A stretch of 64,000 nucleotides of DNA from Prorocentrum cordatum (Eukaryota), in contig CAUYUJ010000156.1 of assembly GCA_963575745.1 (NCBI GenBank), positions 1-64,000 of the forward strand. Reading direction: 5' to 3'. The notes below the pieces were generated by a model. It had not been told where the DNA came from. It worked only from the letters and a program-made list of their open reading frames with translations, and did no database searches. The translations under genes and the position numbers were made by a program. Shown here one piece after another: positions 1 to 64,000 of this stretch. Positions within the stretch are counted from its first letter, which is position 1. Every line of letters starts with the position of its first letter.

Positions 1-952
1 AGGAGGAGGAGGAGGAGGAGGCGGAGGAGGAGGAGGCGGAGGAGAGGGAGGAGGGGGAGGAGGGGGAGGAGGAGGAAGAAGAAAAATAAGAATCATAATA
101 ATAATAATACTAATTATAATAATAATAATAATAATAATAAGAAGAAGAAGAAGAAGAAGAAGAATAATAAGAAGAAGAAGAAGAATAAGAATAATAATAA
201 TAATAAGAAGAAGAAGAATAAGAAGAATAATAATAATAAGAAGAATAAGAAGAAGCAGAAGAAGAATAAGACGAAGAAGAAGAATAATAAGAATAATAAT
301 AATAATAAGAAGAATAATAATAATAAGAAGAATATTAAGAAGAATAATAATAAGAAGAAGAAGAATAATAATAAGAATAAGAAGAATAATAATAATACGA
401 AGACGAAACAGAAGAATAATAAGAAAAATGATAACAAGAGGAGGAGGAGGCGGAGGAGGAGGAGGAGGAGGAGGAAGAAGAAGCAGACAAATAGTAATAC
501 TAAGAAACAGAGGAGGAGGAGGAGGAGGTGGAGGAGGAGGAGGAGGAGTCGTGGAGGAGGAGGAGGACGGAGGAGGAGGAGGAGGAGGTAGGAGCAGGAG
601 GAGGGGTGAGGAGGAGGAGGAGGAGGAGGAGGGAGGGAGGAGGAGGAGAGGAGGAGGAGGAGGAGGACGAGGACGAGGAGGAGGAGGAGGAGGTGGAGGA
701 GGATGGAGGAGGGGAGGAGGGGAGGAGGAGGAGGAGGAGGAGGAGGAGGAGAGGGAGGTGGGGGAGAGAGGGGGGAGGTAGGAGGAGAAGAAAAAAAACA
801 ATAGGAGGAGGTGGAGGAGGAGGAGGAGGAGGAAGGAGCGGAGGAGGAGGAGGAGGAGGAGGAGGAGGAGGAGGAGGTGGAGGAGGAGGAGGAGGAGGAG
901 GAGGAGGAGGAGGAGGAGAGGGAGGAGGGGGAGGAGGGGGAGGAGGAGGAGC
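1..952. repeat. Compound microsatellite (GGA)n/(AAT)n/(AAG)n
   Basis: Visible trinucleotide runs; overlapping ORFs are homopolymeric. Confidence 0.97.
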
Positions 953-1154
953 CATGGCAGATCGAGGGTGAGGAGGTGAGCCGTGCGAGGCTGGGAGGAG
1001 GCCCTGGAGGGGGAGAGGGGGCCCAGGCGTCGTCCCAGGCGCCCGCGGCGCCCCGATGGGGATCGAGAGGCGACGCGTCCGTCGTCGCTCTGGTGGCCTC
1101 GGGGGGGCCCAGGGCGCGGCCCCCCCCTCGGAGGGCTCGGAGGGCACTTGCAAC

Positions 1155-1400
1155 CATCCTTGGGGCCGTCTTGGGGCCTCCCGGATGTGTGCGTCGGAGG
1201 CTATCTTGGAGGCCATTTTGGAGGCCATTTTGGAGGCCATTTTGGAGGCCATTTTGGAGGCCATCCTTGGGGCCGTCTTGAGGCCTCCTGGATGTGTGCG
1301 TCGGAGGCTATCTCGAGCCATCTTGGAGTTCTCCTGGGCCATCTTGGAGGCCACTTTGGGCCTCCGAGGTCCTCCTGGAGCCATGGGCGATCCTGGGGCC
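1155..1400. repeat. Short satellite (GGCCATTTTGGA / TTGGAGGCCATC family)
   Basis: 12-mer tandem units at ~1205-1265; same TTGGAGGCC motif family as 27310-30320. Confidence 0.85.
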
Positions 1401-2830
1401 GCCCTGGCGCCTCGCGACACCCCCCCTCCCAGGCCCAGGGGGGAGGCTGCAGGCGAGGAGCCCGGGGCAGAGCGGCAGATCTCGGGCCACGGGGGGAGGG
1501 GGTCGCGTCCCTCGCGACTCCCCCGCGGCGCGAAGCCACACCTCCGCCGCTTCGGTGGTCTCGGTGCGGGCTTCTTCTGCCTGTGTCGGGGGCTTCTCTG
1601 GCGGCCCTTGCGTGCAGGGCCCCAGGGCTGTCAGCACAGAGAGGCCCGGGCTGCACGACACGGTCTGGGGGAATGGGTCTGGCTCTCTGGGGTCCCTGTC
1701 GTGACACACGGCCACGACGTCGGTGATCCGGGGCAACAGGAGGAGGTGCCCCCGGGTCCGGGCGGCGCCCACGCGAGACCGTGGCGCCGGGCACGTGTTG
1801 GTAAAAGCGTTCCCTCGCACCCAGAGGTAGCTCCCCGACCACCTGAGACCGCTCGAGAGCGACGCGGGACTGGCCGCCGAGAGGGGGCCGAGAGATCCAC
1901 AGGGGACGGCCCACGTCACGAAGATACGTGTCGTCCCCTGGCCTTCCAGGCGGGCACCCGACTTAAAAAAACCTATCCCAAAGATATTCTACGTCTTGGT
2001 TTTAGGCTGTTTCGCTCAGCCTTTTAGGATTTTGGGTCTCGGGTCTCCAGTGCTAAGCAAACATAGCTCTCTGGAAGGTCAGGGTCATGTCGCAGAGGAA
2101 GAGACATCTGGTCCCTCTGCTGCTGGTGCTGCAGCTTCTCTTCTTCCTCCCAGCTTGGACAGCCCGGCCGACAGTTGCACAGCGGGCAGTCGCCGCCGGC
2201 TGCGGGGCAGCCAGCAGCCGATGGGACCGCTCGTCAAATGGCGGGTCCCAGGAACCCTGAACCCAGACAGACAGCCATCTCTTGGAGGACAGATTCTTGC
2301 TTCCGCCAGGTTCCGCAGGCCTTCCACTGGCGGAGCCGCCTTCTCTTTTTTCTTCCGTGGGGCGTTCGCCGACTTCCGCAGAGGAAGAGCTGTCCAACCT
2401 CTCGATCTCTCAGGGGGGGGGCCCGTCTGGAGCGTCCGGCATGTGCCCGCTGTGTTTGTCTCCCTTCTCTGCGCCATGTGTTCCCCCCCGGGCGGCGAGG
2501 TCTCTGGCCCCCTCCCCCCGGCCCGCCCGCTGCGCTCTCGCGGGGCGCCCGCAGGATACTTCGGCCGACGGCGGTCCGAGAGGGGGCTGGCTGGCGAACA
2601 GGCCGTGGGACCTGCGGTCCGGAACCTGTGGCTCAGCGCTGTGATGTTCCCACCTACTTTAGCCTTGATCGCCAGAAAGAATTTAGAGCGCACCCCAGAA
2701 CTCGAGGGTCTTCACGTGTCGGGCCCTGGGAGGCACTGTTTCGACACTCTTTCGACACTCTTTCGACACTTGTCCGGGTGCTCGAGATTATTTCTTGGAT
2801 GTGGTCCTCAGGTACGCTGGGAGCAACACC

Positions 2831-3051
2831 AGCTTAGCGTGTCGTTCCGCTGGCTCTGGCCCACCACGCGTCGGCGCGACACGCTGTCCATACGTTGCGG
2901 CCCCCAGGCGTCGGCGTCCCGAGCTCTTCCGGTCTTCCCGTCCCGCGAGGCGGCGCGAGACGCCATCTGCTCGCGGGGCACAGCGTGTCGCCAGGGCCGC
3001 CGCCGCAGCATTGCTCCAGACAGGCCGACACGAGGGTGGCCGCTGTAAGCA
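2831..3051. mobile_element. Degenerate copy of the GCTTAGCGTGTCG inverted-repeat element
   Basis: Colinear with 13691-13901 (GCTTAGCGTGTCG, CCACCACGC, CGACACGCTGTCCA, ACAGCGTGTCGCC); right end decayed. Confidence 0.7.
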
Positions 3052-3185
3052 CGGTGGGCCCCGACCCTTTATGGCCGCGCGCGGAGCAAAGTGCGCAGGG
3101 AACGAGAGCTGCAAGGTGCGGCGGTGGTGGTGGTGGTGGGCATGACAGCCGTGATCGCCTGCGCGCTGCGTGCTCGAACTTTGAG

Positions 3186-3240
3186 GCGTTCGAGGATCGA
3201 AGGAATCGCCATCTCTTCCTCGGCGGATGGCTGCGGAAGG
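3186..3240 (+). CDS. Tentative small exon (AFEDRRNRHLFLGGWLRK)
   Basis: Follows AG|G; complex protein-like peptide. No partner exon could be confirmed. Confidence 0.25.
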
Positions 3241-3421
3241 GCGGCGGAGTGTCCCGCCGGAAGAACACAACGGGGCCGACTCCCACATAGCGGAAGCTGG
3301 CGGAAGGCCAGCGGAATGTGACCGAAGTGAAAGATCTGGCCCCAAGAGATGGCAACATGTGTGGGTTCGGAGTTGCAGGAGTCCGCCAACTGTGTCCCTC
3401 TCGCTTGTGCGCGCGCGTCCG

Positions 3422-3614
3422 TCGGGGGCGGCAAAAAGGGGGGCGATGACTAAGGGGGGTGGATACCATGGCGGGGGCCACGATGTTTCCTCAGACTTCA
3501 TGGCGCCTCTTCTCATTCCATGACGTCCCTGACCCCCCCGCTGGGCCGCACACGTACCGCCGGTCACGATTCGCGCCCCCCCCTCTTGGACGCCCCCCTC
3601 TTGGCCGCCCCCGA
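3422..3614. mobile_element. MITE-like element, 5-bp TSD GTCCG
   Basis: TIR TCGGGGGCGGC...GCCGCCCCCGA; GTCCG at 3417-3421 and 3615-3619. Confidence 0.85.
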
Positions 3615-3629
3615 GTCCGCTGGCCTGCC

Positions 3630-3740
3630 TCAGGAGGGAAAAGAACACACAGACACAATTAATCGTCGATTCCCTAGAAAATATGGGACGTGGGGGGGAA
3701 GACAGAAAACCCAGAAAACATTTACAAATATGGGGAATCC
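3630..3740. mobile_element. Truncated copy of the ~160 bp TCAGGAGGG element
   Basis: Homologous to 17649-17810 and 57775-57939; cut off by the (GTT)n tract. Confidence 0.8.
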
Positions 3741-3880
3741 TGTTGCTGTTGTTGTTGCTGCTGCTGCTGTTGTTGGTGTTGCTGTTGCTGTTGTTGTTGT
3801 TGTTGTTGCTGCTGTTGTTGTTGTGGTTGTTGTAATTGTTGTTGTTGTTGCTGCTGCTGCTGCTGTTAGTGTTGTTGTTG

Positions 3881-5062
3881 AACTCTCATTTCTGAAGAAT
3901 AATTATTGTTGATCCCCCCTGTCCGGTGCCCATTGGTTTTTTCAATTGAAGTGCTTCCTCCGGGGCTCGCACCCTGTTTTTTGACAGGGAAAGCCTTGCG
4001 GATCAGAATGCGTTGTTGGGCCCCGGACTACAACAACAACGGCTCCCGCCTGAGACTTCCTCACAATTTACTCAGGACCCCCGCTCCCGCCTGAGACTTC
4101 CTCAAAATTTACTCCGGAAGGGCGCTCCCGCTTCAGACTTTCTCACATTTTACTCAGAAGCGGCGCTCCCGCTTGAGACTTCCTTAAGCAGGACCCCTGC
4201 TCCCGCCCGAGACTTTTTCATAATTTACTCAGGAATGGCGCTCTCGCTTAAGACTTCTTCGCAATTTATTGCAGCATCGCGTTCTCGACGCTCAGGAACC
4301 ACGCTCGCGCCAAGGACGCCCTCGCAATATACTTAGGAATCGCGCTCTCGCTTAATACTTCCTCGCAATTTACGCAAAAATCCCGTTTGAATGTCCCGCC
4401 CGCCCGACCCGCCCGTCAGGGTCCGCCCGCCCGACCGGCGCTCCCGCCTGAGACGTCCGACAATGTACTCGGGACCCCCGCTCCCGCCCAACTCTTCCTT
4501 GAGGAATACGCCCTCGCCTAGGACTTCCTCGAACGTTCACACTCTTACCCTCCTGCCCCTTCCTCCCCATCCAACCTCCCTCCTCCCTCCCCTCTCCCTC
4601 ATATCCACCCTCCTCCTCCCTCTTCCTCTCTCCCCTCACCCTCCTCCCATAACCCTCCTCCCTCCTCTCTTCGCCCTCCCCTCTCCAGCCTCCTCCTTCC
4701 TCCCTCCTCTGTCTCTCTATCTCCAATCGTCCCCCCCCCCCCTCCTCGCCCCCTCTCTCCTGGCGTGTTCCCCTTTAGCCTCGTCCCTCCCCCTCCCTTC
4801 CTCCCACTCTCCCTCGTTCTCCCCCTTCCTCTTCTTGCAGGGCCCGCGCTAATTCCAATGGTGGGCAAAGAGATGCGTGCCCCATCCTCCGAATAATTCC
4901 CCGCCCGTTCACGCCCGCTTGTCTAAGCCCGCCCGCCCCCGCAAAAAGAAAGAATCCCCCCAGAAGGGGGTACGCTCGAAGACGAAGGGGGCGGGTATCG
5001 AGGGCGTGGGTATACACGTTGCATGGCACGCGGGCAAGTAAGAGCGAACAGTCTTAAAATGA
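3881..5062. mobile_element. (GTT)n-flanked non-coding element, type A copy 1, with internal ~42-bp tandem repeats
   Basis: Both ends shared with 6878-7894; repeated CGCTCCCGCCTGAGACTTCCTCACAATTTACTCAGG units at ~4040-4530. Confidence 0.75.
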
Positions 5063-5083
5063 TTGTTGTTGTTGTTGTTGTTG

Positions 5084-6050
5084 AACATTATTAATTCTAA
5101 AGAATAATTATTGTTGGGACCCCTGGTGCACGGCCCCCCTGCGCCGCCTAGGCCGCAGCTACATTTTCATCATTTTAGTGAGGAAGGTCTCCGCAAACGG
5201 GTTGGTCCGGATCCGGTTGTTTTGTACGGGCGGTTTTTCCTTGCAAAAAATAAGGTGAAATGGACATTCGCGCGCGCAAGACGAAATCCTTCCAAAACCT
5301 TAGTGTTCGCAGCGATTTTATCATAAAAACATCAAAAAACCAATGGTTTTTCAACAAAAAAATGTCAAAATCTCATCCCGCGCGCTCTTGCGGATTCGTA
5401 GGAAACCCAACACTTTATAAACATTTCTGTCAAACGGGCTATTGCGAGCAACTTTTTCGAACTTCTGCGACAACGGTTGCGCACCTGCCAGGGCCATCAT
5501 CCCTGTCAAATAATACCATGCGGGACACATTCGTTTTTTCTTCGCGCGCGCACGCCGAAATCTTCAAAAACCATTGGGCTCCTTAGGAATTTTAGCACCG
5601 GGCAACATAAAATCATACGCGCCTGCCAGTAGGCGCCACAATTTTCAACTACTGTCGCAAAACCAATACCATGCGCGCTGACACATCCGGCGTGTACTGG
5701 TTTACCGTGGTTTCCTATTCTAGCGTCAGGAACACGTTACCACCAAAAACCAGTACAGGTGTCCAGTGTTGGAACAGGGGGAAAAGTCGTATACTAAGCT
5801 AGCGTCCAGAAAATGTTACCACAACAAGTCACTGTACCCATGCGCCAGTGTAGTAGCCACGGTCGTCCGCAGGCCACGAAGTGAAGTGTCCGAACGTCAT
5901 AGGGCGGGAAGCTGGGTGTGGGTGGTGGCGAAGAGTCGTTTGGAAATGTGGTAGAGCTTGAACCGGCCCCCCCACAAAGTGGGGGTATTGGCGGGCGTCG
6001 TATGAAAACCCTGGCACTGGTGAGAACGGAGTGTCCCCACGTGCTAGTAA
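5084..6050. mobile_element. (GTT)n-flanked non-coding element, type B copy 1
   Basis: Closely matches 6072-6820 and 7904-8664; carries an extra internal block at ~5558-5850. Confidence 0.85.
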
Positions 6051-6071
6051 TTGTTGTTGTTGTTGTTGTTG

Positions 6072-6831
6072 AACATTATTTATTCTAAAGAATAATTATT
6101 GTTGGGCCCCCTGGTGCGCGCCCCCCCTGCGCCGCCTAGGCCGCAGCTACATTTTCATCATTTTCGTGAGGAAGCCTCAGAAAAGAGGGTGTGTACAGGA
6201 TCCGGTTGTTTTGTTGTAATCCGCTTTCCCTTGCAAAAAACAATAGAAAATGACATTTCTTGTTCTAATATAATCAAATTTCAAGAATCCCTTGCAAAAA
6301 ATAAGGTAAAGTGGACATTCGCGCGCGCAAGACGAAATCCTTCCAAAACCTTAGTGTTCGCAGCGATTTCAACATACAAACATCAAAAAACCTATGGTTT
6401 TTCAACAAAAAATTGTCAAAATCTCATCCCGCGCGCTCTTGCGGATTCGTAGGAAACCCAACACTTTTTAAACATTTCTGTCAAACGGGCTTTTGCGAGC
6501 AACTTTTTCGAACTTCTGCGACAACGGTTGCGCACCTGCCAGGGCCATCATCCCTGTCAAATAATACCATGCGGGACACATTCGTTTTTTCTTCGCGCGC
6601 GCACGCCGTCGTCGTCGGCCGCGGGGCCCTGAATAGTAGCCCCGGTCGTCCGCATGCCACGAAGTGAAGTGTCCGAACGTCATAGGGCGGGAAGCTGGGT
6701 GTGGGTGGTGGCGAAGAGTCGTTTGGAAATTTGGTAGAGCTTGAACCGGCCCCCCCACAAAGTGGGGGTATTGCCCGCCTCCTATGAAAACCCTGGCACT
6801 GGTGAGAACGGAGTGTCCCCAGTCTTAAATG

Positions 6832-6832
<1 letters not shown>
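6072..6832. mobile_element. Type B copy 2, ending in a type A terminus
   Basis: B sequence up to GTGTCCCC (6820), then AGTCTTAAATGA as at the end of type A. Confidence 0.85.
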
Positions 6833-6866
<34 letters not shown>

Positions 6867-6877
6867 AATTGTTGTTG

Positions 6878-7583
6878 AAGTCTCACTTCTGAAGAATAAT
6901 TATTGTTGATCCCCCCCACCGGTGCATATTGTTTTTTCTCATTCAAAGTGTACTCCTCGACGCTCGCGCCCTGTTTTTTGACAGGGAAAGTCTTCCTGCT
7001 GAAACTGGGCCCCTGGCCCCCGGGTTACAACAACAACGGCTCCCGCTTGAGACTTCCTTACAATTTAGCCAGGACCCCCGCTCCCGCCCGAGACTTCCTC
7101 GCATGTTATTCAGGAATCGCGCTCTCGCCTGGGACCTCCTTATAATTTATTCAGGAATCTCTCTCCCGGCGCTCTGGAGTCGCGCTCTCGCTGGAGACTT
7201 GCTTGCGACTTACTGAAGAATGGCATTGCGTTGGGATTTCTTGCATTTTTCCCAAGCGCTCCGCTCCCGACACCCAGGCACCCAGGAGTCGCGCCCGTTG
7301 TGGCCCCATGTGCATACACTTCGTGGCCCCGCTGTCGCCATTTGTGTCCCCCTCACTGTCCTACGTGGCCCAGTCGCTACCTTAGTGGCCCCATAGTTGC
7401 CTTCTGTGGCCCCGCATTATCTACACTTCGTGGCCCCCGCTCGTTCGCGCTCTTCGTGGCCCCATACGCATTCCCTTCGTGTCCCCGCTGTCGCCCTTCG
7501 TGGCCTACTTCGTGCCCTTCGTGGCCCTGCTGTCGTTCTCTCTCGCTCTCGCTTTCGCTCGTCGTCGCCGTCGTCGTCGTCGA

Positions 7584-7637
<54 letters not shown>

Positions 7638-7894
7638 GGTCGGTCCCCTGTCCGTCCATCTTGGGGTCGGGTCGACGGTCCACGGCCGCCCCGCCGATCA
7701 GCGCTGCCGCTGGCCAGGCCGACGATTCGCGGCCGCCCCGCCGCTTGCCGGGGCCCGGCCTGCAGGGAAAAAAGCTATACCGGTACACCCCCCAAAAGGG
7801 GTTCGATCGAAGACGAAGAGGGCGGGTATAGAGGGTTTGGGAAATACGCGTTATTGGACACTCGAGCATATAAGGGCGAACAGACTTACAATGA
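6878..7894. mobile_element. Type A copy 2
   Basis: Ends and 42-bp repeats shared with 3881-5062; different middle (GTGGCCCC repeats, (GTC)n). Confidence 0.75.
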
Positions 7895-7903
7895 TTGTTG
7901 TTG

Positions 7904-8664
7904 AACATTATTTATTCTAAAGAATAATTATTGTTGGGCCCCCTGGTGCGCGCCCCCCCTGCGCCGCCTAGGCCGCAGCTACATTTTCATCATTTTCGTG
8001 AGGAAGCCTCAGAAAAGAGGGTGTGTACAGGATCCGGCTGTTTTGTTGTAGTCCGCTTTCCCTTGCAAAAAACAATAGAAAATGACATTTCTTGTTCTAA
8101 TATAAACAAATTTCAAGAATCCCTTGCAAAAAATAAGGTAAAGTGGACATTCGCGCGCGCAAGACGAAATCCTTCCAAAACCTTAGTGTTCGCAGCGATT
8201 TTAACATAAAAACATCAAAAAACCAATGGTTTTTCAACAAAAAAATGTCAAAATCTCATCCCGCGCGCTCTTGCGGATTCGTAGGAAACCCAACACTTTT
8301 TAAACATTTCTGTCAAACGGGCTTTTGCGAGCAACTTTTTCGAACTTCTGCGACAACGGTTGCGCACCTGCCAGGGCCATCATCCCTGTCAAATAATACC
8401 ATGCGGGACACATTCGTTTTTTCTTCGCGCGCGCACGCCGTCGTCGTCGGCCGCGGGGCCCTGAATAGTAGCCACGGTCGTCCGCATACCACGAAGTGAA
8501 GTGTCCGAACGTCATAGGGCGGGAAGCTGGGTGTGGGTGGTGGCGAAGAGTCGTTTGGAAATTTGGTAGAGCTTGAACCGGCCCCCCCACAAAGTGGGGG
8601 TATTGCCCGCCTCCTATGAAAACCTTGGCACTGGTGAGAACGGAGTGTCCCCACGTGCTAGTAA
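7904..8664. mobile_element. Type B copy 3
   Basis: Near-identical to 6072-6820; ends GTGCTAGTAA before (TTG)n. Confidence 0.85.
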
Positions 8665-8680
8665 TTGTTGTTGTTGTTGC

Positions 8681-8712
<32 letters not shown>

Positions 8713-8730
8713 CTTTTCCTCCAGGCTTGT

Positions 8731-8952
8731 CAGATGGGGTCAGAGTAGATGGGGTCGGAGGATCGCGCCGCATCGCTGGTGCATCGCCGATGCGGCTCGA
8801 AGTGGAGCCCGTGTTTCCCCACACCTACGTTGCCGATGATTCGCGGACGTCGTTGATGCATCGCCGGCGCATCGCCGATGTATCGCCGATGCATCGCCGA
8901 TGTATCGGCGATGAGGCGCGATCCTCCGACCACATCCCTTTTATCCTCTATC
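8731..8952. mobile_element. MITE-like element with GATGGGGTCGGAGGATCG inverted ends and internal CATCGCCGATG repeats
   Basis: GATGGGGTCGGAGGATCGCG pairs with CGCGATCCTCCGACCACATC; second copy at 10162-10584. Confidence 0.75.
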
Positions 8953-9775
8953 CACTGTGCGAGCGCGTCTGGTCTGTCAGCCCCCCTTGGCTCAAGCGTG
9001 CTGAGCGGAGCCTGAGCTTTACAGCTTGCAGCGCTCTTGCGAGGTTGGCCCTGCCAGCCTACGCGACCACTCGCTTTTGGTAGGTCCCGCTCGCGCTCCG
9101 GTTCCCGCGGGATGGACCTCCAGGATCCGGGGCGCCGCCAAGAGAGTGTCCTGGGGGCCGAGGTGGCCCCATGCATCGACGAACAGCAGGCTGCATAAAC
9201 ATACAGTGCAGGCGCTGAGGTAAGGACTCCTTTGGGTTAAGTCGGGCCTGTCCCTCCACAGGAGGAATATGCAAAAACAGTCCAAAAATCGTCCAGGAAC
9301 GATTTGTGTGTGTGTGTGTGTTTAAATGTTTCGGGGTAGTTCGTGAGTGTTCCTATTTTTCGCCCAGAACCCGCTTGTAAGGGGGACGCGCCCGACCTAG
9401 CCTTTGGCCTCAGGAGGGGGCTCGGGTTTTTTTGGCGGGGTCGGTCCTCGGGGATCTTCGGATGCAACTCCTGGGAGGTCAGATTCTGTTTTTGCCCTGG
9501 TCCGAAAGCCGGCTTACTCCGGGCTGATCCGGCTATAATCCCGTTTGCTCCGGCTCAATCCCGCTCAATCCCGTCAAAAGTCCGGCCTAATGGCAGTCAA
9601 TCCGTTAAAATCCTTGCAGTCTCAGGCGAAACGCCGGGCCCGCCCTGCATACACGTCTGGGGGTGCGAGAGGGAGGAGTTCTTGTAAGGAAAAGCGATGG
9701 GGGTGGAGGAGGAGGAGGAAGAGGAGGAGGAGCTTGGACCCTTCAGCCGTCACTTCTTGCGCGCCCCACAGAGAG

Positions 9776-9868
9776 GATGGTGGCGTGGCCGCAGAGGACG
9801 GCGGCGAGGCCGCGGGCGAGGACACCGCCGACACCTGCGCCGGCCCACCCTCGCGCAAGCTCCTCGAG
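9776..9868 (+). CDS. Candidate host-gene exon (DGGVAAEDGGEAAGEDTADTCAGPPSRKLLE)
   Basis: AG|G acceptor and GAG|GC donor, 93 nt; AG|GCG junction repeated at the 11035 acceptor. Start could instead be 9797. Confidence 0.45.
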
Positions 9869-10161
9869 GCGATGGCTGGAAGCGCCCCCCCCATCGGATC
9901 CCGACTGCGTTTGCCTACGTTCAAGCAGTGGCGAAGCGTCCTGGCTCGCCTATAGCCCCACCAAAGAATATTCTAAGAACCTTTTGTGGTTTCCACGAAA
10001 TGTTCTTAGAACTTTTCTGATTGAGACTGTCTTGTTTTATCACATATGGCTTATGTTCTAAAAACATTGTCTTTGTTATTCGAACACTTTGGGGTTTTAA
10101 GAGCATTTCGTGGCAGGACTATAGGAATGGCGGGACGGTCGGTCCATGTTCAATACGTCTC

Positions 10162-10584
10162 CCGAAGGGGGTTCGAGTAGATGTCAGAGCCCCGAGTTAT
10201 GAGGGTAGGGCGGGGTCTTGGATAGCTCCCGATTGGGGGCTTCAGTTTTCGCGTTGGAGCTGCCCCATGCTGCACTCAATTCATGTTGTGTAGATGATTG
10301 CAGTCTTCTCTTGAAGCAGGAGTTGTTCCGGATCAAGTGGCGGTTCCAGGGCTTCCCTGGATCATGTTTGGGGGCATCAAGTAAGCCCTACCCGGACCAG
10401 GGGTCCATCCCGAATAACTCGGGTGCCCGAAGATGGGGTCGGCAGATCATGCCGCATTGTCGATGCATCCCCGCTGCGGCTCGATGTGGAGCCCGATGTT
10501 CTCCGCCCTGGCGTCGCCGATGCGTCGCCGATGCATCGGCGATGCGGCTCGATCCTCCGACCCCATTCACTCGGACCCCATCTA
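10162..10584. mobile_element. Second GATGGGGTC element, interrupted by a nested insertion
   Basis: Removing 10184-10430 plus one AGATG restores the left arm GAGTAGATGGGGTCGG; right arm CGATCCTCCGACCCCATTCACTCGGACCCCATCTA. Confidence 0.7.
10184..10430. mobile_element. MITE-like element, 5-bp TSD AGATG
   Basis: TCAGAGCCCCGAGTTAT...ATAACTCGGGTGCCCGA; AGATG at 10179-10183 and 10431-10435. Confidence 0.85.
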
Positions 10585-11034
10585 GGATGCCTCTAGTGTG
10601 TGTGTGTGTGTGTGTGCCGATCTGCGCTCCCTTCTCCCGTTCCCCGCTGCTGTTTTCTTTGGGAAAGGAAGAGGCAGCGATGCGGCTTCCCGTCCCCGTT
10701 TTGGCTTATGAGCCATCGTAGCCACGGCCGGACTCGCCTCGAAATTCGGGCCAGAGCACCCCGAAGGAGGTCTGGGCAGTAGCCGTATCGGCATCCTCTC
10801 GTCTCCCCAGTCTTGGCTTGGGCATGGCCGCGAGATCTTGCACTTCCGCCCAGAGGGAAGGGGTCATCGGTCGCATCCTGCGGATCACTGTGGAAGATGG
10901 CAGGCTCCTTAGCTCAAGCTCCTCCCCCCGCAACAGACAGACAGGTAGACAGACAGTCAGACAGACAGACAGACGGACAGACAGAGAGACAGACACAGAC
11001 ACACCCACACGCACACGCGCACGCGCCGTGAAAG

Positions 11035-11157
11035 GCGGCTGTGGACGCGGCGTGGGCGAAGCAGTCGTGCGAGCACTTTGCCGAGCAGTCTCCCGTGCCG
11101 TCCTTCGCCTCCTCCGTGCCGCCCCTCGCCGAGCACTCCGCCCCGTTCACGGGGGAG
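11035..11157 (+). CDS. Candidate host-gene exon (AAVDAAWAKQSCEHFAEQ...APFTGE); 3' end uncertain
   Basis: AAG|GCG acceptor, open frame, possible GAG|GA donor that keeps frame with 12944. Confidence 0.4.
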
Positions 11158-11189
11158 GATCAATATGCAAAAAGTGTACATGAGCGTAA

Positions 11190-11385
11190 CTCGCGGAGTC
11201 GAGGAACAAGACACGGCATAAACATAAACTTTCGCAGCTCCGCGCAGATCTCTTGGATCGGCTCTGGGCCCCCCCATGGCGGCGCTTCTGGCACCGCCCC
11301 TGGCGCGCTCCGCGCGCCAGGGAGCAGGGTCCAGCGCAGAGCCGAGAAACCCGCGCGGACCTTTGTATTTGTTGGGAAGTCGATT
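11190..11385. repeat. Dispersed ~190 bp repeat; inverted homologue at ~33240-33445
   Basis: CCGCGCAGATCTCTTGGATCGGC here versus GCCGATCCAAGAAATCTGCGCGG at ~33370. Confidence 0.7.
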
Positions 11386-11758
11386 AATGGAGAGGAAGCG
11401 TGCTGCCAAATAATTTCCAGATGTCTAAAGGATGAATCACACATTTTTTAAATATGTTGAAAACATGTTTGAAGCATGTTTAGAACATGCTGTATACATT
11501 TTAAACACATCTTTAATTTAATGATCGGAATGTTCGAGTGTCCATTGTCATGGCGTCCACAAGTATTTGTGCCATTGCTTGCTCTTCTAAGGAACCGCAG
11601 GCATGCAGTAAGGCGCACGGGTCAGCGCGGGGGTTGCGCTTCGGTGCCGGATCGGCGCGCTCCGTCTCCAGATCGGGCGGCGCCGGCCTCTCCTCGTTCC
11701 GGGGCCCTGGGGGGGCTCTTCTCCGTGGATCTGGCGCCCACGCGCCAGATCCACGGAG

Positions 11759-12380
11759 GAGGGGAGGAGGAGGAGGAGGAGGAGGAGGAGGAGGAGGAGG
11801 AGGAGGAGAGGAGGGAGGAGGAGGAGGAGGAGGAGGAGGAGGAGGAGGAGGAGGAGGAGGAGGGAGGGGGGGAGGAGGAGGGGGAGAGGGAGAGGAGGAG
11901 GAGGAGGAGGAGGAGGGGAGGAGGAGGAGAGGAGAGGAGGAGGAGGAGGAGGAGGATGAAGACGAGGAGGAGGAGGAAGAGGAGGAGGAGGAGGCGAGGG
12001 ATGAGGAGGGAGGAGGAGGGGAGTGAGAAGGTAGGAGGAGGAGGGAGGGGAGGAGGAGGAGGGGAGGAGGAGGAGGAGGAGGAGGAGGAGGAGGAGGAGG
12101 AGAGGAGGAGGAGGAGTAGGAGGAGGTAGGAGGAGGAGGAGGAGAGAGAGGAGGTGAGGAGGAGGAGGCGGGAGGAGGAGGAGGAGGAGGAGGAGGAGGA
12201 GGAGGAGAGGGGAGGAGGGAGTGAGGAGGAGAAGGAGGAGGAGGAGGGAGGAGGAGGAAGAGGAGGGAGGACAAAGGAGGAGGACGGAGGAGGAGGAGGG
12301 AGGAGAGGGGGTGGGGAGGGGAGGAGGGGAGGAGCAGGAGGAGGGAGGAGGAGGAGAGCAGGAGGAGGAGGGAGGAGGAG
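11759..12380. repeat. (GGA)n microsatellite
   Basis: Direct reading. Confidence 0.97.
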
Positions 12381-12791
12381 AGCGACCGTAGCAAGAGGGC
12401 TTCGGAGTTCCGCGCGGATTTCCTCTGCGTCCTTCGGGGCGCCGAGCACCCTCTCCCGCGACCTTTCCGACGGCGCCTCGGGTGCCTCTGACGCGCGCGG
12501 GGGAAGGGGGGGGGCGGCTGGGAGGGGAGCCCGCGCGCCAGATCCTCGAGATCCGCGTGCAGTCGGGCCGAGGCATGGGAGGGTGCCCTCGTGTTCTTCG
12601 TGATGTTTTGCGCACCTTGAGGAGCAACCCCTGGGATGTTCTGAGTGTTTTGGCCAGCGGAGGGTCCATGCTCTTGGAGGACGTTCTTCTGGCCTAGGTC
12701 CCGCAGCAGACCTTTGAAATGTGACGCCTATTATACCGTTTACTGTTGCTTCGTCGTCGTCGTCGTCGTTCGCGATGTTGCAATGGTTGGT

Positions 12792-12849
<58 letters not shown>

Positions 12850-12943
12850 TCGCCGACGTCGTCTGTCCGAACTTCGTCGCCGCCGTCGTCGGTGGCAGTT
12901 CTCGCCTGCGGGGCCGCGTGCCCCCCTCGTGGGCGCGCGCGAG

Positions 12944-13282
12944 GCCGGCCTCGGATGCCAGAGTGTCGCGTTTGCTGCTCGTCCCGAGGAGCCCGTGGAC
13001 CTGGGCCCGCACGTCTCCGGTCCGCTGGGGGGCGCCTTCTCGTTCATGTGCACCTTGAGGATGGACAGCCTCGAGAGCTGGTCGCGCGTGTTCGATTTCT
13101 CGGTCGCGGCCGACGAGGACAGCATCACCGCCGGGGCCATCGAGCTCACGCGCAACCTGCACTTCACGGTCTTCCGGGGCAGGAAGCCCATCAGCGTTGC
13201 CGTGGAGAACTTCTTCGAGCTCGGGCGCGAGCTCACCATGCTGTGCACGGTGTCGCCCTCGGGGCACATGAGGGTGTTCAAG
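12944..13282 (+). CDS. Host-gene exon: N-terminal part of a concanavalin A-like/LamG jelly-roll domain
   Basis: VDLG...FSFMCTLRMDSLESWSRVFDF...LHFTVF...TMLCTVSPSGHMRVFK, with a WxRxFDF motif and GC-rich third positions; ends AAG|GA. Start inferred from GAG|G. Confidence 0.8.
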
Positions 13283-13690
13283 GATGGATTCGGCGGCACG
13301 GAAAATGTGAGGAGGAGGCGGGAGAGGAGGAGGAGAGGGATAGGGAGAAAGGGGCGGTGAGAAGTCGGAGGAGGGGGAGGAGGAGGAGACGATACAAGGA
13401 TACAAGGTATTCAGGCGCCAGCAGGTCTTCCGCCAGCGCTCCGAATGAGAAGAGGAGTCACGGCGCAGCCCTAGAGGGCCGCCTCGGAGACTCGCTTGAT
13501 AAACCAAACGGGGGTTCCTGTCTAAGGGTGTTAATCCTCACGAGTCGCCCCACTGGCACTGACACCCGCGTCTGCATCCGCCGGCGCTGCCGAGGAGAAG
13601 GGGTGTTCACCTTCAAGAGTATGATCTGCGGCAGTCTCAGGACCCCTCTCGAGATGCCCACTACAGAAATCCTCCACGGTCAAGAGCTTG

Positions 13691-13901
13691 TGCTTAGCGT
13701 GTCGCTCCGCCCCTTCTGATCCACCACGCTTCGTGACGACACGCTGTCCACTTCCGGGCCCCCCAGCATCAGCGTCCCCAACTTTTCCGAGCCTCCTGCC
13801 CCGCGGAGCGGAGCAACATGCGATCCGCTCGCAGAAAACAGCGTGTCGCCCGGCAGCTACCCAGCGACACGCTGTGCTGGCGACGCGCGACACGCTAAGC
13901 A
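13691..13901. mobile_element. Element with a perfect 15-bp inverted repeat
   Basis: TGCTTAGCGTGTCGC (13691-13705) and GCGACACGCTAAGCA (13887-13901); internal CGACACGCTGT copies in both orientations. Confidence 0.8.
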
Positions 13902-14002
13902 AACTATGTATCTGACCGTAGTTCCCTCCCTCGTGGGGGCAGGGAGGGGTCCGTGCCCAGCGCTTTCCGCGAGGTCCTCGGGGCCACGTCGCCGCACCGA
14001 TG

Positions 14003-14559
14003 GACACGGACACACCCACACACACACACACCCACACACACACACACACGCGCGCGCACACACACGCACGCAGACACACGCAGACACACAGACACACAGA
14101 CACACAGACACAAAGACACACAGACACACAGTCTCACAGACACACAGAGAGACACACACGCAGACACACACACAGACATACACACAGAGACACACAGGCA
14201 CACACAGACACAGACACAGACACACACACAGACACACACAGACACACCGACACACACACACAGACACACAAACACACACACACAGACAGACACACATAGA
14301 CACACCCAGACACACAAGACAACCAGGCACATACAAACACACACACTCACGCGCACGCACGCATGCACGCGCACACACAGTCACACACAGTCGCACACAG
14401 TCGCGCACGCAGACACACAGACACAGACACACAGACACACACACAGACATACACAGACATACACACAGACACACGCAGACACACACAGACACACACAGAC
14501 ACATACAGACACACAGGCACACATAGGCACACACAGGCACACACAGACACACACACACA

Positions 14560-14597
<38 letters not shown>

Positions 14598-15115
14598 GAC
14601 AGACATACACACAGACACACACACACACATACTCTCATTTAAACCCACATTCACACACGCACTCACACTCACACTCACACTCACACTCACACTCACACTC
14701 GCACTCACACACACACACTCACACTCACACTCACACACTCGCACTCACACTCACACTCACACTCACTTTCACAGTCACACTCACACTCACGCGCAAACAC
14801 ACTCATACACAACATACATAACATACACAACACACACATCACACAACACACAACACACAGCACACAACACACACACACTTACTTACATCCACACTCACAC
14901 TCACACTCACTGCTCACACTCACACTCACACTCACACTCACACTCACACTCACACTCACACTCACACTCACACTCACACACACACTCACACTCACACACA
15001 CAACACACACAGCACATAACACGCACAACACGCACAACACACAACACACAACACACAACACAATACACACGCTCACACACACACACACTGACACACTCAC
15101 ACACACACACACTGA
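14003..15115. repeat. (CA)n / (CACAGA)n / (CACACT)n compound microsatellite
   Basis: Direct reading. Confidence 0.97.
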
Positions 15116-15167
15116 CCGCAGCAGATGGACCATCTTGATCCCAGAGGGTCTCTTTCGTGTGCACGAG

Positions 15168-15365
15168 TCGGGCGGAACGAAAGGGTAGGATAGGGAAAGG
15201 GGGGGTCACGAAATCTGTTGCATGCAGCTAGTTTCCGCCCCGCCGCCGTGCCTATTCCTCGATACATTGGGCGCTTCCTGGCGCTGGGAGGCGCCAGGAA
15301 GACCAGCTACGCGAGCTGATCCTCTGCCCTGCCCTTTGCTATTCTACCCTTTCGTGTTCCCCTGA
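15168..15365. mobile_element. MITE-like element, 5-bp TSD ACGAG
   Basis: TCGGGCGGAACGAAAGGGTAGGATAG...CTATTCTACCCTTTCGTGTTCCCCTGA; ACGAG at 15163-15167 and 15366-15370. Confidence 0.85.
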
Positions 15366-15384
15366 ACGAGTGTGCCCGGCCAAG

Positions 15385-15540
15385 TGCAGAGAGGGGTATG
15401 GGGGAGTGGGGAAGGCTACTTGGAAGCACCCCTGCTTCTTAGAAGGCGCGGGCCTTGTCTGTAGATGTGGCGTCGGTGCCTTCTAAGAAGCAGCCTCCTT
15501 CTAAGAAGCCTCCCCCCTTCCTCCAATCCCCCCCTGTGCA
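15385..15540. mobile_element. Fold-back element
   Basis: GCTTCTTAGAAGGC pairs with GCCTTCTAAGAAGC; purine/pyrimidine arms bounded by TGCA. Confidence 0.6.
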
Positions 15541-15699
15541 AGCCGCCAAAGCGGCCCTCCCCCGCGCCTGCCCTTCGGGAATATCGCACGCGCGGGCCGC
15601 GACGGGACGAAGAGAGTGCCGGACACGTTGGCCTCTCCGCGGCCCGCGCGCGCGTGGGGAGGGCTCCGCCTCTGTGGAGCTCTCCTGCCGCGGCACTCT

Positions 15700-15880
15700 C
15701 GACTGCCTAAGAGTGGCCCCTCGCCAGAGTGACCTTCGGGGTGCGGGCTCGTCGGGGTGCCCCCCCCCGATCGCCGCGCGCGACGCGATGGCGGCTGCTC
15801 GCCCCTTTTTGGATCTGGCCACCTGGCGTCCCCGTAGCCCGCGCACCACAAGTCACTCTTGCCTGGGGCTGCTCTTGCGG
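15700..15880. mobile_element. MITE-like element with imperfect ~45-bp inverted arms
   Basis: AAGAGTGGCCCC..AGAGTGAC..GCGGGCT versus AGCCCGC..GTCACTCT..GGGGCTGCTCTT. Confidence 0.6.
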
Positions 15881-16076
15881 AGGCCCAGAGGTTGACACCA
15901 GCACCGATCTCGGCGATGTGCCTCCACCGAGGATAGATGATCCCGATCTCGGTCATGGTGGTGATATTCGGGCTTCCACGGTGGCCGAACTGTTACCACC
16001 AACACCAAAGTCTAGGATCACCCTCCCCTGGTAGAGGCAACCCTCGGCATCGGTGTTGGTGCCCATTTCTAAGCCT
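15881..16076. mobile_element. ~195 bp fold-back element with AGGCCT-like ends, copy 1
   Basis: Colinear with 57411-57605; CACCAGCACCGAT pairs with ATCGGTGTTGGTG. Confidence 0.85.
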
Positions 16077-16604
16077 CCAACTCTTGCGTGCAGACCGTTG
16101 GGGCCGGCTGGAGGTCCGAGGTGGCCCGGCAGAGGGTTCGGCGCGCAGGAAGGGGGCGGGCGAGGTTCGAGGTTCTGGGCTCGACGAGGCTTTCTGCTCG
16201 TTCCTGGCTTTTCTTGCTCGTTCCGTTGTGGCTCGTTTGGGCCCGGGGACCGTCAAAGACAGATGCGGGGTGGAAAATTGGCTCGGATGGACCCTGGGAG
16301 GGGTCTGGGGACCGATTGTGAGCGGATTTGCAATCGTGCCCCCCTTTCTTGATGGATTTCCGGGGGCCCCATCCAGTTCAGGCCGCCCAGCCGCCTCCAA
16401 GACTGAACGCTTCTCCCGTGCTCTGGCCGGTGGCCGATCGATCTCTGAGCGGGTCGTTCGGACAAAGTTCCTCGACGTGCCAACGGGGAGGGAGGCACCA
16501 AGGAGGGAGGCCCGCCCGACATGTTTCGGGCCTCAGCACTTGAGTGCAAGAGTAGCAGGAGAAAATGGTGGCAGGATGGGGAGGGGGTGGGAACGAAGAG
16601 GGTG

Positions 16605-16660
16605 GAGGAGGGATGAGGAGGAGGAGGAGGAGGAGGAGAAGGAAAAAGTGATGGTGGGGA

Positions 16661-16718
<58 letters not shown>

Positions 16719-16739
16719 CGATGATGATGATGATGATGA

Positions 16740-16777
<38 letters not shown>

Positions 16778-16858
16778 GATGATGAGATATGATGATGATG
16801 ATGATGAGGATTGATGATGATGAGGATGGACGAGGAGGAGGAGGAGGAGGAGGAGGAG
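16605..16858. repeat. (GAT)n and (GGA)n microsatellites
   Basis: Direct reading. Confidence 0.95.
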
Positions 16859-16876
16859 ACGGGCTCGTGATTTCAG

Positions 16877-16932
16877 GACGGCGCGCTCGTTGGCGAGAAC
16901 ATTGAGGGAATGGCGCCACTGGAGCTGGCGAG
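16877..16932 (+). CDS. Host-gene micro-exon (DGALVGENIEGMAPLELA-R)
   Basis: TTTCAG|G acceptor and AG|GC donor; continues MRVFK to give the LamG-like VFKDGALVG strand. Confidence 0.8.
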
Positions 16933-16944
16933 GCCACCCCTGCT

Positions 16945-17400
16945 CTTCATCCTCCTCCGCCTCCTCTTTCTCTCCTCCTCCTCCCACACTCCTCATCTTC
17001 CTCCTTCTCCTCCTCCTCCTCCCTTTCCCCTGTTCCTTCCTTTCTTCTCCTCTCCTCCTCCTCCTCCTCCTCCTCCTCCTCCTCTTCTACTACCTTTCCC
17101 CTCCCTCTCTCCTCCTCTCTCCTTCCTCCTCGTCCTCCCTCCCTCCTCCTCCTCCTTCTCCTCCTCCTCCTGCTCCCGTCCCCCTCCTCCTCTCCGTGTT
17201 CCCTCCTCCTCCTCCTCCTTCCCTCCCCTCCTCCTCCTCTCCTCTCCTCCTCCTTCTCCTCCTTCTCCCCTCCTCTCCTCTCCTTCTCTCCTCCTCCTCC
17301 TCTCCTCCTCCTCCTCCTCCTCCTCCTCCTCCTCCTCCTCCTCCTCCTCCCCTTCTCTCCTCCTTCTCCCTCGTCCTCCTTGTCCTCCTTCTCTTTCTCC
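16945..17400. repeat. (CCT)n microsatellite
   Basis: Direct reading. Confidence 0.97.
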
Positions 17401-17648
17401 TGACGATCTTGAAGCTTGGAGCTCCACCGCCTACGCCGGCGGGGAGGGGCCGTTCTCCCAGAGGGGGGCTCTCGCCCACGCGCCGCTCGCACCGGTCTCT
17501 TAACGTCCAGCCGTTGCATTGATGGAGGGCGGATGGTGTCCTCGCCGGCGCCACGCGAGTCCGCAGAGCTGCATCTGGCAGCTGCACTGACGAGGGGCGG
17601 TGCCTTTTTAGAACGGGGCCCTCGCCGGAGACTCTCTCCACACATATT

Positions 17649-17810
17649 TCAGGAGGGAAAGGAACACACAGACACAATTAGTCGTCGACTCCCAGGAAAA
17701 TATGCAAACATATGGGAAGTGGGGGGAACACCCAAGCCCCAAAAATATGTGAAAAGATGGGGGATCTTTTTACTTGTGCGTATTAATGTGTGTGTCCTGG
17801 GGCCCCTTCA
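17649..17810. mobile_element. ~160 bp TCAGGAGGG element, 5-bp TSD ATATT
   Basis: ATATT at 17644-17648 and 17811-17815; homologues at 3630 and 57775. Confidence 0.85.
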
Positions 17811-18439
17811 ATATTACCGCACAGGCAGAATCGGTGACAGCTGCACGGGCAGATGGCGACTCCCTTTCCATAAGGAGGCTCTCGTCTGCGGCCTCGCTGG
17901 CCTCCCTGGTCAGAAGTTTGAGAGATCGTGCAGCCGCTGCACGGGCCGTGCAGCCGCAGCCGCGGCCCGGGCGGAGGGTATAGCCCCCACTTTGAGAGCC
18001 CAAAATCGAATCGGCAAGTCGGATCGGAAGTCGACATGGGTCGGATCGGCGAAAATCGGCAGCCTCCTTGCCGGGGTGTATGACCAGAGAAGCTGGGGCG
18101 GGAGGGCGGGGGGGTGTAATGGAGCAGCGTTGGTACATTATGGGTTTGCTCTGGCCTCACTCCTTCGTCCTCGCGCCCCTCCCTGCCGCCCATCCTCCCT
18201 GCCTCTCTCCCCTTATCCCCCTCATGCCTCTCCCCCTCGCCACTTTGGCTGTCCCTCCTCTTCCTCCTCTCCCTCCTCCCTCATTCCCTCCTCTCCCTTT
18301 CTTGCCTTCCTTCCTCCAGTATCTCCTCTCCTTTGGAAGCACTCCCTCCTCGTAGCACCATCAGCCGTGTCGGTAGGCTGGGCTTGGTTTCTCGCCGGAG
18401 ATTCCTCACCGCTTTGGTCCTGGCGATGTAATTATCATC

Positions 18440-18965
18440 AGGTGGAAGGACGGGGGGCGGGCCATTTTCACTATGTGGCTCCCGCTTTGGCGCCGCGCAT
18501 ATTACGCTTCAACCAGTCTAGTATTTGCATGGCCTGAGGGCGGCTCCTTGTCAATCTGTGGATGTCGCCTTATCGCCGCGCGCATTCGCTTCAAAATCTG
18601 TTAGCAGTTAGAATGACGGGGGGGGCGGTTCCTTTTCAGAAGTGGCGCTCGTCCGGGGGCCGCGCCTATCCGTCTTAAAGGGCTCCGACATTTCCAAGCA
18701 TGGAAGGCGGTCCTTGTTCAACACGTGACTCTCGCTGGAGACATGCTCAACATGCCAGGCCTTGTGAATTGCACGGCAGTGGGGCATAATGATGACAGCT
18801 TCTTTCCACGCAGGGGCCTTGTGCACCTGTGCAACAGGTGCACAGACGGAGGGCGCTGTTGTCTTTTGAAGCGGGGCTCTCGCTGCAGAAATATGCAGCG
18901 AGTTCCAAACATCAAAGACGGCATGCCCGGCCTCAGCCTCGCGGACCTACGTTAAAATCATGTTG
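18440..18965. repeat. Degenerate ~83-bp tandem repeat, about 6 units
   Basis: Recurrent GAGGGCGG...ATGTGGCTCTCGC...GCGCCGCGC; same family as 35345-35775 and ~17445-17640. Confidence 0.7.
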
Positions 18966-19059
18966 CTTTAATTATTTGTGTTGTTCCATGCCATGGGACC
19001 GTGACGTGAGTCCTACTAGAATACCTAGCTTAAAACATGACGATGTGCATGACATCGCC

Positions 19060-22000
19060 GTGTTGTTGGTTGTGCTGGTGGTTGCGCTGGTGGTTGTGCG
19101 GGTGGCTGTGCTGGTAGTTGCGATGGTGGTTGTGTTGGTGGTTGTGCGAGTGGTTGTGCTGGTGGTTGTGCTGGTGATGGCTGTGCGGGTGACCGTGCTG
19201 GTGGTTGCGCTGGTGGGTGCGTTGGTGGTTGTGCTGGTGGTTTTGCTGGTGGTTGTGCTGGTGGTTGTGCTGGTTGTTGTGCGGGTGGTGGCGGCGGCGG
19301 TTGCGTTGGCGGTTGTGCTGGCGGTTGTGCGGGTGGTCGTGGTGGTGGTTGTGCCGTTGTCCGTGCTGGCGGAAGTGCTTGTGATTCTGCTCGTGGTTGA
19401 GCGGATGGTCGTGCTGGTGTGCTGGTGGTTGTGCGGGTGGTTGTGCTGATGGTTGTGTTGGTGGTTGCGATGGTGGTTGTGCTGGTGGTTGTGCTGGTGG
19501 TTGTGTTGGTGGCTGTGCTGGTGGTTGTGCTCGATGTTTTGCTGCTGCTGGTTCCTCGGTGGTTGTGCTGGCGGTTGTGCTGCTGGTCGTGTTGGTGGTT
19601 GTGTTGGTGGTTGTGCTCGATGTTTTGCTGCTGGTGGTTGCGCCGGTGTTTGTGCTGGTGGTCGTGCGGGTGGTTGTGCTGGTGCTCGTGCTGGTGGTTG
19701 TGATGGTTGCTGTGCGAGTGGTTGTGCTGGTGGTCGTGTTGGTGTTTGTGCTGGTGGTTGCGATGGTGGCCGCGCTGGTGGTTGCGATGGTGGTGCGCTG
19801 TGTTTGTTTTTGCTGGGGTGTGGTTCTCTTGGTGGTTGTTTGTTTGGTTGTGGTGGTTGTGCTGGAGGGTTGTGCTGGTGGTTGATGGGCTGGCGGTTGT
19901 GATGGCGGTTCGTGTTGTGGGTGATTGCTCGTACGACCACCAGCACAGCCACATGCTGGAACACCAGACAAACACCAGGGCAACCACAAGCACAACTGCC
20001 ATCAGCAAAACCATCAACACAACCACCCGCACGACCACCAGCAAAACAGCCAGCACAACCACCAGCACAACCACCAGCACAACCACCAGCACAACCACCA
20101 GCAGCAACACATCGAGCACAACCACTAGCACAGCCACTCGCACAACCACCAGCACAACCTCCCGCACGACCACCCGCACAACCCCCCAGCACAGCACAAC
20201 CACCAGCACGACACCCGCACAGTCACCACAAGCACAACCATCAGCACAACCACCAGCACAATCGCCAGCCCAACAACCACCAGCACAACCACCAGCACAA
20301 CCACCACCAGCACTATCACCAGCACAACACCCAGCACAACCACCAGCACAACCACCCGCACAACCGCCAGCACAACCACCAGCAAAACCACTAGCGTAAC
20401 TACCAGCATGGTCACTCGCACAGCCACCACCAGCACAACCACCAGCACAACCACCCGCACAATCGTCAGCCAAACAACCGCAAGCAAAACTTTTCAGCAC
20501 AACCACCCGCACAGCCACCACAAGAACAACCACCACAAACACAACCAACAGCACAACCACCCGCACAGCCACCAGCACAACACCAAGCATAACCACCAGC
20601 ACAACCACCAGCAAAACAGCCAGCACAACCACCACCAGTACGACCGCACTCACAACCACTCGCACAACAACCCGCACAGCTACACACAACCACCAGCACA
20701 ACCATCCGCGGAACCACCACCAGCACAACCACCCGCAGAGCCACCAGCGCAACCACTCGCAGGAACACCAGCACATCCACCAGCACAACCACCAGCACAA
20801 CCACCACCACGACCACCCGCACAACCGCCAGCACAACCGCCAACGCAACCGCCGCCGCCACCACCCGCACAACAACCAGCACAACCACTCGTGCAACTAC
20901 CACTTGCACAATAACCAGCTCAACCACCCGCACGACCACCAGCACAACCACTCGCACGGACACCAGCACAGCCACTCGCACAACTACCACCAGCACAACC
21001 ACCCGCAGAGCCACCAGCACCACCACTCGCACGAACACCAGCATAATCATCAACACAGCTTCCCGCATTACGCCAGCTCAGCAACGACCAGCACACCCCT
21101 TCACAACAACCACCAGCACAACCATCACCCGCACAGCCACCCGCACAATCATTTCCTGCGCAACCACCAGCACAACCACCCGCACGACCGCCAGCATAAC
21201 CGCCCGCACGCCGACCAAAGCAACCACCAGCACAACCACCCGCACAGCCACCAGCACAACCACCAGCACGACCACCCGCACAACCACCAGCACAACCATC
21301 ACCAGGACAAACACCGCCTGCACAACCACTGGGACCACCACCGCCAGGACCCCCCCTACCACCACCGCCAGGACTACCACCGCCAGCACAACCACCACCG
21401 CCACCATTCGGCGCCCTTAGTGTCGCAGTGTTTCGCGTTGCTCCGCACATCTTCCTCTTGATCTCCCCCGGGATCTTCCTCCAGATCCTCCTCAAGACGA
21501 CGGCGGCGACGACGACGGCTACGACAGCGACGACGACGACGGCGGCGACGGCGACGACGGGGGCTTTCGTTGGGCCCAGGGGCCGTCGAAAACAGTTCGG
21601 GATCCATGATTGGCCCCAGCGATAAGATCCGCGCCTCCAGAGGTGCGCCCTGCCAAGATTTCACGACGTCGAGGGCCTAGGTCTCCTCGTCCTCTAGCTC
21701 TATCTGTCTCTCCTTTCTCCCTTCCTATTCCTCCTCATCCACCAGCACAACCACTCGCACAATCACCCGCACAGCCAGCACCATGACATCCACCAGCACG
21801 ACCACCCGCGTACAACCACCACCAAATCCACCCGCGCAACCACTAGCACAACCGACTGCACAACCACTAGCACAACTACCCGCACAACCACCAGCACAAC
21901 CACCACATCCACCGACCGGCACAATCACGAGACCAACCACCCGCACAACCACCACCAACCCAGCAACCAGCATCACCACCAGCACAACCACCCGCACAAC

Positions 22001-24185
22001 TACCAGCACAATTAGCCGCTTAACCACCAGCCAATCCACCAGCTAACCAAGGGCACAGCCACCCGAACAACCACCACCGGCACAACCACCCGCTCAACCA
22101 CCAGCCCAACCAACAGCACAACCACCCGCACAACCACCAGCACAACCACCAGCACAACCATCAGCACAACCACCAGCACAACCGCCAGCACGAACACCAC
22201 CAGCACAATCGCCAGCACGAACACCACCAGCACAACCTCCAGCACGAACACCACCAGCACAACCGCCAGCCCAACCACTAGCACAACCACCAGCACAACC
22301 ACCAACGCAACCACAAGCACATCCACCCGCACAAACACCAGCACATCCACCACCAGCACAACCACCAACACAACAACCAGCAGAATCACCAGCAGAACCG
22401 CCAGCACAACCCCCCGCACAACCACCATCACGACCACCACCAGCGCAGCCACCAGCACAATCATCCGCACAACCACTGGCACAGCTCCCAGCACAACCAT
22501 CCTCGCAATCACCAACACCACCTCCAGAACTATCACCCGATGAACCACCAGCAGAACCACCAGCACGACAACCCGCGCAACCACCAGCACAACCACCAGC
22601 ACAACCACCAGGACAACCTCACGCACAACCACCCGCACAACCACCACGAGCGCTACCACCATTACAACCATCGGCGCGACCACCAGCAGCGCAACCACAA
22701 GCGCAACTACCAGCAAAACCACTCGCCCAACCACTAGCACAACATCACCAGCACAACAACAACCACCTGCACAACCACCCGTTCAACCACCCGCACTACC
22801 ACCATCATCATTGCCATCACGACCACCAGCACAACCACCAGCGCAACCACCCGCACAACCACCAGCTCAACTGCCAGCACAGCCACCACGACAACCACCT
22901 GCAGAACCACCATCACAACACCCCGCACAACCACTCGCACAATCACCACCAAGATGATCACCAGCACTAGACAAGCACAACCACCAGCACAACGACCAGC
23001 ACGACCATTAGCACGACCGCCAGCACAACCAACCGCACAACCATCTGCACAATCACCGCCAGCACAACCACCCGCACAACCACCCGCACCACCACCCGCG
23101 CAGCCACCCAGCACGCTTGCCAGCACAACCACCAGCGCCATCATCCGTATAACCACCCGCACGACCACTCGCACAAGAATTAGCACAACCACCAGCACAA
23201 CCAACCGCACAACCACCATCATCATAACCACTCGCACCACCACCAGCGCGACCCTCCGAACGATCACGCGCACAACCACATGCACAGCCACCAGCACAAC
23301 CACCAGCACAACCACTCGCACAACCACCAGCTCAACCACCAGCACGACCACCAGCACAACCACCAACACAATCACCAGCACATCCACCAGCGCAGCCACC
23401 ACAGGCACAATCACCAGCACAACCACCAGCACAACCACCCGCATAACTACCAGCACAACCACCCGCACGACCACCAGCACAGACACCAGCACAACCGCCA
23501 GCGCAACCATCAGCACAACCACCAGCGCAACCACAAGCACAATCTCCCGCAGGACAACCAGCAACCACCAGCAAGATCATCAGCACAACCACCGGCACAG
23601 CCACCAGCACGACTGCCAGCACAACCACCAGCACAAGCGCCAGCGCAACCACCAATACAATCACCACCAGCGTAACCACCAGCACAACCACCCGCACAAA
23701 CACCAGCACAACCACCAGCACAACCACCAGCATGAGCACCAGCAGAACCACCCGCGCAACCACCCGCACAACAACCTGCAAAACCACCAGCACAACCACC
23801 AGCATGAGCACCAGCATTACCACTGGCACAACCACCACCAGCGCAGCCACCAGCACACCCGCCGCACAACCACCAGCACAACCACCAGCGTGATCACCAG
23901 CACAACCACCAGCACAACAACCTGCACAACCACCAGCACAACCACCAGCAACCACCAGCATGAGCATCAGCATTAACACTGGCACAACCACCACCAGCGC
24001 AGCCACCAGCACAATCATCCGCACAACCACCAGCGTGACCACCAGCACAACCACCAGTACAACCAGAAGCACAACCATCAGGAAAAAAGTAGCAACACAA
24101 CCATCAGCGCAACCACCAGCACAACCACCAGCAGCACAACCACTAGCACAACCACCAGCAAAACCGCTGGCACAATCACTGTTGG
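19060..24185. repeat. 12-mer minisatellite (GTGGTTGTGCTG / CAGCACAACCAC) with a strand switch at ~19925
   Basis: GT-rich orientation 19060-19925, CA-rich orientation 19930-24185; interrupted at ~21410-21740. Confidence 0.95.
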
Positions 24186-25141
24186 TAAATCTCTTGCAAC
24201 ACTATGAGTGCGATGCCGAGCGCACCCGCAAAATGTCGTGGTGTTTCATCATGCTAGCAAAAACCTTGTTTTTTTCATGCCGCGTTGCTGCGCCTGTTCT
24301 AGCTTTGACATTCCTAGTTTTGTTTTCTGCCACGCCTCGGAGCTGATATAAGTATATGTATATATGTGATATATAGATGTGCGTGAAGTTATATATGTGT
24401 ATGTTTGTATACATATTTTCATATGTGCGCGACAGCCTAGACTTACACATTCTTTGTGTTTGATCATCCTGCCGTTTTCTTGAATTTCCTGTACAGCCAT
24501 TCGTACACCTGTAGTCTTGAGACAGTTGAATCTGGAGAATGGATCATGTCCATAATGAAGCTATCGGGCGATATTTCCTCAACATTATGTATCATGTGTG
24601 TAGTTGTGTGCAAACGATGCACGGATTGACAGCGGCTCCTATTGCAAAGCAGCCGTCGCTGGACACTCGCATGACCTGTATGATGCGCGTTCAGTATTGC
24701 TAGGTACATGCGTTATGTTGCGGCGCATTCGCCGTGAGAAAACATAGAGCCAAACTTATACAGGGCAGCTTTTTTATATATATATATATATAAAAAAAAA
24801 AAAAAAACGGAGCTCTCACCTGAACGACACCCATGGGGCTCGTCTTTCAAGGGGGTCGTTCCGCAGCGGTGACGAGTTAATGCATGGTCTTTCTGGGAAG
24901 TGGATTTAGGACGGGAGTGCGTGCAGCTTCGTTGGTGCAACCTTGGCTTGTTCTGGACCTTCTCCTCGTCTCTCCCCTCCTCCTCCTTCTCCCTCTCCCT
25001 GTCCTCCTTCCTCTCCCCCACCCCCCTCTCTCTATCTCTTGCTCCTCCTCGATCTTTTTGTTTCCTCTCTCTCTCTCTATGTCTCGTTGTCCCATTCCTT
25101 CTCCGCCCTCCTCCCTCCCCCCCGCCCTCCCGCCTGGGCAG

Positions 25142-25184
25142 GCCGCACATGGTCGTCGGCGGCCATTTCCTGTTTCAAAACCAG
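25142..25184 (+). CDS. Host-gene micro-exon (R-PHMVVGGHFLFQNQ)
   Basis: Pyrimidine tract then GCAG|G; CAG|GC donor; completes the split Arg codon (56+43=99 nt). Confidence 0.78.
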
Positions 25185-25244
25185 GCGCTCTGGGGCCAGA
25201 ACAAGCTATTCGCCACTGGTGCCTCCTTATCCGCCGTCCTCGTT

Positions 25245-25440
25245 TCGGGGGCGGTCAAGAGGGCGGTGATGAATTATAGGGAAGATGGGTATCATGACCG
25301 TGGCCGTGAGATCTGCCCAGACTTCTTTGCCCCCCCTGTTATTTCAATACGTCCTCTGGTCCTCCCCTTGCCGCGCATGTGCCTCGGGCCATGGTTTGCG
25401 ATCCACCCCTCTTGGGCGCCCCTCAATTGGACGCCTCCGA
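25245..25440. mobile_element. MITE-like element related to 3422-3614
   Basis: TCGGGGGCGGTCAAGAGGG...CCCCTCTTGGGCGCCCC...GGACGCCTCCGA; only GTT is shared by the flanks. Confidence 0.65.
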
Positions 25441-26800
25441 GTTCCCTGGGGTCGAGGAGAGAAAGATGCCGGAAAGGGGAGGAACGAGGAGGGATCACAG
25501 GGGGGAGAAGCGAGGAGGGAGGAGGACCAGGGGAGGGGGGAAGTAAGGGATGGAGGGAGGAGGAGCAAGACGAGGAGGAGGAGGAGGAAGGAAGCCAGGA
25601 GGGAGGGAGGAGGGGGAGGAAGGAGAAGGAGGCGGGGGGGAAGAAAGGAGGAGCACGAGTAAAAAGGAGGAAACACATGGAGGAGGAGGAGGAGGAGGAG
25701 GAGGAGGAGGAGGAGGAGGAGGAGGAGGAGGTGGAGGTGGAGGAGGAGGAGGAGGAGGAGGAGGGAGGAGGCATGTGAAGGAACCAAACCTCTTCGAGGG
25801 GCCGCCAGTCTTTGGGCCTCGGCCCAGCGGCCTTCTGGATGACATCAGTCCCATCTGCGGACGCTGTCGCGGCCCCCTCCAACTGCCACGTCAGGAATTG
25901 TGGCTTTGCGTGTCGTGCCGACAGTTCTGTCCCACTCCCCCTCGGCTCGACACGCTGAAAACGCACTGGTCGCCAAGCGCCCACGTCTCGAGCCTTTCTC
26001 CGCCTCCCGCCCCGCGGAGCGGAGCGGCAGATGCTTGCCATGAGAAGCATTGCGGCGGCCGGCTTCGAGCTCGCTTCGTGCTCTCAGGGATTCTTGAGCA
26101 GTTCGTGTCCGACTTTCGGAGGAAGGAGAAGCGACTCCACCACCACGAGCGGGCCACCTCCAGCGAGGAGGTCCACAACGCCTCCCCGAGCGGAAGACTG
26201 GACATGTCCTGGGCGGAACGCTGCAAAACAGAGGGATGGCACCACTAGAGGACCCTGCCTGGCTGTTGCCCCTGGTGGCGGTAGTGGTGTCGTCTTCCAT
26301 TTGCCTATGGACTTGTCCGCATTTCGCCCTCGTCTTGTGCGCCGAGTTGGTGTATCCCCGATAGTCCACACCCTTTTCCGCAAGGTCAGTTCTTCATCCC
26401 GAGCCCTTTTTTGCGGTCCTGGGGCCTGGCGAGGGCTCCCAAAGGGCTGGAAACGACGAAAGACTTCCGAGCTGGATCGTTTTTGTGTCAGTGCGTTGGA
26501 GTCTTCGTTTGCACCCTGCCCGTGTCCTGGGGGCCGACGGTGCCGAGCTGGTGTGTGCGGTGCTTAGGATGCAATTCCTCTGAGGTTAACATCAGCAGTG
26601 GTACTGGTAGATCCGTGGCCGAAAACTGGCCTAATCCGGAATAGCCTCGCTGAATCTAGCTTCTGGCTTAATCCCAAGCCTGATTTGGCTTAATCTGAAT
26701 TGAGCTTCACTTGGCCGAGTCTAACGGTCGTTGCTCAAAATCACAAAGACCTCCCAGCAGTTGCCTCCGAACGTTGCCCCCCCCCCCCCACTCTCCGAAG

Positions 26801-26869
26801 GCCTTCCGTGGCAGCCTCAAGGACGTCAAGGTCTGGGGGCAGGAGCTCCCGTGGCCGGCGCCTCAGGAG
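26801..26869 (+). CDS. Host-gene exon completing the LamG-like domain (AFRGSLKDVKVWGQELPWPAPQE); 3' end uncertain
   Basis: GAAG|G acceptor after a C-tract; FxGxLxDVKVW resembles the final LamG strands. Confidence 0.78.
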
Positions 26870-27105
26870 GACCGCACCCGCGCTGCTTCAGAGTTGCTGT
26901 TGGCTGCTGCCCTCCTCCTGCCGCTGCTCTCCCTCCCCCCCTTCCTCCCTCTCTCTTTTTTTTTTTGTTCTCTCTCTCTCTCTCTCTCCTCTTATTGTAG
27001 TGGCCTTCGGCCAGTGCCGCCGATCCGGGGCGCTCCGACTGATGTGATCCTGCTTCGCCCTCGTCCCTCCTCTCTTTTTCCCTCCCCTCCTCTCACTCAG
27101 CATTT

Positions 27106-30080
27106 ATCGAAGACGCCTACGGCGAATCACCGCCGCCCCCTGCCTTTTTGGAAACGCCGATGTGGCCGAAAGTTGGACTAGAGCTTGGCCAAGCTATCGG
27201 ACCATGAGTTCCCCGAGTCGGTTTGGAAAGCTTTCGGGGAACACATGGGAGAGAATGATTATGAACAGGAAGAGGAAGAGGAAGAAATAGAGTAGGAGGA
27301 TGAGGGTTGTTAGGAGTCTCTTGGGGCACCCTTGGGGTCTGTTGGGGGCTTCTTGGGGGCCTCTTCGAGGCCTCTTGGAGGCATCTTGGGGGCCTCCTTG
27401 GGCCTCTTGGGGGCCTTTGGGGGCTTCCTGGGGGTCTCTTTGGCCGTCTTAGGGCGTTCCTGGTCCGTCTGACGCCGTCTGGAGCCGTCTTGGGGGCCTC
27501 TCTGGGCCGTCTTGGGGCCCTCTTGGGGCGCTTCAGGGCCGTCTTGGAGGCCATGTTGGGCGTCTTGGAGGCTCTTGGGCCGTCTTGGGGCGCTCTTGGG
27601 GCCGTCTTGGGGGGCCCTTGGGCCGTCATAGGGCCTTCTTGGAGGCCTCTTGGGCGATCTTGGGGGCCTCTTGGGCCGTCGGAAGGCCGAAAAGAAGAAA
27701 ACGCAAAAAACCTTCAAAAACCTAAGGAAAACCAATGATTTTGGCCTCTTCGGGCTCTCCTGGAGAACGTCTTGGAGGCCTCTTGGGCCATCTTGGAGGC
27801 ATCTTGGGGCCATCTTGGCCGTCTTGGAGGGCATCTTGGGCCGTCTTGGAGCCATCTTACCCGTCTTGGAGGCCATCTTGGCCGTCTTGGAGGCATCTTG
27901 GAGGCCATCTTGGGCCATCTTGGCCGTCTTGGAGGCCATCTTGGGCCAAGTTGGGGCAACAAAGGCATTGACAGACGGATTTGGGGAAAATTACGGGTGG
28001 CCGGCGGGACGGGCCGAAGCCCACTGGGGATCCGCCGCCCCCTGTGGTCTTGCCACAGGGGTGCACGGCGTGCTGGACGTTTCAGGTTTTGGTTTTGGTT
28101 CTTTTTCTAAAAGAACTCTCCAGTGGGCTTCGGCCCGTCCCGCCGGCCACCCGCAAGTTTCCGAAAATCCGTCTGTCAATGCCTTTGTTGCCCCAACTTG
28201 GCCCAAGATGGCCTCCAAGACGGCCAAGATGGCCCAAGATGGCCTCCAAGATGCCTCCCAGACGGCCAAGATGGCCTCCAAGACGGGTAAGATGGCTCCA
28301 AGATGCCTCCAAGACGGCCCAAGATGCCCTCCAAGACGGCCAAGATGGCCCCAAGATGCCTCCAAGATGGCCCAAGAGGCCTCCAAGACGTTCTCCAGGA
28401 GAGCCCGAAGAGGCCAAAATCATTGGTTTTCCTTAGGTTTTTCAAGTTTTTTTGCGTTTTCTTCTTTTCGGCCTTCCGACGGCCCAAGAGGCCCCCAAGA
28501 TCGCCCAAGAGGCCTCCAAGAAGGCCCTATGACGGCCCAAGGGCCCCCCAAGACGGCCCCAAGAGCGCCCCAAGACGGCCCAAGAGGCCTCCAAGACGCC
28601 CAACATGGCCTCCAAGACGGCCCTGAAGCGCCCCAAGAGGGCCCCAAGACGGCCCAGAGAGGCCCCCAAGACGGCTCCAGACGGCGTCAGACGGACCAGG
28701 AACGCCCTAAGACGGCCAAAGAGACCCCCAGGAAGCCCCCAAAGGCCCCCAAGAGGCCCAAGGAGGCCCCCAAGATGCCTCCAAGAGGCCTCGAAGAGGC
28801 CCCCAAGAAGCCCCCAACAGACCCCAAGGGTGCCCCAAGAGACTCCTAACAACCCTCATCCTCCTACTCTATTTCTTCCTCTTCCTCTTCCTGTTCATAA
28901 TCATTCTCTCCCATGTGTTCCCCGAAAGCTTTCCAAACCGACTCGGGGAACTCATGGTCCGATAGCTTGGCCAAGCTCTAATCCAACTTTCGGCCACATC
29001 GGCGTCTCCAAAAAGGCAGGGGGCGGCGGTGTTTCGCCGTAGGCGTCTTCGATTAAAAGAACTCCCCAGTGGGCTTCGGCCGTCCGCCGGCCACCCGTAA
29101 GTTTCCCAAAATCCGTCTGTCAATGCCTTTGTTGCCCCAACTTGGCCCAAGATGGCCTCCAAGACGGCCAAGATGGCCCAAGATGGCCTCCAAGATGCCT
29201 CCCAGACGCCAAGATGGCCTCCAAGACGGGTAAGATGGCTCCAAGATGCCTCCAAGACGGCCCAAGATGCCCTCCAAGACGGCCAAGATGGCCCCAAGAT
29301 GCCTCCAAGATGGCCCAAGAGGCCTCCAAGACGTTCTCCAGGAGAGCCCGAAGAGGCCAAAATCATTGGTTTTCCTTAGGTTTTTGAAGGTTTTTTGCGT
29401 TTTCTTCTTTTCGGCCTTCCGACGGCCCAAGAGGCCCCCAAGATCGCCCAAGAGGCCTCCAAGAAGGCCCTATGACGGCCCAAGGGCCCCCCAAGACGGC
29501 CCCAAGAGCGCCCCAAGACGGCCCAAGAGGCCTCCAAGACGCCCAACATGGCCTCCAAGACGGCCCTGAAGCGCCCCAAGAGGGCCCCAAGACGGCCCAG
29601 AGAGGCCCCCAAGACGGCTCCAGACGGCGTCAGACGGACCAGGAACGCCCTAAGACGGCCAAAGAGACCCCCAGGAAGCCCCCAAAGGCCCCCAAGAGGC
29701 CCAAGGAGGCCCCCAAGATGCCTCCAAGAGGCCTCGAAGAGGCCCCCAAGAAGCCCCCAACAGACCCCAAGGGTGCCCCAAGAGACTCCTAACAACCCTC
29801 ATCCTCCTACTCTATTTCTTCCTCTTCCTCTTCCTGTTCATAATCATTCTCTCCCATGTGTTCCCCGAAAGCTTTCCAAACCGACTCGGGAACTCATGGT
29901 CCGATAGCTTGGCCAAGCTCTAGTCCAACTTTCGGCCACATCGGCGTTTCCAAAAAGGCAGGGGGCGGCGGTGATTCGCCGTAGGCGTCTTCGGTTCTTT
30001 TAGAAAAAGAACCAAAACCAAAACCTGAAACATCCAGCACGCCGTGCACCCCTGCAAGCAGGGGGCGGCGGATCCAGTGG
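27106..30080. mobile_element. Cluster of a ~940 bp satellite-containing element: one inverted copy (27106-28028), two tandem copies (28109-29053, 29054-29993) and two ~85 bp hairpin modules
   Basis: Near-identical unique ends around a CCAAGATGGCCT satellite; 28029-28117 is close to the reverse complement of 29994-30074. Confidence 0.85.
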
Positions 30081-30539
30081 CCGTCGGCCTATCCCGCCAC
30101 CGTGCGTGGGTGGTGGGTCAGAGGCCTCATGGATGCTGGTTGGGATCTCGTGGTTGGCTGGGACTTCTGGGGGCCTCTTGGGCGCCTCTTGGGGCTTCTT
30201 GGGGGCCTCTTGGGCCTCTTGGGGCCACTAGAGGGCCTCTTGGGGGTCTCTTGGGAGCCTCTTGGGGCTTCTTGGGGGCCTCTTCTGCGCCCCTTGGGGC
30301 CTCTTGGAGGCCTCCTCGGAGCCTCTTGGTGCGGGAGGGGTGGTACTCGAGTTCGGAACCCCCTCGGAGGCCACGATCCTTGTGAGGGGTGTCAAAAAAC
30401 GCATCCGCCGGAAACTCGCACCCCCCCCCCACCCCCCTTTCCCCGGCAGAGCCACCCCGGCAACCCCCCCAGAGGCTGAGGCTCAGCCTCGAGGCTGTAG
30501 CTGAGACTCCTTGAAACTCACACGCCGGATCGGCGGATT

Positions 30540-31140
30540 TCCTCCTTCCCTCCTCCGGCCACTCCCCCTCCTCCTCTTCATCCTCCTCGACTCCTCCTCC
30601 TCCTTCTCCTCCTTCTCGTCCTCCTCCTCCCTCTCCTCCTCCCCCTCCTCCTCCTCCTCGACTCCTCCTGGTCCTCCCTCCTCCTCCTCCTCCTCCTCCT
30701 CCTGTTCCTCTTCCTCCTCCTCCTCCTCCTCCGTCCTCCTCCTCCTCCTCCTCCTCCGACTCCTCCTCCTCCTGTCCCTCCTGCCTCCTCCCCTCCCCCT
30801 CCCTCCTCCTCCTCCTCCTCCTCCTTGTCCTCCTCCTCCTCCTCCTCCGCCTCCCTCTCCTCCTCCTCCCCCTCCTCCTCTCCTCCTCCTTTTCCTCCTC
30901 CTCCCCTCCTCCTCCTCCTCCTCCTCCGCCTCCCTCTCCTCCTCCTCCTCCTCCTCCTCCATCCTCCTCCTCCTCTCCTCCTCCTCCTCCTCCTCCTCCC
31001 TCCTCCCTCCCTCCTCCTCCTCCTCCTCCTCCTCCTCCTCCTCCTCCCCTCCTCCTCCTCCTCCTCCTCCTCCTCCTCCTCCTCCTCCTCCTCCTCCTCC
31101 TCCTCCTCCTCCTCCTCCTCCTCCTCCTCCTCCTCTCCCC
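30540..31140. repeat. (CCT)n microsatellite
   Basis: Direct reading. Confidence 0.97.
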
Positions 31141-31143
31141 CCA

Positions 31144-31165
31144 TCCGTAGCCGTTTTGGCCCGAG
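31144..31165 (+). other. Relict dinoflagellate spliced leader
   Basis: TCCGTAGCCGTTTTGGCCCGAG versus DCCGTAGCCATTTTGGCTCAAG, 19/22; no GT after it. Confidence 0.75.
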
Positions 31166-31276
31166 AGCTACAGAGCCTCCCAGGGGCTCCTGGCGGCTGC
31201 GCGCGCCTGCCCGCGAGCGGGACCCATTGCGACGGCGACGCTGGCCGTGTCATAGTGGCGCGCCTCTTCGGTAACG

Positions 31277-31624
31277 GAGGCTGAGTCCATACGGAGTACA
31301 GTCGGGGCGCTGAAGAAGGAACCCTTTTTCGTCGGGGAGGGGCTCCGTGTTCCTTAATTGTTTTACAGCTTGCGTGAGGTTTTCATTAGGTTTCGATGGG
31401 GAATCAAAGTTTGACTTATGGAAAAAAGGGGCCTCGTTCCTTATTTAGGGTTCCTTAGGTCAACGCCCCGACGGTAGGTCCATACGTAGCGCTCGATCTC
31501 CGTATGGACTTACTCCGTCTGGACGCAGCCTCTCCCGACAGGAGTCCACGTCCACACGGAGTATGTCCATACGGAGTGCCCGGTCCCCGTACGGATTTAC
31601 CCCGTCTGGACTCAGCCTCTCCTG
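31277..31624. repeat. Two adjacent palindromic GTCCATACGGAGTA elements; the first is split by the TA MITE
   Basis: Arms GAGGCTGAGTCCATACGGAGTA(GGTCCATACG) and CGTATGGACTTACTCCGTCTGGACGCAGCCTC; second unit 31539-31624. Confidence 0.75.
31299..31474. mobile_element. 176-bp MITE with TA TSD (Tc1/mariner-like)
   Basis: TA|CAGTCGGGGCGCTG...CAACGCCCCGACGG|TA; same-length homologue at 35162-35337 and its two copies. Confidence 0.88.
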
Positions 31625-32507
31625 ACTTCTACCTGCGCTTCTCGCACCTCTGCGTGAGTCCCTGGGAGGGGAGGCGGGGGGGGAGCTCTGGTGGGCGGGG
31701 GACCGGAAGATGTCGTCGCGCCTGACATACAGGTCCTCGCTGAGGACTGCGTGCCCATAGGGGTGTCCGTCGGCCAGTGCAGTTTGTGTACTGTGAGCCT
31801 TGGAGGGGCTCGCATCCTGAGACGCTTGGTTTCGAAGGGACCCACGCAGAGTACAGGCAAGTTTTTTGTTCGGGCTCCGAGGTCGTCAGCTTGGCAGGGA
31901 CTCCACGAGGATCTTCTCTGCTCTGCTCTGCGTGGGTGCTGCTGCGTGCAGTGCTGCTGCCCCGGGCTGCAGAGATCATGGGCTGCTGCCTCCGCTGCGA
32001 GGGGGCCCCGCTGCGCGCCGAACCGGAGGGACGCCGCCGCGTGCGGGGTTTGCCTGGCGCGCTGCTTCCCACCGCCCATCGTGCTCCAGGGAAGGCCTTC
32101 GTGGAAAGCGGATGTTGTCGATAGGGCTGACGTGAAGCGCATGGCCCATGGAGAAGCCCATCGCCGTTCGCTCGATTGGTTGTTTTTGGCGCCTGTTTCA
32201 AGCAGGTGGAGTCCCCCCCATAGGACAGGACGCACTGTTTCACACAGTCGCGCTAGGCAGATGTCCTGAGCCAGACCCCCCCTTCCGCCCAATGTTCACC
32301 GCCCACCAAACCACTCCAACCCAACCCGAAGGCCTCGATTTGCCCTTCATTTCCAGTGAGGGGGGCGGAAAACATTGAACAAACACATGAAGCCCGTACC
32401 CCCCCTCAACCCGAAATTCGGGTCTTGGGGTCAGGTTGGGCTGGTCTCGGTGGCAATCCCTCCTCCCCCCTCCGCCCAATGTCGAAACGCCGAGTAAGAA
32501 AACGCGT

Positions 32508-32996
<489 letters not shown>

Positions 32997-33976
32997 CGCG
33001 ACGATGATGAGCGCGGGCCGGCGACCATCGTCGGCGGCGAGCCGTCCGCTGCGGGGCGCCGCTTGGGTCCCCGCTCTCGAGGCTGGGCCCACTGCACGAC
33101 AGCTCGCCGCCCGCAGCCGCTCTGGGCCCGGCCACCCCTGTCGTGATTCCTGCTTGTCGGCAGGCTTCCTCCGGCAGGGAGTCCACGAGCCTATGGGGGG
33201 CTAGGTGGAACTGCCCCTCTCCCTGCTGCTTCCTTTTCTCTGGGAAGCCAACAGTGACATAGTCATGAACTTTCGGATGTCAGCGTGCATTTCTCGGATC
33301 GGCGTCGGACCCCCCTTCCCGCGGAGCGCGCCAGCGGCGGCGCCGGAGGCGCCGCCAGAGGGTCCCAGCGCCGATCCAAGAAATCTGCGCGGACCTCCAG
33401 GGTTTTCTGTGTATGGTTCTGTTTGTGCCCCGAGTCCCTTTTTTAGGGGGGGGGACGCGCTGTGCTTGCAAGACCTGCCTCATTTGGTGTAGCTCGCGCC
33501 GGGTTTGCCACGACGACAGTCATGAGCAGGTGTGGAGTCGCAGGCATCAGGAGGGTGTGAGAGGGCCCACCCAAGTTGGGGGTTCGACTCTCTGCGCAAC
33601 CCCCTCCGGCCTGCGAGCCGAAGCCCCTGAAACCAGGTCGAAGTGAGACAAGCCTCTGATGGCTGCACCCGGCCGCCTTCGCGGGCGGGCGCGCGCGCAA
33701 GCTGGCGGCGCTGCAGCGCAGCGAGGAGACGAGGACTAGGAAGAGGAGGGGAAGGGAGGGGAAGAGAGGAGGAAGGAGACGAGGAGGAAGAGAGGAGGAA
33801 GAGCGGAGACGAGGAGGCGCAGCGAGGAGACGAGGAGAAGAGAGGGGAGGGAGGAGGACGAGGACGAGGACGAGGACGGGAGGCGACCGCTGCGCACGGC
33901 GCGCGGCGAGAAGAGCGCACGGGGCGAGGTCTCGGCCGCGGGGCGCAGAGCTCCGCCTTTGCCTCACGTCGGGCCC

Positions 33977-34257
33977 GTCCCTCTGCAGGGGGGATGTTCA
34001 AAGATAGCAACAAAAATACTCTGGGGACGATGTCTTGAGCATTTGTGTTGGTCATTTGGGGGTATTTGGGGGGCATTTGGGGTCCTTTTGTCCTCATTTT
34101 GGGGCAGTTTTGGGGTATTTTGGGGGTATTTTTGATTTTGGGGCATTTTTGCTGCACCTTTTGATATTTGGGGGTACTTTTGAGTATTTGTTGATCCTGT
34201 TGGGGGTATTTTTGGGGTACTTTTGCTTTTTCGTCCAAAATCCCCCTGCAGGGGGAC
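33977..34257. mobile_element. TIR element with G/T-skewed interior (also in units 2 and 3)
   Basis: GTCCCTCTGCAGGGGGGAT...ATCCCCCTGCAGGGGGAC; interior of degenerate TTTTGGGG(TA) units. Confidence 0.75.
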
Positions 34258-34319
34258 AGGCTCGACTCAGGCCTTGCCCCCCTGGGCCCCCCCCCGCCTC
34301 CCCCCGCGCACGGCGCGAG

Positions 34320-34430
34320 GAGGAGGCGCCGGCGCCCGGCGCGGCGGCGGAGGGCGCCGCCCCCGAGCCGGGCGAGGGCGCCGCCGCCGCGGGGGAGGGC
34401 GGCGCGGTCGCGGAGAGCGACGGCGCGGAG
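34320..34430 (+). CDS. Candidate phase-0 exon, Ala/Glu/Gly-rich (copies 41962-42072, 49607-49717)
   Basis: GCGAG|G acceptor and GAG|GC donor; 111 nt; GC-rich third positions. Confidence 0.5.
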
Positions 34431-34680
34431 GCGCCCCCTGGGCGTGGGAAAAGAGGGAGGGGCAGGCCCAGAGCAGTGCTTATGCATGTATTGTGCACTT
34501 GTCAAGCGCCATGCAAGTCACCTTACCAGCGTCCGGAAGAACGCACCCGCGCGTCTCCTCCTCCTCCTCCTCCTCCTCCTCCTCCTCCTCCTCCTCCTCC
34601 TCCTCCTCCTCCTCCTCCTCCTCCTCCTGCGCCTCCTGCTCCTCCCTGCCTGACCTCCCCCCCGCCCCCTTTCCCCGGAG

Positions 34681-34788
34681 GACTCCGCCCCGCCGCCCGA
34701 GCTGGAGCAGCCGCCGGCCTCCCCGGAGGCGCTGGCTGGCACTCCTGCCGCCGCGGCGGAGGAGGCCGCCGCACAAGGGGACGGCCAG
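34681..34788 (+). CDS. Candidate phase-0 exon DSAPPPELEQ...AQGDGQ (copies 42323-42430, 49968-50075)
   Basis: CTGAC, pyrimidine tract, then GAG|G; donor CAG|GCGCTC identical to that of exon 25142-25184; 108 nt. Confidence 0.55.
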
Positions 34789-35161
34789 GCGCTCTTCCTC
34801 GCCCCTCCCTCGACCCCGATTTGTTCATTATTCTTTTTCATGGTTCTTCCTCTTCTTCTTCTTCTTATTATTATTATTATTCTTCCTCTTCCTCTTTCTC
34901 TTCCTCCCTCCCTTCTCCCTCCCTCTCCTTCCTCCTCGGCCTCCTCTTCCCCCTCCTCCACGAGCCTCCTCCCTCTCGTCCTCCTCCTCGTCCTCCTTCC
35001 CTTCCTCCCTCCTTCCCTTCCTGTCCCCCCTGTCCTCGAGGCCCGCGTCCATGCATGTTCCTTCTGGACGGCTCCTCTTGGTCGCACACCGAGGCCAATC
35101 GAAAGGGCGGGCTGGGCGTTGGGCCTGAGACTTCCTCACCAATTCTGACCCTGAAGCTTTA

Positions 35162-35337
35162 CAGTCGGGGCCCTGGAGAAGGAACCCTTTTGGTTGGGGA
35201 GGGGCTCCGCGTTCCTTAAGTGTTTCACAGCTTGCCTCAGGTTTTCCTTATGTTTTCGATGGGAAATCGAAGGTTAACTTATGGAAAAAAGGGACCTCGT
35301 TCCTTATTTGGGGTTCCTTAGGCCAACGCCCCGACGG
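35162..35337. mobile_element. 176-bp TA-flanked MITE (also in units 2 and 3)
   Basis: Homologue of 31299-31474 with TA on both sides. Confidence 0.88.
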
Positions 35338-35344
35338 TAATTGA

Positions 35345-35775
35345 CAGCAGCTTCACAGACGGAGGGCGGGTCGCTTCCAACATGTGGCTCTCGCCTCAGC
35401 GTCGCTCGCATTCGTCATGCGCATCGGCAAGGGTTTCACTGATTGTGGGCGGGCAGTTTTCCAGAGTGTGGCTCCTGCCTTAGCGCCGCGCCCACCCGTT
35501 TCAGGCATGTCCTAGAGCTTCACGGGTTGAGGGCAGGTGGTGTTCAACATGTGGTTCTCGCATTAGTGCCGCGCGCATTCGTGTCAAACATGCGTAAGCG
35601 TTTCGCTGATTGATGGAGGTTCCTTCTCAACATGTGGCTATCGCCTCAGCGCCGCGCACCTCCACGTCAAACATCTGCAAGAGCTGCACGGATTGAGGGT
35701 GGCTCCTTTTCAACATGTGGCTCTCACCTTAGCGCCGCGCACATTCGTCTTCAAAATTGCCAAGAGTTTCACGGA
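35345..35775. repeat. ~83-bp tandem repeat, 5 units (also in units 2 and 3)
   Basis: CAACATGTGG recurs at ~35379, 35545, 35628 and 35712, with a variant at ~35462. Confidence 0.9.
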
Positions 35776-36224
35776 TTCCCATGGTCAACGTGTCAGAAAT
35801 AAGGTTTTGGATATACTCTGGTTTGTGAGGGTGCATCAGTTATGTTAATTCGTGGTGAAGTCCTAGGAATGGTTTCTGGCACGGTTCCGGATCGTCAAGA
35901 CGCAACAGCCATGTTGATTCGTGGCGTTGGAGTCCCGAGAATGTTGTTTTGGCACGCTCCAGGGTCATCAAACGGTTGTCTCCCAACGAGGCGGTTCCCA
36001 CAGTGGAGATGAACCCTTTTGGGGGCCTCTGAAGAGGGAGCTTGGAGGAAGGCTTTATTCCAACATCGTTGATGGGTCTTGGGTTCACGCTGGTCCTCCT
36101 CCTCCTTCTCCTCATCGTCCTCCTCCTTTCTTCCCCTCCTCTCTCCCCCTTCTCCTCCTGCTCCTCCTCCTTCCCTGCTCCTCCGTCTCCTCTCCCTCCT
36201 CCTCCTCCTCCTTCTCCTCCTCCG

Positions 36225-39200
36225 AGCGTGCCGTCTGGCGCTCCCTCCGCCACAAGGTCATGGGCCCGCGCATGGAACGACAGGGGCTGCGCCTTCGCGA
36301 ACCTGAGCCTGCTCTGGCGTCGTCCGCGACCCCGTGCCCCACCGGGGCACCGCCCTCGCAGCCTCCGCGCCGTCTCGGCCAAGGTCCCGCTGCAGTGCCT
36401 GCGCACGCCTTGTAATGGCCCGCCGCAGCCCTGCCGCTGCCACCTGGAGCGGGTGACCCGGCCCTGTCGGGCACCTCGTGCGCGAGCAGCAAAAGGGGCG
36501 CCAGCAGTGTCAGCCATCTGCTGGTCCCCCCTCTCGTCATCCTCCAGCATCGCGCTGGCGCCCTCCATCGCGCGGGTGACGGCAGCATGTCGCCAAGGAG
36601 AGTCATTGGCGCCTCTGCCCGAGCCGGAGAGGGCGTCCGCCTGCGGCTGCTGGAACTCGGCAGGTTGGCAAAGACGCCTCCTGCCCCATCGCAAGTTGTC
36701 CAGGTGCGTGGAAGTCTTAGCCTTGACCCCGCATTGCCGGCATTTCCATTCGCCGTGAACATCGGAACGCCAAAGGTAGTGGTGTAGTACTTGTGCCTGT
36801 TCCTTCACCTCCCTGTCCTTCGGCACTCGCACCTCTTGATCAACCATACCTTCAGCTGAAACAAAGGCGACTGAGAGTGGAACCCAAGAACCGTGCTCCC
36901 AACTTAGCTTGCGCAAGCGCCATCTTGAGCATGTCAATGTAGCCTTCCGCGTATCCCACACTGCGAGCGCCTCCCACAGCAGAGAATTCCGCCCAGGAAT
37001 TGCCCAACACCTGGTCATACCGCACCGTGCTGTCCATATCGCATGCCACCGCAATATGATCGCAATGAGAATGGCACCAATGGAACCGTGGCGGCAACCG
37101 ATCCATCTGCTCCAATCGTGTGCGTATACGCCTCCAAATGCTTGCATGCCGTGCGCCCGCAGCTGCATTCCACGGTGACCAGCGCTGGCCCTTATCCATC
37201 AGGCCTGACAAATCCGTGACCACATCCAAGACGGGAGGATAGTGCCGCGGCGCCTGTGGGATGCAATACCGCTCCGCCGCGCCAATCGTCTGCTGCGCCC
37301 CTGGCAAGCCTCCGTAGATCGCTCTGGTGGGGTAGCCCTGAGGTGACATCTGTACTGCCGCCCATCCACGCCGCAGAAGTTCTGGAACTGGACGGGATGG
37401 CCGAGCCGTCTGTGAAGACCGTCGTAGGCCAGGTGCCAGTGTCGCTGCTCCAATCGCCCCAGCACTGCACATGTGGCGTCCAGCACCGCCATCCGGCAGT
37501 CGCCTGGCACGAAGGGCGTTCCAACACGTAGGTCGTAGCAGTCGTCAGTAACCAAAGGCGTCCGTAGAGTGCCATGCTCCAATGCCGAGTCTCTGTACTT
37601 GATCGGCTCCTCAGGCGTCGGGTGGTCTTCCTCCTCCTCCAGAAGCTGGCGATTAGTAGCAGGGCAGCGGTAGCAGACGTGACCGATGCACTCCTCCTCA
37701 ACACCACAGCCTCGGCACATGGTAGAGTCCGACTTGTAATGCTGGTGGAGCTTGACTTGCGTCCACGATGAACCAGACCATAACGATCATAAAGCCCCCG
37801 CCACCTTCGGGTTCTGTAGTGCTGCATGCCGACCTCCGACACAGGCTCGTAAACACCGTGCCCAGATATGGGTACCAGGATCCACGCCATGATGTTGTTG
37901 CACCCTTCGCGTCTGCCACCGCTGCATCCCGTGCCGCAACAGGTCTCGCATCGCCATTGGATCCAACCGTAATAGTGGTCAGGATTGCCCTTAAACGTCG
38001 CGTATCACAGTACGGGAAATCATGAACCAGTCCACTCGTGCAAGCGATAGCTAAACCACCGCCAACGGCCCACGCGCATTCCTCCGAGATATCTGTTGGG
38101 TCCGTAGTACCTGCCGAGCCCGCTCCCACCGGCCCGAGCTGAAGGATTGATCCCAGATGGCCCGATGGCATGCAAAGAGCGGCGCGGTGGTGGCCTCAAA
38201 GATAGGGTCGTGCCAAGGATCCCCCCTGAGTAGCCAGTATAACGTGCTGCTACCACCTCGCCCAGCGCACCCTGTCATAATGGTAGCCGCCTGTCGTGAC
38301 TCACGTAGCTCCGTGTCCGAAACACCGCTGACCGCGGCACCGTGTCCTCCCGATGGTAGTAACCCAGTCCTCCGCGGCTTCGTTACCAGTAGCCCTGCAC
38401 TCAGCTTGAACTGCATAACGCGCCTCGGCCGTAGTTTGAGGACCAGATGCCGCTTGGCCGGAACGCCTCTCCGTATCATTCGCCCTTATAGCTCGTGCCC
38501 CAGGTTCCGTTTGTGTCTTTGTGGCGGGATCTTGCAGTAGTCTGACGCCGCGCGAGAAGCCTTAATCGCCGCCGCACTAGTAGCCGCGAACCCAGACCTG
38601 CTAGCTTGAATGACCAGGCCCAACTGTTGCACATCCACAACGAACCCACGCAATGCCTTCCAGTACCGTCGTATCTGTGCTAAGTCCTGCCCCGTCCACT
38701 GGGCAGAAACGTTGTCCACCACAGCTCGCGGAATGGTAGCAGGAGAAGCCGACCATCGCATCGTCTTTGCAGTGTGCAACGTGAGTAACTGCGTGGACTG
38801 ACTGAAACCCGCCAAGATCCCTTGCCAGGACTGGTAACATGTGGACAGTGACCCATCACACTGTATCGCCCTGGATTGCGTGTGGCACTGCAAGATCATC
38901 CAGGTCAAGCGCGCAGGAAAACCTTCTTCCATACTCTGCTGTAAGAGCGCCGAAGGTAGCACCGACTCAAAAGCCTTCCAGGCGCCCAACAGTGCAGTCA
39001 CCGAGTGGTCCGAGAGTAAGTGGGCCACCTCCGCATGCAAGTTGCGATCGAATGCGGACGCGGTAGACGACCGCCCTGCACCTCCAATTCCCCAGATCTC
39101 CGCCACAGCCGCTTGCTGTAACCACTGCCGTGTTGCTGAAACGCGCGCGCAACTACAACCCGATCAATGTGTTGACCAAGCATATCAAGCGGCTACCTCC

Positions 39201-41203
39201 ATCGGGTTTGCCCAATCTGACTAGGTGGTTGAGAATCCGCTGTGATGGCCAACATCCCAACTGCTCGCATCGGTTGTAGAGCGCAGCCAGGGCCTCCAAC
39301 CCGATATCTGAAACCTGCCACATGGCTCGCGGTGCGATACTTGTCTGTCCCGCAGAGGTAGTGCCAGGGAAGGTGAGGAGTGCCGTGTGCAACTGAGCCC
39401 CTGTGAGTGGTGGTAGCTGATTTCCTAGACCAAGCCCATCCGCTCTAGGTGGCCCAGTAAGCCCATGATGCGTCCAGACCGTCGTCCACTCGAGTAGTTC
39501 GCGATCGGCGACCCCATGTGGGCTAGCGTACACCATGAGTAGTATTTTGTCGACATGTCCAGGGGCTTGGTGTCCCTGCGCGCAATGCCAGCGCCCTTGT
39601 GGAAAGCCTGCTGAACCCAAGTCTTCCAAGCACGATGCCGCTCTTTAGCTGCCGCCTTCTGCTCCGCCGCCTGAACGATGTAGTCAACCTGAGACTCGAG
39701 AGTATCCCGAGCCAGGACTCCAACGCCCGTCTGAAAGAAGAGTTGTACCTTGTGAGGTAGTTCTCTGAGGGTGCGGTGATGCGACCCCACCTTCATAGTA
39801 AATGCAACTGTCTCCTTCAGTATCTGTATCACGTGCGCACATTGTCCCTGGAATATCGCACAAGCCGTATTCGCCTTCTCAAGTTGCTTGAGGTAACTGC
39901 CAAGATGCTGTTGGGTCCGACGTAGCTGCGTAGCCCATCTGCACGCGATCTACCAACATTGCACCTCCCATCTGACATATGTCCTCCGCCCTGGTGGTCT
40001 TCACTTCACGGAATCCCATTTGCAACTGACGTGACCGCCCCGACCCAAATGCTTGAATCGATGGCTACCGTGCAAATGCCAACTTGATGCCAGCTCTGTC
40101 CCGATACACTGCAACGTTGCATCCCAAGCCACCTGCAATGTCCGGTCATCCACTGCTTCCGTAGTAAGCCGCTGCACCGAGATCCAGTCATGCCGTTGCG
40201 GGAAATAGGCACACCCCACTTGCTAGGTAGCACAAAAGCCCAGAGGTTCAGTCAAGACTCTCTTCCACGTAGCTGCGTCGCGTACTGTAGCCCGAAAGTG
40301 CACCGGTGTGTGTAGTGACTGCAGTGCCGCGATCCACTACATGTTCCAGCAAGCGCGCCTGTAAGTTAACCGTGGCAATTGCAGAATCGTAAACTTTCTA
40401 CCAGAGATAGACTTCAAACACGTGGGTTCCGCAGGTTGATGCAGATGTCCGTGAACTGTTCGTAACCGCGCGAAGTCCCATTCTGATGGTTCCAACTTTC
40501 AGTCCCCAAGGACCATCCAGTCCATTCCTATTATGTTCAGCAAGCCCACATATCGCATGACGCCCTCGATGATGTAGACGCTCTCGGGGCTGAGGCCTTC
40601 GCTGTCGTGCAAGTAGACGCTCACGATGATCAGCCCCTTGGCGACGCCCCAGTGGACGCGGGCAGCAGTGAAGCTTTCCGTCGGCAGACCAGCCTGGCCA
40701 AGGAAGGGGGCTTCCGTGACCATGATGTCGGTAGTAGCTAACATGCAAACGCCCCTGCTGGTTTCGCCGTCCTCTGTCAGTAAGGCATCTGACCAAACCC
40801 CGTGGTAGCCTAAGTCCAGCGCCTGCTGCCGAATAGAATGCAATCGATCGCCCTATGCCCCTGAACCGCAATGACCTTCCCAGGTGGTGTCTGAGCCAGT
40901 TAGTAGTCCACCGCAGTGCTCGCACCGGAGACGCTGACCGTGGTGATGGCGCCCTTCACCTCATCCAGCGAGTCCGTGTCCCTTGTGCCATAGGTCCTGG
41001 CCTGGCCGCCGATGTACTCGCCCTGCTCTGCCGACGAAGTACGAGCGCGGGCCGTAGGCTGCCTCGTCGCAGTACCCGACGTCAAAGGCGATGGCCCGCC
41101 TGGCGCTCCCTTCCCGAGAGCCTCGGTCTCAACAGGCACAGCCGCGCAGCCCTGCCCGCCGAGCCTTCCAAGGGAGAGGGCAGCAGCTGAAGACAACCCT
41201 GAC
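36225..41203 (-). pseudogene. Non-LTR retrotransposon ORF2 remnant (AP endonuclease, RT, Zn motif, RNase H), unit 1
   Basis: APE-like IVSVYLH..WMVLGD; RT-like LGKPDGGSRLI, WKAFESV, QGILAG, VVDN; CRGCG..GHVCYRC; RNase H-like VFTDGS, AAERY, VTD, HWCHSH, GNSWAE; many frameshifts. Confidence 0.9.
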
Positions 41204-43869
41204 TGGGCCCACCCAAGTTGGGGGTTCGACTCTCTGCGCAACCCCCTCCGGCCTGCGAGCCGAAGCCCCTGAAACCAGGTCGAAGTGAGACAAGCCTCTG
41301 ATGGCTGCACCCGGCCGCCTTCGCGGGCGGGCGCGCGCGCAAGCTGGCGGCGCTGCAGCGCAGCGAGGAGACGAGGACTAGGAAGAGGAGGGGAAGGGAG
41401 GGGAAGAGAGGAGGAAGGAGACGAGGAGGAAGAGAGGAGGAAGAGCGGAGACGAGGAGGCGCAGCGAGGAGACGAGGAGAAGAGAGGGGAGGGAGGAGGA
41501 CGAGGACGAGGACGAGGACGGGAGGCGACCGCTGCGCACGGCGCGCGGCGAGAAGAGCGCACGGGGCGAGGCCTCGGCCGCGGGGCGCAGAGCTCCGCCT
41601 TTGCCTCACGTCGGGCCCGTCCCTCTGCAGGGGGGATGTTCAAAGATAGCAACAAAAATACTCTGGGGACGATGTCTTGAGCATTTGTGTTGGTCATTTG
41701 GGGGTATTTGGGGGGCATTTGGGGTCCTTTTGTCCTCATTTTGGGGCAGTTTTGGGGTATTTTGGGGGTATTTTTGATTTTGGGGCATTTTTGCTGCACC
41801 TTTTGATATTTGGGGGTACTTTTGAGTATTTGTTGATCCTGTTGGGGGTATTTTTGGGGTACTTTTGCTTTTTCGTCCAAAATCCCCCTGCAGGGGGACA
41901 GGCTCGACTCAGGCCTTGCCCCCCTGGGCCCCCCCCCGCCTCCCCCCGCGCACGGCGCGAGGAGGAGGCGCCGGCGCCCGGCGCGGCGGCGGAGGGCGCC
42001 GCCCCCGAGCCGGGCGAGGGCGCCGCCGCCGCGGGGGAGGGCGGCGCGGTCGCGGAGAGCGACGGCGCGGAGGCGCCCCCTGGGCGTGGGAAAAGAGGGA
42101 GGGGCAGGCCCAGAGCAGTGCTTATGCATGTATTGTGCACTTGTCAAGCGCCATGCAAGTCACCTTACCAGCGTCCGGAAGAACGCACCCGCGCGTCTCC
42201 TCCTCCTCCTCCTCCTCCTCCTCCTCCTCCTCCTCCTCCTCCTCCTCCTCCTCCTCCTCCTCCTCCTCCTGCGCCTCCTGCTCCTCCCTGCCTGACCTCC
42301 CCCCCGCCCCCTTTCCCCGGAGGACTCCGCCCCGCCGCCCGAGCTGGAGCAGCCGCCGGCCTCCCCGGAGGCGCTGGCTGGCACTCCTGCCGCCGCGGCG
42401 GAGGAGGCCGCCGCACAAGGGGACGGCCAGGCGCTCTTCCTCGCCCCTCCCTCGACCCCGATTTGTTCATTATTCTTTTTCATGGTTCTTCCTCTTCTTC
42501 TTCTTCTTATTATTATTATTATTCTTCCTCTTCCTCTTTCTCTTCCTCCCTCCCTTCTCCCTCCCTCTCCTTCCTCCTCGGCCTCCTCTTCCCCCTCCTC
42601 CACGAGCCTCCTCCCTCTCGTCCTCCTCCTCGTCCTCCTTCCCTTCCTCCCTCCTTCCCTTCCTGTCCCCCCTGTCCTCGAGGCCCGCGTCCATGCATGT
42701 TCCTTCTGGACGGCTCCTCTTGGTCGCACACCGAGGCCAAACGAAAGGGCGGGCTGGGCGTTGGGCCTGAGACTTCCTCACCAATTCTGACCCTGAAGCT
42801 TTACAGTCGGGGCCCTGGAGAAGGAACCCTTTTGGTTGGGGAGGGGCTCCGCGTTCCTTAAGTGTTTCACAGCTTGCCTCAGGTTTTCCTTATGTTTTCG
42901 ATGGGAAATCGAAGGTTAACTTATGGAAAAAAGGGACCTCGTTCCTTATTTGGGGTTCCTTAGGCCAACGCCCCGACGGTAATTGACAGCAGCTTCACAG
43001 ACGGAGGGCGGGTCGCTTCCAACATGTGGCTCTCGCCTCAGCGTCGCTCGCATTCGTCATGCGCATCGGCAAGGGTTTCACTGATTGTGGGCGGGCAGTT
43101 TTCCAGAGTGTGGCTCCTGCCTTAGCGCCGCGCCCACCCGTTTCAGGCATGTCCTAGAGCTTCACGGGTTGAGGGCAGGTGGTGTTCAACATGTGGTTCT
43201 CGCATTAGTGCCGCGCGCATTCGTGTCAAACATGCGTAAGCGTTTCGCTGATTGATGGAGGTTCCTTCTCAACATGTGGCTATCGCCTCAGCGCCGCGCA
43301 CCTCCACGTCAAACATCTGCAAGAGCTGCACGGATTGAGGGTGGCTCCTTTTCAACATGTGGCTCTCACCTTAGCGCCGCGCACATTCGTCTTCAAAATT
43401 GCCAAGAGTTTCACGGATTCCCATGGTCAACGTGTCAGAAATAAGGTTTTGGATATACTCTGGTTTGTGAGGGTGCATCAGTTATGTTAATTCGTGGTGA
43501 AGTCCTAGGAATGGTTTCTGGCACGGTTCCGGATCGTCAAGACGCAACAGCCATGTTGATTCGTGGCGTTGGAGTCCCGAGAATGTTGTTTTGGCACGCT
43601 CCAGGGTCATCAAACGGTTGTCTCCCAACGAGGCGGTTCCCACAGTGGAGATGAACCCTTTTGGGGGCCTCTGAAGAGGGAGCTTGGAGGAAGGCTTTAT
43701 TCCAACATCGTTGATGGGTCTTGGGTTCACGCTGGTCCTCCTCCTCCTTCTCCTCATCGTCCTCCTCCTTTCTTCCCCTCCTCTCTCCCCCTTCTCCTCC
43801 TGCTCCTCCTCCTTCCCTGCTCCTCCGTCTCCTCTCCCTCCTCCTCCTCCTCCTCCTTCTCCTCCTCCG

Positions 43870-46800
43870 AGCGTGCCGTCTGGCGCTCCCTCCGCCACAA
43901 GGTCATGGGCCCGCGCATGGAACGACAGGGGCTGCGCCTTCGCGAACCTGAGCCTGCTCTGGCGTCGTCCGCGACCCCGTGCCCCACCGGGGCACCGCCC
44001 TCGCAGCCTCCGCGCCGTCTCGGCCAAGGTCCCGCTGCAGTGCCTGCGCACGCCTTGTAATGGCCCGCCGCAGCCCTGCCGCTGCCACCTGGAGCGGGTG
44101 ACCCGGCCCTGTCGGGCACCTCGTGCGCGAGCAGCAAAAGGGGCGCCAGCAGTGTCAGCCATCTGCTGGTCCCCCCTCTCGTCATCCTCCAGCATCGCGC
44201 TGGCGCCCTCCATCGCGCGTGTGACGGCAGCATGTCGCCAAGGAGAGTCATTGGCGCCTCTGCCCGAGCCGGAGAGGGCGTCCGCCTGCGGCTGCTGGAA
44301 CTCGGCAGGTTGGCAAAGACGCCTCCTGCCCCATCGCAAGTTGTCCAGGTGCGTGGAAGTCTTAGCCTTGACCCCGCATTGCCGGCATTTCCATTCGCCG
44401 TGAACATCGGAACGCCAAAGGTAGTGGTGTAGTACTTGTGCCTGTTCCTTCACCTCCCTGTCCTTCGGCACTCGCACCTCTTGATCAACCATACCTTCAG
44501 CTGAAACAAAGGCGACTGAGAGTGGAACCCAAGAACCGTGCTCCCAACTTAGCTTGCGCAAGCGCCATCTTGAGCATGTCAATGTAGCCTTCCGCGTATC
44601 CCACACTGCGAGCGCCTCCCACAGCAGAGAATTCCGCCCAGGAATTGCCCAACACCTGGTCATACCGCACCGTGCTGTCCATATCGCATGCCACCGCAAT
44701 ATGATCGCAATGAGAATGGCACCAATGGAACCGTGGCGGCAACCGATCCATCTGCTCCAATCGTGTGCGTATACGCCTCCAAATGCTTGCATGCCGTGCG
44801 CCCGCAGCTGCATTCCACGGTGACCAGCGCTGGCCCTTATCCATCAGGCCTGACAAATCCGTGACCACATCCAAGACGGGAGGATAGTGCCGCGGCGCCT
44901 GTGGGATGCAATACCGCTCCGCCGCGCCAATCGTCTGCTGCGCCCCTGGCAAGCCTCCGTAGATCGCTCTGGTGGGGTAGCCCTGAGGTGACATCTGTAC
45001 TGCCGCCCATCCACGCCGCAGAAGTTCTGGAACTGGACGGGATGGCCGAGCCGTCTGTGAAGACCGTCGTAGGCCAGGTGCCAGTGTCGCTGCTCCAATC
45101 GCCCCAGCACTGCACATGTGGCGTCCAGCACCGCCATCCGGCAGTCGCCTGGCACGAAGGGCGTTCCAACACGTAGGTCGTAGCAGTCGTCAGTAACCAA
45201 AGGCGTCCGTAGAGTGCCGTGCTCCAATGCCGAGTCTCTGTACTTGATCGGCTCCTCAGGCGTCGGGTGGTCTTCCTCCTCCTCCAGAAGCTGGCGATTA
45301 GTAGCAGGGCAGCGGTAGCAGACGTGACCGATGCACTCCTCCTCAACACCACAGCCTCGGCACATGGTAGAGTCCGACTTGTAATGCTGGTGGAGCTTGA
45401 CTTGCGTCCACGATGAACCAGACCATAACGATCATAAAGCCCCCGCCACCTTCGGGTTCTGTAGTGCTGCATGCCGACCTCCGACACAGGCTCGTAAACA
45501 CCGTGCCCAGATATGGGTACCAGGATCCACGCCATGATGTTGTTGCACCCTTCGCGTCTGCCACCGCTGCATCCCGTGCCGCAACAGGTCTCGCATCGCC
45601 ATTGGATCCAACCGTAATAGTGGTCAGGATTGCCCTTAAACGTCGCGTATCACAGTACGGGAAATCATGAACCAGTCCACTCGTGCAAGCGATAGCTAAA
45701 CCACCGCCAACGGCCCACGCGCATTCCTCCGAGATATCTGTTGGGTCCGTAGTACCTGCCGAGCCCGCTCCCACCGGCCCGAGCTGAAGGATTGATCCCA
45801 GATGGCCCGATGGCATGCAAAGAGCGGCGCGGTGGTGGCCTCAAAGATAGGGTCGTGCCAAGGATCCCCCCTGAGTAGCCAGTATAACGTGCTGCTACCA
45901 CCTCGCCCAGCGCACCCTGTCATAATGGTAGCCGCCTGTCGTGACTCACGTAGCTCCGTGTCCGAAACACCGCTGACCGCGGCACCGTGTCCTCCCGATG
46001 GTAGTAACCCAGTCCTCCGCGGCTTCGTTACCAGTAGCCCTGCACTCAGCTTGAACTGCATAACGCGCCTCGGCCGTAGTTTGAGGACCAGATGCCGCTT
46101 GGCCGGAACGCCTCTCCGTATCATTCGCCCTTATAGCTCGTGCCCCAGGTTCCGTTTGTGTCTTTGTGGCGGGATCTTGCAGTAGTCTGACGCCGCGCGA
46201 GAAGCCTTAATCGCCGCCGCACTAGTAGCCGCGAACCCAGACCTGCTAGCTTGAATGACCAGGCCCAACTGTTGCACATCCACAACGAACCCACGCAATG
46301 CCTTCCAGTACCGTCGTATCTGTGCTAAGTCCTGCCCCGTCCACTGGGCAGAAACGTTGTCCACCACAGCTCGCGGAATGGTAGCAGGAGAAGCCGACCA
46401 TCGCATCGTCTTTGCAGTGTGCAACGTGAGTAACTGCGTGGACTGACTGAAACCCGCCAAGATCCCTTGCCAGGACTGGTAACATGTGGACAGTGACCCA
46501 TCACACTGTATCGCCCTGGATTGCGTGTGGCACTGCAAGATCATCCAGGTCAAGCGCGCAGGAAAACCTTCTTCCATACTCTGCTGTAAGAGCGCCGAAG
46601 GTAGCACCGACTCAAAAGCCTTCCAGGCGCCCAACAGTGCAGTCACCGAGTGGTCCGAGAGTAAGTGGGCCACCTCCGCATGCAAGTTGCGATCGAATGC
46701 GGACGCGGTAGACGACCGCCCTGCACCTCCAATTCCCCAGATCTCCGCCACAGCCGCTTGCTGTAACCACTGCCGTGTTGCTGAAACGCGCGCGCAACTA

Positions 46801-48848
46801 CAACCCGATCAATGTGTTGACCAAGCATATCAAGCGGCTACCTCCATCGGGTTTGCCCAATCTGACTAGGTGGTTGAGAATCCGCTGTGATGGCCAACAT
46901 CCCAACTGCTCGCATCGGTTGTAGAGCGCAGCCAGGGCCTCCAACCCGATATCTGAAACCTGCCACATGGCTCGCGGTGCGATACTTGTCTGTCCCGCAG
47001 AGGTAGTGCCAGGGAAGGTGAGGAGTGCCGTGTGCAACTGAGCCCCTGTGAGTGGTGGTAGCTGATTTCCTAGACCAAGCCCATCCGCTCTTGGTGGCCC
47101 AGTAAGCCCATGATGCGTCCAGACCGTCGTCCACTCGAGTAGTTCGCGATCGGCGACCCCATGTGGGCTAGCGTACACCATGAGTAGTATTTTGTCGACA
47201 TGTCCAGGGGCTTGGTGTCCCTGCGCGCAATGCCAGCGCCCTTGTGGAAAGCCTGCTGAACCCAAGTCTTCCAAGCACGATGCCGCTCTTTAGCTGCCGC
47301 CTTCTGCTCCGCCGCCTGAACGATGTAGTCAACCTGAGACTCGAGAGTATCCCGAGCCAGGACTCCAACGCCCGTCTGAAAGAAGAGTTGTACCTTGTGA
47401 GGTAGTTCTCTGAGGGTGCGGTGATGCGACCCCACCTTCATAGTAAATGCAACTGTCTCCTTCAGTATCTGTATCACGTGCGCACATTGTCCCTGGAATA
47501 TCGCACAAGCCGTATTCGCCTTCTCAAGTTGCTTGAGGTAACTGCCAAGATGCTGTTGGGTCCGACGTAGCTGCGTAGCCCATCTGCACGCGATCTACCA
47601 ACATTGCACCTCCCATCTGACATATGTCCTCCGCCCTGGTGGTCTTCACTTCACGGAATCCCATTTGCAACTGACGTGACCGCCCCGACCCAAATGCTTG
47701 AATCGATGGCTACCGTGTAAATGCCAACTTGATGCCAGCTCTGTCCCGATACACTGCAACGTTGCATCCCAAGCCACCTGCAATGTCCGGTCATCCACTG
47801 CTTCCGTAGTAAGCCGCTGCACCGAGATCCAGTCATGCCGTTGCGGGAAATAGGCACACCCCACTTGCTAGGTAGCACAAAAGCCCAGAGGTTCAGTCAA
47901 GACTCTCTTCCACGTAGCTGCGTCGCGTACTGTAGCCCGAAAGTGCACCGGTGTGTGTAGTGACTGCAGTGCCGCGATCCACTACATGTTCCAGCAAGCG
48001 CGCCTGTAAGTTAACCGTGGCAATTGCAGAATCGTAAACTTTCTACCAGAGATAGACTTCAAACACGTGGGTTCCGCAGGTTGATGCAGATGTCCGTGAA
48101 CTGTTCGTAACCGCGCGAAGTCCCATTCTGATGGTTCCAACTTTCAGTCCCCAAGGACCATCCAGTCCATTCCTATTATGTTCAGCAAGCCCACATATCG
48201 CATGACGCCCTCGATGATGTAGACGCTCTCGGGGCTGAGGCCTTCGCTGTCGTGCAAGTAGACGCTCACGATGATCAGCCCCTTGGCGACGCCCCAGTGG
48301 ACGCGGGCAGCAGTGAAGCTTTCCGTCGGCAGACCAGCCTGGCCAAGGAAGGGGGCTTCCGTGACCATGATGTCGGTAGTAGCTAACATGCAAACGCCCC
48401 TGCTGGTTTCGCCGTCCTCTGTCAGTAAGGCATCTGACCAAACCCCGTGGTAGCCTAAGTCCAGCGCCTGCTGCCGAATAGAATGCAATCGATCGCCCTA
48501 TGCCCCTGAACCGCAATGACCTTCCCAGGTGGTGTCTGAGCCAGTTAGTAGTCCACCGCAGTGCTCGCACCGGAGACGCTGACCGTGGTGATGGCGCCCT
48601 TCACCTCATCCAGCGAGTCCGTGTCCCTTGTGCCATAGGTCCTGGCCTGGCCGCCGATGTACTCGCCCTGCTCTGCCGACGAAGTACGAGCGCGGGCCGT
48701 AGGCTGCCTCGTCGCAGTACCCGACGTCAAAGGCGATGGCCCGCCTGGCGCTCCCTTCCCGAGAGCCTCGGTCTCAACAGGCACAGCCGCGCAGCCCTGC
48801 CCGCCGAGCCTTCCAAGGGAGAGGGCAGCAGCTGAAGACAACCCTGAC
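43870..48848 (-). pseudogene. Same LINE ORF2 remnant, unit 2
   Basis: Near-identical, with the same disablements. Confidence 0.9.
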
Positions 48849-51800
48849 TGGGCCCACCCAAGTTGGGGGTTCGACTCTCTGCGCAACCCCCTCCGGCCTG
48901 CGAGCCGAAGCCCCTGAAACCAGGTCGAAGTGAGACAAGCCTCTGATGGCTGCACCCGGCCGCCTTCGCGGGCGGGCGCGCGCGCAAGCTGGCGGCGCTG
49001 CAGCGCAGCGAGGAGACGAGGACTAGGAAGAGGAGGGGAAGGGAGGGGAAGAGAGGAGGAAGGAGACGAGGAGGAAGAGAGGAGGAAGAGCGGAGACGAG
49101 GAGGCGCAGCGAGGAGACGAGGAGAAGAGAGGGGAGGGAGGAGGACGAGGACGAGGACGAGGACGGGAGGCGACCGCTGCGCACGGCGCGCGGCGAGAAG
49201 AGCGCACGGGGCGAGGCCTCGGCCGCGGGGCGCAGAGCTCCGCCTTTGCCTCACGTCGGGCCCGTCCCTCTGCAGGGGGGATGTTCAAAGATAGCAACAA
49301 AAATACTCTGGGGACGATGTCTTGAGCATTTGTGTTGGTCATTTGGGGGTATTTGGGGGGCATTTGGGGTCCTTTTGTCCTCATTTTGGGGCAGTTTTGG
49401 GGTATTTTGGGGGTATTTTTGATTTTGGGGCATTTTTGCTGCACCTTTTGATATTTGGGGGTACTTTTGAGTATTTGTTGATCCTGTTGGGGGTATTTTT
49501 GGGGTACTTTTGCTTTTTCGTCCAAAATCCCCCTGCAGGGGGACAGGCTCGACTCAGGCCTTGCCCCCCTGGGCCCCCCCCCGCCTCCCCCCGCGCACGG
49601 CGCGAGGAGGAGGCGCCGGCGCCCGGCGCGGCGGCGGAGGGCGCCGCCCCCGAGCCGGGCGAGGGCGCCGCCGCCGCGGGGGAGGGCGGCGCGGTCGCGG
49701 AGAGCGACGGCGCGGAGGCGCCCCCTGGGCGTGGGAAAAGAGGGAGGGGCAGGCCCAGAGCAGTGCTTATGCATGTATTGTGCACTTGTCAAGCGCCATG
49801 CAAGTCACCTTACCAGCGTCCGGAAGAACGCACCCGCGCGTCTCCTCCTCCTCCTCCTCCTCCTCCTCCTCCTCCTCCTCCTCCTCCTCCTCCTCCTCCT
49901 CCTCCTCCTCCTCCTGCGCCTCCTGCTCCTCCCTGCCTGACCTCCCCCCCGCCCCCTTTCCCCGGAGGACTCCGCCCCGCCGCCCGAGCTGGAGCAGCCG
50001 CCGGCCTCCCCGGAGGCGCTGGCTGGCACTCCTGCCGCCGCGGCGGAGGAGGCCGCCGCACAAGGGGACGGCCAGGCGCTCTTCCTCGCCCCTCCCTCGA
50101 CCCCGATTTGTTCATTATTCTTTTTCATGGTTCTTCCTCTTCTTCTTCTTCTTATTATTATTATTATTCTTCCTCTTCCTCTTTCTCTTCCTCCCTCCCT
50201 TCTCCCTCCCTCTCCTTCCTCCTCGGCCTCCTCTTCCCCCTCCTCCACGAGCCTCCTCCCTCTCGTCCTCCTCCTCGTCCTCCTTCCCTTCCTCCCTCCT
50301 TCCCTTCCTGTCCCCCCTGTCCTCGAGGCCCGCGTCCATGCATGTTCCTTCTGGACGGCTCCTCTTGGTCGCACACCGAGGCCAATCGAAAGGGCGGGCT
50401 GGGCGTTGGGCCTGAGACTTCCTCACCAATTCTGACCCTGAAGCTTTACAGTCGGGGCCCTGGAGAAGGAACCCTTTTGGTTGGGGAGGGGCTCCGCGTT
50501 CCTTAAGTGTTTCACAGCTTGCCTCAGGTTTTCCTTATGTTTTCGATGGGAAATCGAAGGTTAACTTATGGAAAAAAGGGACCTCGTTCCTTATTTGGGG
50601 TTCCTTAGGCCAACGCCCCGACGGTAATTGACAGCAGCTTCACAGACGGAGGGCGGGTCGCTTCCAACATGTGGCTCTCGCCTCAGCGTCGCTCGCATTC
50701 GTCATGCGCATCGGCAAGGGTTTCACTGATTGTGGGCGGGCAGTTTTCCAGAGTGTGGCTCCTGCCTTAGCGCCGCGCCCACCCGTTTCAGGCATGTCCT
50801 AGAGCTTCACGGGTTGAGGGCAGGTGGTGTTCAACATGTGGTTCTCGCATTAGTGCCGCGCGCATTCGTGTCAAACATGCGTAAGCGTTTCGCTGATTGA
50901 TGGAGGTTCCTTCTCAACATGTGGCTATCGCCTCAGCGCCGCGCACCTCCACGTCAAACATCTGCAAGAGCTGCACGGATTGAGGGTGGCTCCTTTTCAA
51001 CATGTGGCTCTCACCTTAGCGCCGCGCACATTCGTCTTCAAAATTGCCAAGAGTTTCACGGATTCCCATGGTCAACGTGTCAGAAATAAGGTTTTGGATA
51101 TACTCTGGTTTGTGAGGGTGCATCAGTTATGTTAATTCGTGGTGAAGTCCTAGGAATGGTTTCTGGCACGGTTCCGGATCGTCAAGACGCAACAGCCATG
51201 TTGATTCGTGGCGTTGGAGTCCCGAGAATGTTGTTTTGGCACGCTCCAGGGTCATCAAACGGTTGTCTCCCAACGAGGCGGTTCCCACAGTGGAGATGAA
51301 CCCTTTTGGGGGCCTCTGAAGAGGGAGCTTGGAGGAAGGCTTTATTCCAACATCGTTGATGGGTCTTGGGTTCACGCTGGTCCTCCTCCTCCTTCTCCTC
51401 ATCGTCCTCCTCCTTTCTTCCCCTCCTCTCTCCCCCTTCTCCTCCTGCTCCTCCTCCTTCCCTGCTCCTCCGTCTCCTCTCCCTCCTCCTCCTCCTCCTT
51501 CTCCTCCTCCGAGCGTGCCGTCTGGCGCTCCCTCCGCCACAAGGTCATGGGCCCGCGCATGGAACGACAGGGGCTGCGCCTTCGCGAACCTGAGCCTGCT
51601 CTGGCGTCGTCCGCGACCCCGTGCCCCACCGGGGCACCGCCCTCGCAGCCTCCGCGCCGTCTCGGCCAAGGTCCCGCTGCAGTGCCTGCGCACGCCTTGT
51701 AATGGCCCGCCGCAGCCCTGCCGCTGCCACCTGGAGCGGGTGACCCGGCCCTGTCGGGCACCTCGTGCGCGAGCAGCAAAAGGGGCGCCAGCAGTGTCAG

Positions 51801-54800
51801 CCATCTGCTGGTCCCCCCTCTCGTCATCCTCCAGCATCGCGCTGGCGCCCTCCATCGCGCGGGTGACGGCAGCATGTCGCCAAGGAGAGTCATTGGCGCC
51901 TCTGCCCGAGCCGGAGAGGGCGTCCGCCTGCGGCTGCTGGAACTCGGCAGGTTGGCAAAGACGCCTCCTGCCCCATCGCAAGTTGTCCAGGTGCGTGGAA
52001 GTCTTAGCCTTGACCCCGCATTGCCGGCATTTCCATTCGCCGTGAACATCGGAACGCCAAAGGTAGTGGTGTAGTACTTGTGCCTGTTCCTTCACCTCCC
52101 TGTCCTTCGGCACTCGCACCTCTTGATCAACCATACCTTCAGCTGAAACAAAGGCGACTGAGAGTGGAACCCAAGAACCGTGCTCCCAACTTAGCTTGCG
52201 CAAGCGCCATCTTGAGCATGTCAATGTAGCCTTCCGCGTATCCCACACTGCGAGCGCCTCCCACAGCAGAGAATTCCGCCCAGGAATTGCCCAACACCTG
52301 GTCATACCGCACCGTGCTGTCCATATCGCATGCCACCGCAATATGATCGCAATGAGAATGGCACCAATGGAACCGTGGCGGCAACCGATCCATCTGCTCC
52401 AATCGTGTGCGTATACGCCTCCAAATGCTTGCATGCCGTGCGCCCGCAGCTGCATTCCACGGTGACCAGCGCTGGCCCTTATCCATCAGGCCTGACAAAT
52501 CCGTGACCACATCCAAGACGGGAGGATAGTGCCGCGGCGCCTGTGGGATGCAATACCGCTCCGCCGCGCCAATCGTCTGCTGCGCCCCTGGCAAGCCTCC
52601 GTAGATCGCTCTGGTGGGGTAGCCCTGAGGTGACATCTGTACTGCCGCCCATCCACGCCGCAGAAGTTCTGGAACTGGACGGGATGGCCGAGCCGTCTGT
52701 GAAGACCGTCGTAGGCCAGGTGCCAGTGTCGCTGCTCCAATCGCCCCAGCACTGCACATGTGGCGTCCAGCACCGCCATCCGGCAGTCGCCTGGCACGAA
52801 GGGCGTTCCAACACGTAGGTCGTAGCAGTCGTCAGTAACCAAAGGCGTCCGTAGAGTGCCGTGCTCCAATGCCGAGTCTCTGTACTTGATCGGCTCCTCA
52901 GGCGTCGGGTGGTCTTCCTCCTCCTCCAGAAGCTGGCGATTAGTAGCAGGGCAGCGGTAGCAGACGTGACCGATGCACTCCTCCTCAACACCACAGCCTC
53001 GGCACATGGTAGAGTCCGACTTGTAATGCTGGTGGAGCTTGACTTGCGTCCACGATGAACCAGACCATAACGATCATAAAGCCCCCGCCACCTTCGGGTT
53101 CTGTAGTGCTGCATGCCGACCTCCGACACAGGCTCGTAAACACCGTGCCCAGATATGGGTACCAGGATCCACGCCATGATGTTGTTGCACCCTTCGCGTC
53201 TGCCACCGCTGCATCCCGTGCCGCAACAGGTCTCGCATCGCCATTGGATCCAACCGTAATAGTGGTCAGGATTGCCCTTAAACGTCGCGTATCACAGTAC
53301 GGGAAATCATGAACCAGTCCACTCGTGCAAGCGATAGCTAAACCACCGCCAACGGCCCACGCGCATTCCTCCGAGATATCTGTTGGGTCCGTAGTACCTG
53401 CCGAGCCCGCTCCCACCGGCCCGAGCTGAAGGATTGATCCCAGATGGCCCGATGGCATGCAAAGAGCGGCGCGGTGGTGGCCTCAAAGATAGGGTCGTGC
53501 CAAGGATCCCCCCTGAGTAGCCAGTATAACGTGCTGCTACCACCTCGCCCAGCGCACCCTGTCATAATGGTAGCCGCCTGTCGTGACTCACGTAGCTCCG
53601 TGTCCGAAACACCGCTGACCGCGGCACCGTGTCCTCCCGATGGTAGTAACCCAGTCCTCCGCGGCTTCGTTACCAGTAGCCCTGCACTCAGCTTGAACTG
53701 CATAACGCGCCTCGGCCGTAGTTTGAGGACCAGATGCCGCTTGGCCGGAACGCCTCTCCGTATCATTCGCCCTTATAGCTCGTGCCCCAGGTTCCGTTTG
53801 TGTCTTTGTGGCGGGATCTTGCAGTAGTCTGACGCCGCGCGAGAAGCCTTAATCGCCGCCGCACTAGTAGCCGCGAACCCAGACCTGCTAGCTTGAATGA
53901 CCAGGCCCAACTGTTGCACATCCACAACGAACCCACGCAATGCCTTCCAGTACCGTCGTATCTGTGCTAAGTCCTGCCCCGTCCACTGGGCAGAAACGTT
54001 GTCCACCACAGCTCGCGGAATGGTAGCAGGAGAAGCCGACCATCGCATCGTCTTTGCAGTGTGCAACGTGAGTAACTGCGTGGACTGACTGAAACCCGCC
54101 AAGATCCCTTGCCAGGACTGGTAACATGTGGACAGTGACCCATCACACTGTATCGCCCTGGATTGCGTGTGGCACTGCAAGATCATCCAGGTCAAGCGCG
54201 CAGGAAAACCTTCTTCCATACTCTGCTGTAAGAGCGCCGAAGGTAGCACCGACTCAAAAGCCTTCCAGGCGCCCAACAGTGCAGTCACCGAGTGGTCCGA
54301 GAGTAAGTGGGCCACCTCCGCATGCAAGTTGCGATCGAATGCGGACGCGGTAGACGACCGCCCTGCACCTCCAATTCCCCAGATCTCCGCCACAGCCGCT
54401 TGCTGTAACCACTGCCGTGTTGCTGAAACGCGCGCGCAACTACAACCCGATCAATGTGTTGACCAAGCATATCAAGCGGCTACCTCCATCGGGTTTGCCC
54501 AATCTGACTAGGTGGTTGAGAATCCGCTGTGATGGCCAACATCCCAACTGCTCGCATCGGTTGTAGAGCGCAGCCAGGGCCTCCAACCCGATATCTGAAA
54601 CCTGCCACATGGCTCGCGGTGCGATACTTGTCTGTCCCGCAGAGGTAGTGCCAGGGAAGGTGAGGAGTGCCGTGTGCAACTGAGCCCCTGTGAGTGGTGG
54701 TAGCTGATTTCCTAGACCAAGCCCATCCGCTCTTGGTGGCCCAGTAAGCCCATGATGCGTCCAGACCGTCGTCCACTCGAGTAGTTCGCGATCGGCGACC

Positions 54801-57410
54801 CCATGTGGGCTAGCGTACACCATGAGTAGTATTTTGTCGACATGTCCAGGGGCTTGGTGTCCCTGCGCGCAATGCCAGCGCCCTTGTGGAAAGCCTGCTG
54901 AACCCAAGTCTTCCAAGCACGATGCCGCTCTTTAGCTGCCGCCTTCTGCTCCGCCGCCTGAACGATGTAGTCAACCTGAGACTCGAGAGTATCCCGAGCC
55001 AGGACTCCAACGCCCGTCTGAAAGAAGAGTTGTACCTTGTGAGGTAGTTCTCTGAGGGTGCGGTGATGCGACCCCACCTTCATAGTAAATGCAACTGTCT
55101 CCTTCAGTATCTGTATCACGTGCGCACATTGTCCCTGGAATATCGCACAAGCCGTATTCGCCTTCTCAAGTTGCTTGAGGTAACTGCCAAGATGCTGTTG
55201 GGTCCGACGTAGCTGCGTAGCCCATCTGCACGCGATCTACCAACATTGCACCTCCCATCTGACATATGTCCTCCGCCCTGGTGGTCTTCACTTCACGGAA
55301 TCCCATTTGCAACTGACGTGACCGCCCCGACCCAAATGCTTGAATCGATGGCTACCGTGTAAATGCCAACTTGATGCCAGCTCTGTCCCGATACACTGCA
55401 ACGTTGCATCCCAAGCCACCTGCAATGTCCGGTCATCCACTGCTTCCGTAGTAAGCCGCTGCACCGAGATCCAGTCATGCCGTTGCGGGAAATAGGCACA
55501 CCCCACTTGCTAGGTAGCACAAAAGCCCAGAGGTTCAGTCAAGACTCTCTTCCACGTAGCTGCGTCGCGTACTGTAGCCCGAAAGTGCACCGGTGTGTGT
55601 AGTGACTGCAGTGCCGCGATCCACTACATGTTCCAGCAAGCGCGCCTGTAAGTTAACCGTGGCAATTGCAGAATCGTAAACTTTCTACCAGAGATAGACT
55701 TCAAACACGTGGGTTCCGCAGGTTGATGCAGATGTCCGTGAACTGTTCGTAACCGCGCGAAGTCCCATTCTGATGGTTCCAACTTTCAGTCCCCAAGGAC
55801 CATCCAGTCCATTCCTATTATGTTCAGCAAGCCCACATATCGCATGACGCCCTCGATGATGTAGACGCTCTCGGGGCTGAGGCCTTCGCTGTCGTGCAAG
55901 TAGACGCTCACGATGATCAGCCCCTTGGCGACGCCCCAGTGGACGCGGGCAGCAGTGAAGCTTTCCGTCGGCAGACCAGCCTGGCTAAGGAAGGGGGCTT
56001 CCGTGACCATGATGTCGGTAGTAGCTAACATGCAAACGCCCCTGCTGGTTTCGCCGTCCTCTGTCAGTAAGGCATCTGACCAAACCCCGTGGTAGCCTAA
56101 GTCCAGCGCCTGCTGCCGAATAGAATGCAATCGATCGCCCTATGCCCCTGAACCGCAATGACCTTCCCAGGTGGTGTCTGAGCCAGTTAGTAGTCCACCG
56201 CAGTGCTCGCACCGGAGACGCTGACCGTGGTGATGGCGCCCTTCACCTCATCCAGCGAGTCCGTGTCCCTTGTGCCATAGGTCCTGGCCTGGCCGCCGAT
56301 GTACTCGCCCTGCTCTGCCGACGAAGTACGAGCGCGGGCCGTAGGCTGCCTCGTCGCAGTACCCGACGTCAAAGGCGATGGCCCGCCTGGCGCTCCCTTC
56401 CCGAGAGCCTCGGTCTCAACAGGCACAGCCGCGCAGCCCTGCCCGCCGAGCCTTCCAAGGGAGAGGGCAGCAGCTGAAGACAACCCTGACGGGGGGGTGG
56501 AGGAGGGAGGAGGAGGAGGAGGAGGAGGAGGAGGAGGAGGAGGGGGAGGAGGAGGAGGAGGACGAGGAGGGGAGGAGGAGGAGGGAGGAGGAGGAGGAGG
56601 AGGGAGGAGGAGGAGGAGGAGAGGAGGAGAGGAGGAGGAGGAGGAGGAGGAGGAGGAGGAGGACGAGGAGGCATTGCTCGAAGGGCTCCCTGACGCCGTG
56701 GCCGGCCGTGGAAGCGATGACCCCGTCGACGTTCCCCGCCCGAGACCCTCGGCCTCGGCAGCCGCGCACGGGCGCGGCGCGTCCGCTGAGAGCCTTCCAG
56801 GGGGAGGGGCAATACACGAAGACTTCACGCCTCCTCCTCCTCCTCCTTCCTCCTCCCTTTCCTCCTCCTCCTCCTCCCTCCTCTTCCTCTTCCTCCTCCT
56901 CCTTTCTCCTCCTCCTCCTCCTTCCATCACCTGATTTATTGCAGTCAACCGGCATTCTTAATGGTATGTTACTTTCCGACTGTCTGAACTGCGCCCCTGC
57001 AGCATCTGACGTCATCTCTGTACCCGCCGTCTGTGTTCCCGCACATGCAGCAGTGGCCATGGTGAGAAAAACCAAACCACCGTCCATGTAATCATCTGCA
57101 GCGTCCTCAGCCCAGTGCAGCTAGTCGCACGGCTTGTAGGCGTTGACCCTGCGATGTAGAATGCTCGCCGCCGGTCGCAGCTTGGAGCGCTCCCGCTCGA
57201 TGAAGTCCCCGCACGGGATGCCAATGTCCGCGAACAGCTGCTTGAGGTCGCCCCCGGTAGCCTCCCGGAGCGAAGGCAGCGGCTCGGGTGCAGGACACTC
57301 CTTAGCAGCAGCCGGAGCAGAACCTGCAGAAGGAGCACCGCCCGAGGCTGCAGCTGTGCCTGCGCCTGCCGCTGCAGCCATCTGGCGCACCTTCTCGGTC
57401 TGCACATCGC

Positions 57411-57605
57411 AGGCCTAGAGGTAGACACCAACACCAATATCGGCTGTGTGCCTCCACCGAGGGAAGAAGATCCAGATCTCGGTGATGGTGGTAATATTCT
57501 AGCTTCACGGTGGTCGAAATGTTACCACCAACACCGAACTCTAGGATCATCTTCCCCCTGTGGAGGCAAACCCCTGAATTGGTGTTGGTGCCCATTTACA
57601 GGCCT
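57411..57605. mobile_element. AGGCCT-bounded fold-back element, copy 2, inside LINE ORF1
   Basis: AGGCCT at 57411-57416 and 57600-57605; colinear with 15881-16076. Confidence 0.85.
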
Positions 57606-57774
57606 CTCAGCACAGTCTTGTCCAGGAGCTCTCCCTGCACCCCGTGCTTCCTGAGGACGGCGCCCGGCGCCTCAGCGCCGTGAAGCCCTGCCCACCGCAG
57701 GCTGCACTGGCTCTCCTCCCGTGGCCGGAGGCGACGTGGGCTTCATGGCGAGCCCGAGGCGCAGGCTCTCCAAT

Positions 57775-57939
57775 TCTCAGGAGGGGAAAAAACACACAGG
57801 CACAATGAGTCGTCGGTTTCCCAGAAAATAGTGGAAAATATGGGAAGTGGGGGGGAAGACAGAAACCCAGAAAATACGGGACTATATCGGGAATCTGGTT
57901 ATTTGTGTCTACTTACTTGTGTGTCCCAGCTCCCCTCCA
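57775..57939. mobile_element. ~160 bp TCAGGAGGG element inside LINE ORF1
   Basis: Flanks CCAAT/CCAGT; removal restores the frame LSQLRLQLESLRLGLA. Confidence 0.85.
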
Positions 57940-58697
57940 CCAGTTGTAGCCGAAGTTGTGAAAGAGTAGACTCCCCCTCGGCCACCGCAGTTTCCGTCTT
58001 CTCAATGGCGTCGCGTTGTCGTTGCATTGCTGTGCCCGCACGCTGAACCTTCTGGCCCGGCTGGTAGATCTTGCGATCGACTTCCGCGATCTGCGCGCCG
58101 ACTGGCTTCTGGTCCCGCCGCCTCGCAACGACCGCTTCACGATCAGCCAAGAGCTGAGTACGGATAGCACCCAATTCAGGCACCTGCTTGACCAGCTGCT
58201 CGGGCACCCGTTGCAACTTCTCTCGTCCAAGACACGTACATCTGCTGGTCATACTGAGCGGCATCGCGTTCGGCACCCGCGCCGTGCTGGCAAAGCTGCG
58301 CCTGCAAGTGCGCCGCCTGCTGCTCCAGCTTGCGGTTACGATCCCGCGCCCACGGCTCGGGCGGAGGCGATCCGGTTCGAACAGAATCCGACGGCGACCC
58401 CCCTACCGTGGTCTTCGTTCCTCCAATAAGCCGAGCCCTTGTGCAGCTTACATTGCACGCAGTGGACATGCGCGCCAGAATTGCAAACACGTTTTTACCC
58501 TCGCTCGGACCCCAGGGGTAAGCACAGTCTTTGCAGTACGAGTCTTGACGGGCCGCCGAGGCCAAGAGGGCAGGAACACCGCCGACGCCGTTGGTGAATC
58601 GGGCGCCAGAGAAGCCGCACTCGAAGGTGCCCGGCGCGGCCGGGGAAGAGGCGCGGGCCGCAATGCCCCCTTGCCACTGAGACCCGATGGGTTTGGA

Positions 58698-58719
58698 CTT
58701 GAGCCACAATGGTCACGGA
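58698..58719 (-). other. Relict dinoflagellate spliced leader at the LINE 5' end
   Basis: Minus strand TCCGTGACCATTGTGGCTCAAG, 19/22 to DinoSL. Confidence 0.75.
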
Positions 58720-58994
58720 CCTCCTCCTCCTCCTTCTCCTCCTCCTCCTCCTCCTCTCCGCCCCCCCTCCTTCCCTCCTCCTCCTCCTCCCTCCTCCTCC
58801 TCCTCCTCCTCGTCCTCCTCCTCCTCCTCCTCCTCCTCCTCGTCCTCCCTCTCCTCCTCCTCGTCCTCCTCCTCCTCCTCCTCCTCCTCCTCCTCCTCCT
58901 CCTCCTCCTCCTCCTCATCCTCATCCTCATCCTCATCCTCATCCTTCTCTTCCTCCCCCCTCCTGTTCTCCTTTCCCACAGCCCCCCAGCGCAG

Positions 58995-59036
58995 GTGCCG
59001 CCCCCTACGGATACTGAGGAGGTCCCCGCGAGCTGA
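58995..59036 (+). CDS. Candidate terminal exon VPPPTDTEEVPAS*
   Basis: Pyrimidine tract then CGCAG|G; phase 0; composition like the 34320 and 34681 candidates. Confidence 0.35.
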   Translation: MPPPTDTEEVPAS

Positions 59037-60379
59037 TTGACGCGACCTCTAAGGGCGACCTATGCGGGAGGAGGAGGGAAGGAGGGAGGGAGGGAGGGAA
59101 GGAGGGAAGGAGGGAGGAGGGAAGGAGGGAGGGAGGGAGGCAGGGAAGGAGGGAGGAGGGAGGGAAGGAGGGAGGGAGGGAAGGAGGGAGGGAGGGAGGG
59201 AAGGAGGAGGAGGGAAGGAGGGAGGGAGGGAGGCAGGGAGGGAGGAAAGGATGAGGGACCCTGACATCCAGGCGTCGTGAACAAACAGACAACAGCATGA
59301 CGCACGGTTTTCGCTATTTTCGGCCTCGGGGGACCCTCGCCAGGCCCTGGGATCTTCAGGTCATCGACTCAGGATGCAAAGCCGGTCCGGGGGAATGTCT
59401 CCAGACCTCCAGGGGTCTCATTCGGTTGCATAGGTGGGTCACGATTTGGGGGGTCAGTGAGCAATACGTTCATTCATTTTTTTCAGCGACAGCACGCGGC
59501 AACTGAGATGCGATGCCCAATCGAATCTATGAATATTTCGTGTTCGTTGATTATCGTACGTTTAACTGTGTGGCAACGCGCCCGCTATGATCAGCAACGC
59601 AAGTCGGATGACCGACCAATTTCGCTGATACCTGCCCTCGCGAGCCACGTTTACATTGCTCTCCGCTATGTGGGGATGCCGAATACATCGACGCCCGTGT
59701 CGTTTCTGGCCCTGGGAAGATTTCGGTTTCGCCACCGTTAACGTTGGCCATGGCCGCCAGGGGGCGCCGTTTGCGTCGCCATCCGCATTGTTCGCAGGTC
59801 CATCGGAGGCATCGGCACCTAAAACGCCCGCGCGGATCCAAATATCCGGGGGGCGCGTCGTTGACGCAGCCCACATGACACCCATCCCTCATGACACATG
59901 ATCTTTGCCATTGGCCGCATTGTTTTAAATCCAGATTGATATATGTCCAAGAATTTGAGATACAGCTTGGTCCGATGTAGGTAACGTTCTTTTTTCTGAG
60001 GTTTCTCCTTCCACTGGGGCTGTCATTTTCTCGAACGGTATTTCTTTTGTGTTTCCCATTCGGAAGCCAGCGCGCAATGCCGCATTTCTCTAACATCAAA
60101 TTGTCTTATTGCTTCATTGATGATATTCTCAAGTACGACATGTTTGTGCATTCGGTGTTCTTCTGCACCCTCTCTCGAGCCGCTTTCCTCCCCCAAGATG
60201 GGCTCACAACAAAAGCCAATTGTGTGATCGATTCTCTTTGCCCCCATGACTTGTGTAATGTCCTGAACCTGTGTGACCCCCCCTCCCACCCCCGTATCCC
60301 GTCTGCCATTAATTCGCCGCTGATTTTTTGTTCAAGAGCTTCCCCATGGGACATACGCCACGGGGACCGAACGATGCGA

Positions 60380-60436
<57 letters not shown>

Positions 60437-60439
60437 GAA

Positions 60440-61611
60440 AGAGCGTGTTCTACCGCTGCTGGCGGAAAACCGGGGGGGGTCACTACCGGTTCGAACCCCT
60501 CCCCCCCCCCTCCGGAAAACCGGGGGGGGTCACTACCGGTTCGAACCCCTCCCCCCCCCCCCCCCAGCTCATCATGAAAAGGGGGGGGGGTCACTACCGG
60601 TTCGAACCCCCCCCCCCCCTCGAAAACCGAGTGGGGGTGCGGACAGTGGTGGGGACGGTGTTGGTGGGGACAGTGGTGAGGGGACAGCGGGACAGTGGTG
60701 GGGACAGTGGGGGGACAGTGGGACAGTGGTGGGGACGGTAGTGGTGGGGACAGTGGTGGGGACAATGGTGGGAACAGGGGGGACAGTGGACAGTGGTGGG
60801 AACGGTGGTGGTGGGGACAGTGGTGTGGGGACAGTGGGAATGAGGTGGAAACACTGGGACAGTGGAGGGTACAATGGTGGTGGAGACACTGGTAAAGGCG
60901 GTGGCGAGGACGGCGGTGGGACAATGGGACAGAGGTACAGTGGGGACAGTGGTGGGGACAGTGGGGACAGTGGTGGAAACAGTGGGACAGCTCAGTGGGA
61001 CAGCGGAGGAGTCAGTGGGACAGTGGGGACAGTGGGGATAGGCAGTGGTTGGGTCCGTGGAGACAGTGGGGAGAGTGGAACCGTGGTGGGAACAGTTGTG
61101 GGAACAGTGGGGACAGTGCGACAGTGGTGGGGGCATTGGTGGGGACAATAGGGACGGTGGTGGAACCAGTGGGGACAGTGGTGGTGAGGACAGTGGTGCT
61201 GGGAACAACAGTGGGGGATGTGATGCGAGCGGTGGTAGGGACCGGGAGTCGTTTGCTGGCGGTGCGTGGGGGGGGGGTCGAACCGGTAGTGACCCCCCTC
61301 CGGTTTTCGGGGGGGGGGGGGGGTTCGAACCGGTAGTGACCCCCCCCGGTTTTCGGATCCGGAGGGGGGGGGGGGGGGGGGGGAGGGGTTCGAACCGGTA
61401 GTGACCCCCCCCGGTTTTCGAGGGGGAGGGGGGGGGGGGAGGGGTTAGGGGAGGGGGGGGTTTTGCCGGGAGAGGAGGGGGGGGGGGGGGGGGGGGAGGG
61501 GTTCCGGCAAGGGGGGGGGGATTTTCGGAGGGGGGGGGGGGGGAGGACCCCCGGGTTCCGGAGGAAAAGGTTGGCAATTTTCCACAGTAAAGCGGCGGTG
61601 GATCACGCTCT
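60440..61611. mobile_element. Non-autonomous TIR element within (TA)n, with triple subterminal repeats and a GGGACAGTGGT minisatellite core
   Basis: AGAGCGTGTTCTACCGCTGCT pairs with AGCGGCGGTGGATCACGCTCT; GGGGTCACTACCGGTTCGA occurs three times at each end, inverted. Confidence 0.85.
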
Positions 61612-62034
61612 CTCTCTCTTCTCTCTCTTCTCTCTCTCTCTCTCTTTATATATATATATATATATACATACATATATGTACACGTATACACATCCATGCT
61701 TGTACACATACGCGCATGTACATATACACATAGGTATATATGGGTATATATATATATACACACGCACGCACGTGCATGCATTGGTGATGAATGTGCGGGT
61801 GCGCGGGTGCGCAGGGGGTGGTTCCTGAGCGCAGCGCCCAGTAATTTGCTCCTGAACGCGGAGCGCCAGGGCGGTCGCGGGGATGTCCTTGGTTGTCTGG
61901 TTTGCCCCGTCTTTTTTTTTTGGGGGGGGGGGGGTATTTTTACACACACACACACATATGCATTGAAGCGCTGGGAAGACGTTCCCCATACTTTGTTGTT
62001 TTACATGTGTTTAATCATCACGTCTTCGCATTGT

Positions 62035-62275
62035 ATTCTCACTCCGCGCCCTCGACACTCAGGAGCCGCGCTCTCGCTTGGGCCTATGTCACAATTTACT
62101 TGGGAATCGCTCTATCGCTCGAGACTTCCTCGCGATTCATGCAGGACGCACCCTACAGCAACCCGCCTGCTCGACCTGGCCGCCTGGGCCCGCCTTCCCG
62201 ACCCGCCTGTAAGGGTCTACCCGCCCGATCTCCCCGTCTGGTCCTGCAATGTGTTTTCTGCTCCGAGCCCCCCTC
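62035..62275. repeat. Fragment of the type A element (42-bp repeat region)
   Basis: CGCTCTCGCTT, GAGACTTCCTCGC and CCCGACCCGCC match ~4270-4480. Confidence 0.65.
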
Positions 62276-62739
62276 CTGCTACTCTCTCTCTCTCTCTTGT
62301 GCTCCATCCTCCTCCCTCCCCCTTGTCCCTTTCTTCCATCCGTCCTCTCCTCCCCTTTTTCAGCCAAAAGCAACCCTCGCGGCCATGCCTTGCTGTTATA
62401 TCCTCTGGTGTGTTGTCTTCTAGCTGTCCATTCGTCTCCGCTCCTCAGCAGTTGGATGCTGTCAGCTAGCCGTGAGCCGGCCCGGAGGATAACATTAAAA
62501 CTATGTAGTTGTGCGTTTGGCTCGAGCAAAGCTTGCCGGTCCAGCCGGGCAAGATAGTGGGAGAGCAGGGGGGGAGGGGCAAATGAGTGCCAAGGCACGC
62601 GGGTACAGCATCGGACGAAGTCCTGACGTGGGCGGGGGCGGGGCGAACCAAAACCCCCCAGGGGCCCGAGGGGGCCCGAAGAGGAAGGGAAGTGGGGATG
62701 GGGGCGGGCGCAGAACAGAGAAACGCCGCCCAGGAGGCG

Positions 62740-64000
62740 TCAACTTGCCGACCTGGCTTGTCCACGCGGCGCCCAGTTCAGGTACACGTGACGGCCAGGG
62801 GCGTCTGGCGGCACGTTGTTTGCCATTCTGTCCATTAGCATGTTGCATCCCGAATCCGCATCCACGTTGAGGTCACGGTACACATGGTCTATGCTCACTT
62901 CGAACACGGATGGGAGACGGCGTAGCCTTTCAAGCATCGGCATCGCCAAAGCTTGCTCTTAGGCTGGTCGCAATGCAATTGATGCACACTTCCTTTCGTA
63001 TCTCAGCTGCCGGGCCACCAAGAGCAAAATCTAACAAGAAACGAAACGAATTCTCGGGACAGGGTTCTCGATGGCGTGGTTAACAGAAGGTAGCACCCCT
63101 GCATATTCTGTCTCGTTGTTCATTGCGTCCCGGAGAAACATGCCACAACAAGCGGCTACGCGTCTCTCACCAGCGTGAAAGAAGACGCTGCCACAGGATG
63201 ATTGGCGTTGCCCTGTTGCACCTTGTTAACAAGCAGCCCCGATTAAGGCATAGATCGTCCACCTGGGAGCAAAGTCGGGCGCGATGCTTGCTCTAAATCC
63301 GCGCCTTTCCGAACGCGTGCGCTCATGGGGGCTGCCCGCAAGCAACGGGTCGTCACTGAGACGCTGCACGTGGGGAATCACATCATCATATGTCAGTGCG
63401 GCCCTGCAACAGTAATCGACGTAGCCGCGCTACGGCGCTGGTGGCCGCCGACACCTGCGGGAGGCCTGAACCTCTGCCAGTGACCTCCTGCAGCCACAAC
63501 TGCGGGATTGTCAACCTGGCGTGATCTGGAAACGAGTCCTGCTAGCAAAGGACGCACGACAGTGCACGAGTCGCGGTGAGCGACTGAGTCATTGCCAGGT
63601 GACTGGCAAAAAGGGCATGGCGACACATCCCTGCCAGACATGGGGGCCATCCGATGCGTTGTCATTTCTCCATGCAGTACCCTGCGCATGAAAGCGATGC
63701 GGTGCTCGCCCGGGACACTGGACGGCATGCCGGGCAGAGCAGGCTGCACCGGCTGCCACTGCAGCCCCGCGGGGGGCAAGCCGAGCTTCCACCGTGTGTC
63801 TCGCCACTGGAAGTGCAGCTGCATGCATCTTCTGGCATAACAAACGGTAAATGCTGAAGCTGGGGGCGCTCCCTCGCGCTCGATTCCGGGCTTCGGCCAT
63901 GACCTCCGTCACCGTGCAACTCGTACTAGCATGCAGCGCACGATGCGCCATAGCAGAAGAAGTTAAGGGCCTCAGCTCGCTCGCGTTCCCAACAGTGCGC
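62740..64000 (-). pseudogene. Second non-LTR retrotransposon remnant (Zn motif and RNase H), running off the window end
   Basis: CPFCQSPGNDSVAH..C, then MNNETEYAG and IDHVYRDLNVDAD; in-frame stops. Confidence 0.8.

What the first reader, a model, noticed from the sequence alone, without database searches (positions are those of the whole stretch)
51512..58719. A full-length LINE whose 5' end is a spliced leader
Seen: on the minus strand the element starts with a 19/22 DinoSL match (58719-58698) right at the edge of a (CCT)n tract, followed by ORF1 and ORF2 remnants; its 3' end also abuts (CCT)n. Established: dinoflagellate mRNAs receive this 22-nt leader by trans-splicing, and genomic SL relics mark retroposed mRNAs. 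Inference: the LINE RNA was itself trans-spliced and then reverse-transcribed to its very 5' end, so this family may use host trans-splicing instead of a promoter or ribozyme to define its 5' end, and may prefer (GGA)n sites.
Basis: partly seen in the sequence, partly recalled or inferred. Interest (0 to 1): 0.78.

Follow-up and report, generated by a model that had tools for sequence, protein, structure and literature searches.

The report
Spliced-leader-headed LINE inside a GGA microsatellite
A dead 7.2-kb jumping gene in a dinoflagellate-type genome begins exactly with a worn copy of the short leader that these cells splice onto their messenger RNAs, and the duplicated insertion scar encloses that leader, so the element was copied into DNA from a leader-capped RNA.

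Summary
[quoted passage not shown] No such match turned up in any of 100 shuffles.

What I added:
- **Insertion scar.** A perfect 26-nt direct repeat (58745-58720 and 51510-51485) brackets the unit, so the leader is the first base inside a target-site duplication. The element is 58719-51511, 7,209 bp.
- **One element.** A paralogous protein (P0151) aligns colinearly with both the ORF1-like part and the endonuclease. The 5' part therefore belongs to the LINE.
- **LINE identity.** ORF2 is homologous to dinoflagellate endonuclease plus reverse-transcriptase proteins.
- **Decay.** ORF2 has about 9-11 stops and several frameshifts, and two catalytic Asp residues are lost.

- The 3' 5 kb plus 2.6 kb of flank is triplicated in tandem at 99.9% identity.
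- Two small repeats are nested in ORF1.
- Microsatellites lie between ORF1 and ORF2.

The claims that trans-splicing replaces a promoter, and that the family prefers (GGA)n, remain inference from a single insertion. Earlier notes of this scan report at least 8 similar leader-headed LINEs on other DNA of this genome. I found no paper passage stating it.

The parts
58720..58745 (-). Upstream copy of the 26-nt target-site duplication (GGAGGAGGAGAAGGAGGAGGAGGAGG), the last bases of a (GGA)n tract
   Evidence: the suffix of the upstream flank equals the prefix of the downstream flank for 26 nt. It is the only identical 26-mer pair among 31,242 placements in the two tracts. One search lists all occurrences in the window.
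58698..58719 (-). DinoSL relic, 19 of 22, the first bases of the element
   Evidence: It is followed by TCCAAACC, not by the GT of an SL-gene intron (intron start as quoted in PMC12584245).
58470..58697 (-). 5' UTR-like stretch, 228 nt, with no repeat or microsatellite in it
   Evidence: sequence; no similarity elsewhere in the window. That it derives from the LINE is not verified by any other copy.
57121..58469 (-). ORF1-like region. ATG at 58469, one frame change near 58257/58222, two nested repeats, stop at 57123-57121. Coiled-coil-like, with no Pfam family.
   Evidence: P0151 residues 2-296 align colinearly with 58328-57124 at 56-71% identity; no Pfam domain; no informative Atlas hit.
57777..57934 (-). 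Nested short repeat 1, absent from the P0151 protein; diverged copies at 17649-17810 and 3629-3718
   Evidence: 75-80% identity. (gap in the P0151 alignment); several in-frame GT/GC...AG removals are possible.
57400..57613 (-). Nested foldback (hairpin) repeat 2, 214 nt, bordered by GT...AG; a copy lies at 15863-16077
   Evidence: nested inverted arms. (aligns to the other copy in both orientations). (removal restores the reading frame).
56325..57120 (-). Stretch between ORF1 stop and ORF2 homology, absent from the P0151 protein. It holds (AGG)n 56922-56830, segment A 56829-56672, (TCC)n 56671-56499, and the start of segment B.
   Evidence: A (56714-56808) is 71% identical to B (equivalent to 56375-56467)..
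55571..56324 (-). ORF2 N-terminus and APE-type endonuclease remnant, with stops and a frame change
   Evidence: P0151 297-549, 58-67% identity. (long relatives); 8 of 26 relatives match Pfam Exo_endo_phos, best E 1.2e-10.
52885..54847 (-). Reverse-transcriptase remnant. Motif A Asp is Gly and motif C reads VDN in place of VDD.
   Evidence: 195 proteins at E<=0.001.; profile's best PDB match is the R2 reverse transcriptase 8ibw, E 0.0012; 8 of 26 relatives match RVT_1, best E 4.4e-10.
52148..52766 (-). Conserved C-terminal ORF2 region (zinc-knuckle and RNase H-like in relatives)
   Evidence: e.g. P0009 1395-1580; weak zf-RVT, E 0.0068, in ORF 52486-53073. RNase_H in 1 of 26 relatives and zf-RVT in 1 of 26.
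51511..52147 (-). 3' UTR-like end, with no poly(A); it ends ...GCACGCTC directly at the duplication
51485..51510 (-). Downstream copy of the 26-nt target-site duplication
33563..56494 (.). Three tandem copies of a 7,645-bp unit: ORF2 from segment B onward, the 3' end, the duplication copy and 2.6 kb of flank. Later than the insertion, or an assembly artefact.
   Evidence: 99.9% identity. (junctions share CCC). (11 differing alignment columns among the three units).

Best explanation
This is one decayed, structurally full-length non-LTR retrotransposon (LINE) of a dinoflagellate-specific group. It runs 58719-51511 on the minus strand and inserted by target-primed reverse transcription into a (GGA)n microsatellite.

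Its template RNA carried the 22-nt spliced leader at its 5' end because it had been SL trans-spliced like a host mRNA. The reverse transcriptase copied it to the last base, so the leader became the first 22 bp inside the target-site duplication.

Shown:
- the leader relic;
- the 26-nt duplication that encloses it;
- the same order of ORF1-like part and endonuclease in a paralog;
- homology to endonuclease/RT proteins;
- the decay of the copy.

Inferred:
- that trans-splicing, rather than another route, put the leader there;
- that copies depend on read-through transcription plus trans-splicing for their 5' end;
- that a leader ending in AG can itself serve as the next acceptor;
- that the family favours (GGA)n.

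After insertion, two small repeats entered ORF1, microsatellites grew between ORF1 and ORF2, and the 3' 5 kb plus flank was triplicated.
For: 1. Leader: 19 of 22 match at 58719-58698. 0 of 100 shuffles gave any match with up to 3 mismatches.

2. Scar: the 26 nt ending at 58720 equal the 26 nt starting at 51510, including a GAA interruption at the same offset. This is the only identical 26-mer pair of 31,242 placements within the two flanking tracts.

3. One element: P0151 aligns in order to 58328-57124 (ORF1-like) and 56324-55571 (endonuclease) at 56-71% identity.

4. LINE identity:
- 195 proteins at E<=0.001 to the RT piece;
- long relatives cover 56139-52148;
- of 26 relatives, 8 match Exo_endo_phos and 8 match RVT_1;
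- the best PDB match is an R2 reverse transcriptase;
- 7 of the 10 relatives looked up carry names, and all 7 are dinoflagellate proteins.

5. Trans-splicing rather than an SL gene or free SL RNA: the relic stops at the exon end and is followed by TCCAAACC, not the intron start GTACACATTGGG quoted in PMC12584245.

6. The ATG at 58469 is in frame with the ORF1-like homology, 228 nt after the leader.

7. TE transcripts carrying spliced leaders are documented in Hydra (PMC12220107, passage).
Against: - No second copy's DNA could be seen, so the family's 5' end is not confirmed.
- The 370 nt between the leader and the first base matched by P0151 (58697-58329) is not verified as LINE sequence.
- The 26-mer also occurs at 17167-17142. 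Over all GA-tract pairs in the window, 0.85% of placements give identical 26-mers, or 0.02% for non-pure ones. In a microsatellite the scar is therefore good evidence, not absolute.
- The scar is perfect (0 changes in 52 nt) while the leader has 3 of 22 changes and ORF2 about 9-11 stops. This is a mild tension. The template may already have been defective, or some leader changes may predate insertion.
- About 800 bp (57120-56325) between ORF1 and ORF2 is absent from P0151. It holds two microsatellites and a 71% duplicate of the ORF2 start. This could mean rearrangement or a composite origin.
- P0151 is a chimeric gene model with a partial thylakoid-formation domain at its end. It may have spliced across intervening DNA.
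- The upstream flank is polypurine, a poor context for re-splicing at the relic.
Confidence: 0.75

Rival explanations
1. Chimeric or transduced 5' end. The body is the LINE, but the leader and some or all of the 228-370 nt after it come from elsewhere. One route is a host mRNA reached by RT template switching. The other is flanking DNA of the parent copy that lay between an upstream trans-splice acceptor and the LINE (5' transduction).
For: P0151 homology starts only at 58328. Nothing else in the window or in the searches matches 58697-58329.
Against: The frame is open from the leader through the ATG at 58469 into the P0151-matched part. There is no break, microsatellite or repeat at a putative junction. 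Even in this case the template was a trans-spliced RNA.
Confidence: 0.12
2. Two separate events. A leader-headed retrocopy (58719 to about 56923, ending in (AGG)n) and a 5'-truncated LINE (56494-51511) landed side by side in a microsatellite-rich region. The 26-nt repeat is then a microsatellite coincidence.
For: Internal (AGG)n and (TCC)n tracts lie between the two parts. The tandem-unit boundary falls at 56494. The same 26-mer occurs in another tract. 0.85% of tract-pair placements match by chance.
Against: P0151 carries both parts in the same order. Segment A, upstream of the (TCC)n, is homologous to the ORF2 start. The 26-mer match sits exactly at both ends, 1 of 31,242.
Confidence: 0.06
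3. The leader is an inherited, DNA-encoded relic that was already mutated in the parent. The template RNA started at it, with the relic acting as a start site or core promoter element, rather than receiving a fresh leader.
For: 3 of 22 leader mismatches against a perfect 26-nt scar. Song et al. 2017 (PMC5585692, passages) report relic motifs retained where a promoter is expected.
Against: There is no evidence for transcription starting at relics. The numbers are small: at about 3-6% divergence, my own arithmetic gives both observations individual probabilities of roughly 0.03-0.2.
Confidence: 0.05
4. The RT switched template onto free SL RNA at the end of the LINE RNA, as in U6-L1 chimeras (recalled).
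For: SL RNA is abundant. The leader lies at the extreme 5' end.
Against: The junction is exactly the exon end. No SL intron sequence follows.
Confidence: 0.02

Closest known systems
DinoSL-relic retrocopies or 'recycled' cDNAs of dinoflagellates. Song et al. 2017, PMC5585692, and Song et al. 2018, PMC6050394 (passages read). Slamovits and Keeling 2008 only as cited in those papers.
   Same: A DNA-encoded leader relic at the 5' end marks reverse transcription of a trans-spliced RNA.
   Different: Here the retrocopied RNA is the retrotransposon itself, with a target-site duplication that encloses the leader. The passages read say the mediator of retroposition is unknown. PMC6050394 favours an LTR element, and PMC5585692 only notes enrichment of 'RNA-dependent DNA replication' among leader-tagged genes. 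This copy has one leader and no truncated second relic.
Spliced-leader-bearing transposon transcripts in Hydra (PMC12220107, passage read)
   Same: Transposon RNAs use the host's SL trans-splicing.
   Different: That is RNA-level evidence in an animal. The passage does not describe leaders fixed at the 5' ends of genomic LINE copies.
LINEs whose 5' end is set by RNA processing of a co-transcript (R2 with an HDV-like ribozyme), or by an internal promoter (L1Tc Pr77; PMC1874656, search listing and start of abstract only). The R2 ribozyme is recalled.
   Same: The element needs a way to define its 5' end without carrying upstream DNA.
   Different: The processing here would be host trans-splicing, not a self-cleaving ribozyme or an internal promoter. 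This was not tested.
Microsatellite-specific LINEs of insects (R1-clade Waldo, Mino, Kibi, Koshi; recalled) and SL-gene-specific LINEs (SLACS, CZAR, CRE, NeSL-1; recalled)
   Same: Insertion within a simple repeat; an association between a LINE and spliced leaders.
   Different: Only one insertion was seen here, so specificity is unproven. The SL-gene-specific elements insert into SL genes, whereas this one carries a leader as its own 5' end.

Membership tests
Non-LTR retrotransposon (LINE) with APE-type endonuclease | Reverse transcriptase of non-LTR type | tested here: met
   The window piece 54450-53773 has 195 homologs at E<=0.001. 8 of 26 long relatives match Pfam RVT_1, best E 4.4e-10. 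The profile's best PDB match is the R2 RT, E 0.0012. The window fragments themselves fail Pfam. Catalytic residues are lost in this copy.
Non-LTR retrotransposon (LINE) with APE-type endonuclease | Endonuclease/exonuclease/phosphatase domain N-terminal to the RT | tested here: met
   Relatives' endonuclease parts align to 56139-55324. 8 of 26 relatives match Exo_endo_phos, best E 1.2e-10.
Non-LTR retrotransposon (LINE) with APE-type endonuclease | No terminal repeats; flanked by a target-site duplication | tested here: met
   Self-comparison shows no LTR or TIR at the ends. A 26-nt direct repeat sits exactly at both ends, with the caveat that it lies in a microsatellite.
Non-LTR retrotransposon (LINE) with APE-type endonuclease | 3' tail (poly(A) or short repeat) and many dispersed, often 5'-truncated copies | tested here: inconclusive
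   There is no poly(A). The 3' end meets the (GGA)n duplication directly. No genome is held. One paralog is known through P0151.
Named LINE clade (L1, I, R2, etc.) | Placement in an RT phylogeny with reference clades | not tested
   No reference RT set was at hand. Long relatives find no PDB RT by phmmer.
L1-type ORF1 protein | Coiled coil plus RRM/CTD or zinc knuckles | tested here: inconclusive
   No Pfam family in the ORF1-like pieces or in P0151 1-300. The Atlas gave nothing above chance level. The coiled-coil character is by eye only.
DinoSL-relic retrocopy | Close match to the 22-nt leader at the 5' end of the transcribed unit, not part of an SL gene | tested here: met
   19 of 22, 228 nt upstream of the first in-frame ATG, with no GT intron start after it.
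DinoSL-relic retrocopy | Transcripts of the locus or family carry the leader | not testable with these tools
   No sequencing run was listed.
Microsatellite-specific LINE | Independent copies repeatedly inserted in the same repeat, in one orientation | not tested
One insertion, with a (GGA)n duplication. GA/CT tracts cover about 7% of the window.

The most novel reading that the evidence does not exclude
Dinoflagellate LINEs of this group have no promoter of their own. Each copy is read through from upstream, and host trans-splicing cuts its RNA free. The leader copied into DNA ends in AG, so it hands the next generation a ready-made acceptor at the same base, which makes the 5' end self-renewing. 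The same enzyme, able to copy leader-capped RNA to its last base and to integrate in (GGA)n, would be the long-sought machine behind the thousands of leader-tagged retrogenes.
Probability: 0.3. Interest if true: 0.8.

Novelty: new variant of a known kind. Interest (0 to 1): 0.6.

Why it matters
More than a fifth of genes in some dinoflagellate genomes carry leader relics (PMC5585692, PMC6050394, passages). Yet PMC6050394 states that the element mediating their retroposition is unknown, and it favours an LTR element.

A LINE that carries the leader as its first bases inside its own insertion scar shows two things. A LINE-type enzyme in these cells copies leader-capped RNA to the very end. It then integrates the copy by target-primed reverse transcription.

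This makes the source of retrogenes testable. It also raises a concrete question about how a promoter-less element is re-expressed in a genome that relies on trans-splicing.

Tried and rejected
- Whole genome: none is held.
- Sequencing runs for 56900-58725: none was listed, and no RNA holder was listed.
- Metagenome scans with an RT alignment and an ORF1 alignment: pattern matches, but no relative. A first RT alignment was too diverse to search with.
- Viral contigs with P0151 1-535: nothing.
- Earlier findings by sequence or near this place: nothing.
- Protein searches: the ORF1 C-terminal piece found only P0151. P0151 1-300 found only itself. The 178-aa leader-proximal ORF found nothing.
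- Pfam on window fragments: only sub-threshold hits.
- N-terminal extensions of ORF2 relatives against 56100-58760: nothing significant.
- Shared 3' tail between the LINE, the 31144 unit and the stretch before the internal (AGG)n: scores no better than shuffles.
- Target-site duplication for the second relic: none found.
- SL gene reading: rejected, because no intron start follows either relic.
- A bacterial-type promoter and terminator scan near the 5' end is not applicable to this organism and found nothing.
- Pfam on 51 other long ORFs of the window: 0 hits.
- PDB phmmer with two long relatives: no RT hit.


Full report
**Observation.** On the minus strand, 58719-58698 reads TCCGTGACCATTGTGGCTCAAG. 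This is 19 of 22 against the dinoflagellate spliced leader, with mismatches at positions 6, 7 and 13. Allowing 3 mismatches, the window holds two matches; the other is at 31144-31165 on the plus strand. In 100 dinucleotide-preserving shuffles the mean was 0.00 and the largest 0. The relic touches a (GGA)n tract (58720-58964) with no base between them. Only one relic is present, with no truncated second copy after it.

Neither relic is followed by GT. PMC12584245 quotes the SL gene as leader-GTACACATTGGG (passage). Here TCCAAACC follows the first relic and AGCTACAG the second. So these are not SL genes.

**What follows the leader.** The RT-like piece 54450-53773 found 195 proteins at E<=0.001, of which 54 reached 1e-10.
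- Long relatives align by tblastn over 56139-52148 only, in the order endonuclease, RT, C-terminal region. They match nowhere else in the window except the two tandem duplicates.
- Of 26 long relatives, 8 match Pfam Exo_endo_phos (best 1.2e-10), 8 match RVT_1 (best 4.4e-10), 1 matches RNase_H and 1 matches zf-RVT.
- A profile of the RT part hits the R2 reverse transcriptase best in the PDB, weakly, at E 0.0012.
- Of 10 relatives looked up, the 7 that carry names are all dinoflagellate proteins.

The window copy is dead.
- Against P0017 and P0009 it shows 9 and 11 in-frame stops, and three changes of frame between successive aligned pieces.
- The Asp of the LDxxKAF motif is Gly, and VDD reads VDN. 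Naming these as RT motifs A and C is from memory.

**Does the 5' part belong to the LINE?** The one informative hit was P0151, 638 aa. It aligns in order to 58328-58257, 58222-57935, 57776-57617, 57303-57124, 56324-56136 and 56139-55571, at 56-71% identity. In a paralog, therefore, the ORF1-like part and the endonuclease lie in the same order in one predicted protein.

Two caveats apply. P0151 is a chimeric gene model that ends in a partial thylakoid-formation domain. It may also have spliced across intervening DNA.

The ATG at 58469 is in frame with this homology, 228 nt after the leader. The ORF1-like part has no Pfam family, and the Atlas gave nothing useful.

**The insertion scar.** The 26 nt that end at 58720 (GGAGGAGGAGAAGGAGGAGGAGGAGG) are identical to the 26 nt that start at 51510, directly after the 3' end ...GCACGCTC. 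The match includes a GAA interruption at the same offset.
- Among all 31,242 placements within the two flanking tracts, this is the only identical 26-mer pair.
- Over all pairs of GA tracts in the window, 0.85% of placements match; for non-pure 26-mers the figure is 0.02%.
- The same 26-mer also occurs at 17167-17142, and in the two tandem duplicates.

I read this as a target-site duplication that delimits one insertion, 58719-51511 (7,209 bp), with the leader as its first base. There is no poly(A).

**Later changes.**
- *Tandem triplication.* 33563-56494 is three tandem copies of a 7,645-bp unit at 99.9% identity, with 11 differing alignment columns. The unit starts exactly at the edge of the internal (TCC)n and includes 2.6 kb of downstream flank. 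The junctions share CCC. It is a later segmental triplication or an assembly artefact.
- *Nested repeats in ORF1, both absent from the P0151 protein.* Repeat 1 is 57934-57777, with copies at 17649-17810 and 3629-3718. Repeat 2 is 57613-57400, a 214-nt foldback with a copy at 15863-16077. Repeat 2 has GT...AG borders, and removing it restores the frame. PMC10666404 (passages) reports introner elements with inverted repeats in a related genome.
- *Extra stretch between ORF1 and ORF2.* 57120-56325 is also absent from P0151. It holds (AGG)n, a 158-bp segment, (TCC)n, and the start of the ORF2 N-terminus. The 158-bp segment contains a 95-bp stretch (56714-56808) that is 71% identical to the stretch just after the (TCC)n.

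**Mechanism.** The exact exon boundary and the enclosing duplication fit the following route. A LINE RNA is trans-spliced like a host mRNA, then copied to its 5' end and integrated by target-primed reverse transcription into a (GGA)n tract.

Still inferred:
- that copies rely on read-through plus trans-splicing instead of a promoter;
- that the relic's terminal AG can serve as the next acceptor;
- that the family prefers (GGA)n.

GA/CT tracts cover about 7% of the window, so one hit is weak evidence of preference. That both leader relics in the window abut such tracts is suggestive.

**A mild tension.** The duplication has 0 changes in 52 nt, while the leader has 3 in 22. By my own arithmetic this is unlikely but not excluded at 3-6% divergence. 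The template may already have been defective.

**Literature.** Searches, and passages, gave no statement that dinoflagellate LINEs begin with the leader.
- Song et al. 2017 (PMC5585692) note that 'RNA-dependent DNA replication' genes are enriched among leader-tagged genes.
- Song et al. 2018 (PMC6050394) call the mediator unknown.
- A Hydra paper (PMC12220107) reports leaders on about 30% of TE Iso-Seq reads.
- Supplements were not read.

**Earlier notes of this scan.** They list at least 8 leader-headed LINEs on other pieces of this genome, unchecked by me. This scan has therefore found the same kind of thing before on other DNA.

Noticed in passing
window 31144-31165 (+), with flanks 30540-31135 and 32508-32702: A second DinoSL relic (19 of 22) lies one base after a 600-bp (TCC)n tract. 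It heads about 1.36 kb of non-LINE sequence that runs up to a (GGA)n tract. No target-site duplication and no similarity to the LINE 3' end were found. Positions 31297-31476 repeat at 89% identity in the flank of each tandem unit.
   Followed up: partly
window 33563-56494: A threefold tandem repeat of a 7,645-bp unit at 99.9% identity. Its boundary lies at the edge of an inverted pair of microsatellites, (AGG)n 56922-56830 and (TCC)n 56671-56499. This could be a breakpoint caused by hairpin or triplex DNA, or an assembly artefact.
   Followed up: partly
window 57400-57613 and 15863-16077: A roughly 200-bp foldback repeat with AGGCCT ends that aligns to its other copy in both orientations. Within the LINE it has GT...AG borders, and its removal restores the frame, so it is introner-like.
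   Followed up: partly
window 57777-57934, 17649-17810, 3629-3718: A second short dispersed repeat (75-80% identity). It carries GTAAGT and a pyrimidine tract followed by AG. At 15.8-17.8 kb it lies in the same order and orientation relative to the foldback repeat as it does inside the LINE.
   Followed up: no
window 19067-24165: About 5 kb of a 12-bp satellite (ACCACCAGCACA and its complement), in two blocks of opposite orientation.
   Followed up: no
window 27103-29993: Three copies of about 940 bp at 97-99% identity, one of them inverted relative to the other two. They are built of 11/21/32-bp CCAAGA-GGCC-type subrepeats.
   Followed up: no
whole window: No Pfam domain in any of 51 other long ORFs. 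About 46 GA or CT tracts make up 7% of the sequence. The region looks gene-poor and repeat-rich.
   Followed up: partly
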